A DNA stretch of 64,000 nt from a virus. Below are positions 1 through 64,000 of this stretch, in pieces. Location of the stretch: positions 1-64,000 of IMG/VR virus record IMGVR_UViG_3300045988_139474; one strand, 5' to 3'. Position numbers and translations under genes: made by a program. The notes under the pieces were generated by a model. The model ran no database searches. It had not been told where the DNA came from and saw nothing but the letters and a program-made list of their open reading frames with translations. Each line of letters starts with the position of its first letter. Position 1 is the first letter of the stretch.

Positions 1-211
1 CATGATTGTCTTTCAGATATTGACGCTTGGCTGCTAGCAGATTCCTGAAGATACGGCGGATTAAGTAGGCTTGAATCGTCTTGCCCTCTTTCGTCTCACC
101 CATCTTGAGCATAAGGGCATGGTGTACCCTCACGGCCTCGAAAACTAGGTCATCATAGCTTGAGGTGATTGATAAGTCAGCCACTATCAATCCAGACAAC
201 CTTGCTCGCAT
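1..211 (-). CDS. hypothetical protein, 3' end runs off the window
   Basis: Minus-strand frame is open from 295 to the window edge. First ATG is at 211 (MRARLSGLIVADL...). Absent from the ORF track because it is truncated. Confidence 0.3.
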   Translation of the reverse strand, partial: MRARLSGLIVADLSITSSYDDLVFEAVRVHHALMLKMGETKEGKTIQAYLIRRIFRNLLAAKRQYLKDNH

Positions 212-295
212 AACAGGGTCAAATGAAGCAGCGTATCGGATAGAATCAAAGCCTGAGTCAAAAATGTATGGCTCAAGGCTCGATTCATTAGGCCT

Positions 296-1246
296 TCAGG
301 CTGGTTGTTTCAACCCAAACAAGTAATAGCCCACGGCATTGTAGTACTCAGCCTGTTCTTTCGGAATCTTGAAGAAAGGGTCAGTAATATCCGACAGGAA
401 ATATGCTCCACCGCCAACAATAAACAGGTTATCAACTTTGTCTAAAATGTCGCCAAACTGGTCTTCAATGATGACTTTCAAATTCCCGATGTAGTCCAAT
501 TTTGCTTCTTGGATGAAGCTTGCTACTTCATAACTCACACCTCTTCGTTTGAAGCTGCCTTCGTTCAGGATTTGTCGGGCTTCAGTCAGGGTCAGATTAA
601 GGCCGTGAGCCTCTTTGACCTTCTCAATCAATGCTGAAGCAATGACGATAGCACCTTGCTTCTCAATACCTCGCAGCATGTTTGCAGAAGTCTTACCATT
701 AACTACATGGCATACATCCAAAGTTAGAAAGCCCACGTCACACAAGACATAGTTCAATTGCGGGTTGAAGTCTTTGCTGACTTGTGGGAATGTAGCACCG
801 TATCGGTCGATAGTCAGCTTGCTGGCTGCGCCTTGAGGTAATACAATCACTCGTACATCCTTGCCTAAGCCTTTGAACAGGTTTTCTACCGTCTCTTTGT
901 AATAGCCTGAATTGCTAACTTGAGCGATAGACAACCCCAAGACAATGATATCAGGCACGGAGATGTCCAAGTCCTTGATAGCCTTGAGCAGGAACAGCGG
1001 TGTCGCTTTCTCAAGGCGTGAGTAGTCGGAGATGTCGATAATGGCTGAGTTTTGAATACCCAATGCTGCATCACCAACATAGAATGAACGGCCTTCGTGC
1101 TCAATCAAGTTCACGTCATTCACCAGCGCATTCTTTTCAACTTGTGCAACGGCTGAGGGAAACTTGAAGATGTTTTTGACGGAATTGCTGTCGCCATAGA
1201 CAACTTTTACATCGCCAAAGCCAGTATCAACTGCTAAAATATTCAT
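296..1246 (-). CDS. ParM/Alp-type actin-like ATPase
   Basis: 316 aa. Actin-fold motifs MNILAVDTGFGDVKV, LCDVGFLTLDV, FIVGGGA and C-terminal NAVGYYLFG are colinear with R1 ParM (IDDGSTNIK / IIDLGGTTLD / VIGGGAE / LVNGMYLIG). Confidence 0.8.
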   Translation of the reverse strand: MNILAVDTGFGDVKVVYGDSNSVKNIFKFPSAVAQVEKNALVNDVNLIEHEGRSFYVGDAALGIQNSAIIDISDYSRLEKATPLFLLKAIKDLDISVPDIIVLGLSIAQVSNSGYYKETVENLFKGLGKDVRVIVLPQGAASKLTIDRYGATFPQVSKDFNPQLNYVLCDVGFLTLDVCHVVNGKTSANMLRGIEKQGAIVIASALIEKVKEAHGLNLTLTEARQILNEGSFKRRGVSYEVASFIQEAKLDYIGNLKVIIEDQFGDILDKVDNLFIVGGGAYFLSDITDPFFKIPKEQAEYYNAVGYYLFGLKQPA

Positions 1247-1263
1247 ATTGTTTTGCCTTTCGT

Positions 1264-1572
1264 TTAAACGGTGAAATTCGCCATGCCTTCGTCAATCTTG
1301 GCCTCACGCTGATTGCCTTCTTCGCCCTCAGTTGACTCGAAGTAGTCATCTTTGACTGTCTTCTGGCCTTTCGGCTGATAAGCAGCAACTGGTTCCATCG
1401 GGGATTCCTCAGGCACTATTTGATGGCGGTGTGGTTCAAACAATCCTTGAGGTACAGTCGATACGGCCTTGACTTCGCCTTTGCGGAGGCTATGCGACTG
1501 ATTCTTGCCTGGTCGTACAAATTCGATATTGACGAATTCAATATCATCTTCGCACTCGATAGTGATTTTCAT
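1264..1572 (-). CDS. hypothetical protein, immediately upstream of the actin-like gene
   Basis: 102-aa ORF on the coding strand, 17 nt from the next start. No recognisable motif. Confidence 0.6.
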   Translation of the reverse strand: MKITIECEDDIEFVNIEFVRPGKNQSHSLRKGEVKAVSTVPQGLFEPHRHQIVPEESPMEPVAAYQPKGQKTVKDDYFESTEGEEGNQREAKIDEGMANFTV

Positions 1573-1582
1573 GTAATTCCTT

Positions 1583-1738
1583 TCATAGGTTAAATCCTGT
1601 AATGATCAAAATTGCGATTATGCAAGCAACATTCATACCACATAGCACCCAATAGGCCGTTGACCACTTTGATTTGACGGCAATAAAGCTGAAGATGCCT
1701 GCATAGATTGAATGAAGCAGAAGTAGCAAGTACAACAT
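1583..1738 (-). CDS. small membrane protein (51 aa, two hydrophobic helices)
   Basis: Hand-translated MLYLLLLLHSIYAGIFSFIAVKSKWSTAYWVLCGMNVACIIAILIITGFNL. ATG lies 5 nt after the ligase stop, preceded by GAGG. Below the track size cutoff. Confidence 0.45.
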   Translation of the reverse strand: MLYLLLLLHSIYAGIFSFIAVKSKWSTAYWVLCGMNVACIIAILIITGFNL

Positions 1739-1742
1739 CGCC

Positions 1743-3533
1743 TCAGCCTTTCAAGATTTCGCTGAATTCCGCCTCAGTTACAATCTTCACACCCAGCTTG
1801 CGGGCTTTTACAGCCTTGCTAGATTGTGCGTCTTTGTCGTCTGTTACCAGATAATGGGCTTTGTTGATAGCAACTTCTGCTACCTTGCTACCCCAGTCAG
1901 CCAGTAATTGATTGCGTGGTTTGCTAAGCTTGCCTGTAAGAGTAACAAAGATTTCGGCTTCCTCTTTCTTAGCAACTTCAGCCAGTACAACGTTGAAGCC
2001 AGTCTCAAAGGCGGATTTGATAAAGTCAAAATTCTCTTCAATAGACTTGGCTGGTACATATGTAGGCAATTCAGCTTCCAGTTCCTTCGGCAATCGGCCT
2101 AATTCTTTCATGCTTGTGAAGAAGTCTTTGCCTGTCTCGGCATAGTATGCGTTGATAATCGCGGTGGCTGTATCGCCTACACCATTTAGATTCATCGCTT
2201 GTAAGAATACAGGCAATGTAATTGTCTTGAGGTTATCCAGCAGTTCATTTCCACGTTGTATGAATGCGGGAGTCAAGACGGCTTCCAGATTGCGGCTATC
2301 AGAGTCAACCAGATTCTTCAGGGCTTGTAGGGTAGTCAGCTGAAAGTGCTCAATCATGGCGTCAATCTTAGCTTCAGCGAAGCCGAAAGGCGCAACAGCA
2401 GTCATCAAAGCCTTAACCATGACTGCTTCGCGGTCGAGTTCATAGGTCAGGTGAACGCCATCCCATTTAGTCGGTTTGCCGTTCCATGTTGTAGGAATGA
2501 TTGCTTCGGTAGATTTGATTGTACCGCACCAATCAGGAATGACTTCATTGGCTTTGGTCACTTGGATGATTGAGCCTTTGCCGATGTTGTTTTCCAAGAT
2601 AGCTTTGAAATTGAAGCCAGAGCACAAGCTGATAACGCTACCAGACATTTCAGTCGGTTGAATGCGGATGACTGGAATCAGACGGCCTTTGTCGGAGGCG
2701 TTAATCTCAACATCTAACACTTCGCATTCATACACTTGAGTAGGAAATTTGACGGCATAGCTGGAACCATCGGCGTTTTGAATAACAACACCGTCAGTCA
2801 AGAACGCATACGCATATTCAGGCTTGTAGTAGTTGAAGAGGCTATCCCCAGAGGTGCGGTCAAGAACCGCTCCAGCGATGAACCGTACAACGTCAAAATC
2901 TGCCGTTAATGCTTGTTTACGCTCAATTGCGTCACCAGCAATATCAGTCTCATAAGCGACAAATTCAATCAGCTCATTCAATTCATTAGGTTTAGCTGTA
3001 TTTGCAAGGCCTGCTACCATATTGCGCACGTTAGCATAGCCCTCAGCCAGTCGGTCTTTTCGGACTACCAGTTCACCGCGCACCCAACTAAGCTTGCCTG
3101 TTAACTCTTCGCTTAATTGCTGTGGAATGTTAGCTTTCGGCAGGTTAGCTGTAACATCATATCCGTATTGCCCGTCATTTCGGGTCAAGACATATTTCAG
3201 ACGGCCTTTGTCGTCATAATACGCAACGGCTGAGATTCCGTCCAGTTTTGAGGATATGCAGTCAACTTCTTCAGCATTGACTGCTTCAGCCCAAGCAGCC
3301 ATCGATTCATGTTTGCGCTTGCTTAACGAACCGACCGTGAAGGAATGTTTGTACTTCTTGAGGTGACTACCAGATTCAGCTTTGTTGCCCCAACCAATCG
3401 TCAAGACTTCTGAATCGGGCTTTTCGGCTCGAAGCTGCTCAACCAAAGCGTCAAATTCAGCGTCAGACATGATAGCTTCGCCATTGTAATAGGCTACAGC
3501 TGCCTGTTTGATTTTGCTTTCTAATGCGTTCAT
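1743..3533 (-). CDS. ligA: NAD-dependent DNA ligase
   Basis: 596 aa. Adenylation motif KxDG (SSKLDGISAV), LigA-like length and domain order, BRCT-like C-terminus (LTGKL...ARKLGVKIVTEAEF). Confidence 0.9.
   Translation of the reverse strand: MNALESKIKQAAVAYYNGEAIMSDAEFDALVEQLRAEKPDSEVLTIGWGNKAESGSHLKKYKHSFTVGSLSKRKHESMAAWAEAVNAEEVDCISSKLDGISAVAYYDDKGRLKYVLTRNDGQYGYDVTANLPKANIPQQLSEELTGKLSWVRGELVVRKDRLAEGYANVRNMVAGLANTAKPNELNELIEFVAYETDIAGDAIERKQALTADFDVVRFIAGAVLDRTSGDSLFNYYKPEYAYAFLTDGVVIQNADGSSYAVKFPTQVYECEVLDVEINASDKGRLIPVIRIQPTEMSGSVISLCSGFNFKAILENNIGKGSIIQVTKANEVIPDWCGTIKSTEAIIPTTWNGKPTKWDGVHLTYELDREAVMVKALMTAVAPFGFAEAKIDAMIEHFQLTTLQALKNLVDSDSRNLEAVLTPAFIQRGNELLDNLKTITLPVFLQAMNLNGVGDTATAIINAYYAETGKDFFTSMKELGRLPKELEAELPTYVPAKSIEENFDFIKSAFETGFNVVLAEVAKKEEAEIFVTLTGKLSKPRNQLLADWGSKVAEVAINKAHYLVTDDKDAQSSKAVKARKLGVKIVTEAEFSEILKG
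3196..3207 (-). other. exact 12-nt AG-type DNA uptake sequence AGGCCGTCTGAA
   Basis: Plus strand TTCAGACGGCCT, inside ligA. Confidence 0.7.
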
Positions 3534-3559
3534 ATAAAATCCTAGTGACAGGGTGTTGA

Positions 3560-3596
3560 TACCTTATATTCTCAACAACCAATCTTAATTTTTCGC
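3560..3596 (-). promoter_or_regulatory. class I phage promoter motif
   Basis: Minus strand GAAAAATTAAGATTGGTTGTTGAGAATATAAGG, ~55 nt upstream of the ligA ATG. Confidence 0.6.
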
Positions 3597-3633
3597 AAAA
3601 ATAAAAGCACCTAACTCAAGGAATCGGGTGCTC
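3597..3633 (-). terminator. rho-independent terminator
   Basis: Minus strand AGCACCC-loop-GGTGCT followed by TTTTATTTTTG, after 3644..4054. Confidence 0.65.
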
Positions 3634-3643
3634 AGCTATCTGG

Positions 3644-4054
3644 TCATTTGCTACATGTGTTCTGCATGCTTTTTGAGTACATGTCGTAGTCAGGAGTGAC
3701 TGTAATCGTGCTGCCTTCAGCCGTCTGAGAGTAGAAAGGATACTGCACTTTCATGTCTGCTAAGCAGCCTGTCTTCAACAGTTGAACGGTTACATGGAAT
3801 TCAGTCTTGAACTCCCTGCTTTCGGCTCGCTTGTATATCACTTTAGCAGGCTGAGACAACTCATTCAATTGCTTCTGGAAGTAGGATTCGGCCTTATTAG
3901 CTGCAAGCCCAGTCAGGATAATAGTTACAGTAGCAATAATCAACGCGCCGATTGGTCTATCTTTTCGTACAAGCAGGAAGATTGCAAGGACTGTTGCTAA
4001 AAATGCGCCTGCGATTACAATTGCAATCCATACGCCTTCTGGATTGAGAATCAT
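3644..4054 (-). CDS. N-terminally membrane-anchored protein, paralog of 4079..4480
   Basis: Starts MILNPEGVW followed by two hydrophobic helices. Same architecture and C-terminal Cys as its neighbour. Confidence 0.75.
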   Translation of the reverse strand: MILNPEGVWIAIVIAGAFLATVLAIFLLVRKDRPIGALIIATVTIILTGLAANKAESYFQKQLNELSQPAKVIYKRAESREFKTEFHVTVQLLKTGCLADMKVQYPFYSQTAEGSTITVTPDYDMYSKSMQNTCSK

Positions 4055-4078
4055 GTTGTTACTCCTTTGTTAGGTTGA

Positions 4079-4480
4079 TTACTTCTTGCAAGCGTGTTCT
4101 AAGGCTTGTTTGTAAAGTGGGAATGTAGGTCTCACGGTTATTGAACCACCTTCAACGACCTCCCTGTAGGAGTTGTAGGTCACTAGCATGTCTGACGTGC
4201 AACCATTCTTAAACGCTAGGGTCAGATAATACTTGTTACCGTATCTTGTAGGCTCAGCCCTCTTGTACTTAACGACCGCTGATTGGGTCAGGGCAGTCAG
4301 TTTAGACTGAAAATGCTTTTCAGCGCGCTCACCCAAGAACCAAACAGTTGAGAAGACAATAATGAAAGAAGCTACTGCCCAGAGTGGCTTGTCTTCTATA
4401 AAATACAGTGCTGTAAAGCCAGCGGACAAGAAAGATAGGATAAAGAATACAAGCCACACTCCTTCAGGATTAAGAATCAT
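4079..4480 (-). CDS. N-terminally membrane-anchored protein, paralog of 3644..4054
   Basis: Starts MILNPEGVW. Shares KRAE...GC..DM.V...Y......G.SITV.P with 3644..4054. Confidence 0.75.
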   Translation of the reverse strand: MILNPEGVWLVFFILSFLSAGFTALYFIEDKPLWAVASFIIVFSTVWFLGERAEKHFQSKLTALTQSAVVKYKRAEPTRYGNKYYLTLAFKNGCTSDMLVTYNSYREVVEGGSITVRPTFPLYKQALEHACKK

Positions 4481-4481
4481 T

Positions 4482-4748
4482 TTAAACCTCCCTCGTGTAA
4501 TGCAAGAAATTGCCGCCCAACTCTAGCTTGTAATGTCGGGTCGTTTCAGGAGCGTTAGCTAAAGCAAGAGCAATAAAAGGGTAACAGTCTTCAGGCAGGG
4601 CAAGGATTGTATCCTCATGCGCTAGGTACACTTTGTTGCCTGACCTTTTAAGGGATTTGATTGACGATACCGGCACCATATGTACCTCGTCAGGCGTAAT
4701 TATGTAAAGCACGCCATTATTTACTTTGGCTGAGTATGGAATATCCAT
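4482..4748 (-). CDS. hypothetical protein, single ~70-aa PH-like module (family E)
   Basis: NNGVLYIITPDEVHMVPVSSIKSL...CYPFIALALANAP matches modules in 4749..5285, 12760..13587, 15327..15935 and 15946..16215. Confidence 0.7.
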   Translation of the reverse strand: MDIPYSAKVNNGVLYIITPDEVHMVPVSSIKSLKRSGNKVYLAHEDTILALPEDCYPFIALALANAPETTRHYKLELGGNFLHYTREV

Positions 4749-5285
4749 TTAAATGTCCTTTTCATCGTAAGGTAGTGATTTCTGCACGTTTTGATAGGCC
4801 TTAACAATGGCTAGGTACATTTCCTCAGGGAATGAAGCTTTTGCGTATTTGCCCCAGTTCCAATATTCAATCTCGGTCTTGCCTTTCGTCAATTTGATTG
4901 TTTTGATACATGAGGCATAGAACCGCGTTGCGCCTTTCTCCGTAAATACCATGAGAATGTCGTCATCACTACCACGCATTTGTATATAAGTTGCGTAAGG
5001 CAAGGAAATTGGAGTTGTGGGCTCAGGTGCTTTCTCAATTTTAGCCGATTCAACCACTGGTCGGTTAGTCGCAGGTGCGCTAGATAAAGCGTCAGCAATC
5101 ATAGCATAGTATTCTCTAGGCAGCTTTATGGTTGAGCGACTGCGTGCGGCATTCGTATAAGTGACCCAAGTCTCGTCACCAGACATAGACAAAGTGATTG
5201 TTTTGGCTGGGAGTGTATACAGGTATGTAGGCGTAGCAATCCAGAGCCAGTTATTGTTCACTCTCGCATAAGGAGGATTCAACAT
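4749..5285 (-). CDS. hypothetical protein, two tandem family E modules
   Basis: NNNWLWIATPTYLYTLPAKTITLS...YYAMIADALSSAP, then ILMVFTEKGATRFYASCIKTIKL...MYLAIVKAYQNV. Confidence 0.75.
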   Translation of the reverse strand: MLNPPYARVNNNWLWIATPTYLYTLPAKTITLSMSGDETWVTYTNAARSRSTIKLPREYYAMIADALSSAPATNRPVVESAKIEKAPEPTTPISLPYATYIQMRGSDDDILMVFTEKGATRFYASCIKTIKLTKGKTEIEYWNWGKYAKASFPEEMYLAIVKAYQNVQKSLPYDEKDI

Positions 5286-5359
5286 TTCTCGGTTTCCTTT
5301 CTTCGTTACCCTCCCAACATCTGTAAGACGTCAGGAGGGATTACAGTCAATATTTCGGC

Positions 5360-6697
5360 TTATTGACGGATTTTCACGGTAGCAGGTACAGGAGCGGCAG
5401 GCACTTCACGCACTACAACCTCTCGTACAACTTCTTTGACTACAACAGGTTGAGCATGAGCTTTAGCAACACCGCCAAATACATAGCTCAGGCCGATAGC
5501 TGCGCCGAAATTACGGCGTGTGTCGTAGTTCAGGCCTGCCTTAGATACCCAACGACCGCTTTCAGAGATATGGCTAACGCCGACAGCAACTGCGCCCTCA
5601 TGTTTGAAACCGCCGACACCCATACCAATGGAGGATTGACCTGGTTGGTAGGCTTGAGGGATGATAGCAATAGCATTCGCGCCTGCTACGCCAGCACGGG
5701 ATTCACGGCGTTGGTCGTGCAAAGCTTTCTCAAAGCCATCTTGACGCGCCAAGAAGCCCTCAGTCAGTTTCTTCAATTCAGCAATCTGAACGTCTTGAGT
5801 TGTATTCCAATTGGTTTGCTGGTTGTTGTACTGGGTAGCAATAGCTTGTACCGTTTCAATCTTGGCTGAATTCTGCTCAATACGGATGGTGTTGTTAGAC
5901 ACCTGACCCGCAACCGCGTACAGCTGAGAACCGTTCACGGCATCAGTTGAAGTTGAGGTTACTTGACCCGCAGCAACGTTTTGCAATTGACGTTCATTAC
6001 CTTTAGAACCGAAAGAAACGGCTGAAGATGGGCGATGACCCGCAAATTTGCCGTATGTTACGCCATTGACTTCTGAAGTTACGGTTTGGGTGACGGTGCT
6101 AGTTGTAGAACCAAAGCCGACAGCCACGTCTTGGTAGTTTTTAGCATGAGCGTTTGTACCGATAGCGGTTGAGAATCGGGATTCCGCAGTCGCACCGCTA
6201 CCAATAGCAGTTGAAGATTGACCTTTAGCAACAGAGGCTTGACCGATAGCGGTAGAATAACCGCCCAAAGCGTTTGCGTGTTGACCGACTGCTACTGATA
6301 CTTCACCCTCAGCTGTAGCGTGAGAACCGCCTGCGAATGAGGCCTTGCCCTTAGCTTGAGTGGCTTTACCGATAGCCGTTGCGCTGTTACCAGTCACGCG
6401 TGAACCGCTACCGATAGCAACGGTCATATTTTCCTCAGAATAGGCCTTAAAGCCTGCTACCACGTTCATGTTACCATAGCTTTCGGCTTGCTGACCGATT
6501 ACAGTTGAAACTTTACCGCCAATTTGGTTGTTTCGACCGATATTTACATGGGATTGACCGACAACGAATTGGTCGTGACCTAATACTACATGGCCTGAGC
6601 CATATACTTCAGTCTTGCCAGTAACATTGACTATGTTTTCGGCCAATACAGGCATTGAGACGGCTGCGATAGCCAATGCGATTACAGAGTGTTTCAT
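5360..6697 (-). CDS. YadA-like trimeric autotransporter adhesin
   Basis: Sec signal MKHSVIALAIAAVSMPVLA; repeated head motifs (STAIG..A.A); neck NVAAGQ..STDAVNGSQLYAV; coiled-coil stalk; C-terminal Gly/Ala-rich beta-barrel anchor (GLNYD...GLSYVF). An extra ~35-aa V/E/P-rich tail follows. Confidence 0.85.
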   Translation of the reverse strand: MKHSVIALAIAAVSMPVLAENIVNVTGKTEVYGSGHVVLGHDQFVVGQSHVNIGRNNQIGGKVSTVIGQQAESYGNMNVVAGFKAYSEENMTVAIGSGSRVTGNSATAIGKATQAKGKASFAGGSHATAEGEVSVAVGQHANALGGYSTAIGQASVAKGQSSTAIGSGATAESRFSTAIGTNAHAKNYQDVAVGFGSTTSTVTQTVTSEVNGVTYGKFAGHRPSSAVSFGSKGNERQLQNVAAGQVTSTSTDAVNGSQLYAVAGQVSNNTIRIEQNSAKIETVQAIATQYNNQQTNWNTTQDVQIAELKKLTEGFLARQDGFEKALHDQRRESRAGVAGANAIAIIPQAYQPGQSSIGMGVGGFKHEGAVAVGVSHISESGRWVSKAGLNYDTRRNFGAAIGLSYVFGGVAKAHAQPVVVKEVVREVVVREVPAAPVPATVKIRQ

Positions 6698-6744
6698 AGT
6701 GTTTTCCTTTCGGGTTAATGTAGCACCATTACGGTGCGGGATTT

Positions 6745-7671
6745 TTAGTCAGTTGTAATAACCATGCCTTTTCGGGCTGCTTCGTCAAGATACCCTTGAT
6801 TTGAGTTAACAAATCGCAGGTAACTGTCGGCTTTCTTGTAGAACGCTTCAAACAACGCAACTACAAGCTCCCTTTGAGTTCTGCGGGCTTCGTCTAATGG
6901 CGGTGAGAAAAGATTGTAAATATGGCCTACAGCCTCTGCCATATTTTCGGTCATACCGCCTAAGGCTCGGAATAGTACTTTGCCGTCTTGATAGACAACA
7001 GGCCAGCATGAGCCGTTTCCGTATGGGTTATCAAGCACCATGAATTGCTTCGTGTCGGTAATAGTGCAGCCGTTAATCTCCAAACGCGGCATGTCGAGGA
7101 TAACTTCACCGCCGACAGTAGCATTGACAAGGTCGCAAGATACCTGTGCTGAGTCTTTCAGGGTGGACTGGATTAGCGTTGCACCGCGATATGCTCGTGA
7201 AACACCCGATACTCGACAGCCACTCACGTCTGAGCCGTTAATCTCGCTCATGCCCTCAATAGTGCTGCGTTGAACGACACTTTGATTGACGACCATTGAA
7301 CTGCCTTGAACCGTTGAACTTCCACGGACAATCGAATCAATCACGCTTGCGCTTCCTTTTACTGTACTGCCTTGTACTAAAGCATGGCCTGAGATAAATG
7401 CGTTATCCCAGATTCTAGCACCCTCAATAGCAGTGGCATCTTCAAAAATCCAAGATTCGCCACAAGGGGAAAGAACCTCTGGACTGTCGACAATACCGCC
7501 GATTGTTCCTTTCGGGATAAAGCCGTTGATATCTTTGAGTGCGCGGATACGGTAACGACCGCTAACATTTGTATGATTGAGTGAAATCAGCTCATACTTA
7601 TCACCCACTCGACAACCGTGCCACCCACCGTTGCCTTCTTGGACGTGTTGATGTAGGATTAACTTAGACAT
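6745..7671 (-). CDS. hypothetical protein with beta-helix-like repeats
   Basis: 308 aa. Iterated short repeats (GSTVKGSASVIDSIVRGSSTVQGSSMVVNQSVVQRSTIEG). Confidence 0.75.
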   Translation of the reverse strand: MSKLILHQHVQEGNGGWHGCRVGDKYELISLNHTNVSGRYRIRALKDINGFIPKGTIGGIVDSPEVLSPCGESWIFEDATAIEGARIWDNAFISGHALVQGSTVKGSASVIDSIVRGSSTVQGSSMVVNQSVVQRSTIEGMSEINGSDVSGCRVSGVSRAYRGATLIQSTLKDSAQVSCDLVNATVGGEVILDMPRLEINGCTITDTKQFMVLDNPYGNGSCWPVVYQDGKVLFRALGGMTENMAEAVGHIYNLFSPPLDEARRTQRELVVALFEAFYKKADSYLRFVNSNQGYLDEAARKGMVITTD

Positions 7672-7686
7672 TCATGTCTCCTATGA

Positions 7687-7968
7687 CTAATTAACTCGCA
7701 TGAGAGATTCCATATTTGTTTCGGCCTTTTTCTCTTCCTTTGAGGCTTCAACGGCTTTCGCACCCGCCACGAAGATTGCGAACATTTGAGCGGTATCCAA
7801 TTTGCGATAAGCAAAGAAGTCACCGCGCAATGGATGTTCTGCTTGTTCTTCTTCACTCATGGCGTAGTATTCCAGTTGAATCTCAGGGTCAAATCCCCAT
7901 TCTTCTGCTTTACGCACCATGAATTCTTCAAAGGCTTCCAGATATTTGTTAACACTCAAATCGTCCAT
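7687..7968 (-). CDS. hypothetical protein
   Basis: 93-aa ORF downstream of class I promoter 8005..8034. Confidence 0.65.
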   Translation of the reverse strand: MDDLSVNKYLEAFEEFMVRKAEEWGFDPEIQLEYYAMSEEEQAEHPLRGDFFAYRKLDTAQMFAIFVAGAKAVEASKEEKKAETNMESLMRVN

Positions 7969-8004
7969 TTCAATACTCCAGTGATAATTGGTTGTTTATA
8001 GGGT

Positions 8005-8034
8005 ATAGTCTCAATCGCCAATCTTAATTTTCTT
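8005..8034 (-). promoter_or_regulatory. class I phage promoter motif
   Basis: GAAAATTAAGATTGGCGATTGAGACTATACC, upstream of 7687..7968. Confidence 0.6.
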
Positions 8035-8035
8035 G

Positions 8036-8395
8036 TTACCAAGAAACTCTGTCAACCACCCGGCCGTAATACTGAATTGTATCCCAATCAATTTCAAAGC
8101 CGTCTGCCTTCAGCCTTTTAGCTAATTGCGCTTGGTCGATTATTGAGGCGATGTAGATAGTGGCGGAGGCTGATCCCTTCTTGTAATGATGATATGAATG
8201 GTCTAAATAAACCAGCTCAGAGTGTGCTCCAGAATCTTCCCATCTCAAGTCCAAGTCAGATGCGCCTTTAGCAGCGATTTCTTGTATGATGCCTAGTAGT
8301 CTTTCATACATCTCATCTGGAGCGCGTTTCTGGAATTCAGCTGTAGCTTGTCGGGCAATATCTGCGGCTTTCGGCTCGGATTTAAATTTTATCAT
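8036..8395 (-). CDS. family A small protein (~115-aa paralog family)
   Basis: Family pattern ...MYERLLGIIQEIAAKGASDLDLRW...LAKRLKADGFEIDW...VVDRVSW. Confidence 0.75.
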   Translation of the reverse strand: MIKFKSEPKAADIARQATAEFQKRAPDEMYERLLGIIQEIAAKGASDLDLRWEDSGAHSELVYLDHSYHHYKKGSASATIYIASIIDQAQLAKRLKADGFEIDWDTIQYYGRVVDRVSW

Positions 8396-8405
8396 ACTAT
8401 TCCTC

Positions 8406-8663
8406 CTAATTGTCTAACAAATCTTCAGGCGACGTAACAAATATGCAAACCAGAGAATTTGAGCCTTCTACAAACTCAAACCAAATGATTGCGTTATAAT
8501 TACCATACTTTCGGTAAAACTCTGCGGAGTTTTTACACTCACGTGCCTTGTAGTCGTCATCATACCAGTTATACATCTCACGGGCACGGCTCATCATAGG
8601 ATAAACATGGTCGATATGATATATGCTACCGTTCAACATCTCCATGGCTTCTTCGCTTGTCAT
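8406..8663 (-). CDS. hypothetical protein
   Basis: Start moved to ATG 8663 (MTSEEAMEML), preceded by AAGGAAG and directly after the upstream stop. Confidence 0.6.
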   Translation of the reverse strand: MTSEEAMEMLNGSIYHIDHVYPMMSRAREMYNWYDDDYKARECKNSAEFYRKYGNYNAIIWFEFVEGSNSLVCIFVTSPEDLLDN

Positions 8664-8673
8664 AATAGCTTCC

Positions 8674-9024
8674 TTATTTATCCCACATGATATAGCCTGC
8701 GAGTTCACACGTATCCCCCCAGTAATCGACTGTGAAGCCTTCCTCGCTCAACCAGCGGCATATTTGGCTGAAATCGACTGTTCCGTGATCAATATACACT
8801 TTAGCGAGAAGGCCATGATAACGGATGCGTTTAGTAGTAACTTTTATTTCCTCGTTGTAGTCATTATCCCACCAAACTTGTAAACCAGCTGCACCTTGAC
8901 TTGAGAATTCTTCAATAATAGACTTAAAACGGTCTTGAATGCTCATGCCTTGTTCTGCAATAGCTTTCTTGTAACAAGATTTGGTACGCTCACCAAAGCT
9001 TAGATTCTCTTTTGAGCTTTCCAT
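8674..9024 (-). CDS. family A small protein
   Basis: Start moved to ATG 9024 (MESSKENL; SD AAGGAAA). Pattern ...FKSIIEEFSSQGAAGLQVWW...WLSEEGFTVDYW...GYIMWDK. Confidence 0.7.
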   Translation of the reverse strand: MESSKENLSFGERTKSCYKKAIAEQGMSIQDRFKSIIEEFSSQGAAGLQVWWDNDYNEEIKVTTKRIRYHGLLAKVYIDHGTVDFSQICRWLSEEGFTVDYWGDTCELAGYIMWDK

Positions 9025-9034
9025 ACGATTTCCT

Positions 9035-9505
9035 TTAGAATAAATGACGCTCCCAGACTTCAACATAGTCTTTGACTTCATCTTCACTCACGTCAGGCTC
9101 GAAAACGTCTGGATTGTCTCCCTTGAGGTTGTATTCCTGCAATAGATGTCCTAAACGGTAGAATCCGCCGTTGTAGGCCACGATTGTATCGTCTTGAAGA
9201 GGGGTCAAACCTCCACAATCTCGGAGCGTAACAGCGCGCAGTTCATGGTCTGATAGTGTGAGGCTGCCGCCCAACTGTTGAAGACTATGGAATATTAAAG
9301 CCAAAGTTTCATACAGTGTAGGGTTATCACCAAATTCTTCGCTTTCTAGCAGATAGGTGAATATCTCATCGGAGCTTTCGGCTTGATAGTCAATCCAGAG
9401 AAAATGCGGAGCAAAGCTAGCATAAGTTTTAGATTCCAAAGGGATATCAGACACTAGCAGATTGAGCTCACTCATGCGGGTATCGCCATTAGGGTGTGAG
9501 GTCAT
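9035..9505 (-). CDS. hypothetical acidic protein
   Basis: 156-aa ORF behind class I promoter 9545..9572. Confidence 0.7.
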   Translation of the reverse strand: MTSHPNGDTRMSELNLLVSDIPLESKTYASFAPHFLWIDYQAESSDEIFTYLLESEEFGDNPTLYETLALIFHSLQQLGGSLTLSDHELRAVTLRDCGGLTPLQDDTIVAYNGGFYRLGHLLQEYNLKGDNPDVFEPDVSEDEVKDYVEVWERHLF

Positions 9506-9544
9506 GATTTAAATTCCTGTTAGAAAGGATTGATTGCATGAGAA

Positions 9545-9572
9545 ATGTCTCACGAACCAATCCTAATTTCGT
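9545..9572 (-). promoter_or_regulatory. class I phage promoter motif (variant)
   Basis: GAAATTAGGATTGGTTCGTGAGACATTTCT, upstream of 9035..9505. Confidence 0.5.
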
Positions 9573-9584
9573 CAATTTTCGGCC

Positions 9585-10223
9585 TTATTCGCAAAGTGCG
9601 TAGCTGAAGATTCTAGCACGAGGGTCAAAAGAGATGACGTTGTTATTGCCTTGCACTTCGTTGTTTTGACCGACCAGAATGACGGTATTATCATTGCCGA
9701 CAATCGTGTTATTGTCGCCGATACAAATAATCAGGTTATCTCTGCTCTCTTTATCGGTCACAAGGCTTTGAGAATTACCGCCAAGAATGATAATGCTGTC
9801 TGAGCCATCTTGGAGTGTGGTATCGCTTTTATAGCCTTGTACGGAGGCCACGCAGCCCAAGCCGTTCAATTTTACTTTTTGTTCGTCCATCGGAAAGGTC
9901 ACGGAATCATAAGTCAGTAGCATGTGCTCCTCAGGCTCAGCGCAAAACTCGCTGCCCATTGCTAGGGTGTCAGCAATCTTGCGAATAGCTCGGAGTGCAG
10001 TTTCACGTTCTCCCTCATCTTCACAACGGAGCGTTTGAACGGCATACGCTTTGATGAATTCAGCGACTGCTGGAGCATTGACTTCTAAGAAGCCTCCCCA
10101 AGTCACCATATGAATGCTGACTGATTTTTCTTGGCCATAACGTTGAACGAACCATTCATGCAAGCCTTTAGACAAGCGACTTACAGCATCGGCATTGACT
10201 CGTACATTAGTTTCAAACTTCAT
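9585..10223 (-). CDS. hypothetical protein with C-terminal beta-helix-like repeats
   Basis: Start moved to ATG 10223 (MKFETN; SD GGAG). Tail IIILGGNSQ...ICIGDNNTIVGNDNTVILVGQNNEVQGNNNVISF. Confidence 0.7.
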   Translation of the reverse strand: MKFETNVRVNADAVSRLSKGLHEWFVQRYGQEKSVSIHMVTWGGFLEVNAPAVAEFIKAYAVQTLRCEDEGERETALRAIRKIADTLAMGSEFCAEPEEHMLLTYDSVTFPMDEQKVKLNGLGCVASVQGYKSDTTLQDGSDSIIILGGNSQSLVTDKESRDNLIICIGDNNTIVGNDNTVILVGQNNEVQGNNNVISFDPRARIFSYALCE

Positions 10224-10261
10224 GATTCTGACTCCAGATAGAAAGATTGGTTGTATATAAT

Positions 10262-10292
10262 GTATTATCTCAACGACCAATCTTTATTTTTA
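10262..10292 (-). promoter_or_regulatory. class I phage promoter motif
   Basis: TAAAAATAAAGATTGGTCGTTGAGATAATACA, upstream of 9585..10223. Confidence 0.6.
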
Positions 10293-10299
10293 CGCCGTC

Positions 10300-10656
10300 T
10301 TAAAAATAGATTGAGCCAATGACTCTAGCACGCTCGTATGGGTGTTTGTACCGCCCCAGCTCAAAGTACTCATCTGTAATCCAGCCGTTGATTGCGTTCA
10401 TGTCCAATACGTGCATGTTGTAAACGGTTACAAACATTGTATCGCAAGTTTGACGGTCAATGGTTAGCACTACTGGTTTAGCAGCCCATTCATCCTCGCC
10501 GTCATAGGCCTCTGCAACCCAATTGATAGCTAGCTCACGGCAGCCAGCTTTCTCAGCTTTCTCGACACATTCTTCTAGAATCTTGAATACCTCGTATGAG
10601 CGCGCACGTCTGCTTATTGCTACCGCCTTGCGCACAATTTCAATTGTTGAGTTCAT
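10300..10656 (-). CDS. family A small protein (divergent member)
   Basis: Start moved to ATG 10656 (MNSTIEIV). Pattern ...VFKILEECVEKAEKAGCRELAINW... Confidence 0.65.
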   Translation of the reverse strand: MNSTIEIVRKAVAISRRARSYEVFKILEECVEKAEKAGCRELAINWVAEAYDGEDEWAAKPVVLTIDRQTCDTMFVTVYNMHVLDMNAINGWITDEYFELGRYKHPYERARVIGSIYF

Positions 10657-10671
10657 GTTTATTCCTAGCAA

Positions 10672-11463
10672 TTAAGCCATGAAGGGCAGTTTGTCGGCCT
10701 TAACGAATCGACCGTCATATGTGCGACAGTACCAAGTATCAGGTTCAAATAGAGGGTTAAACAACGCACCCAAGCTTTCTTCCTTAGAACGCACCTCACG
10801 CCTAGTGCCGTCAATCAATCGGATTTCAGTACCAACGGAGGCTTTGAAGTACAAGCCCAAGTGAATATGATTCAGTCCAGTCATAGTCAAGACATTTCCT
10901 GCGCCCTCCACGCTAACTACACCGCCACGTGTGATGGTAATCTCGTTATCGTTTCCACTGACTTTGATAACACTAAAATCGCCGATAGAATCAATGCGGT
11001 TTCCGTCACCGCGTACAACGGCTAAAGCCTGCCAGATAGGATTGAGGGCGATACGATTTCGCATGCCTTTGCTAAACAGCATGTTTTGGGTGCCAGATAC
11101 GCTGATAAAGCCTTTTGCGCTGTCTTCAAAACAAACACTAGCAACAGCATCAGGGGCAAAATGCGTGTAATCGACTTGCCCTTCAGAAGAGTCAACACCG
11201 TCACCAATGGTGAAATGTCGTTTGAAGCCGTCTTCATCCCGCAACTCTTCTAGGGCTTTAAATACGCCCAGTGTTTGCATCCCATAGCCTTCTGTTACAA
11301 CCATGTTAGCTAATACGCCGAAAAGCTCGGAGCGCGCCATAGCAGATTGTGTCAGAATGTCGGTGAGCAGCTTGCGGGATTTGTCACCCAAGAGGGATTG
11401 CGATGTAAGGTCAGCAAGACCGTCAGGCAGAAGCTCATGAATTAAGCTTTTAGTAATGTCCAT
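10672..11463 (-). CDS. hypothetical protein with beta-helix-like repeats
   Basis: 263 aa. VVRGDGNRIDSIGDFSVIKVSGNDNEITITRGGVVSVEGAGNVLTMTG. Confidence 0.75.
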   Translation of the reverse strand: MDITKSLIHELLPDGLADLTSQSLLGDKSRKLLTDILTQSAMARSELFGVLANMVVTEGYGMQTLGVFKALEELRDEDGFKRHFTIGDGVDSSEGQVDYTHFAPDAVASVCFEDSAKGFISVSGTQNMLFSKGMRNRIALNPIWQALAVVRGDGNRIDSIGDFSVIKVSGNDNEITITRGGVVSVEGAGNVLTMTGLNHIHLGLYFKASVGTEIRLIDGTRREVRSKEESLGALFNPLFEPDTWYCRTYDGRFVKADKLPFMA

Positions 11464-11605
11464 GATAGTTCCTAGTGATATGTTTCTCTGACCGCCTGCT
11501 AGGTATCCCTACAAGCGGTCAGTTAATTGATGATTAATCCTCTGAGAAATACAGGCCGTTTTCAACGAAGTAGCTGTCGCTGAGTTCTTCATCCCAGACT
11601 TTATC

Positions 11606-11950
11606 CTAGTCAATACATTTGCGGAGATAATCAGGCAATACATTCAAAGCAACGTTTTCCAGTTCCTCGCAGATTTCTTGAGCAAATTCGGCCTTGTCGG
11701 AGTATTTGCCCCGATATGCGTCCATGGCTGTACCCAAGTCAAAGATGCCTGTAGCTTCAAAGTAAGCTTCCATGATTTTGCGTTCATCACTTGAGGCTTC
11801 TTCCCATTCTTGAAGCTCATCAAAATACTTCTCAATGCTCAGGCCTTCTGGGTAGTCATCGGCTTCTTCGATACCGCCTGCCTCTTCAATTTCTTCGTAG
11901 TTGCTGAATTCAAACAGGTAGCACCATTCGCCGTTTACTTTGATAGCCAT
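11606..11950 (-). CDS. acidic protein, possible ArdA-like antirestriction protein
   Basis: Start moved to ATG 11950 (MAIKVNGEW; SD AAGGAG). Very acidic. C-terminal AY..A.G......AMDAYRGKYSDKAEFAQEICEEL...LPDYL resembles the ArdA C-terminal region. Confidence 0.45.
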   Translation of the reverse strand: MAIKVNGEWCYLFEFSNYEEIEEAGGIEEADDYPEGLSIEKYFDELQEWEEASSDERKIMEAYFEATGIFDLGTAMDAYRGKYSDKAEFAQEICEELENVALNVLPDYLRKCID

Positions 11951-11989
11951 GTTATTACTCCTTCTTTCGGGTTTAGTTGGTTCATACTT

Positions 11990-12020
11990 GTATATCGCAT
12001 GCGCCAGATTTAATTTTCTA
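11990..12020 (-). promoter_or_regulatory. class I phage promoter motif (variant)
   Basis: GAAAATTAAATCTGGCGCATGCGATATACAAG, directly after terminator 12031..12067. Confidence 0.55.
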
Positions 12021-12030
12021 AAATTTTTAG

Positions 12031-12067
12031 CAAAAATAAAACCTCCCAATCGAAAAGACTGGGAGGC
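12031..12067 (-). terminator. rho-independent terminator
   Basis: CCTCCCA-GTCTTTTCGAT-TGGGAGG followed by TTTTATTTTTG, after 12094..12294. Confidence 0.75.
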
Positions 12068-12093
12068 ATTCACGGTCAAGGTCGGTTGCGGTC

Positions 12094-12294
12094 TTACGCT
12101 TCCTTATCCGATTGATAATTCATCCATGTAACAACTAGTAGCAAGGCAATCATGAAAAGCAATAGCATGATTAGCAAACTTAACTCTAAAGCCGTGGACC
12201 AGGGCACGAAGCCGTTGATATTGGAATACATGTAGATGATACTACTTGTAAGCAACACCGCAGTGATAAAGCCCGATATTCCGCTGAAACTCAT
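12094..12294 (-). CDS. small membrane protein
   Basis: 66 aa with two hydrophobic helices. 4-nt overlap with the upstream gene; terminator directly downstream. Confidence 0.55.
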   Translation of the reverse strand: MSFSGISGFITAVLLTSSIIYMYSNINGFVPWSTALELSLLIMLLLFMIALLLVVTWMNYQSDKEA

Positions 12295-12746
12295 TGATTG
12301 CCTCTCATTTGAGATAAGACTACAACGGCTCTAGCAAGTGCCTCTTCCAAAGAAAGGTCATTCTTTGAAGCCTCACCGACAGGCTTGACGTCAGTTGAGG
12401 GTAGCTCTTCAAGCGGTTTGGTCGGAATTACCTTGACTTCAACCTCACCTGCTTCTGTTCCATTAGGCCAGAAAAACAGCGTGCTACTTATGGGGTCAAA
12501 TGTATAGTATGAACGGCCTTCTTTAAGGTCGTATTTTTGGTGTTTGTTCCAAGTCTTCAAGAAACGCTTATCGCTACTCAAAAGCCCAACCAAGATTGAC
12601 GGGTCTTTTTCGGCTACAGCACGACATAGTCGGCATAAGGCTTCTTCAGCACGCTCACCGCGTTTCTTCATCTTCTTCAGCTTTGCGAGTTCCTCAGGCC
12701 GAATATCAACATAGTCAATTGCAGGTAAATCTACAGTACAAGGCAT
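12291..12746 (-). CDS. hypothetical protein (family D motif KD.SIL..LLS.D..FL..W)
   Basis: AVAEKDPSILVGLLSSDKRFLKTWNKHQ is shared with 12760..13587 and 15327..15935. Confidence 0.7.
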   Translation of the reverse strand: MPCTVDLPAIDYVDIRPEELAKLKKMKKRGERAEEALCRLCRAVAEKDPSILVGLLSSDKRFLKTWNKHQKYDLKEGRSYYTFDPISSTLFFWPNGTEAGEVEVKVIPTKPLEELPSTDVKPVGEASKNDLSLEEALARAVVVLSQMRGNQ

Positions 12747-12759
12747 GATTATTGCTCCT

Positions 12760-13587
12760 TTACATATTAAAACATGACGGGTCAGGTGTAGCCTTAGACG
12801 GCATGTCTGATGGCTCTGTCTTGCTTACCAAGTCTAAAATCTCGGTCAAGAATCGGTAGAACGCGTCACCCTTGCCCTCTCGTTTGACGAAAGTGCGGCT
12901 GGTTGTATCCTTGCTTGAGTCAGCGAAGTAGTCAATATAAAACCAAGATTCACCATCTAGCTCGAAAGGCTTGCTGACTACTTTGATTGTATCAATCAAT
13001 ACGCCCTCCAACTTCGACACGATAGTTTCAACGTCTGCGGAGGCCGTCTGGATTCCGTCTTGTTTCGGTTTCTTAGCTTTCGTCTCGGTTGCTGCTTGTA
13101 AAGCCTTATCAACTTGAGTTTGGGATGAGTTGAAAGTTACAAGCTTTCCGTTTACCTTATCAAACAGGCTGTAAAGCTCCTTTCGTTGACAATTTTGTTT
13201 CTGTACTTCCTCCCAGAGTTCCAAGAAATACGAATCTTTGCTGAGGATTTCGACCAAGATTGTCTTATCTTTCTTAAACAGGATATGGCTGATAAGTTGT
13301 ACCGTGTTGAAAGCTCGCTGAACTTTTGGCTCGGTTACAAGCGTTGCTGCTTGTTTCTGACGGAGGCCAAGATTGACGCGGTCAATGACTTGCTTAGCTA
13401 TTCTACCGTTGCTGCGCTTGGGGCTAAAGTGGATGATGAATGGTCGTCCTTGTCTATTGAATCGGATAGTCGTGGCGTCATAGTCAAAAATGCTATTGAA
13501 GGGTACATGGACTGTTCTGCCGTCAGCCATCGGTACAACCAAAGAATAGCCGTCAGCTGAGGTGTAGGGTGCAAAAGCTTGAGTCAC
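12760..13587 (-). CDS. hypothetical protein (family E module plus family D motif)
   Basis: ISHILFKKDKTILVEILSKDSYFLELWEEVQKQN parallels ISDVLFEKDKSILIKLLSEDAHFLKIWREIQNRN in 15327..15935. Confidence 0.75.
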   Translation of the reverse strand: MTQAFAPYTSADGYSLVVPMADGRTVHVPFNSIFDYDATTIRFNRQGRPFIIHFSPKRSNGRIAKQVIDRVNLGLRQKQAATLVTEPKVQRAFNTVQLISHILFKKDKTILVEILSKDSYFLELWEEVQKQNCQRKELYSLFDKVNGKLVTFNSSQTQVDKALQAATETKAKKPKQDGIQTASADVETIVSKLEGVLIDTIKVVSKPFELDGESWFYIDYFADSSKDTTSRTFVKREGKGDAFYRFLTEILDLVSKTEPSDMPSKATPDPSCFNM

Positions 13588-13604
13588 AGGGATTCTTCCT
13601 TTCT

Positions 13605-14144
13605 TTAGATTGTAGCACTTGTAGGCTGAGTCGGAGCAAGAATTTGAGTTGTTGCTAGCATTTGGTTAATGCTCTCTTCAGTCGCTCGCACCCAATCATT
13701 ACCAGTATCAGGGAAAGCGTGAGTCAATTCGTTCAGTCCAGTTGAGTGTAAAACAACGTACTGGTCATGAATGCGCAGGCGGTTTCGGACAGCAGGTATA
13801 GCAATCTCAGCGCAAGCTTTCAACGGCTTACCACTAACAACGCCCAATACAATGACTGGGTTATCCCCAAGGGATTTCACGGCTTGACCGTTGCGCACTA
13901 GATTGATTGCATCTTCAGCACCAAAGGCTCGGTTGGCCAGTTCTTCATAAGCTACTTGAGCTTGATACGCAAATTCAAGGAGGGCAAAGGCTTCCTGACC
14001 GATTTTGCAGGATTTGAGGAAGCTATCAACGCAGTTTTCGGCTTGAAAAGTTGTAAGCGTGTCTTTGAATTCATGACGGCCATCAATATGCTTTGAGACT
14101 TGCTCGGCGAATTGTTGCCAGTTGTAATCGGCTTTGATATTCAT
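13605..14144 (-). CDS. hypothetical protein, paralog of 14162..14665
   Basis: NWQQFAEQVSKHIDG... versus LWNQFASKVEDYIDA.... Identical RBS context AAAGGAAGAATCCCTATGAA. Confidence 0.75.
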   Translation of the reverse strand: MNIKADYNWQQFAEQVSKHIDGRHEFKDTLTTFQAENCVDSFLKSCKIGQEAFALLEFAYQAQVAYEELANRAFGAEDAINLVRNGQAVKSLGDNPVIVLGVVSGKPLKACAEIAIPAVRNRLRIHDQYVVLHSTGLNELTHAFPDTGNDWVRATEESINQMLATTQILAPTQPTSATI

Positions 14145-14161
14145 AGGGATTCTTCCTTTCT

Positions 14162-14665
14162 TTAGGCTTCTGGTTTCTGTTCTAAGGCTTTGCGGATTTC
14201 TTCGTTGCTAGCAAGTCTCCATTCGCAGTACAGCTCAGGAAAGTTTTTGCGTACAGCAATCTGACCGTTTGGTAGGATAGTCAGATAATGCTTCTTGATA
14301 TCAGACATAGGTACACCGCCAGCAACGCTGTAATTAGCGTTGAGGAAGCCTGTCAATTGATCGCCACTAATCTCAGTCAGTACAAATAGAGGGTTAGCTT
14401 CAGAAGATATGCGGACGGCTCGACCTGCTTGTACGTGTTTGTAAGCAGTAGCGCGGTCAAAGAACGCTGCGTCATAAGCAATCTGGGCCAGTTGAGCCAG
14501 TCTCAAGAGTTGTTGAGAGGCTTCAGGGACTGGTAAGTTAGCCAGATTGTGGATTTCTTTCACACACTGGTCTAAGGTCATTAATTCGACAGTCGGAGGT
14601 TGCGCGTCAATGTAATCTTCGACTTTAGAAGCAAATTGATTCCAGAGTTTCGTTGAGAGTTTCAT
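14162..14665 (-). CDS. hypothetical protein, paralog of 13605..14144
   Basis: Start moved to ATG 14665 (MKLSTKLWNQF). ATGA overlap with the stop of 14662..14844. Confidence 0.75.
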   Translation of the reverse strand: MKLSTKLWNQFASKVEDYIDAQPPTVELMTLDQCVKEIHNLANLPVPEASQQLLRLAQLAQIAYDAAFFDRATAYKHVQAGRAVRISSEANPLFVLTEISGDQLTGFLNANYSVAGGVPMSDIKKHYLTILPNGQIAVRKNFPELYCEWRLASNEEIRKALEQKPEA

Positions 14666-14844
14666 AGGGATTCTTCCTTTCTGTATAGGCTCTTGAATCG
14701 AGGGTCTAGGCGCAATTGTTGTTCGATACGCTTGCGGTGTTCCTCTTGCGTCCATTTTCGCTTGCGCTCACTAGTCTTAGGGAGCCTGCGTGTTTCTCGT
14801 AGCATGTTTTGTCGGGTGTTCTGTTGTTTTGAATCATAGTTCAT
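14662..14844 (-). CDS. small highly basic protein
   Basis: 60 aa, Arg/Lys/Gln-rich. SD GAGGA upstream; stop overlaps the next start (ATGA). Confidence 0.5.
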   Translation of the reverse strand: MNYDSKQQNTRQNMLRETRRLPKTSERKRKWTQEEHRKRIEQQLRLDPRFKSLYRKEESL

Positions 14845-14892
14845 CAGTCTGAATCCTCAGGTTATGTTTGGTCGTCTAAATTTTCGCTCAGT

Positions 14893-15213
14893 TTACTCCC
14901 AACGAATAATATCAATACAGTCTCCGAATACCGTATGATAACACATCTCAACCTCGAAGCCGTCCTCACGTAAGCGGTCAACTACTGCTTGAACGTCAAA
15001 TTGCGTATCTACATTAATGTTTACAAAGATAAGTGAGCCAGTTCGGCGTAACAGGTCGGTATTTGTAACAGCTACTGTAGGCATGTCCAGCCCTGCAGAC
15101 CGCGTAAAGTCTAAACCTTTTGCGCCTAAGCTTGATGCCTCCTTAACAGCTTCGATAATGCCAACATAAACATCTTCTGTTAAGTTAGCTGGGGTCAGAT
15201 TTACTTTGTTCAT
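14893..15213 (-). CDS. family A small protein
   Basis: Start moved to ATG 15213 (MNKVNL; SD AGGAG). ...IIEAVKEASSLGAKGLDF...VVDRLREDGFEVEM...CIDIIRWE. Confidence 0.7.
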   Translation of the reverse strand: MNKVNLTPANLTEDVYVGIIEAVKEASSLGAKGLDFTRSAGLDMPTVAVTNTDLLRRTGSLIFVNINVDTQFDVQAVVDRLREDGFEVEMCYHTVFGDCIDIIRWE

Positions 15214-15249
15214 TTTGTTACTCCTGAAAGGTATTGTTTGGTTATACTT

Positions 15250-15280
15250 GTAAATCTCACTAGCCAATCTTAATTTTTAG
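15250..15280 (-). promoter_or_regulatory. class I phage promoter motif
   Basis: TAAAAATTAAGATTGGCTAGTGAGATTTACAAG, directly after terminator 15282..15316. Confidence 0.6.
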
Positions 15281-15281
15281 C

Positions 15282-15316
15282 AAAAAGAAAACCTCCTAAT
15301 CAAAAGACTAGGAGGC
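15282..15316 (-). terminator. rho-independent terminator
   Basis: CCTCCTA-GTCTTTTGAT-TAGGAGG followed by TTTTCTTTTTG, after 15327..15935. Confidence 0.75.
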
Positions 15317-15326
15317 CGTCTGGGAG

Positions 15327-15935
15327 CTAGTCCTGGTTGCGGGCTGCTTCTTGCGCTAAATGGTCGGCCAATACCTTAGCCAGCGCAGCCGATAAAGACA
15401 AGGAAGAGTTGCTTGCAGGGCATACTGGGCCAACTGTTACTGTCGGCTTTTCCTCAGTCTTTTTCATAGCGGATAACTTGCCGCAGGCTGTAAGCTCTTT
15501 GGTCTTTTCGTTGAAGGTGCACCAAAGCTCCCTGTGCAGAAAATTGCGGTTTTGAATTTCTCGCCAGATTTTCAGGAAGTGTGCATCTTCACTCAAAAGC
15601 TTGATTAGGATTGACTTGTCTTTCTCAAACAGGACATCGCTTATACGGCTTAATGTCTTGATAGTCTGCTCATTCAGCTCAGGTTCAACGGCTTCTTTCG
15701 GCGACAACTCAGGCTTTGAGGGCTGCTTAAGCTCATCTAGCAATTGCTTAGCTATTATGCCGTTGCTCGTCTCAGGGTCAAACAAAAGAGTTGAGGTTTT
15801 GCCTGTTGAATGGTCGATATAGTAGATGGAATCCTCTGTGTAAGATATAATGCTATCAATACAGATGCGCAAATCAGTGGAGGGTAAAATCAAATACGTG
15901 AGGCTATAGGACATAATAAAGGGTGTGTCGGACAT
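15327..15935 (-). CDS. hypothetical protein (family E module plus family D motif)
   Basis: See 12760..13587. N-terminal module LTYLILPSTDLRICIDSIISY. Confidence 0.75.
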   Translation of the reverse strand: MSDTPFIMSYSLTYLILPSTDLRICIDSIISYTEDSIYYIDHSTGKTSTLLFDPETSNGIIAKQLLDELKQPSKPELSPKEAVEPELNEQTIKTLSRISDVLFEKDKSILIKLLSEDAHFLKIWREIQNRNFLHRELWCTFNEKTKELTACGKLSAMKKTEEKPTVTVGPVCPASNSSLSLSAALAKVLADHLAQEAARNQD

Positions 15936-15945
15936 AGATGTCTCC

Positions 15946-16215
15946 TTAATTTACTTTGCTAACAGTTCCTGCTCTGAATTCCTGCAACCATCGTTTGCCC
16001 GCTAAGCAAGATTCCAGCGCATCGCGGATTGCTTGATAATACTCAAGGGCAAGGGTCAAGGTTGTTTCCTCACCGCCTCGAATATAGACAAGGCGCGTAT
16101 GCTCTTCATCCTTGCTAAGGCTTCGTATTGCATACAGGCGCATAGCATATGTTACGCCAGGTGTAAACACAAATAGCAAGTCCTTGCATATTTCAGCCAT
16201 CTTTGTACTTAACAT
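15946..16215 (-). CDS. hypothetical protein, single family E module
   Basis: LLFVFTPGVTYAMRLYAIRSLS...EYYQAIRDALES. Confidence 0.65.
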   Translation of the reverse strand: MLSTKMAEICKDLLFVFTPGVTYAMRLYAIRSLSKDEEHTRLVYIRGGEETTLTLALEYYQAIRDALESCLAGKRWLQEFRAGTVSKVN

Positions 16216-16231
16216 TTCAATTGCCCTATGA

Positions 16232-16849
16232 TTAATTGATCAATTTGTTGCGAAACTCGTCAAAGCCGTCAAACAAGACTTCTTTGATAGCCGTGCAGAC
16301 TTCTTGGCTTAGGCCTTCTGATTCTCGAATCTCAGGGACAATCACGGCAGGCACACCCTTTTCTTGAGAGGCGTTATACATCCAAGCGCAAACGTCCATT
16401 AATTCTTGGTCGACAGGGATATCATCCAAGTACAAGACAATATCGCCTGAGGCCAATTCTTTGCTACGCATCCAGCCAGCTGATTGGGCGAATCGGGTTG
16501 AGCCGTCTCCTGCAGTATTTCGCAAGCCGTCCACAACGTTCAATTCCAGAATGTCTGAGAAAAACGCCTTGTCTTCATCGCTCATATGGCGTCTGCCTAA
16601 GCTTGAGTACCAAGAAGAGATGATTACAACTTCGACATCCTTAATCATTCGGCGGTTCTTGATATCGTCAATCAGCGAATGAAGATTGCTCAAGAGGTCT
16701 CGTGAGATGATGTCGCCACGATTGCGTGAAGCAACTTTGAATTCTTGCTCAATTGCTTTGGTGTCCTTTGCGTCATACAAATCGCAATAGCGGTTGAACG
16801 CCTTGCGATTATTTAAGACACCATCAATATCCAGAAATACAACTAACAT
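16232..16849 (-). CDS. HAD-superfamily phosphatase-like protein
   Basis: N-terminal HAD motif I: MLVVFLDIDGVLNN (DxDGV). Confidence 0.75.
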   Translation of the reverse strand: MLVVFLDIDGVLNNRKAFNRYCDLYDAKDTKAIEQEFKVASRNRGDIISRDLLSNLHSLIDDIKNRRMIKDVEVVIISSWYSSLGRRHMSDEDKAFFSDILELNVVDGLRNTAGDGSTRFAQSAGWMRSKELASGDIVLYLDDIPVDQELMDVCAWMYNASQEKGVPAVIVPEIRESEGLSQEVCTAIKEVLFDGFDEFRNKLIN

Positions 16850-16892
16850 AATGATTCCTTACCCTTACTTTTCAGACATTTCACAGGTTCAA

Positions 16893-17477
16893 TTAGCATA
16901 TCCCTGTCGTCCATTCATGCACACCAGGGTTAAAGATTCTATCAAAGTCAGCGTTAAGGCTTATGCCTTTGCCGTTCAGGTGCGTGACGAAGATTGTTGG
17001 CAGTATTGGAAGCCCTCGAAATAAGAAGTCAACAACGTGTAGTCTTTCATACTTATCTACATATCCGCCGTCCAGAATAACCGCACGGCCTTGAGTATCA
17101 GGCTCATCTAAGTAGTATTCTGCAACCCATTCAATAGCTTTCTCAAAGCGTACAAGGCTATTGTTCGGCTCGTAGATGACGTCAGCATAGTCACACTCAC
17201 GCGCTTTGAGCAGGGCTTGAGTCGCTTCAATAACTCGTTCAGGGTCATGCGGTTCACTACTGCTCGGCATTACTACTAGCTTGGGGCGTAGTTCAAAAAC
17301 AGTCACGAAGTGTCGGAATATCTTGAAGACATCATCCAGAAGCGTCAGCGATATTGGTTTATCAGACAGCTCAGGAATCAGCTTGTAATCATCCAATTCG
17401 ACTTCGCCATTATCTACCTTATTACAAAATATCGGGTCGTTGAGTACTCCGTCTATCCCTAAGAATAGCATTAGCAT
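16893..17477 (-). CDS. HAD-like paralog lacking the nucleophile Asp
   Basis: Start moved to ATG 17477 (MLMLFLGIDGVLND; SD AGGAGG). Motif I reads GIDGV instead of DIDGV. Confidence 0.7.
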   Translation of the reverse strand: MLMLFLGIDGVLNDPIFCNKVDNGEVELDDYKLIPELSDKPISLTLLDDVFKIFRHFVTVFELRPKLVVMPSSSEPHDPERVIEATQALLKARECDYADVIYEPNNSLVRFEKAIEWVAEYYLDEPDTQGRAVILDGGYVDKYERLHVVDFLFRGLPILPTIFVTHLNGKGISLNADFDRIFNPGVHEWTTGIC

Positions 17478-17487
17478 TTCAGGCCTC

Positions 17488-17940
17488 CTACAAATAGCGA
17501 GAACCGACAACAGCGAAGCTATCTGGCGATTTAATTTCAGCATACCAAACACGGTGTCCATAGTAACCGTTATGGTGGTTGTAAACCGCAAAGTTCAAAT
17601 CGCCTTTGTCAGTCTCTACATCGAAGAACATACAGTCATCAATATCAATACCAGTACCAATGCCGTCATCTCCAATCCAGTCAATAAACTCCTTATTGCC
17701 TGAGCTTTCGACAAAGCTGATATTGCGCACTTCAGCACCAATATAGTCGTTGAAGTCTGTATCTTCTTGCCAGCTGATATAGCCGTATGACTCACAGCAT
17801 TGCTGACCGTCTTTGATACCGAAAAAGCTGGCTGTCCCATCTTCGTATTCAATCAACACACCGTCATACCAGCTGAAGCGGTCTGAGCCTGGGATATGGT
17901 AATGGTCTTTATGGGCGATTGCTTTGATAATTCGTTTCAT
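17488..17940 (-). CDS. hypothetical protein
   Basis: Start moved to ATG 17940 (MKRIIKAI; SD AGGAAG). Contains QQCCESYGY and HHNGYYGH. Confidence 0.7.
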   Translation of the reverse strand: MKRIIKAIAHKDHYHIPGSDRFSWYDGVLIEYEDGTASFFGIKDGQQCCESYGYISWQEDTDFNDYIGAEVRNISFVESSGNKEFIDWIGDDGIGTGIDIDDCMFFDVETDKGDLNFAVYNHHNGYYGHRVWYAEIKSPDSFAVVGSRYL

Positions 17941-17950
17941 GCTTCTTCCT

Positions 17951-18250
17951 TTACATGTAAGGGTCACGGCGATACAGGTTATAGCCCAATCTACTACAGG
18001 CGTGCTTTACAATATCATAAGAGGATTCCAAGATGAATTCACTCAATTCAAAACCTGAGCCGACAATGTATTCATCTTCTTTCTTACCGTACATCTGTTT
18101 GCTTAACGGTTTCTTCCATTCCCAGTAGAAGCCGTCAGTATCAACTCGTACAAGCCCTTTAGTTTGAAGCTCATAGACAAGGTGTTCTAGTGTATCGCCC
18201 CTAGCTGCTATGTCTCCATCACGGTTCAGTAGTACCAATTTAGTCTGCAT
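17951..18250 (-). CDS. hypothetical protein
   Basis: 99-aa ORF, tightly packed on the coding strand. Confidence 0.65.
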   Translation of the reverse strand: MQTKLVLLNRDGDIAARGDTLEHLVYELQTKGLVRVDTDGFYWEWKKPLSKQMYGKKEDEYIVGSGFELSEFILESSYDIVKHACSRLGYNLYRRDPYM

Positions 18251-18265
18251 GCTATAATCCTCGAA

Positions 18266-18703
18266 TTAGCCGTAAATCTGTTTGAGTACTTCTTCTGGCT
18301 GGGCTTCTGTATAGAAATGTTCGTCAGCCTCACCTGCTTTGCGGTAGGTGATTTCGCACTCTTGCCGCCCAGAATCAAAGCACCAAATCTGGATGCCGCT
18401 GATGTCGCAAACCTTAAACTTATGGTGCAACGGATAGCTAGGGATACAGGGATGAGGTTTACCTTGCAACTCAATCTCGGTTGAATTCAGCCCAAGCGGT
18501 TTGAACTGACCACCTACACCTAAGTGCGCGTCAATAGCTCGCTTCAACTCAAGCAGTTTGTCTCGGTCTAACCTGGTCACCTCACAACCTGAGTCAGATT
18601 TCACCTGGAAGTAGACAGAATTGAAATTGTCGGTAAATACGGACAGCAGTGAATCGTCATTGCTAGATGAGTCATCAAATAGCAGGTCTTTGATTTCGTT
18701 CAT
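18266..18703 (-). CDS. hypothetical protein
   Basis: Start moved to ATG 18703 (MNEIKDLL), 1 nt after the upstream stop. Confidence 0.7.
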   Translation of the reverse strand: MNEIKDLLFDDSSSNDDSLLSVFTDNFNSVYFQVKSDSGCEVTRLDRDKLLELKRAIDAHLGVGGQFKPLGLNSTEIELQGKPHPCIPSYPLHHKFKVCDISGIQIWCFDSGRQECEITYRKAGEADEHFYTEAQPEEVLKQIYG

Positions 18704-18704
18704 G

Positions 18705-19310
18705 TCAAATGTCCTTATAATCCCAGAATTCAATACACACTTTGTAGGTCTTAACAAAATTCTTCAGGCCTTCTTCGGAGTTGTAGTACAGGGATTTTTC
18801 TAAATCACCATACACTTTACCGTATTCTGGATGAGTCGCTTCAAATTCGTTAATCCAAGAAAATCCCGATTCATCGTTGATATCTGCGCGCAAAGTCCAG
18901 CCAGTTTGAAAGCGGTCACTCAAGCACATAGGATTCAAAGTGATTGCCGGACTCGTGCCGTATTCCCATTCTTTACCTAGTTCAAATCTCTTCAAGAAGT
19001 CTTTGCTGGAAATGCTAAATTCTGGCTCCGCCGATTGTTCAAAAAGGTCATCTGGCTCAGGAATCTTCCAGCTAACAATCATATCAACGCTATGGCTGTT
19101 AGCATCAGGTTCAGACAATATCACGTCATATTCGCAGCTTTCCAGATACAGCTTGAGTGGTTCGACGTATGGAGCCGCAACCCCATTCAGGATAGTTGAG
19201 TCTTCACCCGTCAAAGCCGCACTAGTCAATTCTGCTTTGACGCCTTCAATTACACCTGGCTCGTTCTTGACGAAAGCAGCCATTTCTCTCAAATCGTGAG
19301 CATTAATCAT
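18705..19310 (-). CDS. hypothetical protein carrying the family C domain
   Basis: C-terminal ~105 aa (PEFSISSKDFLKRFELGKEW...IEFWDYKDI) match the C-terminal half of 20073..20726. Confidence 0.75.
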   Translation of the reverse strand: MINAHDLREMAAFVKNEPGVIEGVKAELTSAALTGEDSTILNGVAAPYVEPLKLYLESCEYDVILSEPDANSHSVDMIVSWKIPEPDDLFEQSAEPEFSISSKDFLKRFELGKEWEYGTSPAITLNPMCLSDRFQTGWTLRADINDESGFSWINEFEATHPEYGKVYGDLEKSLYYNSEEGLKNFVKTYKVCIEFWDYKDI

Positions 19311-19365
19311 TCTTGTTTCCTTTGCTATTAGACGGCTGAGACAATCTTCAGCCGTCTCAAATTCT

Positions 19366-19677
19366 TTATGGGCGTTCGATTACATACAGGAATGCGATGT
19401 AGTATTCGTCATCCACAGCAATCGTTTTGCGTTTGTCTGCGTCATTCCATAATTCGCGGTAGTATTCCGCAGGAAAGATACACCACCCAGCTTCATCAAA
19501 TCGGCCTAATCTTTTCTCAACGACTGCAGTCATGTCTGCGATACTCAAGAAATTTTGACCGCTCAATTCTTCTACAATCTGGTGATGATTGCTATCGTCA
19601 GTCGCTGCAACCAAAACATAGTTGTCGATTTTAGGCATGATTACATCTGGCTGGTCGTTGTTAGTTTCGGGTTTCAT
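19366..19677 (-). CDS. family B small protein (~90-aa paralog family)
   Basis: Start moved to ATG 19677. YVLVAATDD...FLSIADMTAVVEKRLGRFDEAGWCIFPAEYYRELWN. Confidence 0.7.
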   Translation of the reverse strand: MKPETNNDQPDVIMPKIDNYVLVAATDDSNHHQIVEELSGQNFLSIADMTAVVEKRLGRFDEAGWCIFPAEYYRELWNDADKRKTIAVDDEYYIAFLYVIERP

Positions 19678-19678
19678 T

Positions 19679-19966
19679 TTATGCTGCCTCTCCAATAACA
19701 GGCTCTTCGCCGATATACATGTAAGTTGCTACGCTGTATTCGTGACCCCATTTGTGGCCTGCACGGTCTAATTCATCGTAGCGGTCAACAGGGTAAATAT
19801 CCCAAGTGTTTTCTTTAAATCTGCCCAAAACTTCTTTTACTTTCTCACGCATTTCTTCCATGTCTTTAAACCACAAACCGCCCAGTTGTTCTGTAGGGAT
19901 GATGGTTTTGAGTTCGTCAGAAGTTGCTACTACAACGAAAGTTTCATATTTAGCTTCAGAGTTCAT
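19679..19966 (-). CDS. family B small protein
   Basis: FVVVATSDE...FKDMEEMREKVKEVLGRFKENTWDIYPVDRYDEL. Confidence 0.7.
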   Translation of the reverse strand: MNSEAKYETFVVVATSDELKTIIPTEQLGGLWFKDMEEMREKVKEVLGRFKENTWDIYPVDRYDELDRAGHKWGHEYSVATYMYIGEEPVIGEAA

Positions 19967-20001
19967 TTTAGTTCCTTTTAGACTATCGGTTGTTCATACT
20001 T

Positions 20002-20030
20002 GTATATTGCATTCGCCAAATTTAATTTTC
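20002..20030 (-). promoter_or_regulatory. class I phage promoter motif (variant)
   Basis: GAAAATTAAATTTGGCGAATGCAATATACA, upstream of 19679..19966. Confidence 0.55.
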
Positions 20031-20072
20031 TAAATTTGGCGATTTATTAGCGTTCCACGTACAACCAAGTAG

Positions 20073-20726
20073 TTACAGGTCACCATAATCCCAAAATTCA
20101 ATACCGCTTCCAAAGGTATCCGCAAAACGTTTCAAGGCTTTCTCGGAGGTGTAGTACAGGGTCTTTTCTAAATCGCCACGCACTTTGCCGTATTTTGGAT
20201 GCTTAGCTAGAAAATCGCTAATCCAAGAAATACCAGCTTCTTCGATGACATCGGCATATAAAGTCCAGCCAGATTTTGAATTATATCCCCAGCAGTCAGG
20301 GTCTAAAGTGATTGCGGCACAAGGTGTACGCACCCAGCCTTCGGCCAGATTAAACTTCTTCAAGAAGTCTTCACCTGAAATCGAAAACTCAGGCTGTTTC
20401 GATTGAGAGGTCTCAGGGATTTCCTCGTGCTGAGGTGTATCAACGCTATGACTGTTAGCATCCACGTACATCCAAGTAGTTTGACGGTGGCCGTATTCTT
20501 TCAGGATTTCGGCTTTCTCTTCTTTCGTCATTTCTTTGTAACGTTCATTCGGCATAATCACCCATTGCGTTGAACGATAGAAACCTAACAGTTCCACGAC
20601 TTTTTCGTTCATTTCTGCAACACTCTTGAAACGCAGGCCAGCTAAGTCAACCACAGGGTTGAGATGTCGCATAACATTAGAAGCAGCTACGATTACATAT
20701 TCATCTTCACGGATTTCAGGTTTCAT
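20073..20726 (-). CDS. fusion of a family B module and the family C domain
   Basis: N-terminus YVIVAASN...FKSVAEMNEKVVELLGFYRSTQWVIMPNERYKEM. C-terminus PEFSISGEDFLKKFNLAEGW...IEFWDYGDL. Confidence 0.75.
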   Translation of the reverse strand: MKPEIREDEYVIVAASNVMRHLNPVVDLAGLRFKSVAEMNEKVVELLGFYRSTQWVIMPNERYKEMTKEEKAEILKEYGHRQTTWMYVDANSHSVDTPQHEEIPETSQSKQPEFSISGEDFLKKFNLAEGWVRTPCAAITLDPDCWGYNSKSGWTLYADVIEEAGISWISDFLAKHPKYGKVRGDLEKTLYYTSEKALKRFADTFGSGIEFWDYGDL

Positions 20727-20761
20727 TTTAGTTCCTTTAAGACTATCGGTTGTTCATACTT

Positions 20762-20791
20762 GTATATCGCATGAGCCAATCCTAATTTTTC
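20762..20791 (-). promoter_or_regulatory. class I phage promoter motif
   Basis: GAAAAATTAGGATTGGCTCATGCGATATACA, upstream of 20073..20726. Its leader is nearly identical to that of 20002..20030. Confidence 0.6.
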
Positions 20792-20808
20792 TGAAATCCG
20801 ATAATTTT

Positions 20809-21060
20809 TTACGGTGCACCAATCTCAAGAATGGCTGCATATGAAATATTTGGGTCAAATGCTGTACCGTCCCAGCCTGTACTATCATTCCAACGGCGGC
20901 AGAAGGCCGAAAGCTCTAACAACTCCCAATAGTCGTGCCCTAAGGTCTCTGCTACAACTTTATCGGCCGTATTTACGTCAGGATATTGATGAGAAGCCAA
21001 TTGGTCCATAACATACTCGCTTGTATCGCCTTCAGCGTCAGCAATCAAAATATATTTCAT
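20809..21060 (-). CDS. family B small protein
   Basis: MKYILIADAEGD...YPDVNTADKVVAETLGHDYWELLELSAFCRRWND. Confidence 0.7.
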   Translation of the reverse strand: MKYILIADAEGDTSEYVMDQLASHQYPDVNTADKVVAETLGHDYWELLELSAFCRRWNDSTGWDGTAFDPNISYAAILEIGAP

Positions 21061-21074
21061 GAGAATTTCTCCTT

Positions 21075-21329
21075 TTAGCTCTCGGATTCCTGCGTCTCAA
21101 TGACTACAGCATAAGTTGTGGTTGTATCGATAGTCATATCCAGCCAGTCAATCCCATTCCAGCGTTCGCAAAGCTCTTCAGGCGTAAACAGCTCCCAGTC
21201 AGAATCGCCCATGGCTTCTTCAATCGCTTCGCTGGCTGTTTGAATGCTAGGATATTTTACAGCGGAAAGCTGCTTCATCTTGTAAAAACGGTCATCACCG
21301 ATTGCTTCCGCAATCAAAATATGTTTCAT
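21075..21329 (-). CDS. family B small protein
   Basis: MKHILIAEAIGD...YPSIQTASEAIEEAMGDSDWELFTPEELCERWNG. Confidence 0.7.
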   Translation of the reverse strand: MKHILIAEAIGDDRFYKMKQLSAVKYPSIQTASEAIEEAMGDSDWELFTPEELCERWNGIDWLDMTIDTTTTYAVVIETQESES

Positions 21330-21706
21330 GAGAGTCTTCCTTCTTTTTCTTCAACCCAGATGATAGCGTCAATAACATCAATACCCTCATCTACCATTCG
21401 TATCCACAAGACAGTTAGCTTTTCTTTCTCCAAGCGTTCAGCCAGATTGTCCCAGTCAATCCAGTGTCCGATATTGACACAAACTTCGGCCAAACCGTCG
21501 ACAAGGTCACCAGGATTTATGAAAGTGGCATAGCCCTCACTAGCATCTTCAGCCTCAAACAAACTCAAGCCTCTAGCTCCGAATGCAGCTGCTTCTGTAA
21601 TACGCTCAACAATATCCTCGTACACGGCATCATTTATCTTAGCCTTAAAGCCTTGCAGAGCTTCACGCGCTACATCGCCAACGGCTTTGTGGGTTTCTTG
21701 TTCCAT
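21326..21706 (-). CDS. family A small protein
   Basis: ...VYEDIVERITEAAAFGARGLSLF...LAERLEKEKLTV...VIDAIIW. ATGA overlap with the next gene. Confidence 0.7.
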   Translation of the reverse strand: MEQETHKAVGDVAREALQGFKAKINDAVYEDIVERITEAAAFGARGLSLFEAEDASEGYATFINPGDLVDGLAEVCVNIGHWIDWDNLAERLEKEKLTVLWIRMVDEGIDVIDAIIWVEEKEGRLS

Positions 21707-21993
21707 TATTTACCTTTCCATTTCTTACGTTTCACTTTCAAGATTGCGAGATATGATGCTTGCGGGCTGATAAGTGATTTATCGCCGACAGCTGAATCAT
21801 TCCATAACTGTCGGAAAGCCTTAGCAGTGAATAGTTTGTAATAGCCAAACTCATTCGGATGGCCTAAAACTCGCTCAATCTCTGCCTTCATTTCAATCTT
21901 ATCAGGATAGCGTTTTGAAGACAGTTCATTCAAGACTTCCTCCGTCTTTTGCCCTACAACGCTCGGAGAAGCCACCAACATGTATGTAGCCAT
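21706..21993 (-). CDS. family B small protein
   Basis: MATYMLVASPS...YPDKIEMKAEIERVLGHPNEFGYYKLFTAKAFRQLWND. Confidence 0.7.
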   Translation of the reverse strand: MATYMLVASPSVVGQKTEEVLNELSSKRYPDKIEMKAEIERVLGHPNEFGYYKLFTAKAFRQLWNDSAVGDKSLISPQASYLAILKVKRKKWKGK

Positions 21994-22008
21994 GATATTT
22001 CCTCCTAT

Positions 22009-22350
22009 TTAGCTCCAGTCAATATGCTTGATTACCCAGTATAAATCGGGATGGTCGCCAATTCTGAGACTGCCGAATGAAGTTTTCATTAGGCGGTCAA
22101 ATATCGTGTCATGGTTGTACGCACGGCTATTGTAGATTTTCACCCTCATGACACTACCTTCAGGCCCACTACAAACCAAAACAGTATCTTCAGGATGTCT
22201 AGCAATCGTCCAGTCCAATTCTATCTTACAGCAACCATTATCCTTAGCTCGCTCAATCGCAGCCGTTAATGCTTCCCATAGTTCGTCTGTCTCTCGCTCC
22301 TCAATCCGTCTAAAGGCCGCAAGAATATCGCTAGGTCTAGCACTTTTCAT
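22009..22350 (-). CDS. family A small protein
   Basis: ...RRIEERETDELWEALTAAIERAKDNGCCKIELDW...VIKHIDWS. Confidence 0.7.
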   Translation of the reverse strand: MKSARPSDILAAFRRIEERETDELWEALTAAIERAKDNGCCKIELDWTIARHPEDTVLVCSGPEGSVMRVKIYNSRAYNHDTIFDRLMKTSFGSLRIGDHPDLYWVIKHIDWS

Positions 22351-22706
22351 TCAGGCTCTCCCCAAAGGATGTAATTGACGACTAAGCCTAATGATGGATG
22401 GTTGATACCTTCCAAAAGGAATCCGTCATCTTTCAAGCGTTGTTCCAACACGTCTCGGTTGATACTATGCGCGTTGTAAATCTTTGCTAGATATGTATAG
22501 GCTTCTGGCGGTTCAGTCGTATCTAAGATAATATCGCCCTCATGCCGTACAATCCGCCATTCCAAGTGCATGCGAGTACAGCATTTATCAGCGGCAAGCT
22601 TAATAGTTGAGGCCAGGTATCGGTACAATTCGTCTGTTTCGCGTTCCTTCGCACGATTGAGGATAGCACGGACATCTGCAGCTAATGGTGTTTGAGTATC
22701 AGTCAT
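22347..22706 (-). CDS. family A small protein
   Basis: Start moved to ATG 22706 (MTDTQTPL). ...NRAKERETDELYRYLASTIKLAADKCCTRMHLEW...LKDDGFLLEG...VVNYILW. Confidence 0.7.
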   Translation of the reverse strand: MTDTQTPLAADVRAILNRAKERETDELYRYLASTIKLAADKCCTRMHLEWRIVRHEGDIILDTTEPPEAYTYLAKIYNAHSINRDVLEQRLKDDGFLLEGINHPSLGLVVNYILWGEPE

Positions 22707-22710
22707 AATG

Positions 22711-23085
22711 CTATTGCTCCCGCCAAGAGATTGTTGAAACGACTTGACCGACCAAGTCTGCGTATTCGTGGAAAGTAAGCTCAAAGCCCTCTGCTTCTAA
22801 ACGCTTTGCCAGTTCAAGGCTATCGAAGCGGTTTGAGTCATAGATGATTACAAATTGCACACTCCCCACGCGGTTTCCGTCCTTATCGAGGATTGCACCC
22901 TTATCGGCGTGATGCGGACTAACCAGCCAAGTAAGATGCACGGTATGGCAACAGCGTTTAGCTGCCTCACGAATAACGTCAAGCAAGAGGTTATACAGCT
23001 TGTCCGTCTCTTTCTCACGTGCTTGCTTCAAGATTTTCAGTACCTGTTTTGCTTCAGGGATAAAGGATACTTGAGTGCCGGCCAT
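22711..23085 (-). CDS. family A small protein
   Basis: Start moved to ATG 23085 (MAGTQ; TAATG overlap). ...KQAREKETDKLYNLLLDVIREAAKRCCHTVHLTW...LEAEGFELTF...VVSTISW. Confidence 0.7.
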   Translation of the reverse strand: MAGTQVSFIPEAKQVLKILKQAREKETDKLYNLLLDVIREAAKRCCHTVHLTWLVSPHHADKGAILDKDGNRVGSVQFVIIYDSNRFDSLELAKRLEAEGFELTFHEYADLVGQVVSTISWREQ

Positions 23086-23432
23086 TATTTTGTCTCCCAA
23101 GAGATAACATCAATCACACGGCCTAAGCTAGAATGGTCATAGCAGCTAACGTTGAAACCGCCGTTCTCAAACCAGTTAATGAGGTCAGAGTGAGTAACCA
23201 GGTGTGAGCCGCAAACGTCAATTCGCATTTCACCGTTTTCAATCTTGCTATACTCTACATGAGGTACAGGGCTATTAAGGCCACCCCAATACACACTCAA
23301 TACTTTCAAGCCTCTGTTTGCGGCGTCAACGACATAGGCCATCAAAGTTTCGCAAACGTCTTGTGTATCTCGGTCTTGAGCTTTCTTCAGGATTTCACGG
23401 GCTTGTTCAGCAGTTACAGGGTTGAATTTCAT
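23085..23432 (-). CDS. family A small protein
   Basis: ...KKAQDRDTQDVCETLMAYVVDAANRGLKVLSVYW...FENGGFNVSC...VIDVISW. Two tandem class I promoters lie upstream. Confidence 0.75.
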   Translation of the reverse strand: MKFNPVTAEQAREILKKAQDRDTQDVCETLMAYVVDAANRGLKVLSVYWGGLNSPVPHVEYSKIENGEMRIDVCGSHLVTHSDLINWFENGGFNVSCYDHSSLGRVIDVISWETK

Positions 23433-23469
23433 GATGTTGACTCCTATTATTAAGTTTGGTTGTATAAGG

Positions 23470-23498
23470 TATTATCTCACAGTCCAATCTTAATTTTC
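23470..23498 (-). promoter_or_regulatory. class I phage promoter motif (proximal copy of a tandem pair)
   Basis: GAAAATTAAGATTGGACTGTGAGATAATACC, upstream of 23085..23432. Confidence 0.6.
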
Positions 23499-23537
23499 TG
23501 CGTTTTAGCTCGTATTGTTAAGATTGGCTGTATAAGG

Positions 23538-23566
23538 TATTATCTCAACGGCCAATCTTAATTTTC
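23538..23566 (-). promoter_or_regulatory. class I phage promoter motif (distal copy of a tandem pair)
   Basis: GAAAATTAAGATTGGCCGTTGAGATAATACC, abutting the stop of 23566..23826. Confidence 0.6.
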
Positions 23567-23826
23567 TATCTGTCGTAAAACGATTTTACCTTTGCAAATT
23601 TCTTGCGCGCTGAATCGTAGTTGATATTGAAGATAACGTGATTAGAATCTTTGTCTGTTAAGAAAATGACTTGCCCGCTAGGCGAAAATCCTACAACATA
23701 GTACACCTTGCCGATACGCAGACCTGTTCCGACCGTCATTTCATAGTCAACATTAGCACCCAGAAACTTGTAATACTTTCCTGCTTTCAAGTCTCTAATG
23801 CTAAGCAATTTTGCCGGTTTCTCCAT
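23566..23826 (-). CDS. hypothetical protein (module shared with the N-terminus of 27382..28026)
   Basis: KAGKYYKFLG...GKVYYVVGFSPSGQVIFLTDK versus GTKYYVVQVE...IFFVGYDMQGDLIFQS. Confidence 0.65.
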   Translation of the reverse strand: MEKPAKLLSIRDLKAGKYYKFLGANVDYEMTVGTGLRIGKVYYVVGFSPSGQVIFLTDKDSNHVIFNINYDSARKKFAKVKSFYDR

Positions 23827-23830
23827 CCTC

Positions 23831-24112
23831 TTAGCCCTCGCTACAAGTCATGTAGGCAATGAAGACCTGGTCTGGAATCTGATTTTTGGCTGCCGCTTCG
23901 TTGCGTAACTCGCAATAATAGGCTGCAGGAAAGATATTCCAGCCAGTCTCATCGAATCGTCCTAAGGCCTCCTCAACGCTATTAGTCATGTCGGCAATGC
24001 TTTCAAAGTGCCGCCCAGTCAACTTCGCCATATCCTCAGGTTTGACGCTTCCTGCATACGGATTGTAGGCCACCAAGATAAAGACAGCAGGCTTTTGAGT
24101 TTCATGGTTCAT
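23831..24112 (-). CDS. family B small protein
   Basis: FILVAYNP...FESIADMTNSVEEALGRFDETGWNIFPAAYYCELRNE. Confidence 0.7.
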   Translation of the reverse strand: MNHETQKPAVFILVAYNPYAGSVKPEDMAKLTGRHFESIADMTNSVEEALGRFDETGWNIFPAAYYCELRNEAAAKNQIPDQVFIAYMTCSEG

Positions 24113-24378
24113 TCGGTTTCTCCTTTATGATAAGCATGGCGCATAGCAGGGCTAATTTTGGATGTTGAAGGCTCTTTCTCTGGAGTCGTACAACGGATGT
24201 CGAATTGATTGCCCGCACTAGCAATTACATGGCATTCGGTTTGAGACGGCTCAGGGCTGCGGAGTGCAAACGACACTGGCAGGTAAATCGTCAAAAAGAA
24301 ACCGACTATCGCAAACACGGGCATAGCGACTTTTAGCACGAAGTCTTTGAGAAACTCCCAATAGAAACTTTTATTCAT
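24109..24378 (-). CDS. membrane-anchored small protein
   Basis: 89 aa with one hydrophobic helix (VAMPVFAIVGFFLTIYLPVSFAL). 4-nt overlaps on both sides. Confidence 0.6.
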   Translation of the reverse strand: MNKSFYWEFLKDFVLKVAMPVFAIVGFFLTIYLPVSFALRSPEPSQTECHVIASAGNQFDIRCTTPEKEPSTSKISPAMRHAYHKGETE

Positions 24379-24860
24379 TCGGCTTCCTCATCGTCCTTAG
24401 TCAACCATTCCATGATTACAAATGTGATGGCGGTAGTCAATTGCTCAATATTTGAGATGTCCTTCTGCTCAATTGCTTTTTCCATCAAAGGTTTCAGGAT
24501 TTTGGGTATGATTTCTTCAGGAGTAGCAACCAATTGCTGGCCTTTGTAGTCGCTGGAGAAATGCATCAGATTTAAGGCAGAATCCCAGCAAACGCCATCT
24601 TCCCAGTCAAAATAGTACACGGTGTCTTTATTTTGGAGGGCTTCGGCAGGATAGTCCATCGCTCGCAATTGTTTGATAACCATTGCGATAGCGCGGTAAT
24701 GCTCACGCGCTGCAGGGAGAAACTCGTCAACTTTGCTAAAGAACGCAGTTTCAACTGTATTGAAAATTTGCTGAGGCTTTAAGCCTAAAGAGGACATATC
24801 CTCAATAAGTTTAGCGCGTTTGGAACTGGCGTCCAGCAATTCTTTTGTATTATCGTCCAT
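24375..24860 (-). CDS. hypothetical protein
   Basis: 161-aa ORF on the coding strand. Confidence 0.7.
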   Translation of the reverse strand: MDDNTKELLDASSKRAKLIEDMSSLGLKPQQIFNTVETAFFSKVDEFLPAAREHYRAIAMVIKQLRAMDYPAEALQNKDTVYYFDWEDGVCWDSALNLMHFSSDYKGQQLVATPEEIIPKILKPLMEKAIEQKDISNIEQLTTAITFVIMEWLTKDDEEAE

Positions 24861-24872
24861 GATATTCCTCTC

Positions 24873-25298
24873 TTACAAATCATACCACAATTGCTCTACC
24901 AAATCAGGAGTTTCGGCTAACGCTTCATCCAGCATGATACTAAAGCGTTGAGCGATTTCAGGCGTGATTTCTTTCTCTTCCAAGAAGTCCTCATCATCGC
25001 CAAATACGCGGTCAATCAGTTTTTCACCTAAGATGTAAACCAGCTCATCGGCAACCCAACAAGGATTAGCATATTGTCCCTGGCTTGAATAATGTGACTC
25101 AGAATTTTCTATCACAGCTTCGATAGCCAAAAATGTTCCGATTTCAGCCAAATCTGCTTCGGCCTTCTGTTTATCGCCATAGATGTCTTGATAGACTTCA
25201 TAGGCAAAGTCCATACCAGCATACTTGCCGTGCAGGTCATGACCGTTCAAAGCGTCAATCAGCGTATTCTCTACTGTTTCAAAAAGTTTGGGTTTCAT
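24873..25298 (-). CDS. hypothetical acidic protein
   Basis: 141 aa, Asp/Glu-rich, behind class I promoter 25325..25357. Confidence 0.7.
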   Translation of the reverse strand: MKPKLFETVENTLIDALNGHDLHGKYAGMDFAYEVYQDIYGDKQKAEADLAEIGTFLAIEAVIENSESHYSSQGQYANPCWVADELVYILGEKLIDRVFGDDEDFLEEKEITPEIAQRFSIMLDEALAETPDLVEQLWYDL

Positions 25299-25324
25299 GA
25301 GATTTCCTCAGTTGTCTATTGATA

Positions 25325-25357
25325 CTGTAATATTGCGGTGACCAATTTTAATTTTTC
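25325..25357 (-). promoter_or_regulatory. class I phage promoter motif
   Basis: GAAAAATTAAAATTGGTCACCGCAATATTACAG, upstream of 24873..25298. Confidence 0.55.
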
Positions 25358-25360
25358 GGT

Positions 25361-25609
25361 TTAAAAGGTTTCTTTCATCCGCTTCGCCCAGTCAACTATT
25401 TCCCTACCCTCGTCACTGGAAGTGTCCAAGTGTTTTATAATGCTGTCTAATAGTGCAGCACAAGTAGGAAATTTGTCTGAGATGTAAGTAGTTTCCCAGG
25501 CATAGCCGTTCCATTCCAGGACTTCCAGACAATAACCCTTAGGGGTCACTTTGATAACGCAGTCAGTACCAGTTCCTGAGCTAAATTCACGTATATGTTT
25601 TGCCATCAC
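25361..25609 (-). CDS. hypothetical protein
   Basis: 82-aa ORF with a 4-nt overlap with the upstream gene. Confidence 0.65.
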   Translation of the reverse strand: MMAKHIREFSSGTGTDCVIKVTPKGYCLEVLEWNGYAWETTYISDKFPTCAALLDSIIKHLDTSSDEGREIVDWAKRMKETF

Positions 25610-25818
25610 TCAATCTCAACTTTGAATGCTTCGATTACCTTTTGTACACGATTTGCCAATTCTTCCAAATCGCCGGCATGAATAATCATAGCTTTTTCAT
25701 GGTAGTCGTTTCTAGTCTTAGTATCGCAAGGCAAATGAATCACGGCTGTAGCCATATCATTCTCATGGACTTTGGTTGAAGCAACAATCGGATATTTCAC
25801 ACGTTTGATTGTAGTCAT
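25606..25818 (-). CDS. hypothetical protein
   Basis: 70-aa ORF in a tight operon. Confidence 0.6.
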   Translation of the reverse strand: MTTIKRVKYPIVASTKVHENDMATAVIHLPCDTKTRNDYHEKAMIIHAGDLEELANRVQKVIEAFKVEIE

Positions 25819-25819
25819 G

Positions 25820-26014
25820 TTATTTGTTCCTCAGGAAAAGGCGTTTAATCCAAGAAAGGCGACACGGTACAGGCACTCTGACTACCAGTTCACCTTCATA
25901 AATCGCAGTTGCCTGCGCTCTGATTTTCAGTTTTGCTTGCTCGGCATTATCCGCGAACACGGAGGCCGACCATTCTTTACCACCAAATCGGTATTTGAAG
26001 AGATATTCTTGCAT
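25820..26014 (-). CDS. hypothetical protein
   Basis: 64-aa ORF in a tight operon. Confidence 0.55.
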   Translation of the reverse strand: MQEYLFKYRFGGKEWSASVFADNAEQAKLKIRAQATAIYEGELVVRVPVPCRLSWIKRLFLRNK

Positions 26015-26286
26015 TAGGCTTCCTCTTTACCCTCAATTTGGGCTGTAAAATAATCGCCCTCACCGTCAACGTATGAGTATTCAATATCTAACTCACAAGG
26101 CGCAAAGCCTTTCATTCTAGCGTGCATTTTGCAATAGCTTAGCACTTTGTCTGCAGACCAACGGCCTTTCAAGGTGACTGTACCGTTGCTAAACAGAAGC
26201 TGACGCGGAATGTATGTGCCACCAGCTGGTTTCAACTCAGGGAACAATACAATGGCTTTGATTTCAGTCCATTCTTGAGTTTTCAT
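26014..26286 (-). CDS. hypothetical protein
   Basis: 90-aa ORF behind class I promoter 26315..26352. Confidence 0.65.
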   Translation of the reverse strand: MKTQEWTEIKAIVLFPELKPAGGTYIPRQLLFSNGTVTLKGRWSADKVLSYCKMHARMKGFAPCELDIEYSYVDGEGDYFTAQIEGKEEA

Positions 26287-26314
26287 TTTGACTCTCCATA
26301 CTACTAAGTGTTGT

Positions 26315-26352
26315 TCATACTGTTATATCTCAATCACCAATCTTAATTTTTC
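26315..26352 (-). promoter_or_regulatory. class I phage promoter motif
   Basis: GAAAAATTAAGATTGGTGATTGAGATATAACAG, upstream of 26014..26286. Confidence 0.6.
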
Positions 26353-26366
26353 GGCCTTCAGAAAAA

Positions 26367-26483
26367 TTACCCAAATATTGAGTACAGCACCCAAGTAACG
26401 ATTAACATCCAGAAGATAGGAAAATCATCCATACACGCCGCAAGTACAAGGGCAGCAATGATAAGAATAGTGAAAACGTCCAT
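26367..26483 (-). CDS. small membrane protein (38 aa), paralog of 27176..27358
   Basis: Hand-translated MDVFTILIIAALVLAACMDDFPIFWMLIVTWVLYSIFG. Start overlaps the upstream stop (TGATG). LYSIFG compares with LLYAIFG. Confidence 0.4.
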   Translation of the reverse strand: MDVFTILIIAALVLAACMDDFPIFWMLIVTWVLYSIFG

Positions 26484-26800
26484 CAAAATTCTCCGCATTT
26501 ATCAGCATATTCTCGACTGCGCTCAAGATTGTGAGTGATTGTAAAGCGAGATTCCTGCACACGTCCGACTTCTTCATCGCACCGCTCAGCAATAAGCTCG
26601 GAGTTATACAACACGTTACTATAACGCGCACTGCAAGCCATAAATGCTTCCTCGTACACTTTAGCCTTAAGCAGCCACAATTGTCTCTCTTGGCACTTCA
26701 ACTTAAGTTCAGAAGGCGTCATGTGTCCGTCACTTGCTATTACCGCAATGGCTATGAGCATGAGCGTGAGGTAGCAAGCAATAAATATCTTAAAGTTCAT
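26483..26800 (-). CDS. signal-anchored protein ending YADKCGEF, paralog of 26797..27165
   Basis: Start moved to ATG 26800 (MNFKIFIACYL; ATGA overlap). N-terminal hydrophobic helix; C-terminus SREYADKCGEF. Confidence 0.65.
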   Translation of the reverse strand: MNFKIFIACYLTLMLIAIAVIASDGHMTPSELKLKCQERQLWLLKAKVYEEAFMACSARYSNVLYNSELIAERCDEEVGRVQESRFTITHNLERSREYADKCGEF

Positions 26801-27165
26801 TGAAACTCTCCGCATTTATCGGCATAGTTGTTAGTCCTGGTTAAGTACTCAGCAGATGAAACAGAAAAGACACCTGTCATAGAAAACGCACTGTCACGAC
26901 ACTCAGCTACAATGTCTGACTCATCGTCTGTACCTGTCGCAACACGGCGTGAACCTGATTGCATACATTGTAGGAAGACAGACTCACTCTGCTTCAATGT
27001 TTGTTTGATAGCTTTCCGTTTCACGCAGGTTTCTTGCAGCTTTTCGGCTTCTACCTTTCCGCTGTCGGCGGTGCGGCTATCTAAAAAGTACAGACTAGCA
27101 GCTGCTATAAGCAGACAGAATGCTAAGCTTGCGACAGCAGAAGCGATAATATGTTTTGGGTTCAT
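26797..27165 (-). CDS. signal-anchored protein ending YADKCGEFQ
   Basis: Start moved to ATG 27165 (MNPKHII; SD AAGGAG). N-terminal helix ASAVASLAFCLLIAAASLYFL; C-terminus NNYADKCGEFQ. Confidence 0.65.
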   Translation of the reverse strand: MNPKHIIASAVASLAFCLLIAAASLYFLDSRTADSGKVEAEKLQETCVKRKAIKQTLKQSESVFLQCMQSGSRRVATGTDDESDIVAECRDSAFSMTGVFSVSSAEYLTRTNNYADKCGEFQ

Positions 27166-27175
27166 GTCAAGCTCC

Positions 27176-27358
27176 TTACCAATAGTCATCGCACGCCACG
27201 GCGATAAAAACAAGCAATACAAACACGCCTAATCCCCACCAGCCAAATATTGCATACAACAGTATGAATATACCGCAAATCAAGAAGAATGAGGCTTCTT
27301 CTATTAGGACGGCCAGCGCGAGGGCTATCACCCATACAATAAGGTAGGTGTTATCCAT
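27176..27358 (-). CDS. small membrane protein
   Basis: 60 aa, almost entirely hydrophobic (two or three helices). Confidence 0.55.
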   Translation of the reverse strand: MDNTYLIVWVIALALAVLIEEASFFLICGIFILLYAIFGWWGLGVFVLLVFIAVACDDYW

Positions 27359-27381
27359 TTCAAATCCCTTAGCGTTCAGTT

Positions 27382-28026
27382 TTAATTCTTGAGTATGACG
27401 CGCACGACAGTCACATAGTTATCACTAGCTCCTGTTTCATCGTCATAGTCTCCGCCCAAATACTGGTACAGACTGAATTTGCGCGGTCGTCCGATAACTG
27501 GGTCATCATAAGTACAAGTGAAGTCCAAGTGAGACCACTCATAGATATGGCCGTGATCAGAGTCACTGCCTGAGAAAGTGTCTCGCTCAAGCGTGAATGT
27601 TCTGGGCGAGTCAGGAAGCATTACAATAAGCTTCTCAACCTCGTCAGGGATTCTGAAGTCAGGATAGCCCAAAGCCCTAATCCCCAGGCCTCCGTTCCAT
27701 CCTTGACCGCAGTATCTAACCAGTTTATTGCCCAGAAATACCTTTTCAACTGAGGGTGTTACGGGTTTTTGATTTGCTTCAGCCTTCGGGGCAGTTCTGC
27801 TCAACTGTAGTTGAATCCCCTTGTCGACTACGAAGCATTTTGAATTTGCGAGGCTTTGGAATATCAAATCCCCTTGCATATCATACCCTACAAAGAATAT
27901 TTGCTCATTAGGGCTCAAGCCTTGTCCGTCTTCAACTTGAACAACATAATATTTTGTACCTGATTTTGTTGTTTTCCATAATATTTCCTCTAATCCGAAT
28001 TTCAGAAATGCACTTGATAATCTCAT
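27382..28026 (-). CDS. hypothetical protein
   Basis: 214-aa ORF. N-terminal module is related to 23566..23826. Confidence 0.7.
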   Translation of the reverse strand: MRLSSAFLKFGLEEILWKTTKSGTKYYVVQVEDGQGLSPNEQIFFVGYDMQGDLIFQSLANSKCFVVDKGIQLQLSRTAPKAEANQKPVTPSVEKVFLGNKLVRYCGQGWNGGLGIRALGYPDFRIPDEVEKLIVMLPDSPRTFTLERDTFSGSDSDHGHIYEWSHLDFTCTYDDPVIGRPRKFSLYQYLGGDYDDETGASDNYVTVVRVILKN

Positions 28027-28043
28027 TTAACATTTTGGCGGTC

Positions 28044-28415
28044 TCACTCCTTAGGCCTTAAAGGATAAACAAGCGCGTCAAACTCTAGCTTGTCTTCTAT
28101 TGAGGCTGCGTGAACAATATCAATTATGTCAGTCTTGCCTTTGCCTGTAAAGTGGATAGGCATTTCCCACTCAGGCCACCATTCTGGTGTATCTGCAAAA
28201 GCAGCTGCCGTAAACTCTGGGACTTCTACAAAGCTGGAACCGTCCCAGTCATTATAGTCGTTCCAATTAGCCGTCCTCCGTATTGTCCCGCAAATAGTAG
28301 CGTGACAACCAGATAAAGGCCACTCGAATCGTACTTGGCAGGCATAAGTCTGAGTCGGTATGTCGATAAGCTCAAAAATCTTGAGAATGACGTAGGGTGA
28401 TTCATATTCAATCAT
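28044..28415 (-). CDS. hypothetical protein
   Basis: 123-aa ORF behind class I promoter 28440..28472. Confidence 0.7.
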   Translation of the reverse strand: MIEYESPYVILKIFELIDIPTQTYACQVRFEWPLSGCHATICGTIRRTANWNDYNDWDGSSFVEVPEFTAAAFADTPEWWPEWEMPIHFTGKGKTDIIDIVHAASIEDKLEFDALVYPLRPKE

Positions 28416-28439
28416 GCAGTCTCCTTAAGGGTGCTGTTA

Positions 28440-28472
28440 CCATAATATCTCAACAACCAATCTTAATTTTTA
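28440..28472 (-). promoter_or_regulatory. class I phage promoter motif
   Basis: TAAAAATTAAGATTGGTTGTTGAGATATTATGG. The TAA stop of 28463..29140 lies inside the motif. Confidence 0.6.
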
Positions 28473-29140
28473 CCTGATAATTCAGCCTTGACTAGCTCAT
28501 CAATCATCAAAGAATCATGAGGCTTCAGTTTATCAAGAATCCTCTTGTGCTCAGGCAATATAATCTTCTCAATCCTAGTCAAGTCAACAGTAGGGTTTTC
28601 AAGCAACATCGTTATATCGGCTAAATCGGGATAATCTCTGCCTGAGGATAGCTTCATTAGAATCAATCCCTCAATGCTAGCAATTCTAACTCCTGAATCT
28701 ACTTCGGCAGTCTTGTAGATATAGGATAAATATTTAACAGGCAAATTGATGAACTCAGGAGTCAATAAGTCAAGGGTAACTCCAGTTGATTTATGCTCAA
28801 TGTAATGACCGTTCAACACTTTGAACTTACTGCTTGCGCCAATCAATATTTTAGCCTTGCTAAGCCGATATTCAGACAAGAAGATAAAGTCAGCATCTTC
28901 GGTGCGCCTATTTCTGGCCCAGTAAGCAATCGCCATGCCTCCTACTAAAATCGGCTTATTCTTCCAGGGGATTCTTGAAAAGTCTTTGATAGCTTCCAGC
29001 ACCTCAGGGAATCCGTGAAGTGACTCAATCAAAGTCCTTTGACCAATGTTAGGGTATCTACATTTATTGGTGACTGTATTTACCCTGCCCATAGCCTCAT
29101 TAATCAGTTTAGTCCTAACCTTACGTTCAATCGGATTCAT
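28463..29140 (-). CDS. AbiEii/DUF1814-like nucleotidyltransferase-fold protein
   Basis: ILVGGMAIAYWARNRRTEDADFIFL fits the GG.A...R.T.D.DF signature of AbiEii-type NTases. 4-nt overlap with the upstream gene. Confidence 0.6.
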   Translation of the reverse strand: MNPIERKVRTKLINEAMGRVNTVTNKCRYPNIGQRTLIESLHGFPEVLEAIKDFSRIPWKNKPILVGGMAIAYWARNRRTEDADFIFLSEYRLSKAKILIGASSKFKVLNGHYIEHKSTGVTLDLLTPEFINLPVKYLSYIYKTAEVDSGVRIASIEGLILMKLSSGRDYPDLADITMLLENPTVDLTRIEKIILPEHKRILDKLKPHDSLMIDELVKAELSGKN

Positions 29141-29784
29141 AGCGATTGCCCTGACTCTTTAGTAATCCCAATCAAATAATTCTGGAATCCTGCGGAAGTT
29201 CCATACAGTTCATCACGCTGGTCATAAAAATCCGCTACTGACTCAAATTTGGTTGCTGACTTGGTCAGTTTATTCCTGTCAATCTTCCACACGGAATAGC
29301 CTAGATTAAACGCCATCTCACACAACTGAAGCCACATACCTGCGCCAGCTTGAGATTGCTCTTTGTCCGTTACAACAGAACCAGTTAGATTGAGAATATA
29401 GTTCAGCATAACATGTAGCGGAATACCTCGATACATATCATTTGACTTGTCTCTCCATACCAGCACCTGATTAGTAGGGACTTTAGGGAATCCCTTATAA
29501 GTGATGCCGTTAAGGGAGCGATAAGCTGCAAAATAGACAACTTCGCCCTCGCTATCAACTGCATAATAGGCCTTGTATTTGGTAGTAACTGGGGCATTGA
29601 TATACTTATCGACTTGATGGATATTAATACCAGAATTCACTTTGCCAACTACCTTGCCAAGCCCCTTATCATGAGCCATCTGAATTTGGTTCTTTACATG
29701 GTTGATTAACCTGTCAGGAATCTCACCAACATACTGAGGGCTCATTTCGTTTAATCCTTGAATTATTTTGGACACCTTATTCAT
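29137..29784 (-). CDS. hypothetical protein, possibly GNAT-like
   Basis: 215 aa. EQSQAGAGMWLQL loosely fits the acetyl-CoA Q/R-x-x-G-x-G/A motif. Co-transcribed with the NTase. Confidence 0.35.
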   Translation of the reverse strand: MNKVSKIIQGLNEMSPQYVGEIPDRLINHVKNQIQMAHDKGLGKVVGKVNSGINIHQVDKYINAPVTTKYKAYYAVDSEGEVVYFAAYRSLNGITYKGFPKVPTNQVLVWRDKSNDMYRGIPLHVMLNYILNLTGSVVTDKEQSQAGAGMWLQLCEMAFNLGYSVWKIDRNKLTKSATKFESVADFYDQRDELYGTSAGFQNYLIGITKESGQSL

Positions 29785-29797
29785 CTGCTACTCCCAA

Positions 29798-30481
29798 TTA
29801 CTTAGCTGAAACCGCAGCACCGCATAATACAACACTAGGATTGCCCGAAACTCGATATTTCATCAGATTCCGATACACTGGTGTAATATTAGGCATACTG
29901 TAATGCTCCTTGATAATACCGTTGAACAGGTACTTACCCATTGTATTAGGGATAGCCACACCGTTCTTGATAGTAGCAGGCTTATTACAATCTACCTCAG
30001 CATAAGTGATGACTTTGAGCTCATTGTATTTAGCAGCCAGTTTCTTTGAATAATCCTCTAAGGCCTTCCAACGGCCTGTATTCATCGAATGATTCTGAGG
30101 TACAATGTTAGTCATCAAAAAGGACTCACTAACAGTTGATAACTCAGACGAATTGCTACTAGCAGCCATATGTCCACGGTCATAGCCAGTTCTGGTGTAA
30201 TCTTTCGGTTGAGCTGAATACCAGCCTACACGATAATCGGCGCGGAAATTGTTAGTGCGTGGCGCATGATTCTTCGCTTCATAGCTAGACAGGGATTCAT
30301 AGGTGACTACAGGAATCTTGAGCTTTTTGTTAAAATAGGACACATATTCCTTATTGCACAACTTCACGACATTCAGGTTGTCGGTAATCTTCACATAATT
30401 ATCTGACTCAACGCATAATTCAGCAGCATTAGCAGACAACGCGAACATCAGCATAGTCATCGGTAACAATTTACATTTCAT
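29798..30481 (-). CDS. secreted DNA/RNA non-specific endonuclease (DRGH beta-beta-alpha-Me family)
   Basis: Signal peptide MKCKLLPMTMLMFALSANA; catalytic YDRGHMAAS and downstream NIVPQNHSMNTGRWKALE, as in NucA/EndoG-type nucleases. Confidence 0.85.
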   Translation of the reverse strand: MKCKLLPMTMLMFALSANAAELCVESDNYVKITDNLNVVKLCNKEYVSYFNKKLKIPVVTYESLSSYEAKNHAPRTNNFRADYRVGWYSAQPKDYTRTGYDRGHMAASSNSSELSTVSESFLMTNIVPQNHSMNTGRWKALEDYSKKLAAKYNELKVITYAEVDCNKPATIKNGVAIPNTMGKYLFNGIIKEHYSMPNITPVYRNLMKYRVSGNPSVVLCGAAVSAK

Positions 30482-30519
30482 AGGTCTAACTCCTTTAATT
30501 TGGGTGAAAGGTGCTGTTA

Positions 30520-30552
30520 CTGTAATATCGCAGCACCCAATCTTAATATCTA
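30520..30552 (-). promoter_or_regulatory. class I phage promoter motif (variant)
   Basis: GATATTAAGATTGGGTGCTGCGATATTACAG, upstream of the nuclease gene. Confidence 0.55.
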
Positions 30553-31227
30553 CCAGCGCCAGAGGAAGCTCAGAGGGATTACATTGGGATAGCCCAATTC
30601 ATCTTCACACTTGCACTTAACATACCAAGACAAACACTCGTTGTCGAAGGTAAAGCAAAAGACGGCTTGATAACGGCTGTAGTCAATATCAAACAGGCCT
30701 TTTATCTTCTCCCAAGCTTCTGCTTCGTCATAAGCCTCAGGCAATATCGACTTATCAAACAAGTTGCGATATTTCCACAAGTTGATAGCATTCGGCAGCT
30801 TCAAGTCCTCAGGGCTTGAGTAGATAACCAGCTGGTCGGAAAACTTAGCCAGAATCTGTACTGTCGTCAAATACAATTCCTGCATCTCGACCGACCGCGT
30901 GGAAGCAAAATCGCATAGCTCAATCAACTCCTCAGGAGGAATCCGAATGCCATTGGGCGTTCTACTCAAGAATGTATAAGCATACATGTCATGCTGATTG
31001 TCTCCGTACATCCGCCCATGAATCCGCTTCACGGCCATCTTGGACTTCTTGTGAAGCTTGAACTGCTTGCCGACCAATTCAATCGGGATAAACAGCTTAG
31101 TCTCGCTTTCGGACAATACGCCCCTATTGTTGACTACAATATTGCTGAAGTAGTCGGTGCTATTGTACTGAGTTACCCCTCGACACAAAATCTTGTTTTC
31201 CAGACAACGATAATGGATCAATCCCAT
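30550..31227 (-). CDS. hypothetical protein immediately downstream of the beta-prime gene
   Basis: 225-aa ORF. Its start abuts the beta-prime stop (TAAATG). Confidence 0.7.
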   Translation of the reverse strand: MGLIHYRCLENKILCRGVTQYNSTDYFSNIVVNNRGVLSESETKLFIPIELVGKQFKLHKKSKMAVKRIHGRMYGDNQHDMYAYTFLSRTPNGIRIPPEELIELCDFASTRSVEMQELYLTTVQILAKFSDQLVIYSSPEDLKLPNAINLWKYRNLFDKSILPEAYDEAEAWEKIKGLFDIDYSRYQAVFCFTFDNECLSWYVKCKCEDELGYPNVIPLSFLWRW

Positions 31228-34200
31228 TTATACTTCCTTTCTGTCGCAATCATGAATTAATTTGCCCATCATCAGTTTCTCAACTGGTAGATGTTGATAG
31301 CCGTCTGCATTCTTCACGCTGTTCTCAAGTGCTTGTCTAGCCCAACCAAAGCCTAATCGTTTCAAGATAGACGGATTTTGGGCGATTGAGTCAACAACTG
31401 TCCTGAACTTAGGATTAGGGTCATTAAATCCCCTGCTCCTCAGGAAGCTCTGGCCGTTGCTTAATACAGATACGTCACTCAAGCCCCTGACGATAACCTC
31501 AAGCAAGGTTGTATAGATATCAATGCCTGACTCGTCAAAGATTCTATGCAGTTCCATCAATACCGCTTTGGCTGACTGGTCGTAAGGCAAGTCATTAAAG
31601 CTCGTAGCAGGCTTGGCCTCAGACGAAGCAATATCAAGAAAGCTCGTTGCTTGCGCGCCTGTAGCCTTGATAAAGTCCGCAATTGCATTACCGACAGTGT
31701 ACTCCAAATCAGCCAAAGTCACACTGCCTGATGTATGTTTTCCTCTTAGGCCAGACTGGTTTAGAGGCTCGCCTGTACTAGTGCCAGCCATTACGCCGAT
31801 GCCTGTTCCTAGTCGGTAGAAGTCTTGAGTAGCAGGATTCAATCCACAACATACCGCGCAAAGGCCGTTATCATGTTCGCACATGATAGGACTGCGTACA
31901 ACAACTGTCTTCGGCAAGTCTTTCAGCATGTGCTTATACAAGATTGTACCGCGTTTCAAATCGCCCACAGGCTCGGCCAATACCTTGCCTTCAGCCTTTG
32001 AGGATTCTAGCTCTATACCTTTCTCAGCCTTACAGTCATGCGTTGTGATATTTAAATCCCTGCACAAGTTAACCAATTGACGCTCAAGATAGCCTGAGGC
32101 TGGTACCATGAAGCTGTTCATAGCCAAGCCACGTCTTGCTGGGCCGCAAGTCCGAATGTAGCTCAACACCGGCAATCCCTCGCTCAGGGCTTCTGGAATC
32201 GGCTCTTCCAAACCGCCTTGCATGGATGTTAACAAGCCTTTTGATACAATCATCTGACGGACTTGAACTGGCGTCACCCTAGCTCCTGAGTTAGCCATAG
32301 CAATCATGGAACTGTTCCTGTCTGTTGACTCGAACCAGTCTTTTACGGCCTTATTGATGTTCGTGTCCCAAGCCTTAATCCGTTCATCAAAGCCCATATC
32401 TTTCGGCAAGGCTTTGACTTCATCAATCAAGGCTTGTTGCTTGGCTGACTTCTTGACGTCATCATATGCTAAGGATAAACCAAACTTGGTTGACGTGCGG
32501 AACCAGAGGCGTTGAAGCTTCGTCAGATACTTGTGAGCATCATTACCATACTTGCGACATAACTCCAAGATGTATTTCTTCACGCCTTTCTTGTCTAACA
32601 CTTGAGTCGGTAGAATATCCGTCAATTCCCAATGGACTAATGCGCCCACGTTAGTCTTGAATCGCTGACCGTCAGTCGTCTTAACAATAATCCAGTCATC
32701 AAAAGCCAACAAGCCCTCATCATATCGGGTCAAGGCTTCCTTAGCCAGGCCGATGAATTTGACTTCCTCAGGCTCTTCAGCCAAAGCTCGTGTTAACAAC
32801 CATGAACCGACAATCTGCTCATGACCAGGTGAAGTTGATACCTTATCCCAAGCGGCAGCTGATAGCAAGTTGCGCTCGAATGATACGACCTCTTTCAATT
32901 CTTGGCAAGCCTCATCCGAAATATGGCGGTGAGTACTCATGGTGTCGCCGTCACAGTCTGCATTGAATGGAGCCATAGCAGCTGGCGGCATATGAATCGC
33001 CTTACCTGAAACAGGAATGACTTGAAAGGCCATTACAGAGTACATATGCAAGCTCGGTGCACGGTTCAAGATGATATATTCATCCTTAACAACACCCTCA
33101 ATAGCCTCCATCGTGTCTGGCGCCAATCGTTTGACCTGCGCTTGAGCCTTGCGGAAAGCCTTGATACTGGGTGTACCTTCTTTTCGGTGCTTTTGAGTGA
33201 GCCAATGAATGATATCAGGCTTAAACAACTCAAGCAGCATAGCATAAGGAATCCCCACGCTGTTGATAGGCATATCAGGAGCGGACAGAATGACTGAACG
33301 GCCTGAAAAATCGACCGTCTTGCCTAACAACGCGCCACGCGGTAATGAGCCCTCCTTACCCTTCAACTTCTCAATACGTGGAATCAGTTTGGCGTTACCA
33401 AATTCACCACCTTCGATAAATTGGATGTTAATCATCTTCTGAACGACACAAGAGGTCATCGACTTAACAACCTGAATCTGCTCAGGGGTCAAGCTATCGG
33501 AGGACATCAAAGCAGCCAGTTTACTCGATTCGCGGATAAGCCTTGAGTAAATCAAGTTTGTCTCGTCATAAAAGATTTTCTCATCAGCACGGCGCAACGG
33601 TCTAGCATCTGGAGGTGTCACGACAACGGTTGAGTTGATAAAAGACAGCAGGTTGTAACCAGCCTTCTGATACTTCTCAGACACCCCTGCATAGCTGAAT
33701 CGCAACGTCTCTACGCAATCAATGTTACGCTCCAACAAGTCGTACAGGCCTGAGATACCGCCTTTCAATTCAGGTGAATCGTCAATAATTAAGCAATAGC
33801 GTTTACCGTCTAGGCCGTACAACGCCCCAGCCGTGTTCTCTTCTAGCTCTAAATTCACTTCACCCAAAGATACCGCTTGCAGGGTTTCTGGTGTAACATC
33901 AATCAATTCCGCAAATGTCTTCAAGAACAACGGATTGATATAGTGGCAATTCAGCTCAATATGGCCGTAACGCTTGCTGCGCTCTTCAGCCTTAACATAG
34001 TCCACACCGCATACTTCGCAAGTCAGGATAGTGTCCGACTTCTTCGCTCTCGGATTATGATGACCGCAAGAACATGTATAGTCATGCTCTGGGCCAAAGA
34101 TATTCTCAGCATACAAGCCGTCTGGAATCGGCTTTGGGTGCTTGTAGTTGAAGTTGTACTTACCCATGTTTATCACTTCGCCATGGGACAACTCCCTAAT

Positions 34201-34236
34201 TCTTTCATCGCTGAGCAAAAACATTTTATCCTCCAA
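31228..34236 (-). CDS. compact RNA polymerase beta-prime (RpoC) homologue
   Basis: 1002 aa, colinear with E. coli RpoC: Zn ribbon (ENIFGPEHDYTCSCG...CEVCGV...RYGHIEL), GKTVDFSGRSVI...ELFKP, NRAPSLH...APFNADCDGDTM (Mg site NADFDGD), bridge helix SGYLERQLVNLCRD, trigger loop GVMAGTSTGEPLNQSGLRGKHTSG. Confidence 0.9.
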   Translation of the reverse strand: MEDKMFLLSDERIRELSHGEVINMGKYNFNYKHPKPIPDGLYAENIFGPEHDYTCSCGHHNPRAKKSDTILTCEVCGVDYVKAEERSKRYGHIELNCHYINPLFLKTFAELIDVTPETLQAVSLGEVNLELEENTAGALYGLDGKRYCLIIDDSPELKGGISGLYDLLERNIDCVETLRFSYAGVSEKYQKAGYNLLSFINSTVVVTPPDARPLRRADEKIFYDETNLIYSRLIRESSKLAALMSSDSLTPEQIQVVKSMTSCVVQKMINIQFIEGGEFGNAKLIPRIEKLKGKEGSLPRGALLGKTVDFSGRSVILSAPDMPINSVGIPYAMLLELFKPDIIHWLTQKHRKEGTPSIKAFRKAQAQVKRLAPDTMEAIEGVVKDEYIILNRAPSLHMYSVMAFQVIPVSGKAIHMPPAAMAPFNADCDGDTMSTHRHISDEACQELKEVVSFERNLLSAAAWDKVSTSPGHEQIVGSWLLTRALAEEPEEVKFIGLAKEALTRYDEGLLAFDDWIIVKTTDGQRFKTNVGALVHWELTDILPTQVLDKKGVKKYILELCRKYGNDAHKYLTKLQRLWFRTSTKFGLSLAYDDVKKSAKQQALIDEVKALPKDMGFDERIKAWDTNINKAVKDWFESTDRNSSMIAMANSGARVTPVQVRQMIVSKGLLTSMQGGLEEPIPEALSEGLPVLSYIRTCGPARRGLAMNSFMVPASGYLERQLVNLCRDLNITTHDCKAEKGIELESSKAEGKVLAEPVGDLKRGTILYKHMLKDLPKTVVVRSPIMCEHDNGLCAVCCGLNPATQDFYRLGTGIGVMAGTSTGEPLNQSGLRGKHTSGSVTLADLEYTVGNAIADFIKATGAQATSFLDIASSEAKPATSFNDLPYDQSAKAVLMELHRIFDESGIDIYTTLLEVIVRGLSDVSVLSNGQSFLRSRGFNDPNPKFRTVVDSIAQNPSILKRLGFGWARQALENSVKNADGYQHLPVEKLMMGKLIHDCDRKEV

Positions 34237-34891
34237 TCAAGTATTCAGCACGTTGGGATAGCCGTGTTCTGTATTTGGTAATGTAATTTCGCAATGGTTG
34301 TTCCTCGTCAGGCCTGAACCTGCTCTTCAACACCTCAATGTCCGAAAACTCAGACACTGTCTTACCCTTCAAGTCCATGAGGCTTTCTAGGGCTTCGACA
34401 ATTTCAATTATTGTTTCAGGCAATTCTGCCTTGATATCGTCATAATAGCCTGAATTCAGGATTATGACTGAAATGCAGCCTGTAATAACGTAGGCTTTTG
34501 TCTCTTCACCAATCGCAACTTTGGCGTGCTTCTCTGGCGTGTTGATTAATTCAGTCGAATACTCGACCAGTTCATCAATCAACATCTTCATCTCAATCGA
34601 ACTCCTGATTGCTGAGCTGATTCTGTATGATTCAAGCTGCTCTGATAACAGGTCTTGGCCTGTAAGTAAGGCCTTGTCCTGTATCTTCACGTCCAGTTGG
34701 GTCTGTATTATCTTAGCCTTATTGCAAGCCGTCTGATAGTTATCAAACACCCGATTGAGCAATGTATCCATTTCCCAAAGGTTGTCCGATTTCAAAGCTC
34801 GCATGTAGAAAGCAGGGTTGAAGAACTCGCTCAACTCCTGCCCTCCAATATCAAGGCCGTGTTGCATATGCACAGGGACTTTTGAAGACAT
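34226..34891 (-). CDS. hypothetical protein overlapping the beta-prime start by 11 nt
   Basis: 221-aa ORF, probably translationally coupled to the beta-prime gene. Confidence 0.7.
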   Translation of the reverse strand: MSSKVPVHMQHGLDIGGQELSEFFNPAFYMRALKSDNLWEMDTLLNRVFDNYQTACNKAKIIQTQLDVKIQDKALLTGQDLLSEQLESYRISSAIRSSIEMKMLIDELVEYSTELINTPEKHAKVAIGEETKAYVITGCISVIILNSGYYDDIKAELPETIIEIVEALESLMDLKGKTVSEFSDIEVLKSRFRPDEEQPLRNYITKYRTRLSQRAEYLIGG

Positions 34892-34897
34892 ACTCTG

Positions 34898-35218
34898 TTA
34901 TCCTAACAGGCTATCCAGTACACTCAAGTCAATCTCAGTCTCTGGCTTCTCAGCCTGTTGATTCTGCAAGTCAGTCAGTCGTTTAGACGTGCCTGTTTCC
35001 AAGCACTCCTTGATTTCCTGTCGGGTTGACGCTCCGACCTTAGGAAGTTTGGGAATGTCGTCAACGGTCTTGAAGTCGTGACCCAACTCAAACCAAGTTT
35101 CCAAGCTTTCAGCTGCAGCCTTGAAGCTAGCAGCACGGTGCTCATCGCCTTGCTTGTAATACAACTCACTCAATTCAGCCAAGTGATTCATAACGGCATC
35201 TGCGGTTTTGATATCCAT
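34898..35218 (-). CDS. stand-alone DNA polymerase beta 8-kDa (HhH / dRP-lyase-like) domain protein
   Basis: 106 aa. VMNHLAELSELYYKQGDEHRAASFKAAAESLE...IPKLPKVGASTRQEIKECLETGTSKRLTDL is colinear with human Pol beta residues ~20-90 (LTELANFE...AYRKAASVIAKY...[30 protein letters not shown]). Confidence 0.6.
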   Translation of the reverse strand: MDIKTADAVMNHLAELSELYYKQGDEHRAASFKAAAESLETWFELGHDFKTVDDIPKLPKVGASTRQEIKECLETGTSKRLTDLQNQQAEKPETEIDLSVLDSLLG

Positions 35219-35244
35219 AAAATAACCTCATTTTGCTACAATAG

Positions 35245-35276
35245 ATGATATTTCAGTCACCAACGTTAATTTTTGC
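35245..35276 (-). promoter_or_regulatory. class I phage promoter motif (variant)
   Basis: CAAAAATTAACGTTGGTGACTGAAATATCATC. The TAA stop of the DNA polymerase gene lies inside the motif. Confidence 0.5.
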
Positions 35277-38200
35277 GATATTTCACTTTGAACGTAGCTT
35301 TGGACTGCTGAATCGTTTTGCCCCACTCATACTTCAAGGCTTTACCAACGCCCCAAAGCTCCGACCAACCATAGTCCTGAGGTTCAGAGGTCTCAACCTC
35401 AATACCCTCCAAGTCATAGGTCTTGGATAGCTTCAGACGGCTTAACAGCCCATCAATTGCTATACTAGTGCCTTTGATAGTAACAGTCCTTTCATCCTGT
35501 TCTCTTGGCGTGAAGTCAATGCTGCAAAGGTCTCGACCGTTAGCAGCCAGTTCATAGTCAATTGAAACTGGGATTCCGACCGACTGACGAACACGGTTCA
35601 CCATTACCTCTTCCATACCCTCCAAGTACTCAAAGATTGTATCGACTGATGTTGAATCGTCATAAGCGTCATGGGTGAACGCATACGGCGCGCAATCATA
35701 GCCCTGTTTCTCGCAATACTCAAGGAACTGATACATGCTAGTGCCTGCCACCAAACTACCAAGTGATTGAATAATCTGGTTTTGGGCTTGACGGTATTTA
35801 GCACCGCCTCCTGCATTTACATCAATCGGCACTTTGTTCCCCAGCATAGTCGTAACATAGGCATTCGTGCGGTCAATCTCGGCATGAGCCTTATGAATGA
35901 ACTCCTTAATGCCTGGGAATTGCTTGAAGAACGCGTCAAAGATTGCCTGAGCTTTCTGAACGTCACCGCCTGTATTGTCAAAAGCAAAGGATTCCACACC
36001 CTTTCCATATAGGATTGAAAAACTGCATGCCTTGCTGAATCGCCTTTCTTCGCTGGTGATTTCAGCCTCAGGCTTCTCAAAGATTTTTGAAGCAGCATAT
36101 CGGTGAATGTCCTTACCGTCCAAAAATACCTGAATCAGATTGCGGTCACCTGTTACCCTTGCCAGCACTGTAACCTCAAGCGCAGAGTAGTCAGCATGAA
36201 CCAATACGTGATTAGGCCGTCTAGGAATCATGATGGCTCGCATTGGTGAACCCGCACTAATGCTATGGAATGCAGCTGACCAACGTCCACTGTTTGCGGC
36301 CAAAGAGTTAAACTCAACATTCGTCAGCAAGCTTCCTGTCCGTTTTTCTTCAGCCGTCAAACTTTCATACGGCTTCTTGCGGAGCCAAATATTGTCGCCA
36401 TAGGTAGTGTCTGTTGTATCTACCAAATGTACGCTGCCTCGACCTTGTACACCGTTGATATTGGCTGAGATGACTTTCAAGATTTTCTTGAGTAGAAACA
36501 AGTCAAACAACAGTTTGAACTCTTTTGTCCAAGTCTCAGGCTTGTCGGAATCGACACCCAAGTAGCGTGAGTGAATCTGATACTGATACTTAATGGTATC
36601 AGAAGCATAACGCCCGATATAATTGGGTAATTCCTCAATGGCGGTCTTCAACATGCTACCAATAAAATTAGCCGTCTTGTTCTTGTTGCCTTTGACATAA
36701 GCCGACAAGAAAGACAAAATGTCCTTAATGCTGTTGGACTTCAAGAAGTCATCACTCGGAAACACACTCATGACCTCAGGCAATCTACCCATCAAGTCGC
36801 TAGTCTCCAAGAATAGGTTGAGGATTACACCCAAGCGCAATTCCTCTGTTAAGTAGGTTTTCCAGAAAAAGTCTCTACTTGCCGCAGTATTGCTACCAGG
36901 ATTCCAGAACCTTTTCAGCCACTCAATCTCTTTCTCTGGTGTATCTACCAGCATGACTTTTTCTTTTTGCGTCTTGCCCGTATAGTACACGAAATTGAAT
37001 GGAATCTTTTGCTGCCCATAGGTAGCCCAATCCATAGCCAATTCAGGGCTGAGGTTAGCTTTGCAGGCCTCGATAATGTTGCGCATCAGCGGTACAGCCT
37101 CAGCATACATCTCTTGTTCCAAAGCATTAGCAGCATTCTCATCCCACATGAAGCCATGTAATTCAAACTTAACAGCCATCCACGGTTGACGCAGACAGAA
37201 ATGGTAGCTAGGCATCACCTCAGGATACTCAAGCTGATAGTGGTGAGCCAATACAACAGTGTAAGCAGCGTCAAGCGCGCAATACACACCCAGAATCGTC
37301 TTGGGAGTAGCACCCCAAGCAGAAGGGAAATGACGCAAGGCTTCAACGATTTCAGACGGCTCGAAATTTGCCTCAGCATACTCCAAGAACGCAAGAATGC
37401 CTGCGTTTCCACTCGCTCGCAACGTCTCAATATCGCCAGCATAACAAGCTTCTCGCAAGGCTGCGTTTCGACCGACTTTGCTTACAAACTTCTTGTACTC
37501 AGCCTGAAATTCCTTAACGTCAGCCTCCCAGATTGCAGCACCAAATTTCTTGCGCAGCAGGTCTTTCAGGCTGGAACGCTCAGCATTCACAGAAGCCATG
37601 ACTATCACGTCTTGGAACTTGTAAAACTTCTTAACAATTCGGAAAGCAACAGCAATCTCAAACGTGCAGTTGTATGTGTAAATGCGCTGATAATTGGCGT
37701 CCAAGAACGCCTCAAACGCTTTCAATGCTCGCTCAGACAACCCTTCAAAAGGTACATCATAGTGGTAGCCATAAGCATGATTGATGTCGGCGGAAAAGCT
37801 CAGGCCGATTTCAGTCAGCTTGAATCCCTCACTCATCGGCTCGACCGCGTTTGTCTCAAAGTCCAGCCCCAACTTGCCCTCTTGAGCCGTTAACACTTCC
37901 AACAGCTTCAGGAATTGCTCTTCACCGTCAATCTTGGTTGTCTTGATTTTCACTTGAGACTTGAACTCATGGAGATAATCAATCCGCTGACGATACTCAA
38001 TAGCATCTTCACCCGATTTAACCGTGAAATATGATTTGACGGCAGCAGCTGAGATTTCAGGTATCTCAAGCGTTGGGATAGCCTGAGACACTACCAGCTG
38101 AGACATCATCTTACCCTTACTGATTGACGGGAACAGGCAGTCAACGGCTGTACGACCGACGCAAATGACCTTTGTAATCCCCTGCTCTTTCAAGAAAGCC

Positions 38201-38409
38201 AAGATTTCTTCGCGGTCTTTGTTTGAGATTTCCTCGTTGATAGTCGTGAACTCAATCAGATACGGCAGGAAGCTCAGGGAATTGACTGTTGTGCGCATAA
38301 CGGCAGAGGCCGTCTCGCTAGATGTAAAACAGTCAGTCACTGTAATCGCTTGGTTGTCTAAGTTTGAAATGATGGCTGTCTTTGCTGATCCTAATTCTTT
38401 AATCCACAT
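35266..38409 (-). CDS. family A DNA polymerase with 3'-5' exonuclease domain and an extra ~170-aa N-terminal domain
   Basis: Exo I LGLDFETNAV; motif A HADYSALEVTVLA; motif B RRFSKACSFSILYGKG; motif C FTHDAYD. Confidence 0.9.
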   Translation of the reverse strand: MWIKELGSAKTAIISNLDNQAITVTDCFTSSETASAVMRTTVNSLSFLPYLIEFTTINEEISNKDREEILAFLKEQGITKVICVGRTAVDCLFPSISKGKMMSQLVVSQAIPTLEIPEISAAAVKSYFTVKSGEDAIEYRQRIDYLHEFKSQVKIKTTKIDGEEQFLKLLEVLTAQEGKLGLDFETNAVEPMSEGFKLTEIGLSFSADINHAYGYHYDVPFEGLSERALKAFEAFLDANYQRIYTYNCTFEIAVAFRIVKKFYKFQDVIVMASVNAERSSLKDLLRKKFGAAIWEADVKEFQAEYKKFVSKVGRNAALREACYAGDIETLRASGNAGILAFLEYAEANFEPSEIVEALRHFPSAWGATPKTILGVYCALDAAYTVVLAHHYQLEYPEVMPSYHFCLRQPWMAVKFELHGFMWDENAANALEQEMYAEAVPLMRNIIEACKANLSPELAMDWATYGQQKIPFNFVYYTGKTQKEKVMLVDTPEKEIEWLKRFWNPGSNTAASRDFFWKTYLTEELRLGVILNLFLETSDLMGRLPEVMSVFPSDDFLKSNSIKDILSFLSAYVKGNKNKTANFIGSMLKTAIEELPNYIGRYASDTIKYQYQIHSRYLGVDSDKPETWTKEFKLLFDLFLLKKILKVISANINGVQGRGSVHLVDTTDTTYGDNIWLRKKPYESLTAEEKRTGSLLTNVEFNSLAANSGRWSAAFHSISAGSPMRAIMIPRRPNHVLVHADYSALEVTVLARVTGDRNLIQVFLDGKDIHRYAASKIFEKPEAEITSEERRFSKACSFSILYGKGVESFAFDNTGGDVQKAQAIFDAFFKQFPGIKEFIHKAHAEIDRTNAYVTTMLGNKVPIDVNAGGGAKYRQAQNQIIQSLGSLVAGTSMYQFLEYCEKQGYDCAPYAFTHDAYDDSTSVDTIFEYLEGMEEVMVNRVRQSVGIPVSIDYELAANGRDLCSIDFTPREQDERTVTIKGTSIAIDGLLSRLKLSKTYDLEGIEVETSEPQDYGWSELWGVGKALKYEWGKTIQQSKATFKVKYRKN

Positions 38410-38421
38410 TAGGGTGGCCTC

Positions 38422-40146
38422 CTATTTGACAGGTAATTCTTTCATGGTGTTGAAAAACCAATTGGGCACGTAACGTTTGACTTGACCTAACAACCAGCCA
38501 AAGGTAGGGTCAAGCATGAAAGTGTATGATTTATCGGTTGACGAACGGACACCACGGCCTGAGCCTTGAATAATCGCCAAGACAGTTGCATAAGCATACC
38601 AACCTGCGTCCATGTCTTTCTTCTTAACGACCCAAGGGTCACCAAGGAACGGATAAGGACATTTCATGAAGATGTTTACAGCAGCCAAGCCCTTACCCAA
38701 GTCAACACCCTCTGTAATGCTTGGAGACACGCAGATAGTGCCTGGCTTCAAGATTTCCTTGAGTTTGCGTATCTCTTCTGTTGTCGGGATGAAGATACGG
38801 TCTTTCAAGGCTGAAAGCTCCTTGTACTTGTTCGCATTGACGTAGGATACCGAATGAATAATCACATTAGTGTCGGCTGGGTACTTGCTAATGATTGAGT
38901 CAATAATCTTGACGTAATCGGGAAAAGCTGATTCAAATGTATCCTTGTTCAGTTTCGGCATGCCTGTAACCGCAAAGAATGGTCTGTTCTCCAGCGGAAA
39001 GATGTAGTCACCATTGTAAACAAAGGTATCCTCATCACTCAAGCCTAAGCTATCCTTCACGCGCTCAGCAGTAGCAGACATGAAGATGATAGCTTGAGGA
39101 CGGCCAAACAATTGGTTGTAGTACTCACGCGGAATGAATACAGGCTTGAGGCTGAACTGGTATTTCTCCTTATCCCACTCAATTACCCATTCATCAAAGT
39201 TGCTACCAACCAATACATCCAGCTTGAACGCTAATGATGAGTAAGCATTCACTCTTGGCGTCAGGGTCTTTTCAATATCCCGATTCAAGGCCTTAGCCCA
39301 GTCAGCAATTTGACGGCCTTCTAAACTCGCTTGAATCGCCTCTGCTTTGATTTCATTCGTCTTACTCTCAATCTCAATATTAATTTTGCGCAGGGCTGAA
39401 CGTAAGGCTAAAGACACTTGAGAAGCATAGTGCTTAGTCAAGGCTTTGATTGAGGTAACAGGAACGCCTAAGCGGTCATCCAAATCCTCTTCATACTCAA
39501 GCAATTCTCTAGCCAGCTTGATAAGATTCAAGTCAAAGGCAATGCTAGCAATACAGGCTTCCTCAAAGTTGTGCGCCTCATCAACTACCAATAAGCCGTC
39601 TGTGTTGAAGAACTGGAAGCCTGTAAAGAAGAAGGCATAGTTCAGATTCTTCAGTTTGGAATGAATATAGGCTTGCTGCGCAGGACGATAGGAACACATA
39701 TTGTCTTCCTTAGAATAGCGACAATTAGCGTGATGTTTCTCGCTTCTTGGAATCCCTGTGTCTTCCTCTGTATAGCAATCAAAGTTAGTGGCTGAAATCA
39801 GCTTCTTCATACCATGAATCTGGAAGTCATCCATGTATTGATTTTGCAGCAAGATTGTCTTAGTCAGAATCAGCGACTCGTCTGCATACTTTGGGTCATC
39901 CTCTAAGGCTTGTTCTTGATACCTCTGAATCAGCTCAGTATAGACAGCGGAAATTTGAACCGCAACCCAAGATTTACCAGTACCAGTCTCAAGGCTCAAC
40001 ACTACTCGTTTCTTGTCCTTATTGAAGATAGCATCCAGAGACAGCATGATAGCTTCCAACTGGTGTGGACGGTATTGAAAATTGGGGAATCTAGCTTTCA
40101 AGATTTCCATGATTTCATTAGGTGTGACTAGATGGTCTAACAGCAT
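38422..40146 (-). CDS. DinG/XPD-like superfamily 2 DNA helicase
   Basis: Walker A LETGTGKSWVA; DEAH box LVVDEAHNF; Cys-rich insert between them (FDCY...HANCRYSKEDNMCSY), as in Fe-S helicases. Confidence 0.8.
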   Translation of the reverse strand: MLLDHLVTPNEIMEILKARFPNFQYRPHQLEAIMLSLDAIFNKDKKRVVLSLETGTGKSWVAVQISAVYTELIQRYQEQALEDDPKYADESLILTKTILLQNQYMDDFQIHGMKKLISATNFDCYTEEDTGIPRSEKHHANCRYSKEDNMCSYRPAQQAYIHSKLKNLNYAFFFTGFQFFNTDGLLVVDEAHNFEEACIASIAFDLNLIKLARELLEYEEDLDDRLGVPVTSIKALTKHYASQVSLALRSALRKINIEIESKTNEIKAEAIQASLEGRQIADWAKALNRDIEKTLTPRVNAYSSLAFKLDVLVGSNFDEWVIEWDKEKYQFSLKPVFIPREYYNQLFGRPQAIIFMSATAERVKDSLGLSDEDTFVYNGDYIFPLENRPFFAVTGMPKLNKDTFESAFPDYVKIIDSIISKYPADTNVIIHSVSYVNANKYKELSALKDRIFIPTTEEIRKLKEILKPGTICVSPSITEGVDLGKGLAAVNIFMKCPYPFLGDPWVVKKKDMDAGWYAYATVLAIIQGSGRGVRSSTDKSYTFMLDPTFGWLLGQVKRYVPNWFFNTMKELPVK

Positions 40147-41143
40147 TGTTCTTTTCCTTTGCTAAAGTTTGCAACCGTGTCAGCAGGCTCTGCAATTTCT
40201 CAGGGTCATCAGCCCACTTGACTAACATTCGGCCTAAATATTCCTCAGGGTCTTCATAAGCAGGCATTACATTGACTTTTGAGCAAGTCGGAAATGTCCG
40301 TTTAATCTTATGATACAACTTCCAGCTCAAATGCGTCTCATCCAGCAGGATATTGATTTTGCTAGGAGATATGCGACGCAACATAGCTATCTGAAGACTG
40401 GTGATTGTCGAACCGAAAACACACAACGGATTCGGCAATCCTAAAATTGTCGCAGCAATAGCGTCAAACACGCCCTCAACTAAGGTCACCTCGCAATATT
40501 CATTGTCGGGTCTGAAGACGTTAGTTGGGCTGTATAGATACTTGACGCCAGCTGGAATGTAGTATTTCATCTTGCCCTTCGGTTTATAGAAGCGCAGATT
40601 ATAGCTGATAACTCTCCCAAAGTAAAGGCTGGGTACAGTCACACCGCTGTCGGGTAATTGTCTGAAGCCAAAGTAGTCCGCCAGTTGAACGTAGAACGGA
40701 ATGCGTGAAGCAAGATAAGCCTTTGCGGTATCGTCCAGCGGTTGGAATAAGGCCGTGTAATCTATCGGCGGAATGTTATCAAAATTGAATGGCGTGTCTG
40801 TTACCATCTTGGACTTGAAAGCCGTCAAGACTGCGTCATACCGCACTTCTTCTAAAGGCCGTCCATCGTCCACGATACCGACTGCGTCACACTTAAAACA
40901 GTGTCCTACTTGCTTCTCGCGGTCAAAATAGAATTTGCCGTCATCATCTTCCTTGCCTCGTAATTCAAGGCAATAAGGGCAATCATACCTGTCGTGAGTC
41001 TCTGTTTGGCCGACAATATCATGGTCGTCAGGATTGAATACCTTCACCCTATGAGACAGCGCAGATTTCCTACTGGCTGCATAGCTCGGTATCTTCCTGC
41101 TGGCTTCGTCAACAGTGCGCCAAAGCTCTGTTATATTCGACAT
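40118..41143 (-). CDS. DnaG-type DNA primase (zinc finger plus TOPRIM)
   Basis: Zn finger CPYC...(18)...CFKC; TOPRIM LVEGVFDAIA and ILLDET. Confidence 0.8.
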   Translation of the reverse strand: MSNITELWRTVDEASRKIPSYAASRKSALSHRVKVFNPDDHDIVGQTETHDRYDCPYCLELRGKEDDDGKFYFDREKQVGHCFKCDAVGIVDDGRPLEEVRYDAVLTAFKSKMVTDTPFNFDNIPPIDYTALFQPLDDTAKAYLASRIPFYVQLADYFGFRQLPDSGVTVPSLYFGRVISYNLRFYKPKGKMKYYIPAGVKYLYSPTNVFRPDNEYCEVTLVEGVFDAIAATILGLPNPLCVFGSTITSLQIAMLRRISPSKINILLDETHLSWKLYHKIKRTFPTCSKVNVMPAYEDPEEYLGRMLVKWADDPEKLQSLLTRLQTLAKEKNNAVRPSSHT

Positions 41144-41194
41144 TATTGATTTATCCCTCCAATTGTACTTAAAAACGGCATCTGGCTTGCGTTA

Positions 41195-41236
41195 AAAAAG
41201 CCCTGATGAGCTTTGATATTTCACTCACCAGGGCTA
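41195..41236 (-). terminator. rho-independent terminator
   Basis: AGCCCTGGTGAG-loop-CTCATCAGGGCT followed by TTTTTT, after 41248..42444. Confidence 0.75.
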
Positions 41237-41243
41237 ATTTTTA
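41212..41243 (-). promoter_or_regulatory. class I-like promoter motif overlapping a terminator
   Basis: TAAAAATTAGCCCTGGTGAGTGAAATATCAAAG, upstream of the primase gene. Degenerate core. Confidence 0.4.
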
Positions 41244-41247
41244 GCAA

Positions 41248-42444
41248 TTACACTTTCTTGCGAACCATCTTATCAAACATTGGCGCCAACAACATAGCTT
41301 GAACGCGTGCAGCGTTGTATGGCTTATTAGTCTTAGCCAAGTCAAAGTAGTAGCGTGCAGCATCCTTAACAGAACCGCCGAAAACAGGGGATTTCTGAGC
41401 CAGATAGGTCTTAGCACGCATATTCAGCGCAACGCCGTTAACAATAACGCTCAACAGGTCTTTGGCTGATACTTTCTTGCCTTGCAAGTAGTCACCCAAA
41501 GCTTTCAGGCCGTCTCGATTCGTTGCAGCTTCTTTCAAGGCTTTGCCCTTAGATTGTTTCGATTCAGACAGAACCCATTTGATAGCATCTTCAACGGTGG
41601 AATAACCGCTGATTGCTTTCATGGCTGCTTGAACCTCTTTCTGAGCTGGGCCAATCTTGACGGTGCTTGAAATCAGGCCTTTAATCGGCTTGCCGTTGTT
41701 AGTGTCTTCAGCCTTAACGCCTGAATAGACGTGGGAAGCACTAACAGTATGGATACCTGCTTTCAAGATTTCCTCAACCTTGTCGGAAACCTCAAACCAT
41801 TCTTTCGGCGTTTCATTACCCAACAACTCTTCAACATCCAAGCCTGAGCCTGTTTGTTGCATAGCGCGTTTTGAGTTTGCGCCAATAGTATTGATGGTAG
41901 CGTCACTCGAAGCTCGAACACGCATGCCTGGGCCAGAACCAATCAGGAGATAGGTTGACAAGACGATAGCACCGTCATGGCCGACTTTAGCGTACAATTT
42001 CTTGAGTAAGTCAACCAGTTCATACTCTTTCTCCGTATCAACTTGAAGATTGCCGGTCACGAACATACCCTTGTCCAGATTCAAGTCAATCAGGCTATCC
42101 AGGTTGACGCTTGAGATGTCCTCATCGTCAATCTCTGAGCCTAAGTTCAGCTCAATGCCTGGATAGTCACCAGCACGTGAGTAGAAGTTGCGCGCCAAGT
42201 TCATAGCAGCCTCTTTACTCATGTACATGCGATACTCATAGTACAAGGCTTCAACAGGGTTTCGGGCTTCCTGAGCCAGTTTCTCATAACGCTTGCGCGC
42301 TTGGAGATAACGTTTCTTGCCTTCAGGTGTCGACATGTACTTATTCATCGTGTCAATCATCTCAGGCGAAAACATCTTATCAAAAGAGGCACTCTCACCA
42401 AACTTTGCAGCTTGAGCGATTGCACCCTTTAGTCTTTCAGTCAT
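41248..42444 (-). CDS. hypothetical protein (398 aa) followed by its own strong terminator
   Basis: Long ORF on the coding strand with no recognisable motif. Hairpin plus T-run at 41195..41236. Confidence 0.75.
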   Translation of the reverse strand: MTERLKGAIAQAAKFGESASFDKMFSPEMIDTMNKYMSTPEGKKRYLQARKRYEKLAQEARNPVEALYYEYRMYMSKEAAMNLARNFYSRAGDYPGIELNLGSEIDDEDISSVNLDSLIDLNLDKGMFVTGNLQVDTEKEYELVDLLKKLYAKVGHDGAIVLSTYLLIGSGPGMRVRASSDATINTIGANSKRAMQQTGSGLDVEELLGNETPKEWFEVSDKVEEILKAGIHTVSASHVYSGVKAEDTNNGKPIKGLISSTVKIGPAQKEVQAAMKAISGYSTVEDAIKWVLSESKQSKGKALKEAATNRDGLKALGDYLQGKKVSAKDLLSVIVNGVALNMRAKTYLAQKSPVFGGSVKDAARYYFDLAKTNKPYNAARVQAMLLAPMFDKMVRKKV

Positions 42445-43147
42445 TGTTGTCCTTTCGGGCTAAGACATCCAAGGCCGTCTCAATCAAAGCGATTCTGGCT
42501 TCTCGTGAGAATATGCCTGCGGCTGTATTAGCCTCATTCAGTACCAGCACTGAGAACAGGTTGCCTACTGTAATCAAATCAGCCGTGCAACCGTAAACAG
42601 CAATGGTCTGGTTGGTTATCGGATAGTTTTGGTTATACATCGCCAGAGCAGCCCGCACTTGAGATGAAAGCGTTGCAGCATAAGCAGCATAGTAGGCAGG
42701 TGAGCTTACTCGCATTCCATCATCTTCAGCCTTCTCAAGTCTTGGGGCAATCATAACCAACAGGTCAGACAGTCTCAAGCTATCGGAGGCCAATTGACTC
42801 AACTCATTGTCCTTTTCAATATCTGCATTGAACGGAGCGTTATGCATGCTGTAATAAGCAAGGCTATCAAACACGCTCCTGTCCGATACAAAACCTGAGC
42901 CGAAATTGCGGAACAGCTCATAGCGATTCTTGATTAGCAACTCTTGGAACGCTATGCCCTTTTCAGGTTCATTGGCTGCTAATCGTAAAATGTCCTGATG
43001 CGTCTTAGTGCCTTCAGGCATATGGTCTCGACTAGCGAAGCGCGCAACAGGCACGCCATGCTTCTCCGACCAATCAGTCATCAGTGTCGTCTTTCCTGCT
43101 CCGTGTGAGCCGCAGATAACGACCTTAAAATCCTTGTAATTTTTCAT
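42437..43147 (-). CDS. P-loop NTPase, candidate (deoxy)nucleoside monophosphate kinase
   Basis: Walker A VICGSHGAGKTTL near the N-terminus. 236 aa. Overlaps both neighbours within the nucleotide-metabolism operon. Confidence 0.55.
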   Translation of the reverse strand: MKNYKDFKVVICGSHGAGKTTLMTDWSEKHGVPVARFASRDHMPEGTKTHQDILRLAANEPEKGIAFQELLIKNRYELFRNFGSGFVSDRSVFDSLAYYSMHNAPFNADIEKDNELSQLASDSLRLSDLLVMIAPRLEKAEDDGMRVSSPAYYAAYAATLSSQVRAALAMYNQNYPITNQTIAVYGCTADLITVGNLFSVLVLNEANTAAGIFSREARIALIETALDVLARKDNND

Positions 43148-43706
43148 ATAAATAATTTTCCGTTAAGAAAGCCTCACCAATAGCCAGCAAGTCTTTATCC
43201 AGCATCTGGTATTTCTTGAATGTTGTCTCTTGAATCTTCGCTACATTAGCCCAATCAAATTCACCGTCTGGTGTCTTGTCCTTGTAGCCTCGCAAATTAA
43301 GCTCTTCTACAATCTCATGCTCAACCGCCAATAAATCGGCTAATTTGACGATGAACTTGGTAACATCAGATACTTCAGACACGCCTAAGTCAGCAAGCAC
43401 CTTGTCCTCAATAACGCCCAAGGCCTTAACCAAATCAGGGTTTTCTCGTTTGACTACATACTTAACATCGCCAGTAACGACTTCAGGCAAATCATGACTT
43501 GCAGCATACTGGACGATTTCAAACTTCAAGTCATCCGTGAACGTGATACCGTGTTGGGCATAGAAGTCGATGATATCAAGGCAGATAGCCACTACCTCAG
43601 CATGGTGCTGAGATAAAGAACGGCGGTGTGCTCGAACGTTAACACCAGACCAACGGTCAACGTGATGAGAGGCTTTTGTTAAATCGAAGAAATTGTTGTA
43701 AGTCAT
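43125..43706 (-). CDS. HD-domain phosphohydrolase (YfbR-like 5'-deoxynucleotidase)
   Basis: H...HD...D metal ligands: SQHHAEVV...AASHDLPEVVTGD. Confidence 0.75.
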   Translation of the reverse strand: MTYNNFFDLTKASHHVDRWSGVNVRAHRRSLSQHHAEVVAICLDIIDFYAQHGITFTDDLKFEIVQYAASHDLPEVVTGDVKYVVKRENPDLVKALGVIEDKVLADLGVSEVSDVTKFIVKLADLLAVEHEIVEELNLRGYKDKTPDGEFDWANVAKIQETTFKKYQMLDKDLLAIGEAFLTENYLYEKLQGF

Positions 43707-43734
43707 GATATTTGTCCTATATGTAAACGATATG

Positions 43735-44892
43735 TTATTTGATTGGGCAGAACATGTCTGAGTGTTTAAAGGCTGTCTTCAAGTCAGAATTGACGATATT
43801 GTCTAAGGCTTCAAGCATCAATCCCTCTAACTCGGCCTTATCGCTTTCGGTTGTTGTCTTGGTCCAGATTTTACGAATCATTTCATAAGCAAGAATCGCC
43901 AGATAGTCCTTAACCAAAGAAGAATTTTGGAAGACAGTGCGATTAGTCAAGCCTAAGGCGATTTCCAGCAGCTTGTGAGGGACATGACGGTTGACGTACA
44001 AGAATGAAATTGCATTAGTCATGAACACCCTTACAGCATTGACGAATTCATCAGCTGTTTCAAACGGTGCAAGATAGCCCGTCAGATTATCCAGTCCAGG
44101 ATAAGACAAAGCAACCTTGTTATCCAAGACGGCCTTGAATTGCTTCTCAGCCAAATTATTGCCCTTCTCAACTGCTACTGGGTCGTTAGCCAGATACACG
44201 TGCAGATTGTTTGAGAACAGCGTGTAATTACCAATTCCCTCAGCAAATTCCTCAGGGTGTTTTTGGTGTAAGTACAGAGCAGTCAGTTCCTGCAGGAAGC
44301 TGAACTCAAAGAAGTTGATAGTAAACACACCATAGCTGACGTCATTTGACCGATTGATTACAGTCACATCAAGCTGTTTCGTCTCTTGATTGACGTCAAA
44401 GTACAGCATGTTATTACATGACCTGTCCTTGATATGCGGTGTTCCATGATTGAATTTGATAGCGTCATACGATTCTTGGGCTGGGTCAAAGATACTCAAG
44501 ACGGCTTGACGGGTCTGAGGGTTGGCCTCAAGATACTTGATAACGCCAGCCCATTGATTATGCTGATACAACATTGGGCCATAGGCTCTAGTCCATGTAA
44601 CGCCATCGTCTGAATACAAAGGTGCGCGGTGTAGGAAGTATTCCAACCAGCCTGAAATTACCTTAGAACCCGATAACACCCAAAAGGTCTCTGCAATAGC
44701 AGCAGCGATTGAGTTATTGCGTCCGTCAAGTGTAACATAACGCTCTTTTGGGTTAGTAACGCAGATTGTAGCTCGCTTTACGGCCTTAGTTGTACCCTTC
44801 TCAGATTGAGTTACTGCGCCGTGAGAGTCAATCAATCTCGCAGCTTGGATATACGCGTCATTTACATTCAACGCATTGATTAAGTGTGGCAT
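43735..44892 (-). CDS. thymidylate-synthase-fold enzyme (ThyA or dUMP hydroxymethylase homologue)
   Basis: Start moved to ATG 44892 (MPHLINAL; SD AAAGGA). Colinear with ThyA: RQAVLSIFDP, nucleophile Cys in DRSCNNMLYFDV (ThyA APCHAFFQFYV), INRSNDVSYGVFTINFF (QRSCDVFLGLPFNIAS, Asn kept), NNLHVY (GDTHLY). Confidence 0.8.
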   Translation of the reverse strand: MPHLINALNVNDAYIQAARLIDSHGAVTQSEKGTTKAVKRATICVTNPKERYVTLDGRNNSIAAAIAETFWVLSGSKVISGWLEYFLHRAPLYSDDGVTWTRAYGPMLYQHNQWAGVIKYLEANPQTRQAVLSIFDPAQESYDAIKFNHGTPHIKDRSCNNMLYFDVNQETKQLDVTVINRSNDVSYGVFTINFFEFSFLQELTALYLHQKHPEEFAEGIGNYTLFSNNLHVYLANDPVAVEKGNNLAEKQFKAVLDNKVALSYPGLDNLTGYLAPFETADEFVNAVRVFMTNAISFLYVNRHVPHKLLEIALGLTNRTVFQNSSLVKDYLAILAYEMIRKIWTKTTTESDKAELEGLMLEALDNIVNSDLKTAFKHSDMFCPIK

Positions 44893-44914
44893 GGTTATCC
44901 TTTCTGTTTGCCTG

Positions 44915-44978
44915 TTCATTATACACAAAGAACGATAAGGCCGAAAAACGCATTCACGAAGAAATTATTTTTCGGCCA
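44915..44978 (-). promoter_or_regulatory. class II promoter-like repeat (sigma70-like, perfect TATAAT)
   Basis: Minus strand GAATGCGTTTTTCGGCCTTATCGTTCTTTGTGTATAATGAAC, upstream of the ThyA-fold gene. Overlaps hairpin GGCCGAAAAA..TTTTTCGGCC, which may terminate dcd. Confidence 0.5.
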
Positions 44979-44983
44979 GTTAG

Positions 44984-45544
44984 CTAGACAGTAGAATCTT
45001 CTGAGAGGACAGCTGCCGATACGGCGTTGTACCCTTGATAGTGTCCGTTGTATCCGTCTGCTTCTAGCAACGGAATATCCAGCTGGTTGAACTTGAGCTG
45101 ACCTATACGCTGGCCAGCCTTCAACACGATAGGATACGGCGCGGAATTATACAATTCAAGAGTGACTGAGCCGTTGAAGCCTGGGTCAATGAAGCCTGCT
45201 AGTTGATGTTCCAACCCGACACGGCCTAATCTTGACTTCAAGCAAAAGTCAGCACATATATCCAGAGGGATTGAAAAGATTTCCGCAGTATGAGCCAGAA
45301 TGAACTGTTGAGGCTGGAGGGTGAATGTTCCTCCCTCCTCAAGCTTAACCCAGTCAAAGTATTCCTCATTGCCTTCCAGCCAGCTTTTCAACGGCTCGGA
45401 TTTACCATTGGGAACCATTAGCTCACAACCAAGAGTTACATCCAAGCTTGCAGGATTGATTAGCTTGCGCAGGTCAAATACATCTCTGTTCTCAACCAGC
45501 CCTTTAGTAATCAACCGCTCGATATTGTAGCGCGACAGAATCAT
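44984..45544 (-). CDS. dcd: dCTP deaminase family protein
   Basis: KSRLGRVGLEHQLAGFIDPGFNGSVTLELYNSAPYPIVLKAGQRIGQLKF parallels E. coli Dcd SSLARLGL...[34 protein letters not shown]. Confidence 0.85.
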   Translation of the reverse strand: MILSRYNIERLITKGLVENRDVFDLRKLINPASLDVTLGCELMVPNGKSEPLKSWLEGNEEYFDWVKLEEGGTFTLQPQQFILAHTAEIFSIPLDICADFCLKSRLGRVGLEHQLAGFIDPGFNGSVTLELYNSAPYPIVLKAGQRIGQLKFNQLDIPLLEADGYNGHYQGYNAVSAAVLSEDSTV

Positions 45545-45545
45545 G

Positions 45546-46280
45546 TTATTCTCCAGTCAGGATACGGTGAACGGACAAGGCTTGGAATTGAGCGTCAGTC
45601 AAAGCGTTATGAGCAGCATCTACAGGAGGTCTAACTCGCGCAATCTTAGGAAACAACAGGGTGGCTGTACGCATATCAAACACGTGATAGTATTCCCAAG
45701 GCACTTCATGACCTAGAATCTGAAGCCAAGCAGAAATGATTGAGATGTCGTATCCACTGCCATTTCCCCAGACACCAATATCCTCTGAGATAACATTAGG
45801 CTCACCAGCTGCTGCTTTCTCGCCAATCAGACGGCGCAAGGCTTCTTTGCACTTGCGGAAATACTCAAGGAATACCAATGCAGCATCTTCGTGCGACATT
45901 GTACCTGATAAAGCTTCGTTTCTGACTTCAGTATTCTGACTGCGCCACCAATTCAAGGTATCTTCATCATGAGTAAAGCGTGAGTCCAGAGCAGGTCTGA
46001 TTTTGATATAGCCGTCTGGAATCAGTCCTTTCAAGACACCCATAGTAGCAATACCAATAGTCAGAATCTGTACGCCATCTCTACCTTTCGATGGACGGCC
46101 TACAGTCTCTAAGTCAATCATCAAATGCGCAGAAGGCATCTTATTGTCGGTGAACTGTTTAAGGACTGGGACGTGAGCCAGACCAGGGTATTTCACCATA
46201 CCTTCAGGCGTTTCCCTGTCCTTTTCCGTGATCAGAATTTCAAGGCAAGCAGGGTCTTGGCTAGTGAACGAATGCAGCAT
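45546..46280 (-). CDS. DEDDh 3'-5' exonuclease
   Basis: Start moved to ATG 46280 (MLHSFTSQ; SD GGGAGGG). Exo I MIDLETVG, Exo II GNGSGYDISI, Exo III HNALTDAQ. Confidence 0.75.
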   Translation of the reverse strand: MLHSFTSQDPACLEILITEKDRETPEGMVKYPGLAHVPVLKQFTDNKMPSAHLMIDLETVGRPSKGRDGVQILTIGIATMGVLKGLIPDGYIKIRPALDSRFTHDEDTLNWWRSQNTEVRNEALSGTMSHEDAALVFLEYFRKCKEALRRLIGEKAAAGEPNVISEDIGVWGNGSGYDISIISAWLQILGHEVPWEYYHVFDMRTATLLFPKIARVRPPVDAAHNALTDAQFQALSVHRILTGE

Positions 46281-46665
46281 AAATAGCCCTCCCTGCGAAG
46301 TACAGACCAACCAGCAATACAACCGCAATAATCGCAATATGCAATTTGTTGAACTCGCTAGTGTCTAACAATCCTTTAGGCTGTTCCGCTTCGGTCTTCG
46401 CCAAGTCCTTCAAAGCCAATGCTGAACGGTACAAGTCATAGCTACCAGACAAACTGTCTGCGGCCTTACTGGCTGTAAAGCAATCGTAAGCCAGTTGAGT
46501 CAGGTCGGTAGGAATATTCAGTGTACGACCACTTGCGGAAAGCTCGGTCAGGCTTTGAATAGCAGCTTCTTCCAAGATAGTCCGATTAGCCTGCTTGAGT
46601 ACACGGTGAGCAGCCAATAACAAGGCAGCTTGCTCAGCGGTCAAATTTGGATACACAACAATCAT
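46261..46665 (-). CDS. hypothetical protein with C-terminal membrane helix
   Basis: 134 aa. C-terminus HIAIIAVVLLVGLYFAGRAIYAAFV. Confidence 0.65.
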   Translation of the reverse strand: MIVVYPNLTAEQAALLLAAHRVLKQANRTILEEAAIQSLTELSASGRTLNIPTDLTQLAYDCFTASKAADSLSGSYDLYRSALALKDLAKTEAEQPKGLLDTSEFNKLHIAIIAVVLLVGLYFAGRAIYAAFVH

Positions 46666-46668
46666 ATA

Positions 46669-47100
46669 TCACTCCTTGTCGGTAATCCCATACGGCAATA
46701 CAAGTCGAATGATTGCGGGTATAGGGATTCTAAACATCTTGTTGACCTCAGTCAAGTCCTCAGTCTTCACTAGCAGGTCAGTCGTTTTCGGGTCAACATC
46801 TACACGCAAGTTGCTTACGGCAAATGGTGTCTGTATTCTAGCTCGGTGAATTGGTGTTCCCAGTTCAGTCATCGGCTCGAATCGGCCTAACGCTTCCAAT
46901 GGCGCCAGCCCTAATCGGTTACAAGCAACCTTAGACAACAGCAATATCTCTTCTGCGTCTGCCTCAGGATACTCAGCAAAGATTTTGGGCAGTTCAAGGT
47001 CTGTATATTGCTTATCATCAATCTTTACAAGAAAGCCTGTTACTGTCTTCTCAAGCGTCATAGTGAAGCCTGTTGAACCGCAATTATCAAACTTAATCAT
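46669..47100 (-). CDS. hypothetical protein
   Basis: 143-aa ORF in a tight operon. Confidence 0.7.
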   Translation of the reverse strand: MIKFDNCGSTGFTMTLEKTVTGFLVKIDDKQYTDLELPKIFAEYPEADAEEILLLSKVACNRLGLAPLEALGRFEPMTELGTPIHRARIQTPFAVSNLRVDVDPKTTDLLVKTEDLTEVNKMFRIPIPAIIRLVLPYGITDKE

Positions 47101-47474
47101 GCTACTTTCATCCCCTTCGCTCGGAGTGACTCAATCATCTCCTTGTCGATAGCGTCAATCTGGTCTTGGTACATGATTGGGATTGAGCTCAGCTTCAAAC
47201 GGAAACTCAATGCGCCCAAGTCCTGCTCCAGATAAACGAAGCGCAGGCCGTCTCGGTCGAAACGATAGCCGATGACTTCATTTGTACCAGCCGTTCCTGC
47301 GAAATGCAATTCACCAGAGTTATTGAGTACATCACGCGCTTCTGTAAACTGTTGCATAGTCAGGCGTGTTGAGCTCAAGTCAGTAAAAATCAGGTTTCGG
47401 GCTTCGTGTAAGCCTTTTGCTTTCACCAGCCAATCAAAGAATCGGGGGAAATTGTTATTGCTAGTGATTTTCAT
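47097..47474 (-). CDS. hypothetical protein
   Basis: 125-aa ORF with 4-nt overlaps on both sides. Confidence 0.7.
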   Translation of the reverse strand: MKITSNNNFPRFFDWLVKAKGLHEARNLIFTDLSSTRLTMQQFTEARDVLNNSGELHFAGTAGTNEVIGYRFDRDGLRFVYLEQDLGALSFRLKLSSIPIMYQDQIDAIDKEMIESLRAKGMKVA

Positions 47475-47770
47475 GACTCAACCTTATCGAATCTATGGAA
47501 TTCTTCAAACCATACACCATAGTGTCGGGATATAAAGGCATGGTCAAACAACTCAACAAACTTCAAGTCTCTATTGACTTGCGGTTCATAAGGGCTGAAA
47601 TAACAGCTTCTCAAGCTCAGGTTGTCGTGATGGTTAAGGTATTTTCCAAATGGGATCATTTGAGCGGGCAGGCAATAAATAACCACATGCTTGCCTTCAG
47701 CTAAAAGGCGTTCAGCCTCTTGTAGCATGCGTTCTGTACGGCCTGTTTGTCTGTTAGGGTCTTGAAACAT
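47471..47770 (-). CDS. hypothetical protein
   Basis: 99-aa ORF in a tight operon. Confidence 0.65.
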   Translation of the reverse strand: MFQDPNRQTGRTERMLQEAERLLAEGKHVVIYCLPAQMIPFGKYLNHHDNLSLRSCYFSPYEPQVNRDLKFVELFDHAFISRHYGVWFEEFHRFDKVES

Positions 47771-47772
47771 AG

Positions 47773-48516
47773 TCAGTTCCTTTCATAAGGTTTTGCTTGA
47801 AAAACATAAACGATTGATTCTAACCAATCAACAATCTCAGGATTCAACGGCATAGTTTTGAATCCGCATCTGTATAGCATTGCGGAATCGTAGATTTCAA
47901 TAGGCAATCGGACAGGCAAAGTCTCAAAGCCTGCTTGAGCGGTTTTCATCTTATCAACAATTGCTTTTGAATTATGATAAGCCTGTTTCGTGCTGAATGG
48001 GACGGTCGGTTGCTCATAGCCGATGTCGTGACCAAACAATTCCTTATAGACGGCGTACATGTCGACACCTAAGGAATACGCACGCGCAATATAGACAGCT
48101 ACTGTATCTTGATTAGGACTCAGCGCAATCATCCCTTGAACATTCTTCGTACTGGCTGCTGCAATACAAGTAGCACCTTTCAAATTCCAGAAGTCGTCAA
48201 GCTGCGACACCTCTTTCCATTTCACATAAATATATGGCTTCTCAGCTGTAATCAATTTCAAGTTAAGGCAGACAATAGCAATCAGAAAAGTAAACGCAAT
48301 GCTGAAAGCAGCCCAATCACCCTTTAGGAGCGCGTTACAGGCCGTGAACGCAGAAATGATTGAAAACGATATGGCTGCTGGTTGTTCCCAGATAGCCGAC
48401 CAATCAATCCGCGTTTTCACGATACGCATTGACTTGAGTGAGACAGCATGGTTGAAAGTCTCAGCTGTAAGCAGCTTTCCAGTCTGCACGTCAAAAATAA
48501 ATTTGTTGATAGACAT
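47773..48516 (-). CDS. membrane protein
   Basis: 247 aa with two central hydrophobic helices (PAAISFSIISAFTACNALL / FSIAFTFLIAIVCLNL). Confidence 0.7.
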   Translation of the reverse strand: MSINKFIFDVQTGKLLTAETFNHAVSLKSMRIVKTRIDWSAIWEQPAAISFSIISAFTACNALLKGDWAAFSIAFTFLIAIVCLNLKLITAEKPYIYVKWKEVSQLDDFWNLKGATCIAAASTKNVQGMIALSPNQDTVAVYIARAYSLGVDMYAVYKELFGHDIGYEQPTVPFSTKQAYHNSKAIVDKMKTAQAGFETLPVRLPIEIYDSAMLYRCGFKTMPLNPEIVDWLESIVYVFQAKPYERN

Positions 48517-48563
48517 TTTGAGTTTCCTTTTTCACTGGGTCTAGTGCGAATTTTACTTAATGG

Positions 48564-49388
48564 TTATCTGAGAACATGATATCTTTTTATCTGCTTCAGA
48601 AATTCGATTTGTTCGGTTGTAGGCTTGAGTAATCCCATGAAAGCGGCACCGCTGTAGTAAAAATGCGAGTTGTGCCTACGGTCTCTTAAGGAATACTTGT
48701 CAAGAAGTACATAATAAAACACAGGATTAAAGTTTTTATCGAAAATACGCAATTTAGCTACATAGTCTCTTAACTCGATGGTGACTGGGAATAAAAGCCT
48801 ATCAGTAAAAGCACCCTTTTCAGCTACTTCAAATGTTCTTGAGTAATAAAACTTTTCGTCTGCAGTTAGCTTTAAAATGTCTTCGCCTGACCTGCTGAAA
48901 ACACAAATGCCATAATTGCCCAAGGCAGGCATTTGTGTTAAGTCTTTAGTGACTTCAAAAATCCTTATGTGAGTCTTGCCCTTAGTCGGCCAAGAAGTAT
49001 TCCTATGACTTTCATCCGCTTTAATAATGAGACCATTATAAAAGTTTTGAATAGAAAGGACTGAATAAGGGTCATCCGTCATATTTTGTATGAAGAATGC
49101 GCGTGGTTTCATTAGGCCTTGTATTAAATATTGATAATTGATATTAGCTGTAAGCTCAGGGTGTTTTTCTCTAATCTTATTAAAGAATTTAAGGTGCTTG
49201 CCGTGAACTGTTAAATCAAAAAATCCTCCTGAATAGTTTTCAGGCAAGTCTTTAGAATCAACTGTTGACCTGTCAAACTCAAAATTTTTTAATCTGGCGT
49301 AATCTACATCCAATTCGTATATTCTGGAAAGAACCCATGGAGTGTCTCTATCCGCAGCATCAACGCCGTCTATCTCAATACCATACAT
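48564..49388 (-). CDS. hypothetical protein (AT-rich module, gene 2)
   Basis: 274-aa ORF. Sampled 60-nt lines are 32-37% GC. 19-nt overlap with gene 1. Confidence 0.7.
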   Translation of the reverse strand: MYGIEIDGVDAADRDTPWVLSRIYELDVDYARLKNFEFDRSTVDSKDLPENYSGGFFDLTVHGKHLKFFNKIREKHPELTANINYQYLIQGLMKPRAFFIQNMTDDPYSVLSIQNFYNGLIIKADESHRNTSWPTKGKTHIRIFEVTKDLTQMPALGNYGICVFSRSGEDILKLTADEKFYYSRTFEVAEKGAFTDRLLFPVTIELRDYVAKLRIFDKNFNPVFYYVLLDKYSLRDRRHNSHFYYSGAAFMGLLKPTTEQIEFLKQIKRYHVLR

Positions 49389-49900
49389 CCTATTACCCCT
49401 CTTGATACCATATATGTGTCTGCCTGAACTACTCTTGAGCCTGTAACAGGTATTTTCGGGTAATCCTCAAGGATTTCTCTTTTTTGACCTGTATCAAAAA
49501 TTATATTGTATTCTGGATTGTTCCAATTAGCTCTATTGTAATTTGTAGGCAATAACACTTGCTGAGGGTGAACGAATCCTCCAAAATCGGTTTTCCCTAT
49601 CTCGTTGCTGTTAACATTAGCAAGTTTTAGTATCTTGAGCCCTTGCCCCTCGACATTCAGCACAAGATAATCCTGTATGCTATCATATTTCTCATTTAGC
49701 TGAAACGGATTAGAATATACAATGAACTTCTCACCAAATTCTATTTCAGGAAGATTTGGGACGATACCGACATCAATGACCTTCGGATACCCCCCCCGCA
49801 ACATTACAGATGAGACCGTAACAATATGCTCAGTTATTGATTTGATATCAAATTGATTTCTGAATTCTAAGTCAGAAAGATACAAGCCGTAGCCTGGCAT
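49370..49900 (-). CDS. hypothetical protein (AT-rich module, gene 1)
   Basis: 176-aa ORF preceded by a 456-nt non-coding structured region, not by a class I promoter. Confidence 0.7.
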   Translation of the reverse strand: MPGYGLYLSDLEFRNQFDIKSITEHIVTVSSVMLRGGYPKVIDVGIVPNLPEIEFGEKFIVYSNPFQLNEKYDSIQDYLVLNVEGQGLKILKLANVNSNEIGKTDFGGFVHPQQVLLPTNYNRANWNNPEYNIIFDTGQKREILEDYPKIPVTGSRVVQADTYMVSRGVIGCMVLR

Positions 49901-49951
49901 ATCTTTTCCTTTCTTAAAGTTTGAGATTGATTGAAAAAGATTTCCTCTTTA

Positions 49952-50058
49952 GGAATCGCCCTAACCCTGTTGCTAGCAGAAGCGTTGGAGAGTGAACGCT
50001 GACCTAGCATACTGCATGGAGGTAGGAGAGGTAATTGATACAAGGTCAAAGCGATTCC
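49952..50058. ncRNA. candidate structured RNA element (three nested helices); strand unresolved
   Basis: GGAATCGC 49952-59 pairs with GCGATTCC 50051-58. Inside it, TGCTAG 49971-76 pairs with CTAGCA 50004-09. Inside that, AGCGTT 49981-86 pairs with AACGCT 49995-50000. Confidence 0.3.
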
Positions 50059-50356
50059 GAAAAAGAACTGGTTACCATTATCCAGCGTCACTGAGCTTTC
50101 GCCATGACGGATTTTCTATACATTAAGTCTGGAGTGATAGTAGGCTTTATTTTACTTTGCGCCTACCAGACAAAGTTCAGGAGTCAACTTGCTCAGCACA
50201 GCCAGCTAGAAAATAGGCTAAACTAACAGGCTGCACTCAACAGGTTTAACTGTTGAAAAACAAAAGGAACTTAATATGCTAAAACAAGGCCAATATTACC
50301 ATTTATGTCTCCCGCATATTGGCGGACGGGATATGCAACCCCTTGCAGAAAATCAA

Positions 50357-50980
50357 TCAGCTACAGATTTCAGTCATCATAGCTTTATACAGCTGGTTTC
50401 TTTTGCGAACAGATTCAATTGAGTCGTTCATAAATACAGGATGTTTGTCGACAATTATTTCCGCAATTTCGCTCGGAGTTTTCGAACAAAATTCATAGTC
50501 AATCATCCTAGTATGACCGTCAACTACCAGATAGCTCTTGCCTTCTCCCCATGCAGACCATTTAAAGAAGTCACAATCTAGTCCGTCTAACAAATAGGCA
50601 TTGTCCTTGTCTTCAATGTAAAAGTATGTTATGCCTCTTCTCCCTCTAATAGGCAGATGCATCACAAAATACGGATTTACGCATGAATCTAACAAGGCCT
50701 TTGGCTCTACTGGAACTTTCTTGTAAGAAGCTCCCTCCATAAATACTACACCGACGAAGACGATAAGCAAACTCAGGCCAATTATTAGCAGCAACATAGC
50801 TTCAGGCGCAAATTGGGTTTTGGTAAAATACCAGCCTATCAAAACACAAGCTGCCATAATAACCCCAGCCCCTATGACCCCAGTATTGAGTACATACGTG
50901 TGCCATCTCGTTGAGGATTTGCTGTAATACGCTCGAAACTCGCCTGTTTGACGGTTCATTTTCAGTAGCGTATCAGTCAT
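50357..50980 (-). CDS. membrane protein
   Basis: Start moved to ATG 50980 (MTDTLLKMNRQ; SD GGAG; 8-nt overlap). Two hydrophobic helices, then a soluble domain. Confidence 0.7.
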   Translation of the reverse strand: MTDTLLKMNRQTGEFRAYYSKSSTRWHTYVLNTGVIGAGVIMAACVLIGWYFTKTQFAPEAMLLLIIGLSLLIVFVGVVFMEGASYKKVPVEPKALLDSCVNPYFVMHLPIRGRRGITYFYIEDKDNAYLLDGLDCDFFKWSAWGEGKSYLVVDGHTRMIDYEFCSKTPSEIAEIIVDKHPVFMNDSIESVRKRNQLYKAMMTEICS

Positions 50981-51563
50981 TGAGTGACTCCATGTATTTT
51001 GCAAACTCTTCTGAGTCGGAGCTTTGAGCAGGCTCAATCGCGTCATAGTATTTTGAAGTGCCCTCTACAGTCACGGACAATTCTTTGATAAACTCGTCAA
51101 CATCCATGTTAACATCACGGAAATTGTTGATTGAGATACCGGCAGAAATACGGCTTCGCTCAAATTTCAATTCGTCAATCTTCGCAAGGATTGAAGATTT
51201 TGATTCCTCCCAAGAGTCAATCTGGGATTGAATGCGTGCCAAGAAGTCTTGTTTCTTACCTAACAACACTTTAATGCGGAATGCTTCACGCGCTTTGCGA
51301 GGGTCTTTAGATTCAGCTGCGCGCAACTCTTGCTCCAGTCCTTTCAAGATACTTGTATGCTGCTTCACTTGTTCTTGAGTATCCGACTCAACGGACTTGA
51401 GTTGGGCTTGCTCGATACAAATGCTCTTGAGATGTTTATTCAGCTTGTCGATTTCACCCTGAATATACTGTTTCGCTGCGGAAGAATCAGAGCTAATCAT
51501 GTCCTTAACAGCACCGTTAGTTTTAGAAGTGAAAATGGCTTTTACAGCTTTAAATACGTTCAT
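50973..51563 (-). CDS. coiled-coil protein, possibly PspA/IM30-like
   Basis: N-terminus MNVFKAVKAIFTSKTNGAVKDM resembles PspA [22 protein letters not shown]. The rest is long heptad-rich helix. Confidence 0.4.
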   Translation of the reverse strand: MNVFKAVKAIFTSKTNGAVKDMISSDSSAAKQYIQGEIDKLNKHLKSICIEQAQLKSVESDTQEQVKQHTSILKGLEQELRAAESKDPRKAREAFRIKVLLGKKQDFLARIQSQIDSWEESKSSILAKIDELKFERSRISAGISINNFRDVNMDVDEFIKELSVTVEGTSKYYDAIEPAQSSDSEEFAKYMESLND

Positions 51564-51599
51564 TTGATATGTCTCCTGACTAGGTTGATAATAGGTAGC

Positions 51600-51631
51600 T
51601 TTAAATCTCGCTCACCAATTTTAATTTTTAA
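51600..51631 (-). promoter_or_regulatory. class I phage promoter motif
   Basis: TAAAAATTAAAATTGGTGAGCGAGATTTAAAG, upstream of 50973..51563. Confidence 0.55.
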
Positions 51632-51663
51632 GCTTTCCGCAAGAATCTTAGCGTTGAGACACT

Positions 51664-51834
51664 TTATGTCGCTTCGCGCAAGACTTTCAAGGCTGAAGCG
51701 TCAACATTGTAGCGTTTCAGCAACATCTTTTTAACAGATGACTTGCTAGGCAATTCATTCGGGTCAACTGTAATCTTGTCTTCAATCAGCTTTGCGCCTT
51801 GTTGAATCTTGAAATACCAAGTTTGAAACATCAT
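51664..51834 (-). CDS. hypothetical small protein
   Basis: Track ORF 51664..51915 overlaps the tRNA. Start moved to ATG 51834 (MMFQTWYF; SD GAGGAAG). Confidence 0.5.
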   Translation of the reverse strand: MMFQTWYFKIQQGAKLIEDKITVDPNELPSKSSVKKMLLKRYNVDASALKVLREAT

Positions 51835-51857
51835 GACTTCCTCAATCGTTATTAATC

Positions 51858-51935
51858 TGGTGGGTGCCGCAGGACTCGAACCTGTCTGCCTACCGTTTAT
51901 GAGACGGCTGCTCATACCTCATGAGCTTGACACCC
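51858..51935 (-). tRNA. tRNA with anticodon CAT (elongator Met or Ile2), CCA encoded
   Basis: Minus strand folds as a cloverleaf: GGGTGTC AA GCTC ATGAGGTAT GAGC A GCCGT CTCATAA ACGGT AGGCAG ACAGG TTCGAGT CCTGC GGCACCC A CCA. 7-bp acceptor, T-loop TTCGAGT. One A-C mismatch in the T stem, and A instead of U at position 8. Confidence 0.8.
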
Positions 51936-51981
51936 TCTGCTTAATCTGGTGCTTGGGATACTTTATCGCTCAAGCTATGAC

Positions 51982-52012
51982 TGTATATTCTGTTCACCAA
52001 TTCTAATTTTTA
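51982..52012 (-). promoter_or_regulatory. class I phage promoter motif driving the tRNA
   Basis: TAAAAATTAGAATTGGTGAACAGAATATACAG, ~45 nt upstream of the tRNA 5' end. Confidence 0.55.
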
Positions 52013-52028
52013 TGAATCGGCGAAATTT

Positions 52029-52406
52029 TCATTTCAAGTCCAATTCTTCTTTCACGCGTTTGACTACATCTGGAACAAAACCGTCCAAGACTTCAGCCGC
52101 ATCAGAAAGAATGTAAGTGTCAAAACGCATTTGCAATTCTTTCAAGGCCGTGCTAGTTTTGCGTTTACCGCCTTCTGAATTGAAAATATCAACCATTGTC
52201 TCTGCTACTGCTTGAGACAGATAGTAATTTGTCTGATGAATAGCACCCTCAAGGATTTCCATGCGGGTCTCATAGGCTTTAGTCTCAGCAATAACCTCAT
52301 CTCGTATTGCGTCTGGGATTCGTTCCAAGATAGCCAAAGCCAATTTGTTATCGGCGCATTCGGCTTCTCTACGAAGCTCCTCTAAAGTCATATTGCTGAA
52401 ATACAC
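52029..52406 (-). CDS. hypothetical protein
   Basis: 125-aa ORF behind class I promoter 52436..52466. GTG at 52406 or ATG 15 nt downstream. Confidence 0.7.
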   Translation of the reverse strand: MYFSNMTLEELRREAECADNKLALAILERIPDAIRDEVIAETKAYETRMEILEGAIHQTNYYLSQAVAETMVDIFNSEGGKRKTSTALKELQMRFDTYILSDAAEVLDGFVPDVVKRVKEELDLK

Positions 52407-52435
52407 GGTGTTTCCTTAAAAGTGCTATTCATAAG

Positions 52436-52466
52436 CTGATATTCCATCAGCCAATCTTAATTTTTA
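52436..52466 (-). promoter_or_regulatory. class I phage promoter motif
   Basis: TAAAAATTAAGATTGGCTGATGGAATATCAGC, upstream of 52029..52406. Confidence 0.6.
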
Positions 52467-52669
52467 ATTGACCACTTCTGCTCAAGAACTAAGGCGCACA
52501 GCCCAAGCATACGGTCGGTTGTCGTCTTGAGATAAACAAGTTTTCCGCTAGGATAAGCATACAAGTCACCTGTTTCTTGAATGCTTAACACTGTTGCTTG
52601 AATGCCGTATGAGTCAGACACTACTTGAGTGCCCTCTCGCAGTTCATCAATCCTTAGCATTGCCGTCAT
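52457..52669 (-). CDS. hypothetical small protein
   Basis: Start placed at ATG 52669 (or 52660), overlapping the end of the upstream gene. Its stop lies inside class I promoter 52436..52466. Confidence 0.5.
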   Translation of the reverse strand: MTAMLRIDELREGTQVVSDSYGIQATVLSIQETGDLYAYPSGKLVYLKTTTDRMLGLCALVLEQKWSIKN

Positions 52670-53330
52670 TGTGCTTGTAGAAGGCTTCATAGGCCTTGTA
52701 AACAGAATCAACGGTCACTTCGGATAACCCCTCAGCCAGACGCAAGGCTTGGGCGTTATCTTCAAGGCCGTTCACGAATTTGCGATATGTACCGTCATTG
52801 TAGCCGTTATTCTGGCGGAATCTGTTCAACGCATTCTTGACGACATATCGGGTGTACAACTCATCAAAACCCATTCCGATTCGTTGGCAAAGACGCAAAA
52901 ATTGCTTCACGGTATCGGGGCTTCGATTAATCATGGAATTGATGAACGGTGTAACATTCTTGTCGTATTCAGTATTGAGTTTGAGTGGCTTCTCTTCTAC
53001 ACCGTCAACCACAAATGCGATATGATGTCCCAACGGTCTCACGCGGTCTTCAAAGTCAAATTGCGCGGTCGGTCGGAATAACAACTCAGGCTCAATCAGG
53101 TCAGACAACAAGAAGTGCCAGATATCAACCAGTTCAGTCTTAGCATTCTCAATATCAATCTCCTGTTGCTTCCACCATTTGTAGCCTACTGATTCAAGGT
53201 ATTCACCTGTTTCAGCAATGATTGCATTAGCCCAAGAATTGCCCTTAGCATACCATTCTGCGCCCTGCGTTACAACATTGTTCTCGTGCTGCAATCGTAG
53301 CATCGTCAGCACTTTATTGAGTGTGTTCAT
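52647..53330 (-). CDS. all-alpha NTP pyrophosphohydrolase of the dimeric dUTPase family
   Basis: LQHENNVV...EWYAKGNSWANAIIAETGEYLESVGYKWWKQQ...ELVDIWHFLLS matches the dimeric dUTPase / dCTPase-type helical core. Confidence 0.7.
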   Translation of the reverse strand: MNTLNKVLTMLRLQHENNVVTQGAEWYAKGNSWANAIIAETGEYLESVGYKWWKQQEIDIENAKTELVDIWHFLLSDLIEPELLFRPTAQFDFEDRVRPLGHHIAFVVDGVEEKPLKLNTEYDKNVTPFINSMINRSPDTVKQFLRLCQRIGMGFDELYTRYVVKNALNRFRQNNGYNDGTYRKFVNGLEDNAQALRLAEGLSEVTVDSVYKAYEAFYKHNDGNAKD

Positions 53331-53345
53331 AGTTTTCCTTTCGGT

Positions 53346-54275
53346 CTATCGTTTATGCTTGATAAGTATTCGTTTGTAGATTTCTTTACCGCCAATCGTA
53401 ACAGCCATATCAATATCCTCCGCCCAACCTTTAGGACGGCCATGGTTGTTCGAACAGCCAATCACTTCAAATTGGTCGGGATTATGTTTGAGAAAGAATG
53501 TAATAGGTACACCCATCACGCCATCATAGTCATGCGGGATGTTAGCAACTTTAGATACCTCAATAGCATCATAGTTGTCGTACTTCGGATGAGTTTCAGG
53601 GCTGTAGGCTTGTTGAAGAACCAACTTCTCAGGCCGTTTAGCATGGTCTAGGTTAGTGAACCAACTAACATTGCCTAGACTTCGCCACTTTCGGCCTTCC
53701 TCATCTTGACGATAACGTGTTGCTTTCGGCTCGTAGTAATCAGGCACTAAGAACTCCATATCATTCTTATTCGCACCTGCCCACATCTTATTGTCTCGCA
53801 ACAATTGAAAGATTCCATTATATGCAAAGGCATTCTGGTTACCAATTATCAAGAACTTCTTGTTATATTCAACCAATTGCGCTACATATTCCCGAAACAG
53901 AGAAAATGGCGGATTGGTTACAACAATGTCCGCTTGTTTCAGCAACTCGACGCACTCATCGCTGCGAAAGTCTCCGTCACCTTTCAACGGCTCGATTACC
54001 GCATTGCCCTCACCCCAGTATTCCGCCCGAACACCGTGCTCAGAATTTTCAGTTTTGTAACCGCTCGCAATCAGCTTCTTCAAGCCCAGCTGTTTGAAGT
54101 TGTCGAAGAAGTAACGAAAGAAGTTGCTAGCATTCGGGTCATCGCAATTGCAGTAAACAACTTTGGCCTTGAAATGTTGTTTGTAATGCTGCAATTCCTT
54201 TTCAATATCCGACAGCTGAGTGTAAAATTCATCATTCTCGTTTACTTTGGCTGCGTTGAGGAATTTATTAGTCAT
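53346..54275 (-). CDS. N6-adenine DNA methyltransferase (EcoRI-methylase-like family)
   Basis: N-terminal NDEFYTQLSDIEKEL and catalytic motif IV VVTNPPFSLF. Confidence 0.8.
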   Translation of the reverse strand: MTNKFLNAAKVNENDEFYTQLSDIEKELQHYKQHFKAKVVYCNCDDPNASNFFRYFFDNFKQLGLKKLIASGYKTENSEHGVRAEYWGEGNAVIEPLKGDGDFRSDECVELLKQADIVVTNPPFSLFREYVAQLVEYNKKFLIIGNQNAFAYNGIFQLLRDNKMWAGANKNDMEFLVPDYYEPKATRYRQDEEGRKWRSLGNVSWFTNLDHAKRPEKLVLQQAYSPETHPKYDNYDAIEVSKVANIPHDYDGVMGVPITFFLKHNPDQFEVIGCSNNHGRPKGWAEDIDMAVTIGGKEIYKRILIKHKR

Positions 54276-54335
54276 ACCAAATCCCTTGTGTGTTCATAGT
54301 GGCTTCCTTTCTTGTTTCCTGCGGTTGTTCCGCTT

Positions 54336-54402
54336 CTCACAATACACAAAGAACGAAAGGGCGCAAAAGCGCATTTATTTTAAAATATTTTCGATTTTTC
54401 TA
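54336..54402 (-). promoter_or_regulatory. class II promoter-like repeat
   Basis: AAATGCGCTTTTGCGCCCTTTCGTTCTTTGTGTATTGTGAG (TTGCGC-16-TATTGT), upstream of the methyltransferase gene. Confidence 0.45.
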
Positions 54403-54467
54403 TAAGTCGTTGTTTTGCTTAAGAAGAAAGTTTATTCAGGCTTCAGTCTCTGCTCTTGACTGAACCC

Positions 54468-54535
54468 ACTCACAATACACAAAGCACCGTGAGATGAAAA
54501 AGCGCATTTAGCGGAAAATATTTTTCGATTTTCTT
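54468..54535 (-). promoter_or_regulatory. class II promoter-like repeat
   Basis: AAATGCGCTTTTTCATCTCACGGTGCTTTGTGTATTGTGAG. Second copy, 130 nt upstream of the first. Confidence 0.45.
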
Positions 54536-54590
54536 GCAGCATTTTCGGAGCGGTCGGAGGGCTGGGTAGAGGGGACAGCATGCACTGCTA

Positions 54591-54765
54591 ATTTGCAATA
54601 TGAATCTTGTAACGGTTGGGATTCCGTACATAAAGACAAGATTTTGACTAAAAATTTCCTTGCGAAAACAATCGACTATCCACGAAATATACGATTTCAA
54701 TGTCATAGATGTGATACACAATATACACACAAGTATTATATATCTAATAATTAATAAAACAGACA
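54591..54765 (+). repeat. ~170-bp repeat unit U1 (plus orientation)
   Basis: TTGCAATATGAATCTTGTAACGGTTGGGATTCCGTACATAAAG..GATTTTGACTAAAAATTTCC..CTATCCACGAAATATACGATTTCAATGTCATAGATGTGATAC, then AT-rich TATTATATATCTAAT. Confidence 0.85.
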
Positions 54766-54968
54766 CTCACCCCAATATCCGTGAGACTGCTACAGCCATG
54801 AGAGTGAAATCAGTCATTCATCCTTCTGCTGAGTCTCTCTTCTTACAATCATGAGCCCAAGCAAGGATTCCTCCGACCGAAAACAAGCATACACTGAGAT
54901 TGAAACAAGGACTGTTCTGCTTGCGTTGTGATGATTGAGCAAGCTAGAACTGAAACCAGTCAAGCAGT
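54766..54968 (+). ncRNA. candidate non-coding transcript L1 downstream of U1
   Basis: No credible ORF. Shares blocks (ACAGCCATGAG, CATCCTTCTGCTGA, GACTGTTCTGC.TGCGT, CTCCGACCG) with the minus-strand leaders downstream of U4 and U5. Confidence 0.3.
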
Positions 54969-55170
54969 CATGAATCTTGAGGCGTGAGCTACTGATTTGA
55001 AAACTGAAGCCTGTAGGGAACAGGAATCGGAACATAAATACAGGATTTTGGCTAAAAATTTCCCTGATTTATTAGAAACTTATCCACGAAATATACGATT
55101 TCAATGTCATAGATGTGATACAAATAGATAACACACAAGTATATATAGATTATAGAAAGAAAACAGACAC
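54969..55170 (+). repeat. ~170-bp repeat unit U2 (plus orientation)
   Basis: ..GGAATCGGAACATAAATACAGGATTTTGGCTAAAAATTTCCCTGATTTATTAGAAACTTATCCACGAAATATACGATTTCAATGTCATAGATGTGATAC, then TATATATAGATTAT. Confidence 0.85.
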
Positions 55171-55310
55171 TGATATTCTTCTGCTGCACACTCACTCAAC
55201 TAAGGAATCAGACGGCCTAAAGACTGAAATCAATCATCATGAAAGATTCTTCTCAATCCTGCTGAAGCATGAAAACAGCCCTGCTGTGTTACCAGAGGGC
55301 TGATGTTTTC
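55171..55310 (+). ncRNA. candidate ~140-nt non-coding transcript L2 downstream of U2
   Basis: Runs from the AT-rich end of U2 to the terminator hairpin 55276-55302. Only a motif-less 62-codon ORF overlaps it. Confidence 0.3.
55271..55310. terminator. bidirectional terminator hairpin
   Basis: CAGCCCT (55276-82) pairs with AGGGCTG (55296-302). A T-run follows on both strands (plus ATGTTTTCGG; minus TTTTCATGC). It lies between convergent units. Confidence 0.6.
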
Positions 55311-55444
55311 GGCCTGATTAAAATTAAGCCAAAATTCCGCGAAAATTAGCTGGGTCGGGATTCTGCCCAAGTCGTTTACCATTCAAGGTCGCTAAAATCG
55401 AAACTAGACTGCTCTGCGCTTGAATACGGCTGTGAAGCTTAAAA

Positions 55445-55951
55445 TTAGCGACTTAAGAATTCTCTGCTGGAGGCCTGTTTGGCTTCGTCTAGCAACTTGT
55501 ACGCCAATTTTCGGCCTGCTGTACTAATGGCCAGCTTGACGGTCGGTGCGAGATTGGGTTCATATGCTCCGTCCATAGTCTTGATGTAGCAGATTCTGAA
55601 ATTCAACTGTTGATTAGCAGCTGTCTGTCTCAAGATACTTTCAAATGCTGGCGGGGTCATGATTTCATACACCGACAAGACGATTGACCGCAACAACTCT
55701 GCATTCGTCTCATCCAGCCGTACATTCAACAATTCCTGGGGCAACTGGATGTATCTGTCCAAGTCCAGCGGTCGGATACCGCAGGGGATGTTAATCAGAT
55801 TGCTTTCAGGCAACAGCTTGTTGTATTCCTCAATTGATGAAAACAGCTTGGCGGATAGCCTGTTCTGCCAATAGCGTGATGATTTCATGTAGTGCAGCTG
55901 CTCTTCTGAAAGCTCAGCCCATTGTTCCTTGACGGGTCTCAATAACGTCAT
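55445..55951 (-). CDS. hypothetical protein
   Basis: 168-aa ORF. Last gene before the bidirectional terminator 55271..55310. Confidence 0.7.
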   Translation of the reverse strand: MTLLRPVKEQWAELSEEQLHYMKSSRYWQNRLSAKLFSSIEEYNKLLPESNLINIPCGIRPLDLDRYIQLPQELLNVRLDETNAELLRSIVLSVYEIMTPPAFESILRQTAANQQLNFRICYIKTMDGAYEPNLAPTVKLAISTAGRKLAYKLLDEAKQASSREFLSR

Positions 55952-56253
55952 GATTCCTCCCTCCCAAAATTGGGGTGACGCAATCTTCTTGGGACATTGT
56001 ATCTCGGAGCAAACTGAGGGTCACCAACAGCAACAGCCGTCCAGTATCCGTTGCGCTGAACTATCTGGTATTTGCAACCTAGCTCAACATCGCCAAATCG
56101 GCCAGCTAGAAACTCGAATAGCAACTGGTGAGCTTTAGTCATAGCTTGAGGTGTCGTAACGTTAGGAACAGCCGATATAGCCCGATAGCCGTCAAGTAGC
56201 TTGACTTCTGTATCGGGGTCTATCTCAACCGTCATAATCTCGTGAAACAGCAT
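55948..56253 (-). CDS. hypothetical protein
   Basis: Start moved to ATG 56253 (MLFHEIMTVE; SD AAGGAG). Confidence 0.65.
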   Translation of the reverse strand: MLFHEIMTVEIDPDTEVKLLDGYRAISAVPNVTTPQAMTKAHQLLFEFLAGRFGDVELGCKYQIVQRNGYWTAVAVGDPQFAPRYNVPRRLRHPNFGREES

Positions 56254-56263
56254 GTACGACTCC

Positions 56264-56428
56264 TTACTGGCGGTTGTGTTGTTTCCATAGTGCAAACATA
56301 TCATCCCATGAACCTAATTCCATGAGCAATACGCTGAATTCAACTGGCTTACCGTCAATCAGGTACATGCCAGGACATGTTCTGTTCAGGTGTTCGTTGA
56401 ATTGGGTTGTTTGATTTGCGTTCATCAT
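56264..56428 (-). CDS. hypothetical small protein (54 aa)
   Basis: Hand-translated MMNANQTTQFNEHLNRTCPGMYLIDGKPVEFSVLLMELGSWDDMFALWKQHNRQ. ATGA overlap with the upstream stop. Confidence 0.45.
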   Translation of the reverse strand: MMNANQTTQFNEHLNRTCPGMYLIDGKPVEFSVLLMELGSWDDMFALWKQHNRQ

Positions 56429-56880
56429 TTGCCTCCTAAAGATTGAATGGCCTGGTTGAAGTCGATAGCTAGCTGTACGGCCTTAACAACTAGCTCCTTG
56501 TTAGTCATCCTGCTGTACTCACCTGAGGTAACCATGCTATTGAGCAAGACATTAGCCCTTGACTCAACAGACTTGTCAGACGGTAGGATAGCGGTATTGT
56601 AATCAATCTGACTAGCAGCCCAGATAGTCTCAATCTGAGCATGCTTGAAAGAGATAGGCTGGCCTGAATAGCTCTTGCCTGTCTTCTCACGAATCTTGAA
56701 GACACCATAGCAGTAGCAATCATCAATGCTAATCTGATTGACGGCCAGTATGCAGTCTGAACCTGCTAACTGGACGAAGAACCATGCACCGTGACTACAA
56801 GTCATATACTTCCAAGTGCTGAAATCTCTGGCTGCTGTTCCCTCGTCTGGGACAGTCGTGATTCTGTTAACAACTTGCAT
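56425..56880 (-). CDS. hypothetical protein
   Basis: 151-aa ORF in a tight operon. Confidence 0.7.
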   Translation of the reverse strand: MQVVNRITTVPDEGTAARDFSTWKYMTCSHGAWFFVQLAGSDCILAVNQISIDDCYCYGVFKIREKTGKSYSGQPISFKHAQIETIWAASQIDYNTAILPSDKSVESRANVLLNSMVTSGEYSRMTNKELVVKAVQLAIDFNQAIQSLGGK

Positions 56881-56881
56881 T

Positions 56882-57130
56882 TCAGCCTCCTTTCGTCCAG
56901 TTATCCTGTTCTGGATGATATGGAATCTTTTTCCTGAGCGGGCCAGGGGCAGTAGGTTGAGTTGACTTACGCGGCAACTGCTTAACCACTAGGCCAAGAT
57001 GCTTCTGCATTTTATGCATCTGCTCATACAACTCGTCAATTTCCTGACGTTGCTCTCTTACTTGACGGCGCAAGCTTCTCAGCTCAATATCTATCGACTT
57101 CAGGTCAAATTCTAATTCTGACTGTTTCAT
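56882..57130 (-). CDS. small coiled-coil protein
   Basis: Start moved to ATG 57130 (MKQSELEFDL). Heptad-rich, Arg/Gln-rich helix. Confidence 0.6.
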   Translation of the reverse strand: MKQSELEFDLKSIDIELRSLRRQVREQRQEIDELYEQMHKMQKHLGLVVKQLPRKSTQPTAPGPLRKKIPYHPEQDNWTKGG

Positions 57131-57144
57131 CTTCAGCCTACCTT

Positions 57145-58641
57145 TCAATTAACGCGTTCGTGTATCGTCTTGAATTTTACAATCAGCCCATTATCGGCCT
57201 TGAAATGTCTCGGCTTAATCCATGTCATAGCAGCTGTAGCCAAATTATTGAACAGCAGAATCTCCATGACTACCTTGCCTAGCTCTAGTGTCGCTAAAGC
57301 AAACTGTTTGTCTTTCTCACGCTTCATCTCAATCAGATGAAAGGTCTTTTCGGCCTTTAGCTCTTCATAAATCTCATGCTGCAACTTAGTGCCTGGAACT
57401 TTCGGAGTGCGTTGCAAGGCTTCTTTCAAGTATGATTGAGTCGGTAATGTCGCATAGCCCTCAACCGTGATATTGACACTCGGCACTTCGATATATGGCT
57501 GAGGCTCTGCAAAAGGCTCAGAAACCGTTTTTGGCTTATAGAAGCCGTTAGCGTCAACGCCGTATCCCGACAACTCATAGTATGGCGAAGGCGTTTTGAG
57601 CTTATCCTCGTCTCGTTTTGACAGGATAAATCGGATTACTTCCAATTCTGCTTTTAGTCGGTAGGCGTTCATATAAACCGCTTTGATACCGTCAAAATCA
57701 TTCGGCTTCAAGTCTTCTTGACTGACGATATCAAGCCCGCACAGAGGGATATGTACTTCATCATCACGCACCTTGTACACATACCCATTCTCATCCAGAT
57801 AAGGCAGCAATTCCTTGCTTGTAACCAATGTCGGCATATTCAGTTTGCCGTCTCGGATAATCGACAGATTGCGATAAACACGGACAACATGTTTCTTGCC
57901 GTTAGGTTGAGTAAGGATAGCGTCAGCTGCATACATCAGATTGAGGTTAGCGCGTGAACGATTCGGCACGATTTCAACACGGTACAGTTTGTCTCGGACA
58001 ATATCAACTGTTTCACCCTGCCAGTCGGTCGTTTCGGCCTTAGCTCGCTGAGTTATCACTTTTGACTTGTAGGGGTTCACCAATGCCTTATGCTCAATAA
58101 TAGCAGCCATGAGGTTCATGAGTGTCTTCTTGTTTGAGTAAGCCAGCACTTTATCTTCGCAAGGCTTTTCGGCTTCCTCTTCGCTTTGAGTATCACCCAA
58201 GATAGCTTCAATCGCCTTATCGGGATTCTGCAATGCTTCTGAGCTCAACACGAAATTAGCTAAGTCTTTGCGACGCAGATTGTAGGCGCAAACATTAGCA
58301 GCTGAAACAGGTCTGCGTTTGAAGATAGCAACAGCAATCTTACGGATGACGCTATCAGGCACATCTTTACAATTCATGTAAACAGCTTCAGGCGCACCCA
58401 ACAGGCTTGAGAAAGACTTGCCCTTGTAATTGCGACTGCGGTATTGACGCGGAATCAGAAACAATTTGGCAGTATCTGACTGAGCCAAGTCTTTGAGGTC
58501 AGTAGCAAATTCCATTTCATCTAGGTCAATGCCTGAAATGCTACTGTCTGTTGTTTGCAGTTTGAATCGGGTATCAGCATCCATTAGGACAGCTTCAAAC
58601 CGTACACCTGAAAGCTGTATCAGGAAGAGTGTTGGGTTCAT
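57145..58641 (-). CDS. hypothetical protein (498 aa)
   Basis: Long ORF behind class I promoter 58672..58703. No recognisable motif. Confidence 0.75.
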   Translation of the reverse strand: MNPTLFLIQLSGVRFEAVLMDADTRFKLQTTDSSISGIDLDEMEFATDLKDLAQSDTAKLFLIPRQYRSRNYKGKSFSSLLGAPEAVYMNCKDVPDSVIRKIAVAIFKRRPVSAANVCAYNLRRKDLANFVLSSEALQNPDKAIEAILGDTQSEEEAEKPCEDKVLAYSNKKTLMNLMAAIIEHKALVNPYKSKVITQRAKAETTDWQGETVDIVRDKLYRVEIVPNRSRANLNLMYAADAILTQPNGKKHVVRVYRNLSIIRDGKLNMPTLVTSKELLPYLDENGYVYKVRDDEVHIPLCGLDIVSQEDLKPNDFDGIKAVYMNAYRLKAELEVIRFILSKRDEDKLKTPSPYYELSGYGVDANGFYKPKTVSEPFAEPQPYIEVPSVNITVEGYATLPTQSYLKEALQRTPKVPGTKLQHEIYEELKAEKTFHLIEMKREKDKQFALATLELGKVVMEILLFNNLATAAMTWIKPRHFKADNGLIVKFKTIHERVN

Positions 58642-58671
58642 AATTCATCACCTATCTGTCGGGTTGTAGGT

Positions 58672-58703
58672 TGTTATCTTTCAACAGCCAGTGGTAATTT
58701 TTA
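58672..58703 (-). promoter_or_regulatory. class I-like promoter motif (degenerate)
   Basis: TAAAAATTACCACTGGCTGTTGAAAGATAACAAC, upstream of 57145..58641. Confidence 0.4.
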
Positions 58704-58979
58704 AATCAGTCGTTGTTGTCCTGCTTTCAAGTACCAAGTCAGTACTCCTGCAGACACGCAGAGGAAAGACTCAACGGCTCGTTGTTTTGAGAGTGTAGCG
58801 AAGTTAGCAGGGTCGCAGAACATGATTTCAGGCTCATCTGCCTCAGGGTATTTCAGCTTCACAAGAAACAAGTTATCCTCAAGTTCATGTTCAGAAAAGA
58901 CTTCAGTCATTTCAGGTAATGTTTGCTCAACCATCAATTGATGTTTGAAGCGTGGTAGCAGTGTATTGTTCATTCGCAT
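58701..58979 (-). CDS. hypothetical protein
   Basis: 92-aa ORF behind class I promoter 59012..59042 and repeat unit U3. Confidence 0.65.
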   Translation of the reverse strand: MRMNNTLLPRFKHQLMVEQTLPEMTEVFSEHELEDNLFLVKLKYPEADEPEIMFCDPANFATLSKQRAVESFLCVSAGVLTWYLKAGQQRLI

Positions 58980-59011
58980 GTTTGTTATTTCCTTGTCTGG
59001 TTATTCATGAT

Positions 59012-59042
59012 TTATAGTCTCAGCAACCAATTATAATTTTTA
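59012..59042 (-). promoter_or_regulatory. class I phage promoter motif (variant)
   Basis: TAAAAATTATAATTGGTTGCTGAGACTATAAATC, upstream of 58701..58979. Confidence 0.55.
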
Positions 59043-59169
59043 TCAGCCCTGTCAGCACAGGGTTCAGTCGGTCGGATAGCTGAGGATTGAGATTTCAGTT
59101 TCATGGCTGTTAGTCGATTAAGTGGTGATTGAGGTCTGATTGTGAGGGCTGAGGAATGATTGTTTTCCG

Positions 59170-59335
59170 TCTAGTTAATATAATATAGAACGTTGTATTT
59201 GGGTTTGGTATCACATCTATGAGTTTGGAATTGGATATTTCGTTGATAACTCGTTGAAATAAAGCAGGAATTTTTAGCCAAAATCTTGGTTTTATGTACG
59301 GAATCCCAACTATTACAAGATTCAGTTTCCAATTC
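59170..59335 (-). repeat. ~170-bp repeat unit U3 (minus orientation, most diverged)
   Basis: The reverse complement aligns with U1/U2: ..GAATCTTGTAATAGTTGGGATTCCGTACATAAAACCAAGATTTTGGCTAAAAATTCC..TTATCAACGAAATATCCAATTCCAAACTCATAGATGTGATAC. Confidence 0.8.
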
Positions 59336-59350
59336 CTGCTATTGCGTTGC

Positions 59351-60169
59351 TTAAAGCTCTGAATTAGTCATGCTTGAGTCGATGTAATTCAGCACAGGCC
59401 GTCTCAGCTTCTCACTCACTGTACCAGAAGTCATCTCAGCTTGCTGTCCTGGTACAGGCTTGTCGCTTGAGGGCTTCTTGTAGTTGCGTTTGTTCTTCTG
59501 AGCTCGTTTGAACTCTTCCTTATCAATCCCTAGCTTCTTCTGCAAGTCCTCTTGAACTTCACCCCATGTAAGGGACTTACCCTCAGCCAGATAGCCGTCA
59601 TAGATTTTAGCATAAGTCTTAGACAGGCCTAAAGCAGGGTCAGACACTTTGATTTCTCGCAACAGTTTATCCTTGTCAACCAGGCCTGCTTTCATGTAGG
59701 TTACGAAGTCTGTCTGTGATTGAAGCTTCTGAGGAGCAGCAACCAGCCACATGAGTGCAAGGTCTAATGGCTGAGCAACTGGGACTTTGACTCCAAACAT
59801 CATGCGCGGTTTAGCTCGGTGAACGGCTGAGGCGTAAGGGTCAAAGCCGATATTGAACAGCAGGTCATAAGTCTTAGTCTTACCACCGCCTTGAGCAGCT
59901 TTCATCTGATACTGCCCAGCACCTACTTCCTTGAAGTCAAATTCGTCTGCTAAGGCTTCCATGACTTCATCTTCGTCTGAGATGACTAGCAAGTCTAGGT
60001 CTTGAGTTGCTCTCGGTTTGGGTGCATATTCGTTGTAGGCTAATCCACCCACGATACAGTACTCAAAGTCATTCTCAGTCATGACTGCTATCAGTCGCTT
60101 GAACTGGGACTTGAAGTCTTTGTAGCCTAATGCTTCATATGCTTTGAGTAGCTCGGCACTTCTGGACAT
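59351..60169 (-). CDS. AbiEii-like nucleotidyltransferase-fold protein with basic C-terminal tail
   Basis: CIVGGLAYNEYAPKPRATQDLDLLVI fits the same GG.A...R.T.D.D signature as 28463..29140. Lys-rich tail (KRAQKNKRNYKKPSSDK). Confidence 0.55.
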   Translation of the reverse strand: MSRSAELLKAYEALGYKDFKSQFKRLIAVMTENDFEYCIVGGLAYNEYAPKPRATQDLDLLVISDEDEVMEALADEFDFKEVGAGQYQMKAAQGGGKTKTYDLLFNIGFDPYASAVHRAKPRMMFGVKVPVAQPLDLALMWLVAAPQKLQSQTDFVTYMKAGLVDKDKLLREIKVSDPALGLSKTYAKIYDGYLAEGKSLTWGEVQEDLQKKLGIDKEEFKRAQKNKRNYKKPSSDKPVPGQQAEMTSGTVSEKLRRPVLNYIDSSMTNSEL

Positions 60170-60256
60170 ACATTTCCTTTCAATTTTGAAAACTGGCTAA
60201 AATCGCCAAAATTAACGCGGTTAGAACGCTGCTTGGGCGAATGCTTGCTCAACTCG

Positions 60257-60640
60257 TTAAAAGTTGCTCTCGGTCGCTGCTAGGCCGTCTATTACGCGTT
60301 TGCGGTAAATCCTCATCACTCGGTCTTGAACAACGTCTCCGTGACAGGGATGAGGGCTACACCAGCAGAAAAGTCGGATATCATAGCCTTTCAGCAATTC
60401 TTCAACTAATCTACTGATAATCTTGTATTCTCTTGATTGGGTATCAGCCAGCTGCTTATCAAGATATTCAGCATACAAAGGGATACACTTGCCTCTTCCA
60501 TGTTCTTCAACAGTGAAAGGATTTCCTAAGCCTAATGCTTCATAAGGCGGTGTTGAGCCCCTTCCTATGTAATACTGTTTAACTTGAGGATTCTGGTCGT
60601 AGCTCATCTTGCGGATATTTTCAACTGTAATCCTGCTCAT
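60257..60640 (-). CDS. DUF4326-like protein
   Basis: YYIGRGS...LGNPF...YAEYL...RLFCWCSPHPCHGDVV fits the DUF4326 pattern (YvGR...GNPf...L.C.C.p..CHgdvl). Confidence 0.6.
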   Translation of the reverse strand: MSRITVENIRKMSYDQNPQVKQYYIGRGSTPPYEALGLGNPFTVEEHGRGKCIPLYAEYLDKQLADTQSREYKIISRLVEELLKGYDIRLFCWCSPHPCHGDVVQDRVMRIYRKRVIDGLAATESNF

Positions 60641-60659
60641 ATTGTCCCTCCTTGAGTCT

Positions 60660-60689
60660 TGATATCTGTTCAGCCAATTCTAATTTTTC
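60660..60689 (-). promoter_or_regulatory. class I phage promoter motif (variant)
   Basis: GAAAAATTAGAATTGGCTGAACAGATATCAAG, upstream of 60257..60640. Confidence 0.55.
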
Positions 60690-60905
60690 AGTCAGTTCAG
60701 TCTCAGGTTTCGTGTTAACATGACTGATTGAGAGCTCAGTCAGCAGAAGGATGTATGATTGTTTTCATCTCTAGGCTGACCAATCATCAGTCAGCCAGAC
60801 GGTCTAAGCTAGGGATTTTCGGCTCATGACTGTTAGTTTCCTTGTTCTTCTGATTCTAGCCTGCTACTCACACACGCAGGCAGAACAGTCTCATGTTTTT
60901 CATTC

Positions 60906-61000
60906 TCATGGTTTGAGATTCTGTTTTCAATTTCATGATTTCAGCCTCATGGCTTGAGATTCTGTTTTCAATTTCATGATTTCAGTCTCATGGCTGTTTG
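60906..61000. repeat. 41-nt direct tandem repeat, ~2.3 copies
   Basis: TCATGG(T/C)TTGAGATTCTGTTTTCAATTTCATGATTTCAG(C/T)C at 60906-60946 and 60947-60987. A partial third copy starts at 60988. Confidence 0.85.
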
Positions 61001-61044
61001 TTAGATTGAGGATTTCTATGCATGACTGTTCTCAAGTCTCAAAG

Positions 61045-61212
61045 ATTAATTTATTAGTTATATAATACCTGTGGTGTTGATATTGTATCACATCTATGAC
61101 ATTGAAATCGTATATTTCGTGGATAACTCGTTGTAACTCAATAGAAATTTTTAGACAAAATCTTGGACTTATGTACGGAATCTTGGCGGGTACAGAATCT
61201 AGATTGCAGTTT
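61045..61212 (-). repeat. ~170-bp repeat unit U4 (minus orientation)
   Basis: Reverse complement: ..GATTCCGTACATAAGTCCAAGATTTTGTCTAAAAATTTC..TTATCCACGAAATATACGATTTCAATGTCATAGATGTGATAC, then GGTATTATATAACTAAT. Confidence 0.85.
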
Positions 61213-61424
61213 CTGTATCCCAGCAGCAAGATTCATCAGTCAATCATTGATTTCCCTCTAATTGCTCAAGCAAGGATTTCAGTTTGTTCCCTTCCTGCTG
61301 ACTCAGGCTCCATACGGTCGGAGAAAGCCTCAGCAGTCTCAAATTTCTGTTTTTCATGCTCATGGCTGTAAAGTCTCAATTCAGGGCTTGGTTGAGTGTT
61401 GAAGAGGGTGTCAGGGTTGTTATT

Positions 61425-61592
61425 CTTCTATTAGATAATATATAATCTGTGGTTGTGTATTTGTATCACATCTATGACATTGAAATCGTATATTTCGTGG
61501 ATAAGTTTCTAATAAATCAGGGGAATTTTTAGACAAAATCCTGTCTTTATGTTCCGATTCCCAGCCGTTACAAGATTCATATTGCAAATCAG
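61425..61592 (-). repeat. ~170-bp repeat unit U5 (minus orientation)
   Basis: Reverse complement: TTGCAATATGAATCTTGTAACGGCTGGGAATCGGAACATAAAGACAGGATTTTGTCTAAAAATTCCCCTGATTTATTAGAAACTTATCCACGAAATATACGATTTCAATGTCATAGATGTGATAC. Confidence 0.85.
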
Positions 61593-61594
61593 CA

Positions 61595-61631
61595 ATAAAA
61601 AAGCCCTGCTAGCATGAAACTAACAGGGCTG
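61595..61631 (-). terminator. rho-independent terminator
   Basis: AGCCCTG-loop-CAGGGCT followed by TTTTTTATTG on the minus strand, after 61653..61943. Confidence 0.75.
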
Positions 61632-61652
61632 GGGTTGGGGTATGACTGTAGG

Positions 61653-61943
61653 CTAACGGAACAGCTCAGGGTGAGCTATCTCAAGGTCGATACAAGTGTT
61701 GCGGTAGTCAGGGTCAATGAAGGCATCTACTGACTCATTGCCCTCTTCGTCCACGATTGTCCGTTTCAAGCCTAAGACTGCTGAGTGTGTATTATTCATG
61801 TAATACTCTTCCATTACAATCAGCTTCTCACCATCACGGGATTCCACTTGGTCTTGAGAAAACTCGCAGTCAAGATTGCCGGCATATCGCTCTAACTCGG
61901 AAAGCTCGCATTCTACCATCACGTCATCTAATTGCTCATCCAT
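61653..61943 (-). CDS. small, very acidic protein
   Basis: 96 aa, roughly a quarter Asp/Glu. Followed by terminator 61595..61631. Confidence 0.65.
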   Translation of the reverse strand: MDEQLDDVMVECELSELERYAGNLDCEFSQDQVESRDGEKLIVMEEYYMNNTHSAVLGLKRTIVDEEGNESVDAFIDPDYRNTCIDLEIAHPELFR

Positions 61944-61959
61944 GCTTACGCTCCGTTGA

Positions 61960-63084
61960 TTATTCAGGTTTACCTTCTACAACTTTACCAGAGTGTACAC
62001 CCAATACGGTATAAGCGCAAGTGCGGGCTTTCTGGCCGTTGTAGTCGGTCGGTACAGACACGAAGTCCTCAGGAGCAACAGACACCTCAAGGATTACGCT
62101 GTCTCGGCCACTGCCATATTGCTCAGCGTATTCCAACGCGCCGACATGTAAGCCATGAGAACAGGTCTGATCTGGGTCATCGTTGACTTCTTCACGCGGC
62201 ATGGTAATAGTTGCGCCGATTTTGTTCTTAATCTTGTTTGAGTACAAGTCATACAAGTCTGGTCGTACAGCCTTGTAAGCCAAGACTGAGCCGTCTTCAC
62301 GCAATTTGATACAGTTATGCTCCAAGAACATGAACAGGGTCTCAAACACGCGTTTGCTAGGGTTCTTCGCCAGACGGTTGAAGAAGGCAATCACTCGGTC
62401 GGAATCCTCAGGCTGAGAAGCCAGTACAGGTTTGATAGTGCTGTAAACTTCTTCAGGGACTTTCTTGTCTTGAATATACAATACGCCGTCTTTTACAACC
62501 CAGCCATCAATTCCTAAGCTGTCCGCAATTTCAGCGACTGTAGCGGATTCAAAGTAAACAGCCAATTGCTCAGGTTTGAAGTTTTCACTAGCAACCAATT
62601 CTTCAATCTCTTTGAATGATGGTTCAGCAGTCGTAAAGACTTTAGTGGCGATGTCTGAGCCTAATTCACGGAACAGGTACACGGTTGAGGTGAACATGCT
62701 GTAGGAATATTTCGGCTTTGGTGCGGCCTTTTTAGCCTTAGATTTTGCCTTCGGTTTTGCTTTAGATTTGGGCGCGGATTTGTCCTTGGTATTCCCTACA
62801 GAAGCCGTATTTTTGGCCTCAGAAGCTGAACGTTTTGTTGGGGCTTTACCAGCCACTTTTTTCGATTTAGTTGATTTTCGGGCTTTTGTAGGGCGGTCTG
62901 CTTTCGGTTTGTCGGGTGCTGGGGTATCAGCTGTTTCAGGGTTTTGTCGGGCTAACTCGGCATAACGGCGCAGGGAGCGGTCTGAAACGCCAGACTGCTC
63001 AACAAATTCTTTCTTGGTACCAGCTTCGACAGCCGCAATGTAATCACGGCCAAGCTGGATGCGTTGTTCAGTTGTTAATTTCAT
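61960..63084 (-). CDS. putative DNA-binding protein (N-terminal HTH, Lys/Ala/Pro-rich linker, conserved C-terminal domain)
   Basis: Start moved to ATG 63084 (MKLTTEQR). HTH-like SGVSDRSLRRYAELARQ; histone-H1-like KAKPKAKSKAKKAAPKPK linker. Confidence 0.6.
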   Translation of the reverse strand: MKLTTEQRIQLGRDYIAAVEAGTKKEFVEQSGVSDRSLRRYAELARQNPETADTPAPDKPKADRPTKARKSTKSKKVAGKAPTKRSASEAKNTASVGNTKDKSAPKSKAKPKAKSKAKKAAPKPKYSYSMFTSTVYLFRELGSDIATKVFTTAEPSFKEIEELVASENFKPEQLAVYFESATVAEIADSLGIDGWVVKDGVLYIQDKKVPEEVYSTIKPVLASQPEDSDRVIAFFNRLAKNPSKRVFETLFMFLEHNCIKLREDGSVLAYKAVRPDLYDLYSNKIKNKIGATITMPREEVNDDPDQTCSHGLHVGALEYAEQYGSGRDSVILEVSVAPEDFVSVPTDYNGQKARTCAYTVLGVHSGKVVEGKPE

Positions 63085-63156
63085 GGTGTTTTGTCCTTTG
63101 ATCAAGAGGATTATTCAACAGCCTCAATCTACAACAGACTGAGGCTCAGAATTCAG

Positions 63157-63375
63157 TTATGCGGGCTTGCAGATAGGAAACCAACGGTCATGTTTGGTGT
63201 CGTAGAATTTACCGTTATTCTGGAAGAACATAGCATTCGTTACAGCCAGAGGCGCATTCAGTTCACGGCGGTCTTTCAATTTTGCTAACGCCCAAGCTTT
63301 GAATTCATCGGTCAGGTCAGACACTTTGAGATTGAAGCTTTCGGCGATTTGGCGGAGGGTTGTTTGCGGTTTCAT
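63157..63375 (-). CDS. hypothetical small protein
   Basis: Start moved to ATG 63375 (MKPQTTLRQI; SD AAGGAAA), downstream of class I promoter 63420..63446. Confidence 0.6.
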   Translation of the reverse strand: MKPQTTLRQIAESFNLKVSDLTDEFKAWALAKLKDRRELNAPLAVTNAMFFQNNGKFYDTKHDRWFPICKPA

Positions 63376-63419
63376 ATTGATTTCCTTTAAGTAGGTTGAG
63401 ATACCATGTTTATAAGCTG

Positions 63420-63446
63420 ATATCTCAACCGCCAATCTTAATTTTC
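63420..63446 (-). promoter_or_regulatory. class I phage promoter motif
   Basis: GAAAATTAAGATTGGCGGTTGAGATATCAGC, upstream of 63157..63375. Confidence 0.6.
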
Positions 63447-63923
63447 TGCTTTCTTAGTGACTTCTAAGCCGTGTTTGTCCATGTAGGTGTTGAAGCTTTC
63501 GGGCAGGTGTAGTCGGAGGACATTTTCAGGCTTCTTCACGTATTCTTTCAGCCATTCGGTCGCTTCAGCTACTGTTTTCTCAAAGTCGAAGCCAATCAAT
63601 TCGTCACGCATCGCAGTATGGTTTAGGCCGTCTGAATAGCAAGTCAGCATGAATTTGCTTCGCAGCAGAATGCTAAGATTGCCACGGATATGCCAAACAT
63701 CAATAGGCAGCTCAGGGACTAACTTCAGTAGCAGGTCTCCTGCATAGAAGCCTTTTGATTTTACAAACTCACGGTACTCGTTTGCATAAGGCTTCAAGTC
63801 AATATCCCGCAGATGTTTACCACCAATCTTAATCAGGGCTTCATGCATAGTCTTAGGGAATTCAATTTGAGTGAATCCCAAGTCTTTCAGCACTCTAGCT
63901 TTATCCCAGTCATATCTCGACAT
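63438..63923 (-). CDS. hypothetical protein; may extend upstream beyond the window
   Basis: The frame stays open from 63923 to 64000 (..NNRSEYIRDTKRFFFFAPSETKQ-MSRYDW) and no SD precedes ATG 63923. Its stop TAA lies inside the class I motif. Confidence 0.6.
   Translation of the reverse strand: MSRYDWDKARVLKDLGFTQIEFPKTMHEALIKIGGKHLRDIDLKPYANEYREFVKSKGFYAGDLLLKLVPELPIDVWHIRGNLSILLRSKFMLTCYSDGLNHTAMRDELIGFDFEKTVAEATEWLKEYVKKPENVLRLHLPESFNTYMDKHGLEVTKKAEN
63625..63636 (+). other. exact 12-nt AG-type DNA uptake sequence AGGCCGTCTGAA
   Basis: Plus strand AGGCCGTCTGAA, inside 63438..63923. Confidence 0.7.
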
Positions 63924-64000
63924 CTGCTTAGTTTCAGACGGCGCAAAGAAGAAAAAGCGTTTTGTGTCTCGGATGTACTCTGACCTGTTATTGCCGCAGT

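What the first reader, a model, noticed from the sequence alone, without database searches (positions are those of the whole stretch)
54766..55310. Two ORF-less plus-strand units converge on the only bidirectional terminator in the window: candidate phage sRNAs
Every credible gene is on the minus strand, yet U1 and U2 point rightward. Downstream of U2 there are ~140 nt with no credible ORF. They end at the hairpin CAGCCCT...AGGGCTG (55276-55302), which is followed by a T-run on both strands. The same hairpin would therefore also stop the minus-strand operon ending at 55445. Downstream of U1 there are ~200 nt homologous, in inverted orientation, to the leaders behind U4 and U5. Shared blocks include ACAGCCATGAG, CATCCTTCTGCTGA, GACTGTTCTGC(C/T)TGCGT, CTCCGACCG and TTGAGCAA. 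A family of five related non-coding RNAs (two free-standing, three as mRNA leaders) is a plausible reading.
Basis: inference. Interest (0 to 1): 0.65.

Follow-up and report, generated by a model that had tools for sequence, protein, structure and literature searches.

The report
Gene-less early promoter modules in phage
Two extra, gene-less copies of this uncultured (probably Neisseria) phage's repeated early-promoter-plus-leader module point against the neighbouring operon and should make short non-coding RNAs, a pattern repeated in all related phages but of still unknown purpose.

Summary
U1 (54578-54750) and U2 (54982-55160) are plus-strand copies of a ~160-nt unit that also sits, on the minus strand, upstream of genes at 59.2, 61.1 and 61.5 kb. 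The quoted shared blocks and the hairpin at 55276-55302 are all present. No plus-strand ORF with a ribosome-binding site exists in the 1.17-kb gap.

The five copies belong to a much larger family: 78 units in 18 related metagenomic contigs. The unit behaves as a promoter. Conservation stops at an AT-rich TATA block, and in two loci an SD+ATG follows about 35 nt later.

Downstream "leaders" are non-coding mosaics. They carry a near-universal AGCCAUGAG box and a covarying hairpin with a GUGUGAUG loop. All 61 hairpin hits lie 65-315 nt downstream of a same-strand unit or at a locus edge.

Gene-less units facing a convergent gene recur at three or more genome junctions. Orthologous loci hold 2-4 copies here.

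The reading "family of non-coding RNAs" is therefore partly supported. A specific base-pairing sRNA is unlikely, because the sequences evolve fast and are globally unstructured. The hairpin is a better terminator for the minus strand than for the plus strand. Function remains inferred, and no expression data exist.

The parts
54578..54750 (+). U1: orphan copy of the ~160-nt promoter unit. Conserved blocks are GAATCTTGTAAC..GGATTCCGTACATAAAGACAAGATTTTGnCTAAAAATT and TTATCCACGAAATATACGATTTCAATGTCATAGATGTGATAC, followed by the TATTATATA block at 54734-54742. Inferred transcription start is near 54746.
   Evidence: nhmmer 54591-54748, E 6e-43
54751..54985 (+). U1 leader: non-coding. It has a C-rich, G-poor 5' part, the AGCCATGAG box at 54792-54802 and the family hairpin (model R1) at 54912-54953. 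No terminator precedes U2.
   Evidence: (mini-ORF frameshifted in orthologues)
54982..55160 (+). U2: second orphan copy of the promoter unit, with its AT-rich TATA block at 55138-55155. Inferred transcription start is near 55157.
   Evidence: nhmmer 54994-55152, E 1e-42
55161..55275 (+). U2 leader: a short non-coding variant. It lacks the AGCCATGAG box and the R1 hairpin. It carries the CAGACGGCCT block (a near-DUS on the minus strand at 55208-55217) and CCTGCTGAAGCATGAAA.
55276..55302 (.). Shared hairpin CAGCCCTgctgtgttaccagAGGGCTG, flanked by GAAAAC (55270-55275) and GTTTTC (55305-55310). It is a good intrinsic terminator for the minus-strand operon that ends at 55445 and a weak one for the plus strand.
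55303..55444 (.). Conserved 140-nt spacer between the hairpin and the stop codon of the 168-aa gene. It contains AAAATTAAGCC-like boxes (11-nt period x2.6 at 55320-55348) that resemble the upstream box of the D1 promoter family but lie in plus orientation.
54336..54534 (-). Two copies of the D11 repeat (54336-54401 and 54469-54534; a third copy is at 44915-44980). They are probably promoters of the next leftward operon (methylase, dUTPase) and lie back-to-back with U1.
59183..59338 (-). U3: a unit upstream of the leftward operon that runs from the 92-aa gene to the 168-aa gene. Its ~200-nt leader (58980-59182) carries the AGCCATGA box and a D1-type promoter.
60641..61215 (-). U4 (61060-61215) with its ~420-nt leader to the DUF4326 gene. 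The leader holds two R1 hairpins (60850-60888 and 60765-60803) and a 41-nt x2.4 tandem with 14-nt periodic CATGAGACTGAAAT (60886-60995).
61216..61593 (-). U5 (61438-61593) with its leader, which runs straight into U4 (tandem promoters). It lies just downstream of the strong terminator at 61602-61630(-).

Best explanation
U1 and U2 are two orphan copies of the phage's multi-copy early-promoter module.

Each module has about 130 nt of conserved upstream DNA and an AT-rich -10-like block. A non-coding leader follows, built from shuffled short blocks. The polymerase, probably the host enzyme, would start just after the TATA block, near 54746 and near 55157.

U2 would give an RNA of about 150 nt that ends at or near the hairpin at 55276-55302. 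U1 has no terminator of its own, so it would read through U2 and give about 565 nt, or would be stopped earlier by Rho on its C-rich untranslated 5' part.

These RNAs are generic leader RNA, not tailored base-pairing regulators. Their most likely job is local. Strong rightward transcription meets the leftward early operon head-on at the shared hairpin. Together they mark the operon boundary. They keep leftward transcription out of the next, separately promoted operon (D11 promoters, methylase, dUTPase). Any read-through becomes antisense RNA to the 3' end of the convergent operon.

Shown: the module family, its promoter-like anatomy, the lack of coding capacity, the leader hairpin with covariation, and the recurrence and synteny of orphan convergent copies.

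Inferred: transcription itself, the start sites, the polymerase, and the boundary or antisense role.
For: Size of the family: 78 units in the window plus 34 loci from 18 contigs.

Promoter anatomy:
- Conservation runs about 150 nt and stops at a TATTATATA-type block.
- In L011 and L032 an SD+ATG of a 119-aa gene follows the core by 52-57 nt.
- U3 and U4 precede genes.
- Variation inside the unit is block-wise with no long-range covariation, so it acts as DNA.

Leaders are non-coding:
- No SD-preceded ORF exists.
- The AGCC-ATG mini-ORF is frameshifted by a 4-nt indel between the window and L019/L014.
- The 41-nt tandem is not a multiple of 3.

Leader hairpin:
- 61 hits in 336 kb on both strands. 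58 lie 65-315 nt downstream of a same-strand unit and the other 3 lie at locus edges.
- 94.5% of cells are paired and 4 pairs show double changes; 0 of 500 shuffles reach this.

AGCCATGA box: present once in 30-31 of 32 inter-unit leaders.

Orphan convergent units elsewhere: L003_8341 and four orthologous loci, the arrays of 4-5 units after the ParB gene in L006/L018/L033, and L008.

Synteny of the plus-strand array: 4 units in L019, 2 in L014, at least 3 in L012, and present in L022 and L028.

Hairpin conservation and stability.

Against a specific sRNA: fast, indel-rich evolution of the leaders compared with flanking genes.
Against: - No transcript data of any kind exist.
- The distance from the invariant GTGATA to the -10-like hexamer varies from 15 to 26 nt, and no fixed -35 exists. 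The polymerase and exact start are therefore unknown.
- About 130 nt of conserved upstream DNA is far more than a normal promoter needs and is unexplained.
- The plus-strand T-tract is weak, and at the ParB-side junction the terminator is one-directional. "Converging on a bidirectional terminator" is therefore not the general design.
- An insulating role is plausible but not demonstrated. Many phages manage without such barriers.
- Orphan leaders keep the hairpin and the box intact. That fits an RNA-level function at least as well as a purely transcriptional one.
Confidence: 0.4

Rival explanations
1. Trans-acting protein-binding RNA. The leader modules are binding sites for a host or phage factor. 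The modules are the GUGUGAUG-loop hairpin, the repeated CAUGAGACUGAAAU words and the C-rich 5' part. The factor could be an antiterminator loaded as at lambda nut, an RNA chaperone or RNase, or a defence protein. Orphan copies exist to raise the dose of this RNA early in infection, acting as a decoy or sponge.
For: - Orphan leaders keep the hairpin and box as well as gene-linked leaders do.
- Tandem ORF-less arrays of 4-5 modules exist.
- CATGAG is the most enriched hexamer in the leaders: 66 occurrences in 9.3 kb against about 2 expected from length alone.
- The U4 leader has a 14-nt periodic array of this word.
- Hairpin loop sequence is conserved while the stems covary.
Against: - No binding partner is identified and there is no Rfam match.
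- U2, one of the two RNAs in question, lacks both the box and the R1 hairpin.
- G.U versus A.C counts (8 versus 7) do not by themselves prove which strand folds.
- The hairpin pattern is not a host repeat. A genome scan gave scattered single hits in all phyla.
Confidence: 0.25
2. By-products without a function of their own. Recombination among the many repeated modules duplicates, deletes and inverts promoter-leader cassettes. U1 and U2 are tolerated leftovers.
For: - Copy number at this site varies from 2 to 4, and junctions fall in shared blocks such as CCTGCTGAAGCATGAAA.
- The region is less conserved than flanking genes and has many indels.
- Assemblies break at the units.
Against: - The orphan array is kept, in the same orientation and place, in genomes down to about 80% identity.
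- Orphan convergent units recur at three or more unrelated junctions.
- Their promoter cores are 100% conserved over 42-44 nt.
- Their leaders retain covarying hairpins.
Confidence: 0.15
3. A DNA-level element other than a promoter. The unit would be a binding array for a replication, partition or packaging protein, with a DnaA-box-like TTATCCACG next to an AT-rich unwinding block. Its direction relative to genes would then be incidental.
For: - About 130 nt of block-wise conserved DNA shows no RNA-type covariation.
- TTATCCACG matches 8 of 9 positions of the DnaA box consensus (from memory), followed about 55 nt later by a 20-25 nt AT block.
- Direct and inverted CAAGATT words are spaced about 21 nt apart.
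- Arrays sit just after the ParB-like gene in L006.
Against: - About 11 dispersed copies per genome, with tandem arrays, are odd for an origin or a pac site.
- Units sit directly upstream of SD+ATG in L011/L032 and upstream of genes at U3 and U4.
- Strand-specific leader features always follow in one orientation.
Confidence: 0.08
4. Micro-protein genes. The conserved AGCC-ATG-AGn-nTG-AAA box is the start of a translated mini-ORF (MRVKS..., MRLKS...). U1 would then not be ORF-less.
For: - The box holds an ATG in 54 of 61 leaders.
- The next codons give M-R/S-(L/V/M)-K-(S/N).
- In L011 the same ACAGCCATG is the real start of a 119-aa gene, with an SD.
Against: - No SD precedes the box in leaders.
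- ORF lengths of 5-49 aa look random, and sequences are unrelated after residue 5.
- Orthologues differ by a frameshift.
- Variation is at codon position 1, not position 3.
- U2 has no box.
Confidence: 0.05

Closest known systems
Tandem strong early promoters of lytic coliphages (T7 A1/A2/A3, T5 and T4 early promoters; from general knowledge)
   Same: - Several near-identical, very conserved promoters cluster at the start of early, hypervariable host-takeover genes.
- Conservation extends beyond the core hexamers.
- They are presumably read by the host polymerase.
   Different: - Here the conserved part is about 150 nt long and has no fixed -35.
- The copies are dispersed over a genome of about 140 kb.
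- Many copies have no gene downstream and face a convergent gene.
Convergent antisense RNAs at the 3' end of phage genes. Examples are lambda OOP RNA (from general knowledge) and the anti-late or antisense transcripts discussed for the N4-like phages LIT1 and LUZ7 (PMC9163698).
   Same: An ORF-less promoter fires against an oncoming operon. The product is a short non-coding RNA that can overlap the 3' end of the convergent transcript.
   Different: - If the U2 RNA stops at the hairpin, it overlaps the convergent mRNA only within the hairpin itself.
- The promoters are copies of the same module that drives the target operon.
- The arrangement occurs as arrays of 2-5.
Lambda nut sites (boxA plus the boxB hairpin in early leaders; from general knowledge)
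   Same: A small hairpin with a conserved loop and variable, covarying stem lies in the untranslated leader of every early transcript, next to C-rich rut-like RNA.
   Different: - The loops are 8-13 nt (GUGUGAUG), not a GNRA-like pentaloop.
- The stem is about 10 bp with a bulge.
- There are 1-3 copies per leader.
- No boxA and no N-like protein were identified.
Candidate intergenic phage sRNAs such as LUZ7 sRNA1-3 (PMC9163698)
   Same: Short, non-coding transcripts from a phage intergenic region, with their own start and terminator and unknown function.
   Different: The LUZ7 sRNAs are late, single-locus and experimentally seen. The RNAs here are predicted only, multi-copy and share a promoter module with early mRNAs.
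Correia repeat enclosed elements of Neisseria (PMC2649163)
   Same: Multi-copy elements of about 150 bp in the (probable) host genus that bring promoters and RNA hairpins to neighbouring genes.
   Different: The published Correia terminal repeat patterns have no match in the window at up to 3 mismatches. The units have no terminal inverted repeats.

Membership tests
Intrinsic (Rho-independent) terminator, bidirectional | G+C-rich stem with a short loop | tested here: met
   A 7-bp perfect stem CAGCCCT/AGGGCTG plus 3 inner pairs. Free energy is about -20 kcal/mol on the plus strand and -21.6 on the minus strand, z about -3. Conserved in L019, L014 and L022.
Intrinsic (Rho-independent) terminator, bidirectional | U-tract directly after the stem on both strands | tested here: inconclusive
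   Minus strand: UUUUCAUG(C/UUUAUU) directly after the stem. Plus strand: AUGUUUUCGG, which is 4 U offset by 2-3 nt and becomes AUAUUUCGG in L019. The site is not called by the consensus scan.
Sigma-70-type promoter | -10 hexamer like TATAAT | tested here: met
   TATTAT, TATATT or TATAAT in an AT-rich block of 20-25 nt in nearly all of the 61 distinct units.
Sigma-70-type promoter | -35 hexamer 16-18 nt upstream of the -10 | tested here: not met
   The only conserved candidate, GTGATA, lies 15-26 nt from the best -10. Only 19 of 61 units have a spacing of 16-18 nt.
Any described RNA family (Rfam 15) | Covariance-model match at the gathering score | tested here: not met
   Only tRNA-Met at 51861-51935 passes. 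Relaxed searches of 54200-55500 and 58900-61700 give only chance-level hits with E of 0.017 or more, mostly C/D-box models.
Structured small RNA | Fold more stable than shuffled sequence, and covariation | tested here: not met
   The whole U1 and U2 transcripts have z +0.31 and +0.26. Only the local R1 hairpin shows covariation.
Neisseria Correia repeat enclosed element | Terminal inverted repeat TATAG[CT]GGATTAA... | tested here: not met
   0 matches at up to 3 mismatches for two of the four patterns published in PMC2649163.
Lambda-type nut site | boxB hairpin (5-bp stem, pentaloop) with boxA upstream and an N-like protein | tested here: not met
   The hairpin geometry differs: a stem of about 10 bp with a bulge and a loop of 8-13 nt. 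boxA and an N-like protein were not searched systematically.
RNA anti-CRISPR (solitary CRISPR-repeat mimic) | Near-identity to a CRISPR repeat of the host | not testable with these tools
   No host genome is in hand. A scan of 185,579 species genomes with the hairpin pattern gave scattered single hits in unrelated phyla, and none in Neisseriaceae among the hits displayed. Variable stems argue against mimicry of one repeat.
Type III antitoxin (ToxI-like) RNA | Tandem near-identical repeats of about 36 nt next to a toxin gene | tested here: not met
   No tandem array lies in 54.3-55.4 kb except an 11-nt x2.6 A-rich box. The 41-nt x2.4 repeat is in the U4 leader.

The most novel reading that the evidence does not exclude
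These phages carry a new class of multi-copy genetic module: a ~150-nt promoter fused to a modular non-coding RNA. The RNA has a C-rich 5' part, an AGCCAUGAG box, CAUGAGACUGAAAU words and a covarying GUGUGAUG-loop hairpin. The orphan copies, arrays of 2-5 and about 11 modules per genome, would be dedicated genes for an abundant early RNA. That RNA would capture or load a host or phage RNA-binding factor, for example a defence nuclease, Rho, ProQ/Hfq or an antiterminator. This would be an RNA-based host-takeover device in phages of commensal Neisseria.
Probability: 0.2. Interest if true: 0.75.

Novelty: new variant of a known kind. Interest (0 to 1): 0.5.

Why it matters
If the orphan modules are transcribed, this phage group spends several strong early promoters on RNA that encodes nothing. 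It does so at conserved positions where transcription units collide.

That would give a clean natural system for two questions. The first is how lytic phages insulate temporal gene classes by convergent transcription. The second is whether they use abundant early non-coding RNA against the host.

The leader hairpin and box are also a new, easily searchable RNA motif, absent from Rfam. The unit is a precise marker for an uncultured lineage of phages of about 140 kb. These phages encode a single-chain beta'-like RNA polymerase and probably infect oral Neisseria, a host genus with almost no known lytic phages.

If the modules are mere duplication debris, the finding is ordinary.

Tried and rejected
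1. N4-like hairpin promoters read by a virion polymerase. I considered this when a 3484-aa ORF appeared in L001. PHROG and Pfam hits show it is a tail or receptor-binding protein, not a polymerase.

2. The unit as a protein gene. A TTG-started ORF of about 53 aa spans four of the five units. It is broken by TGA in U4 and in many relatives, and conservation is at the DNA level.

3. The unit as a structured RNA, or transcribed in reverse. Mutual information is confined to adjacent columns. The apparent CTTGT/ACAAG covariation fails in several units. No terminator lies at the far end.

4. Known RNA families: none. The weak C/D-box hits stem from UGAUGA and CUGA words.

5. Correia elements: no match.

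6. Hairpin as a copy of a host repeat or CRISPR repeat. The genome scan gave only scattered chance hits. The unit core has no match in 185,579 species genomes.

7. Similarity to known phages: none at the DNA level. Proteins are only 25-35% identical to E. coli IME392/EP_H11, Rhizobium and Ralstonia phages.

8. An invertible segment between the inverted units. The window, L019 and L020+L014 all have the same orientation, so there is no sign of inversion.

9. A conserved block CCAAGTCGTTTACC after the hairpin as a further repeat family. It is not widespread.

10. G.U versus A.C counts to fix the folding strand: 8 versus 7, not decisive.

Full report
**What is in the window.**

The window comes from a phage with no DNA-level relative among deposited phages.
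- All credible genes lie on the minus strand.
- The genes include a DNA polymerase, helicase, primase, thymidylate synthase, NAD-dependent ligase and a ParB-like protein. There is also a 1002-aa single-chain protein with Rpb1 (beta') domains.
- The right-hand end carries an rIIB-like gene, a DUF4326 gene and small genes of unknown function.
- An EcoRI-type methylase and a dUTPase lie left of the finding.
- A 1.17-kb gap (54276-55444) separates the methylase start from the stop of a 168-aa gene.

**Checking the observation.**

- The repeat search finds five copies of a ~160-nt unit. U1 (54578-54750) and U2 (54982-55160) are on the plus strand. U3 (59183-59338), U4 (61060-61215) and U5 (61438-61593) are on the minus strand.
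- The cores are 42-44 nt long and identical in four of the five copies.
- The hairpin CAGCCCT-N13-AGGGCTG at 55276-55302 folds at about -20 kcal/mol on the plus strand and -21.6 on the minus strand, with z close to -3.
- It is the only perfect-stem hairpin in the window with an A-run upstream and a T-run downstream.
- No plus-strand ORF of 8 aa or more with an SD-like motif exists in the gap.

**The unit is a promoter-like DNA element of a large family.**

- Pattern scans of viral and metagenome collections, followed by a profile search, give 78 units in the window plus 34 loci from 18 contigs. One contig is 141.8 kb long and holds about 11 dispersed units.
- In an alignment of 61 distinct units, conservation runs for about 150 nt. 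It includes the invariant stretches ACATAA, GATTTTG, AAAAAT, ACGAAAT and TCATAGATGTGATA.
- Conservation stops at an AT-rich block of the type TATTATATAnCTAATA.
- In L011 and L032 the SD and ATG of a 119-aa gene follow the core by only 52-57 nt. U3 and U4 precede genes. This anatomy is what one expects of a promoter that starts just after the TATA block.
- Variation inside the unit is block-wise. High mutual information is limited to neighbouring columns and there is no long-range covariation. The unit therefore works as DNA, not as folded RNA.
- A TTG-started ORF that spans four of the window's units is broken in U4 and in many relatives.
- Two things remain unexplained. The distance from the invariant GTGATA to the best -10-like hexamer varies from 15 to 26 nt, so there is no fixed -35. 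About 130 nt of conserved upstream DNA is also far more than a usual promoter needs.
- The window holds two other promoter-like repeat families. The D1/D2 family (AAAATTAAGATTGG-N4-TGAGATAT...GTATGAAC) has 17-19 copies, each 20-45 nt ahead of the SD and ATG of a minus-strand gene. The D11 family has three copies, two of them back-to-back with U1.
- The units thus look like one of three promoter classes. They sit ahead of the hypervariable early-type genes, whose proteins have no counterpart in the related contigs.

**The sequences downstream of units are non-coding RNA leaders with shared modules.**

- The first ~60 transcribed nucleotides are C-rich and G-poor (C 28-31%, G 11-15%).
- The box AGCCATGA occurs once in 30-31 of 32 inter-unit leaders and, in a slightly looser form, in 54 of 61 leaders overall. 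It lies a median of 93 nt after the core.
- The ATG in this box opens mini-ORFs of 5-49 aa that share only M-R-(L/V/M)-K-(S/N).
- These mini-ORFs lack an SD. They are frameshifted by a 4-nt indel between the window's U1 leader and its orthologues in L019 and L014.
- A 41-nt tandem repeat in the U4 leader is not a multiple of three.
- Coding is therefore unlikely.

**The leader hairpin.**

- The leaders carry a hairpin with the consensus YUCUGCYUGC-[GUGUGAUG-type loop of 8-13 nt]-GCARGC-(bulge)-AGAR. Alternative stems are GGCUGAC, UGCUUGAC, UGCCUGGU and UGACUGGCU.
- A covariance model built from 28 examples finds 61 hits in 336 kb on both strands. 58 of them lie 65-315 nt downstream of a unit on the same strand. 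The other three lie at locus edges, where the unit falls outside the fetched DNA.
- 94.5% of cells pair, four pairs change on both sides, and none of 500 shuffles reaches the observed covariation score.
- The count of G.U against A.C pairs (8 versus 7) does not by itself fix the strand. The exclusive co-orientation with units and the strand-asymmetric composition do.
- U1's leader has both the box (54792-54802) and the hairpin (54912-54953). U2's short leader has neither.
- Neither leader as a whole folds better than shuffled sequence (z +0.31 and +0.26).
- Rfam has no matching family.

**Orphan units are a recurrent design.**

- In orthologous loci the plus-strand array between the dUTPase/methylase block and the 168-aa gene is present with 4 units (L019), 2 units (L014) and at least 3 units (L012). 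It is also seen in L022 and at the start of the 141.8-kb contig (L028).
- The final hairpin is kept in L019, L014 and L022.
- The minus-strand U-tract (UUUUCAUGUUUAUU in L019) is kept better than the plus-strand one, which becomes AUAUUUCGG.
- Units with no gene downstream that face the 3' end of a convergent gene 220-540 nt away occur elsewhere. One sits between two co-directional genes in five loci (L003_8341 and its orthologues). Arrays of 4-5 units follow the ParB-like gene in L006, L018 and L033. Another case is in L008.
- At the ParB-side junction the terminator serves only the convergent gene, so the orphan transcripts would run on as antisense RNA.
- The non-coding region evolves faster (82-90% identity, many indels, module swaps) than the flanking genes (92-99%).

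**Interpretation.**

- The RNAs are generic, fast-evolving and unstructured apart from one local hairpin. A dedicated base-pairing sRNA is therefore unlikely.
- I favour a local role at confidence 0.4. Orphan early promoters fire head-on against the incoming operon and, together with the hairpin, mark the boundary to the next operon. Read-through gives antisense RNA.
- A trans-acting decoy or factor-loading RNA is the main rival (0.25). It fits the intact hairpins, the tandem arrays and the repeated CAUGAGACUGAAAU words.
- The other rivals are duplication debris (0.15), another kind of DNA element (0.08) and micro-ORFs (0.05).
- Transcription itself, the start sites and the polymerase are inferred, not shown.

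**Comparison with known systems.**

- The nearest analogues are the tandem strong early promoters of T7, T5 and T4 (general knowledge).
- Convergent antisense RNAs such as lambda OOP (general knowledge), and the antisense transcripts discussed for N4-like phages, are also close (PMC9163698).
- Lambda nut leader hairpins are a further analogue (general knowledge).
- Membership tests fail or are inconclusive for a canonical sigma-70 promoter (no fixed -35), for a bidirectional intrinsic terminator (weak plus-strand tract), for all Rfam families, and for Correia elements of Neisseria.
- I rate the finding as a new variant of a known kind.

**Host.**

- The Neisseria DNA uptake sequence GCCGTCTGAA occurs 5 times in the window against 0.08 expected.
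- The 12-mer AGGCCGTCTGAA occurs in 12 related loci.
- This AG-DUS dialect marks commensal species such as N. subflava, N. flavescens, N. mucosa and N. elongata (PMC3630211).
- Several contigs carry ids that I read, from memory, as Human Microbiome Project samples.

Noticed in passing
window 3196-3205(-), 35432-35441(-), 37351-37360(-), 63627-63636(+), 63933-63942(-); near-copy 55208-55217(-): The Neisseria DNA uptake sequence GCCGTCTGAA occurs 5 times against 0.08 expected. The AG-DUS 12-mer occurs in 12 related loci. The host is probably an oral commensal Neisseria. Leaders also hold DUS-like blocks (TCCGACCGnCTGAACCC, CCGTCTG in the 5' arm of the hairpin).
   Followed up: partly
window, 17-19 sites, e.g. 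3549-3596, 28427-28474, 52421-52468, 58997-59044, 63402-63449 (sense strand is minus): A second promoter-like repeat family, AAAATTAAGATTGG-N4-TGAGATAT..GTATGAAC, lies 20-45 nt ahead of the SD+ATG of most minus-strand genes. Its two half-motifs (AAAAATT, AAGATTGG) also occur, in swapped order, inside the 160-nt unit (AAGATTTTGGCTAAAAATT).
   Followed up: partly
window 44915-44980, 54336-54401, 54469-54534 (sense strand is minus): A third repeat family (D11) has three copies. They lie ahead of the thymidylate synthase gene and, in two tandem copies, ahead of the methylase/dUTPase genes, back-to-back with U1. It is probably another promoter class.
   Followed up: no
window 31228-34236(-): A 1002-aa single-chain protein has Rpb1 domains 1, 2, 4 and 5, so it is a beta'-like, YonO-type RNA polymerase. 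It is only 29-34% identical to proteins of E. coli phages IME392/EP_H11 and Rhizobium phages.
   Followed up: partly
window 53346-54275(-) versus L019 1942-1963: The EcoRI-type adenine methylase gene is present in the window, L005 and L014. It is precisely absent in L019, where the D11 promoters directly precede the dUTPase gene. It is an accessory, moron-like insertion.
   Followed up: partly
window 60886-60995(-): The U4 leader has a 41-nt tandem repeat (x2.4, 92% matches). A 14-nt periodic word CATGAGACTGAAAT (x7.7) underlies it.
   Followed up: partly
window 55320-55348(+): Three AAAATTA(A)GCC-like boxes (11-nt period) lie directly after the hairpin. They resemble the upstream box of the D1 promoter family but point rightward, against the 168-aa gene. 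They could be a plus-strand promoter element or a protein-binding site.
   Followed up: no
L001 427-10881(+): A 3484-aa ORF in the related contig lies divergent from two units. It has tail-fibre, receptor-binding and ILEI domains and is not an N4-type virion RNA polymerase.
   Followed up: yes
L001 start, L005 end, L012 end, L028 start, L004 end: Several related contigs begin or end inside a unit. One end is a 127-nt piece, which could reflect an assembler k-mer length (my guess; assembly parameters were not checked). The units break metagenome assemblies, so genome size and termini of this phage group are uncertain.
   Followed up: partly
window 55445-64000 versus L001, L003, L004, L006: Proteins encoded downstream of units in the more distant related contigs have no BLASTP match to the window's genes in this region. 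The middle genes, by contrast, are 85-100% identical. The early region is hypervariable.
   Followed up: partly
window 51858-51935(-): A phage-encoded tRNA-Met (CAU) gene.
   Followed up: no
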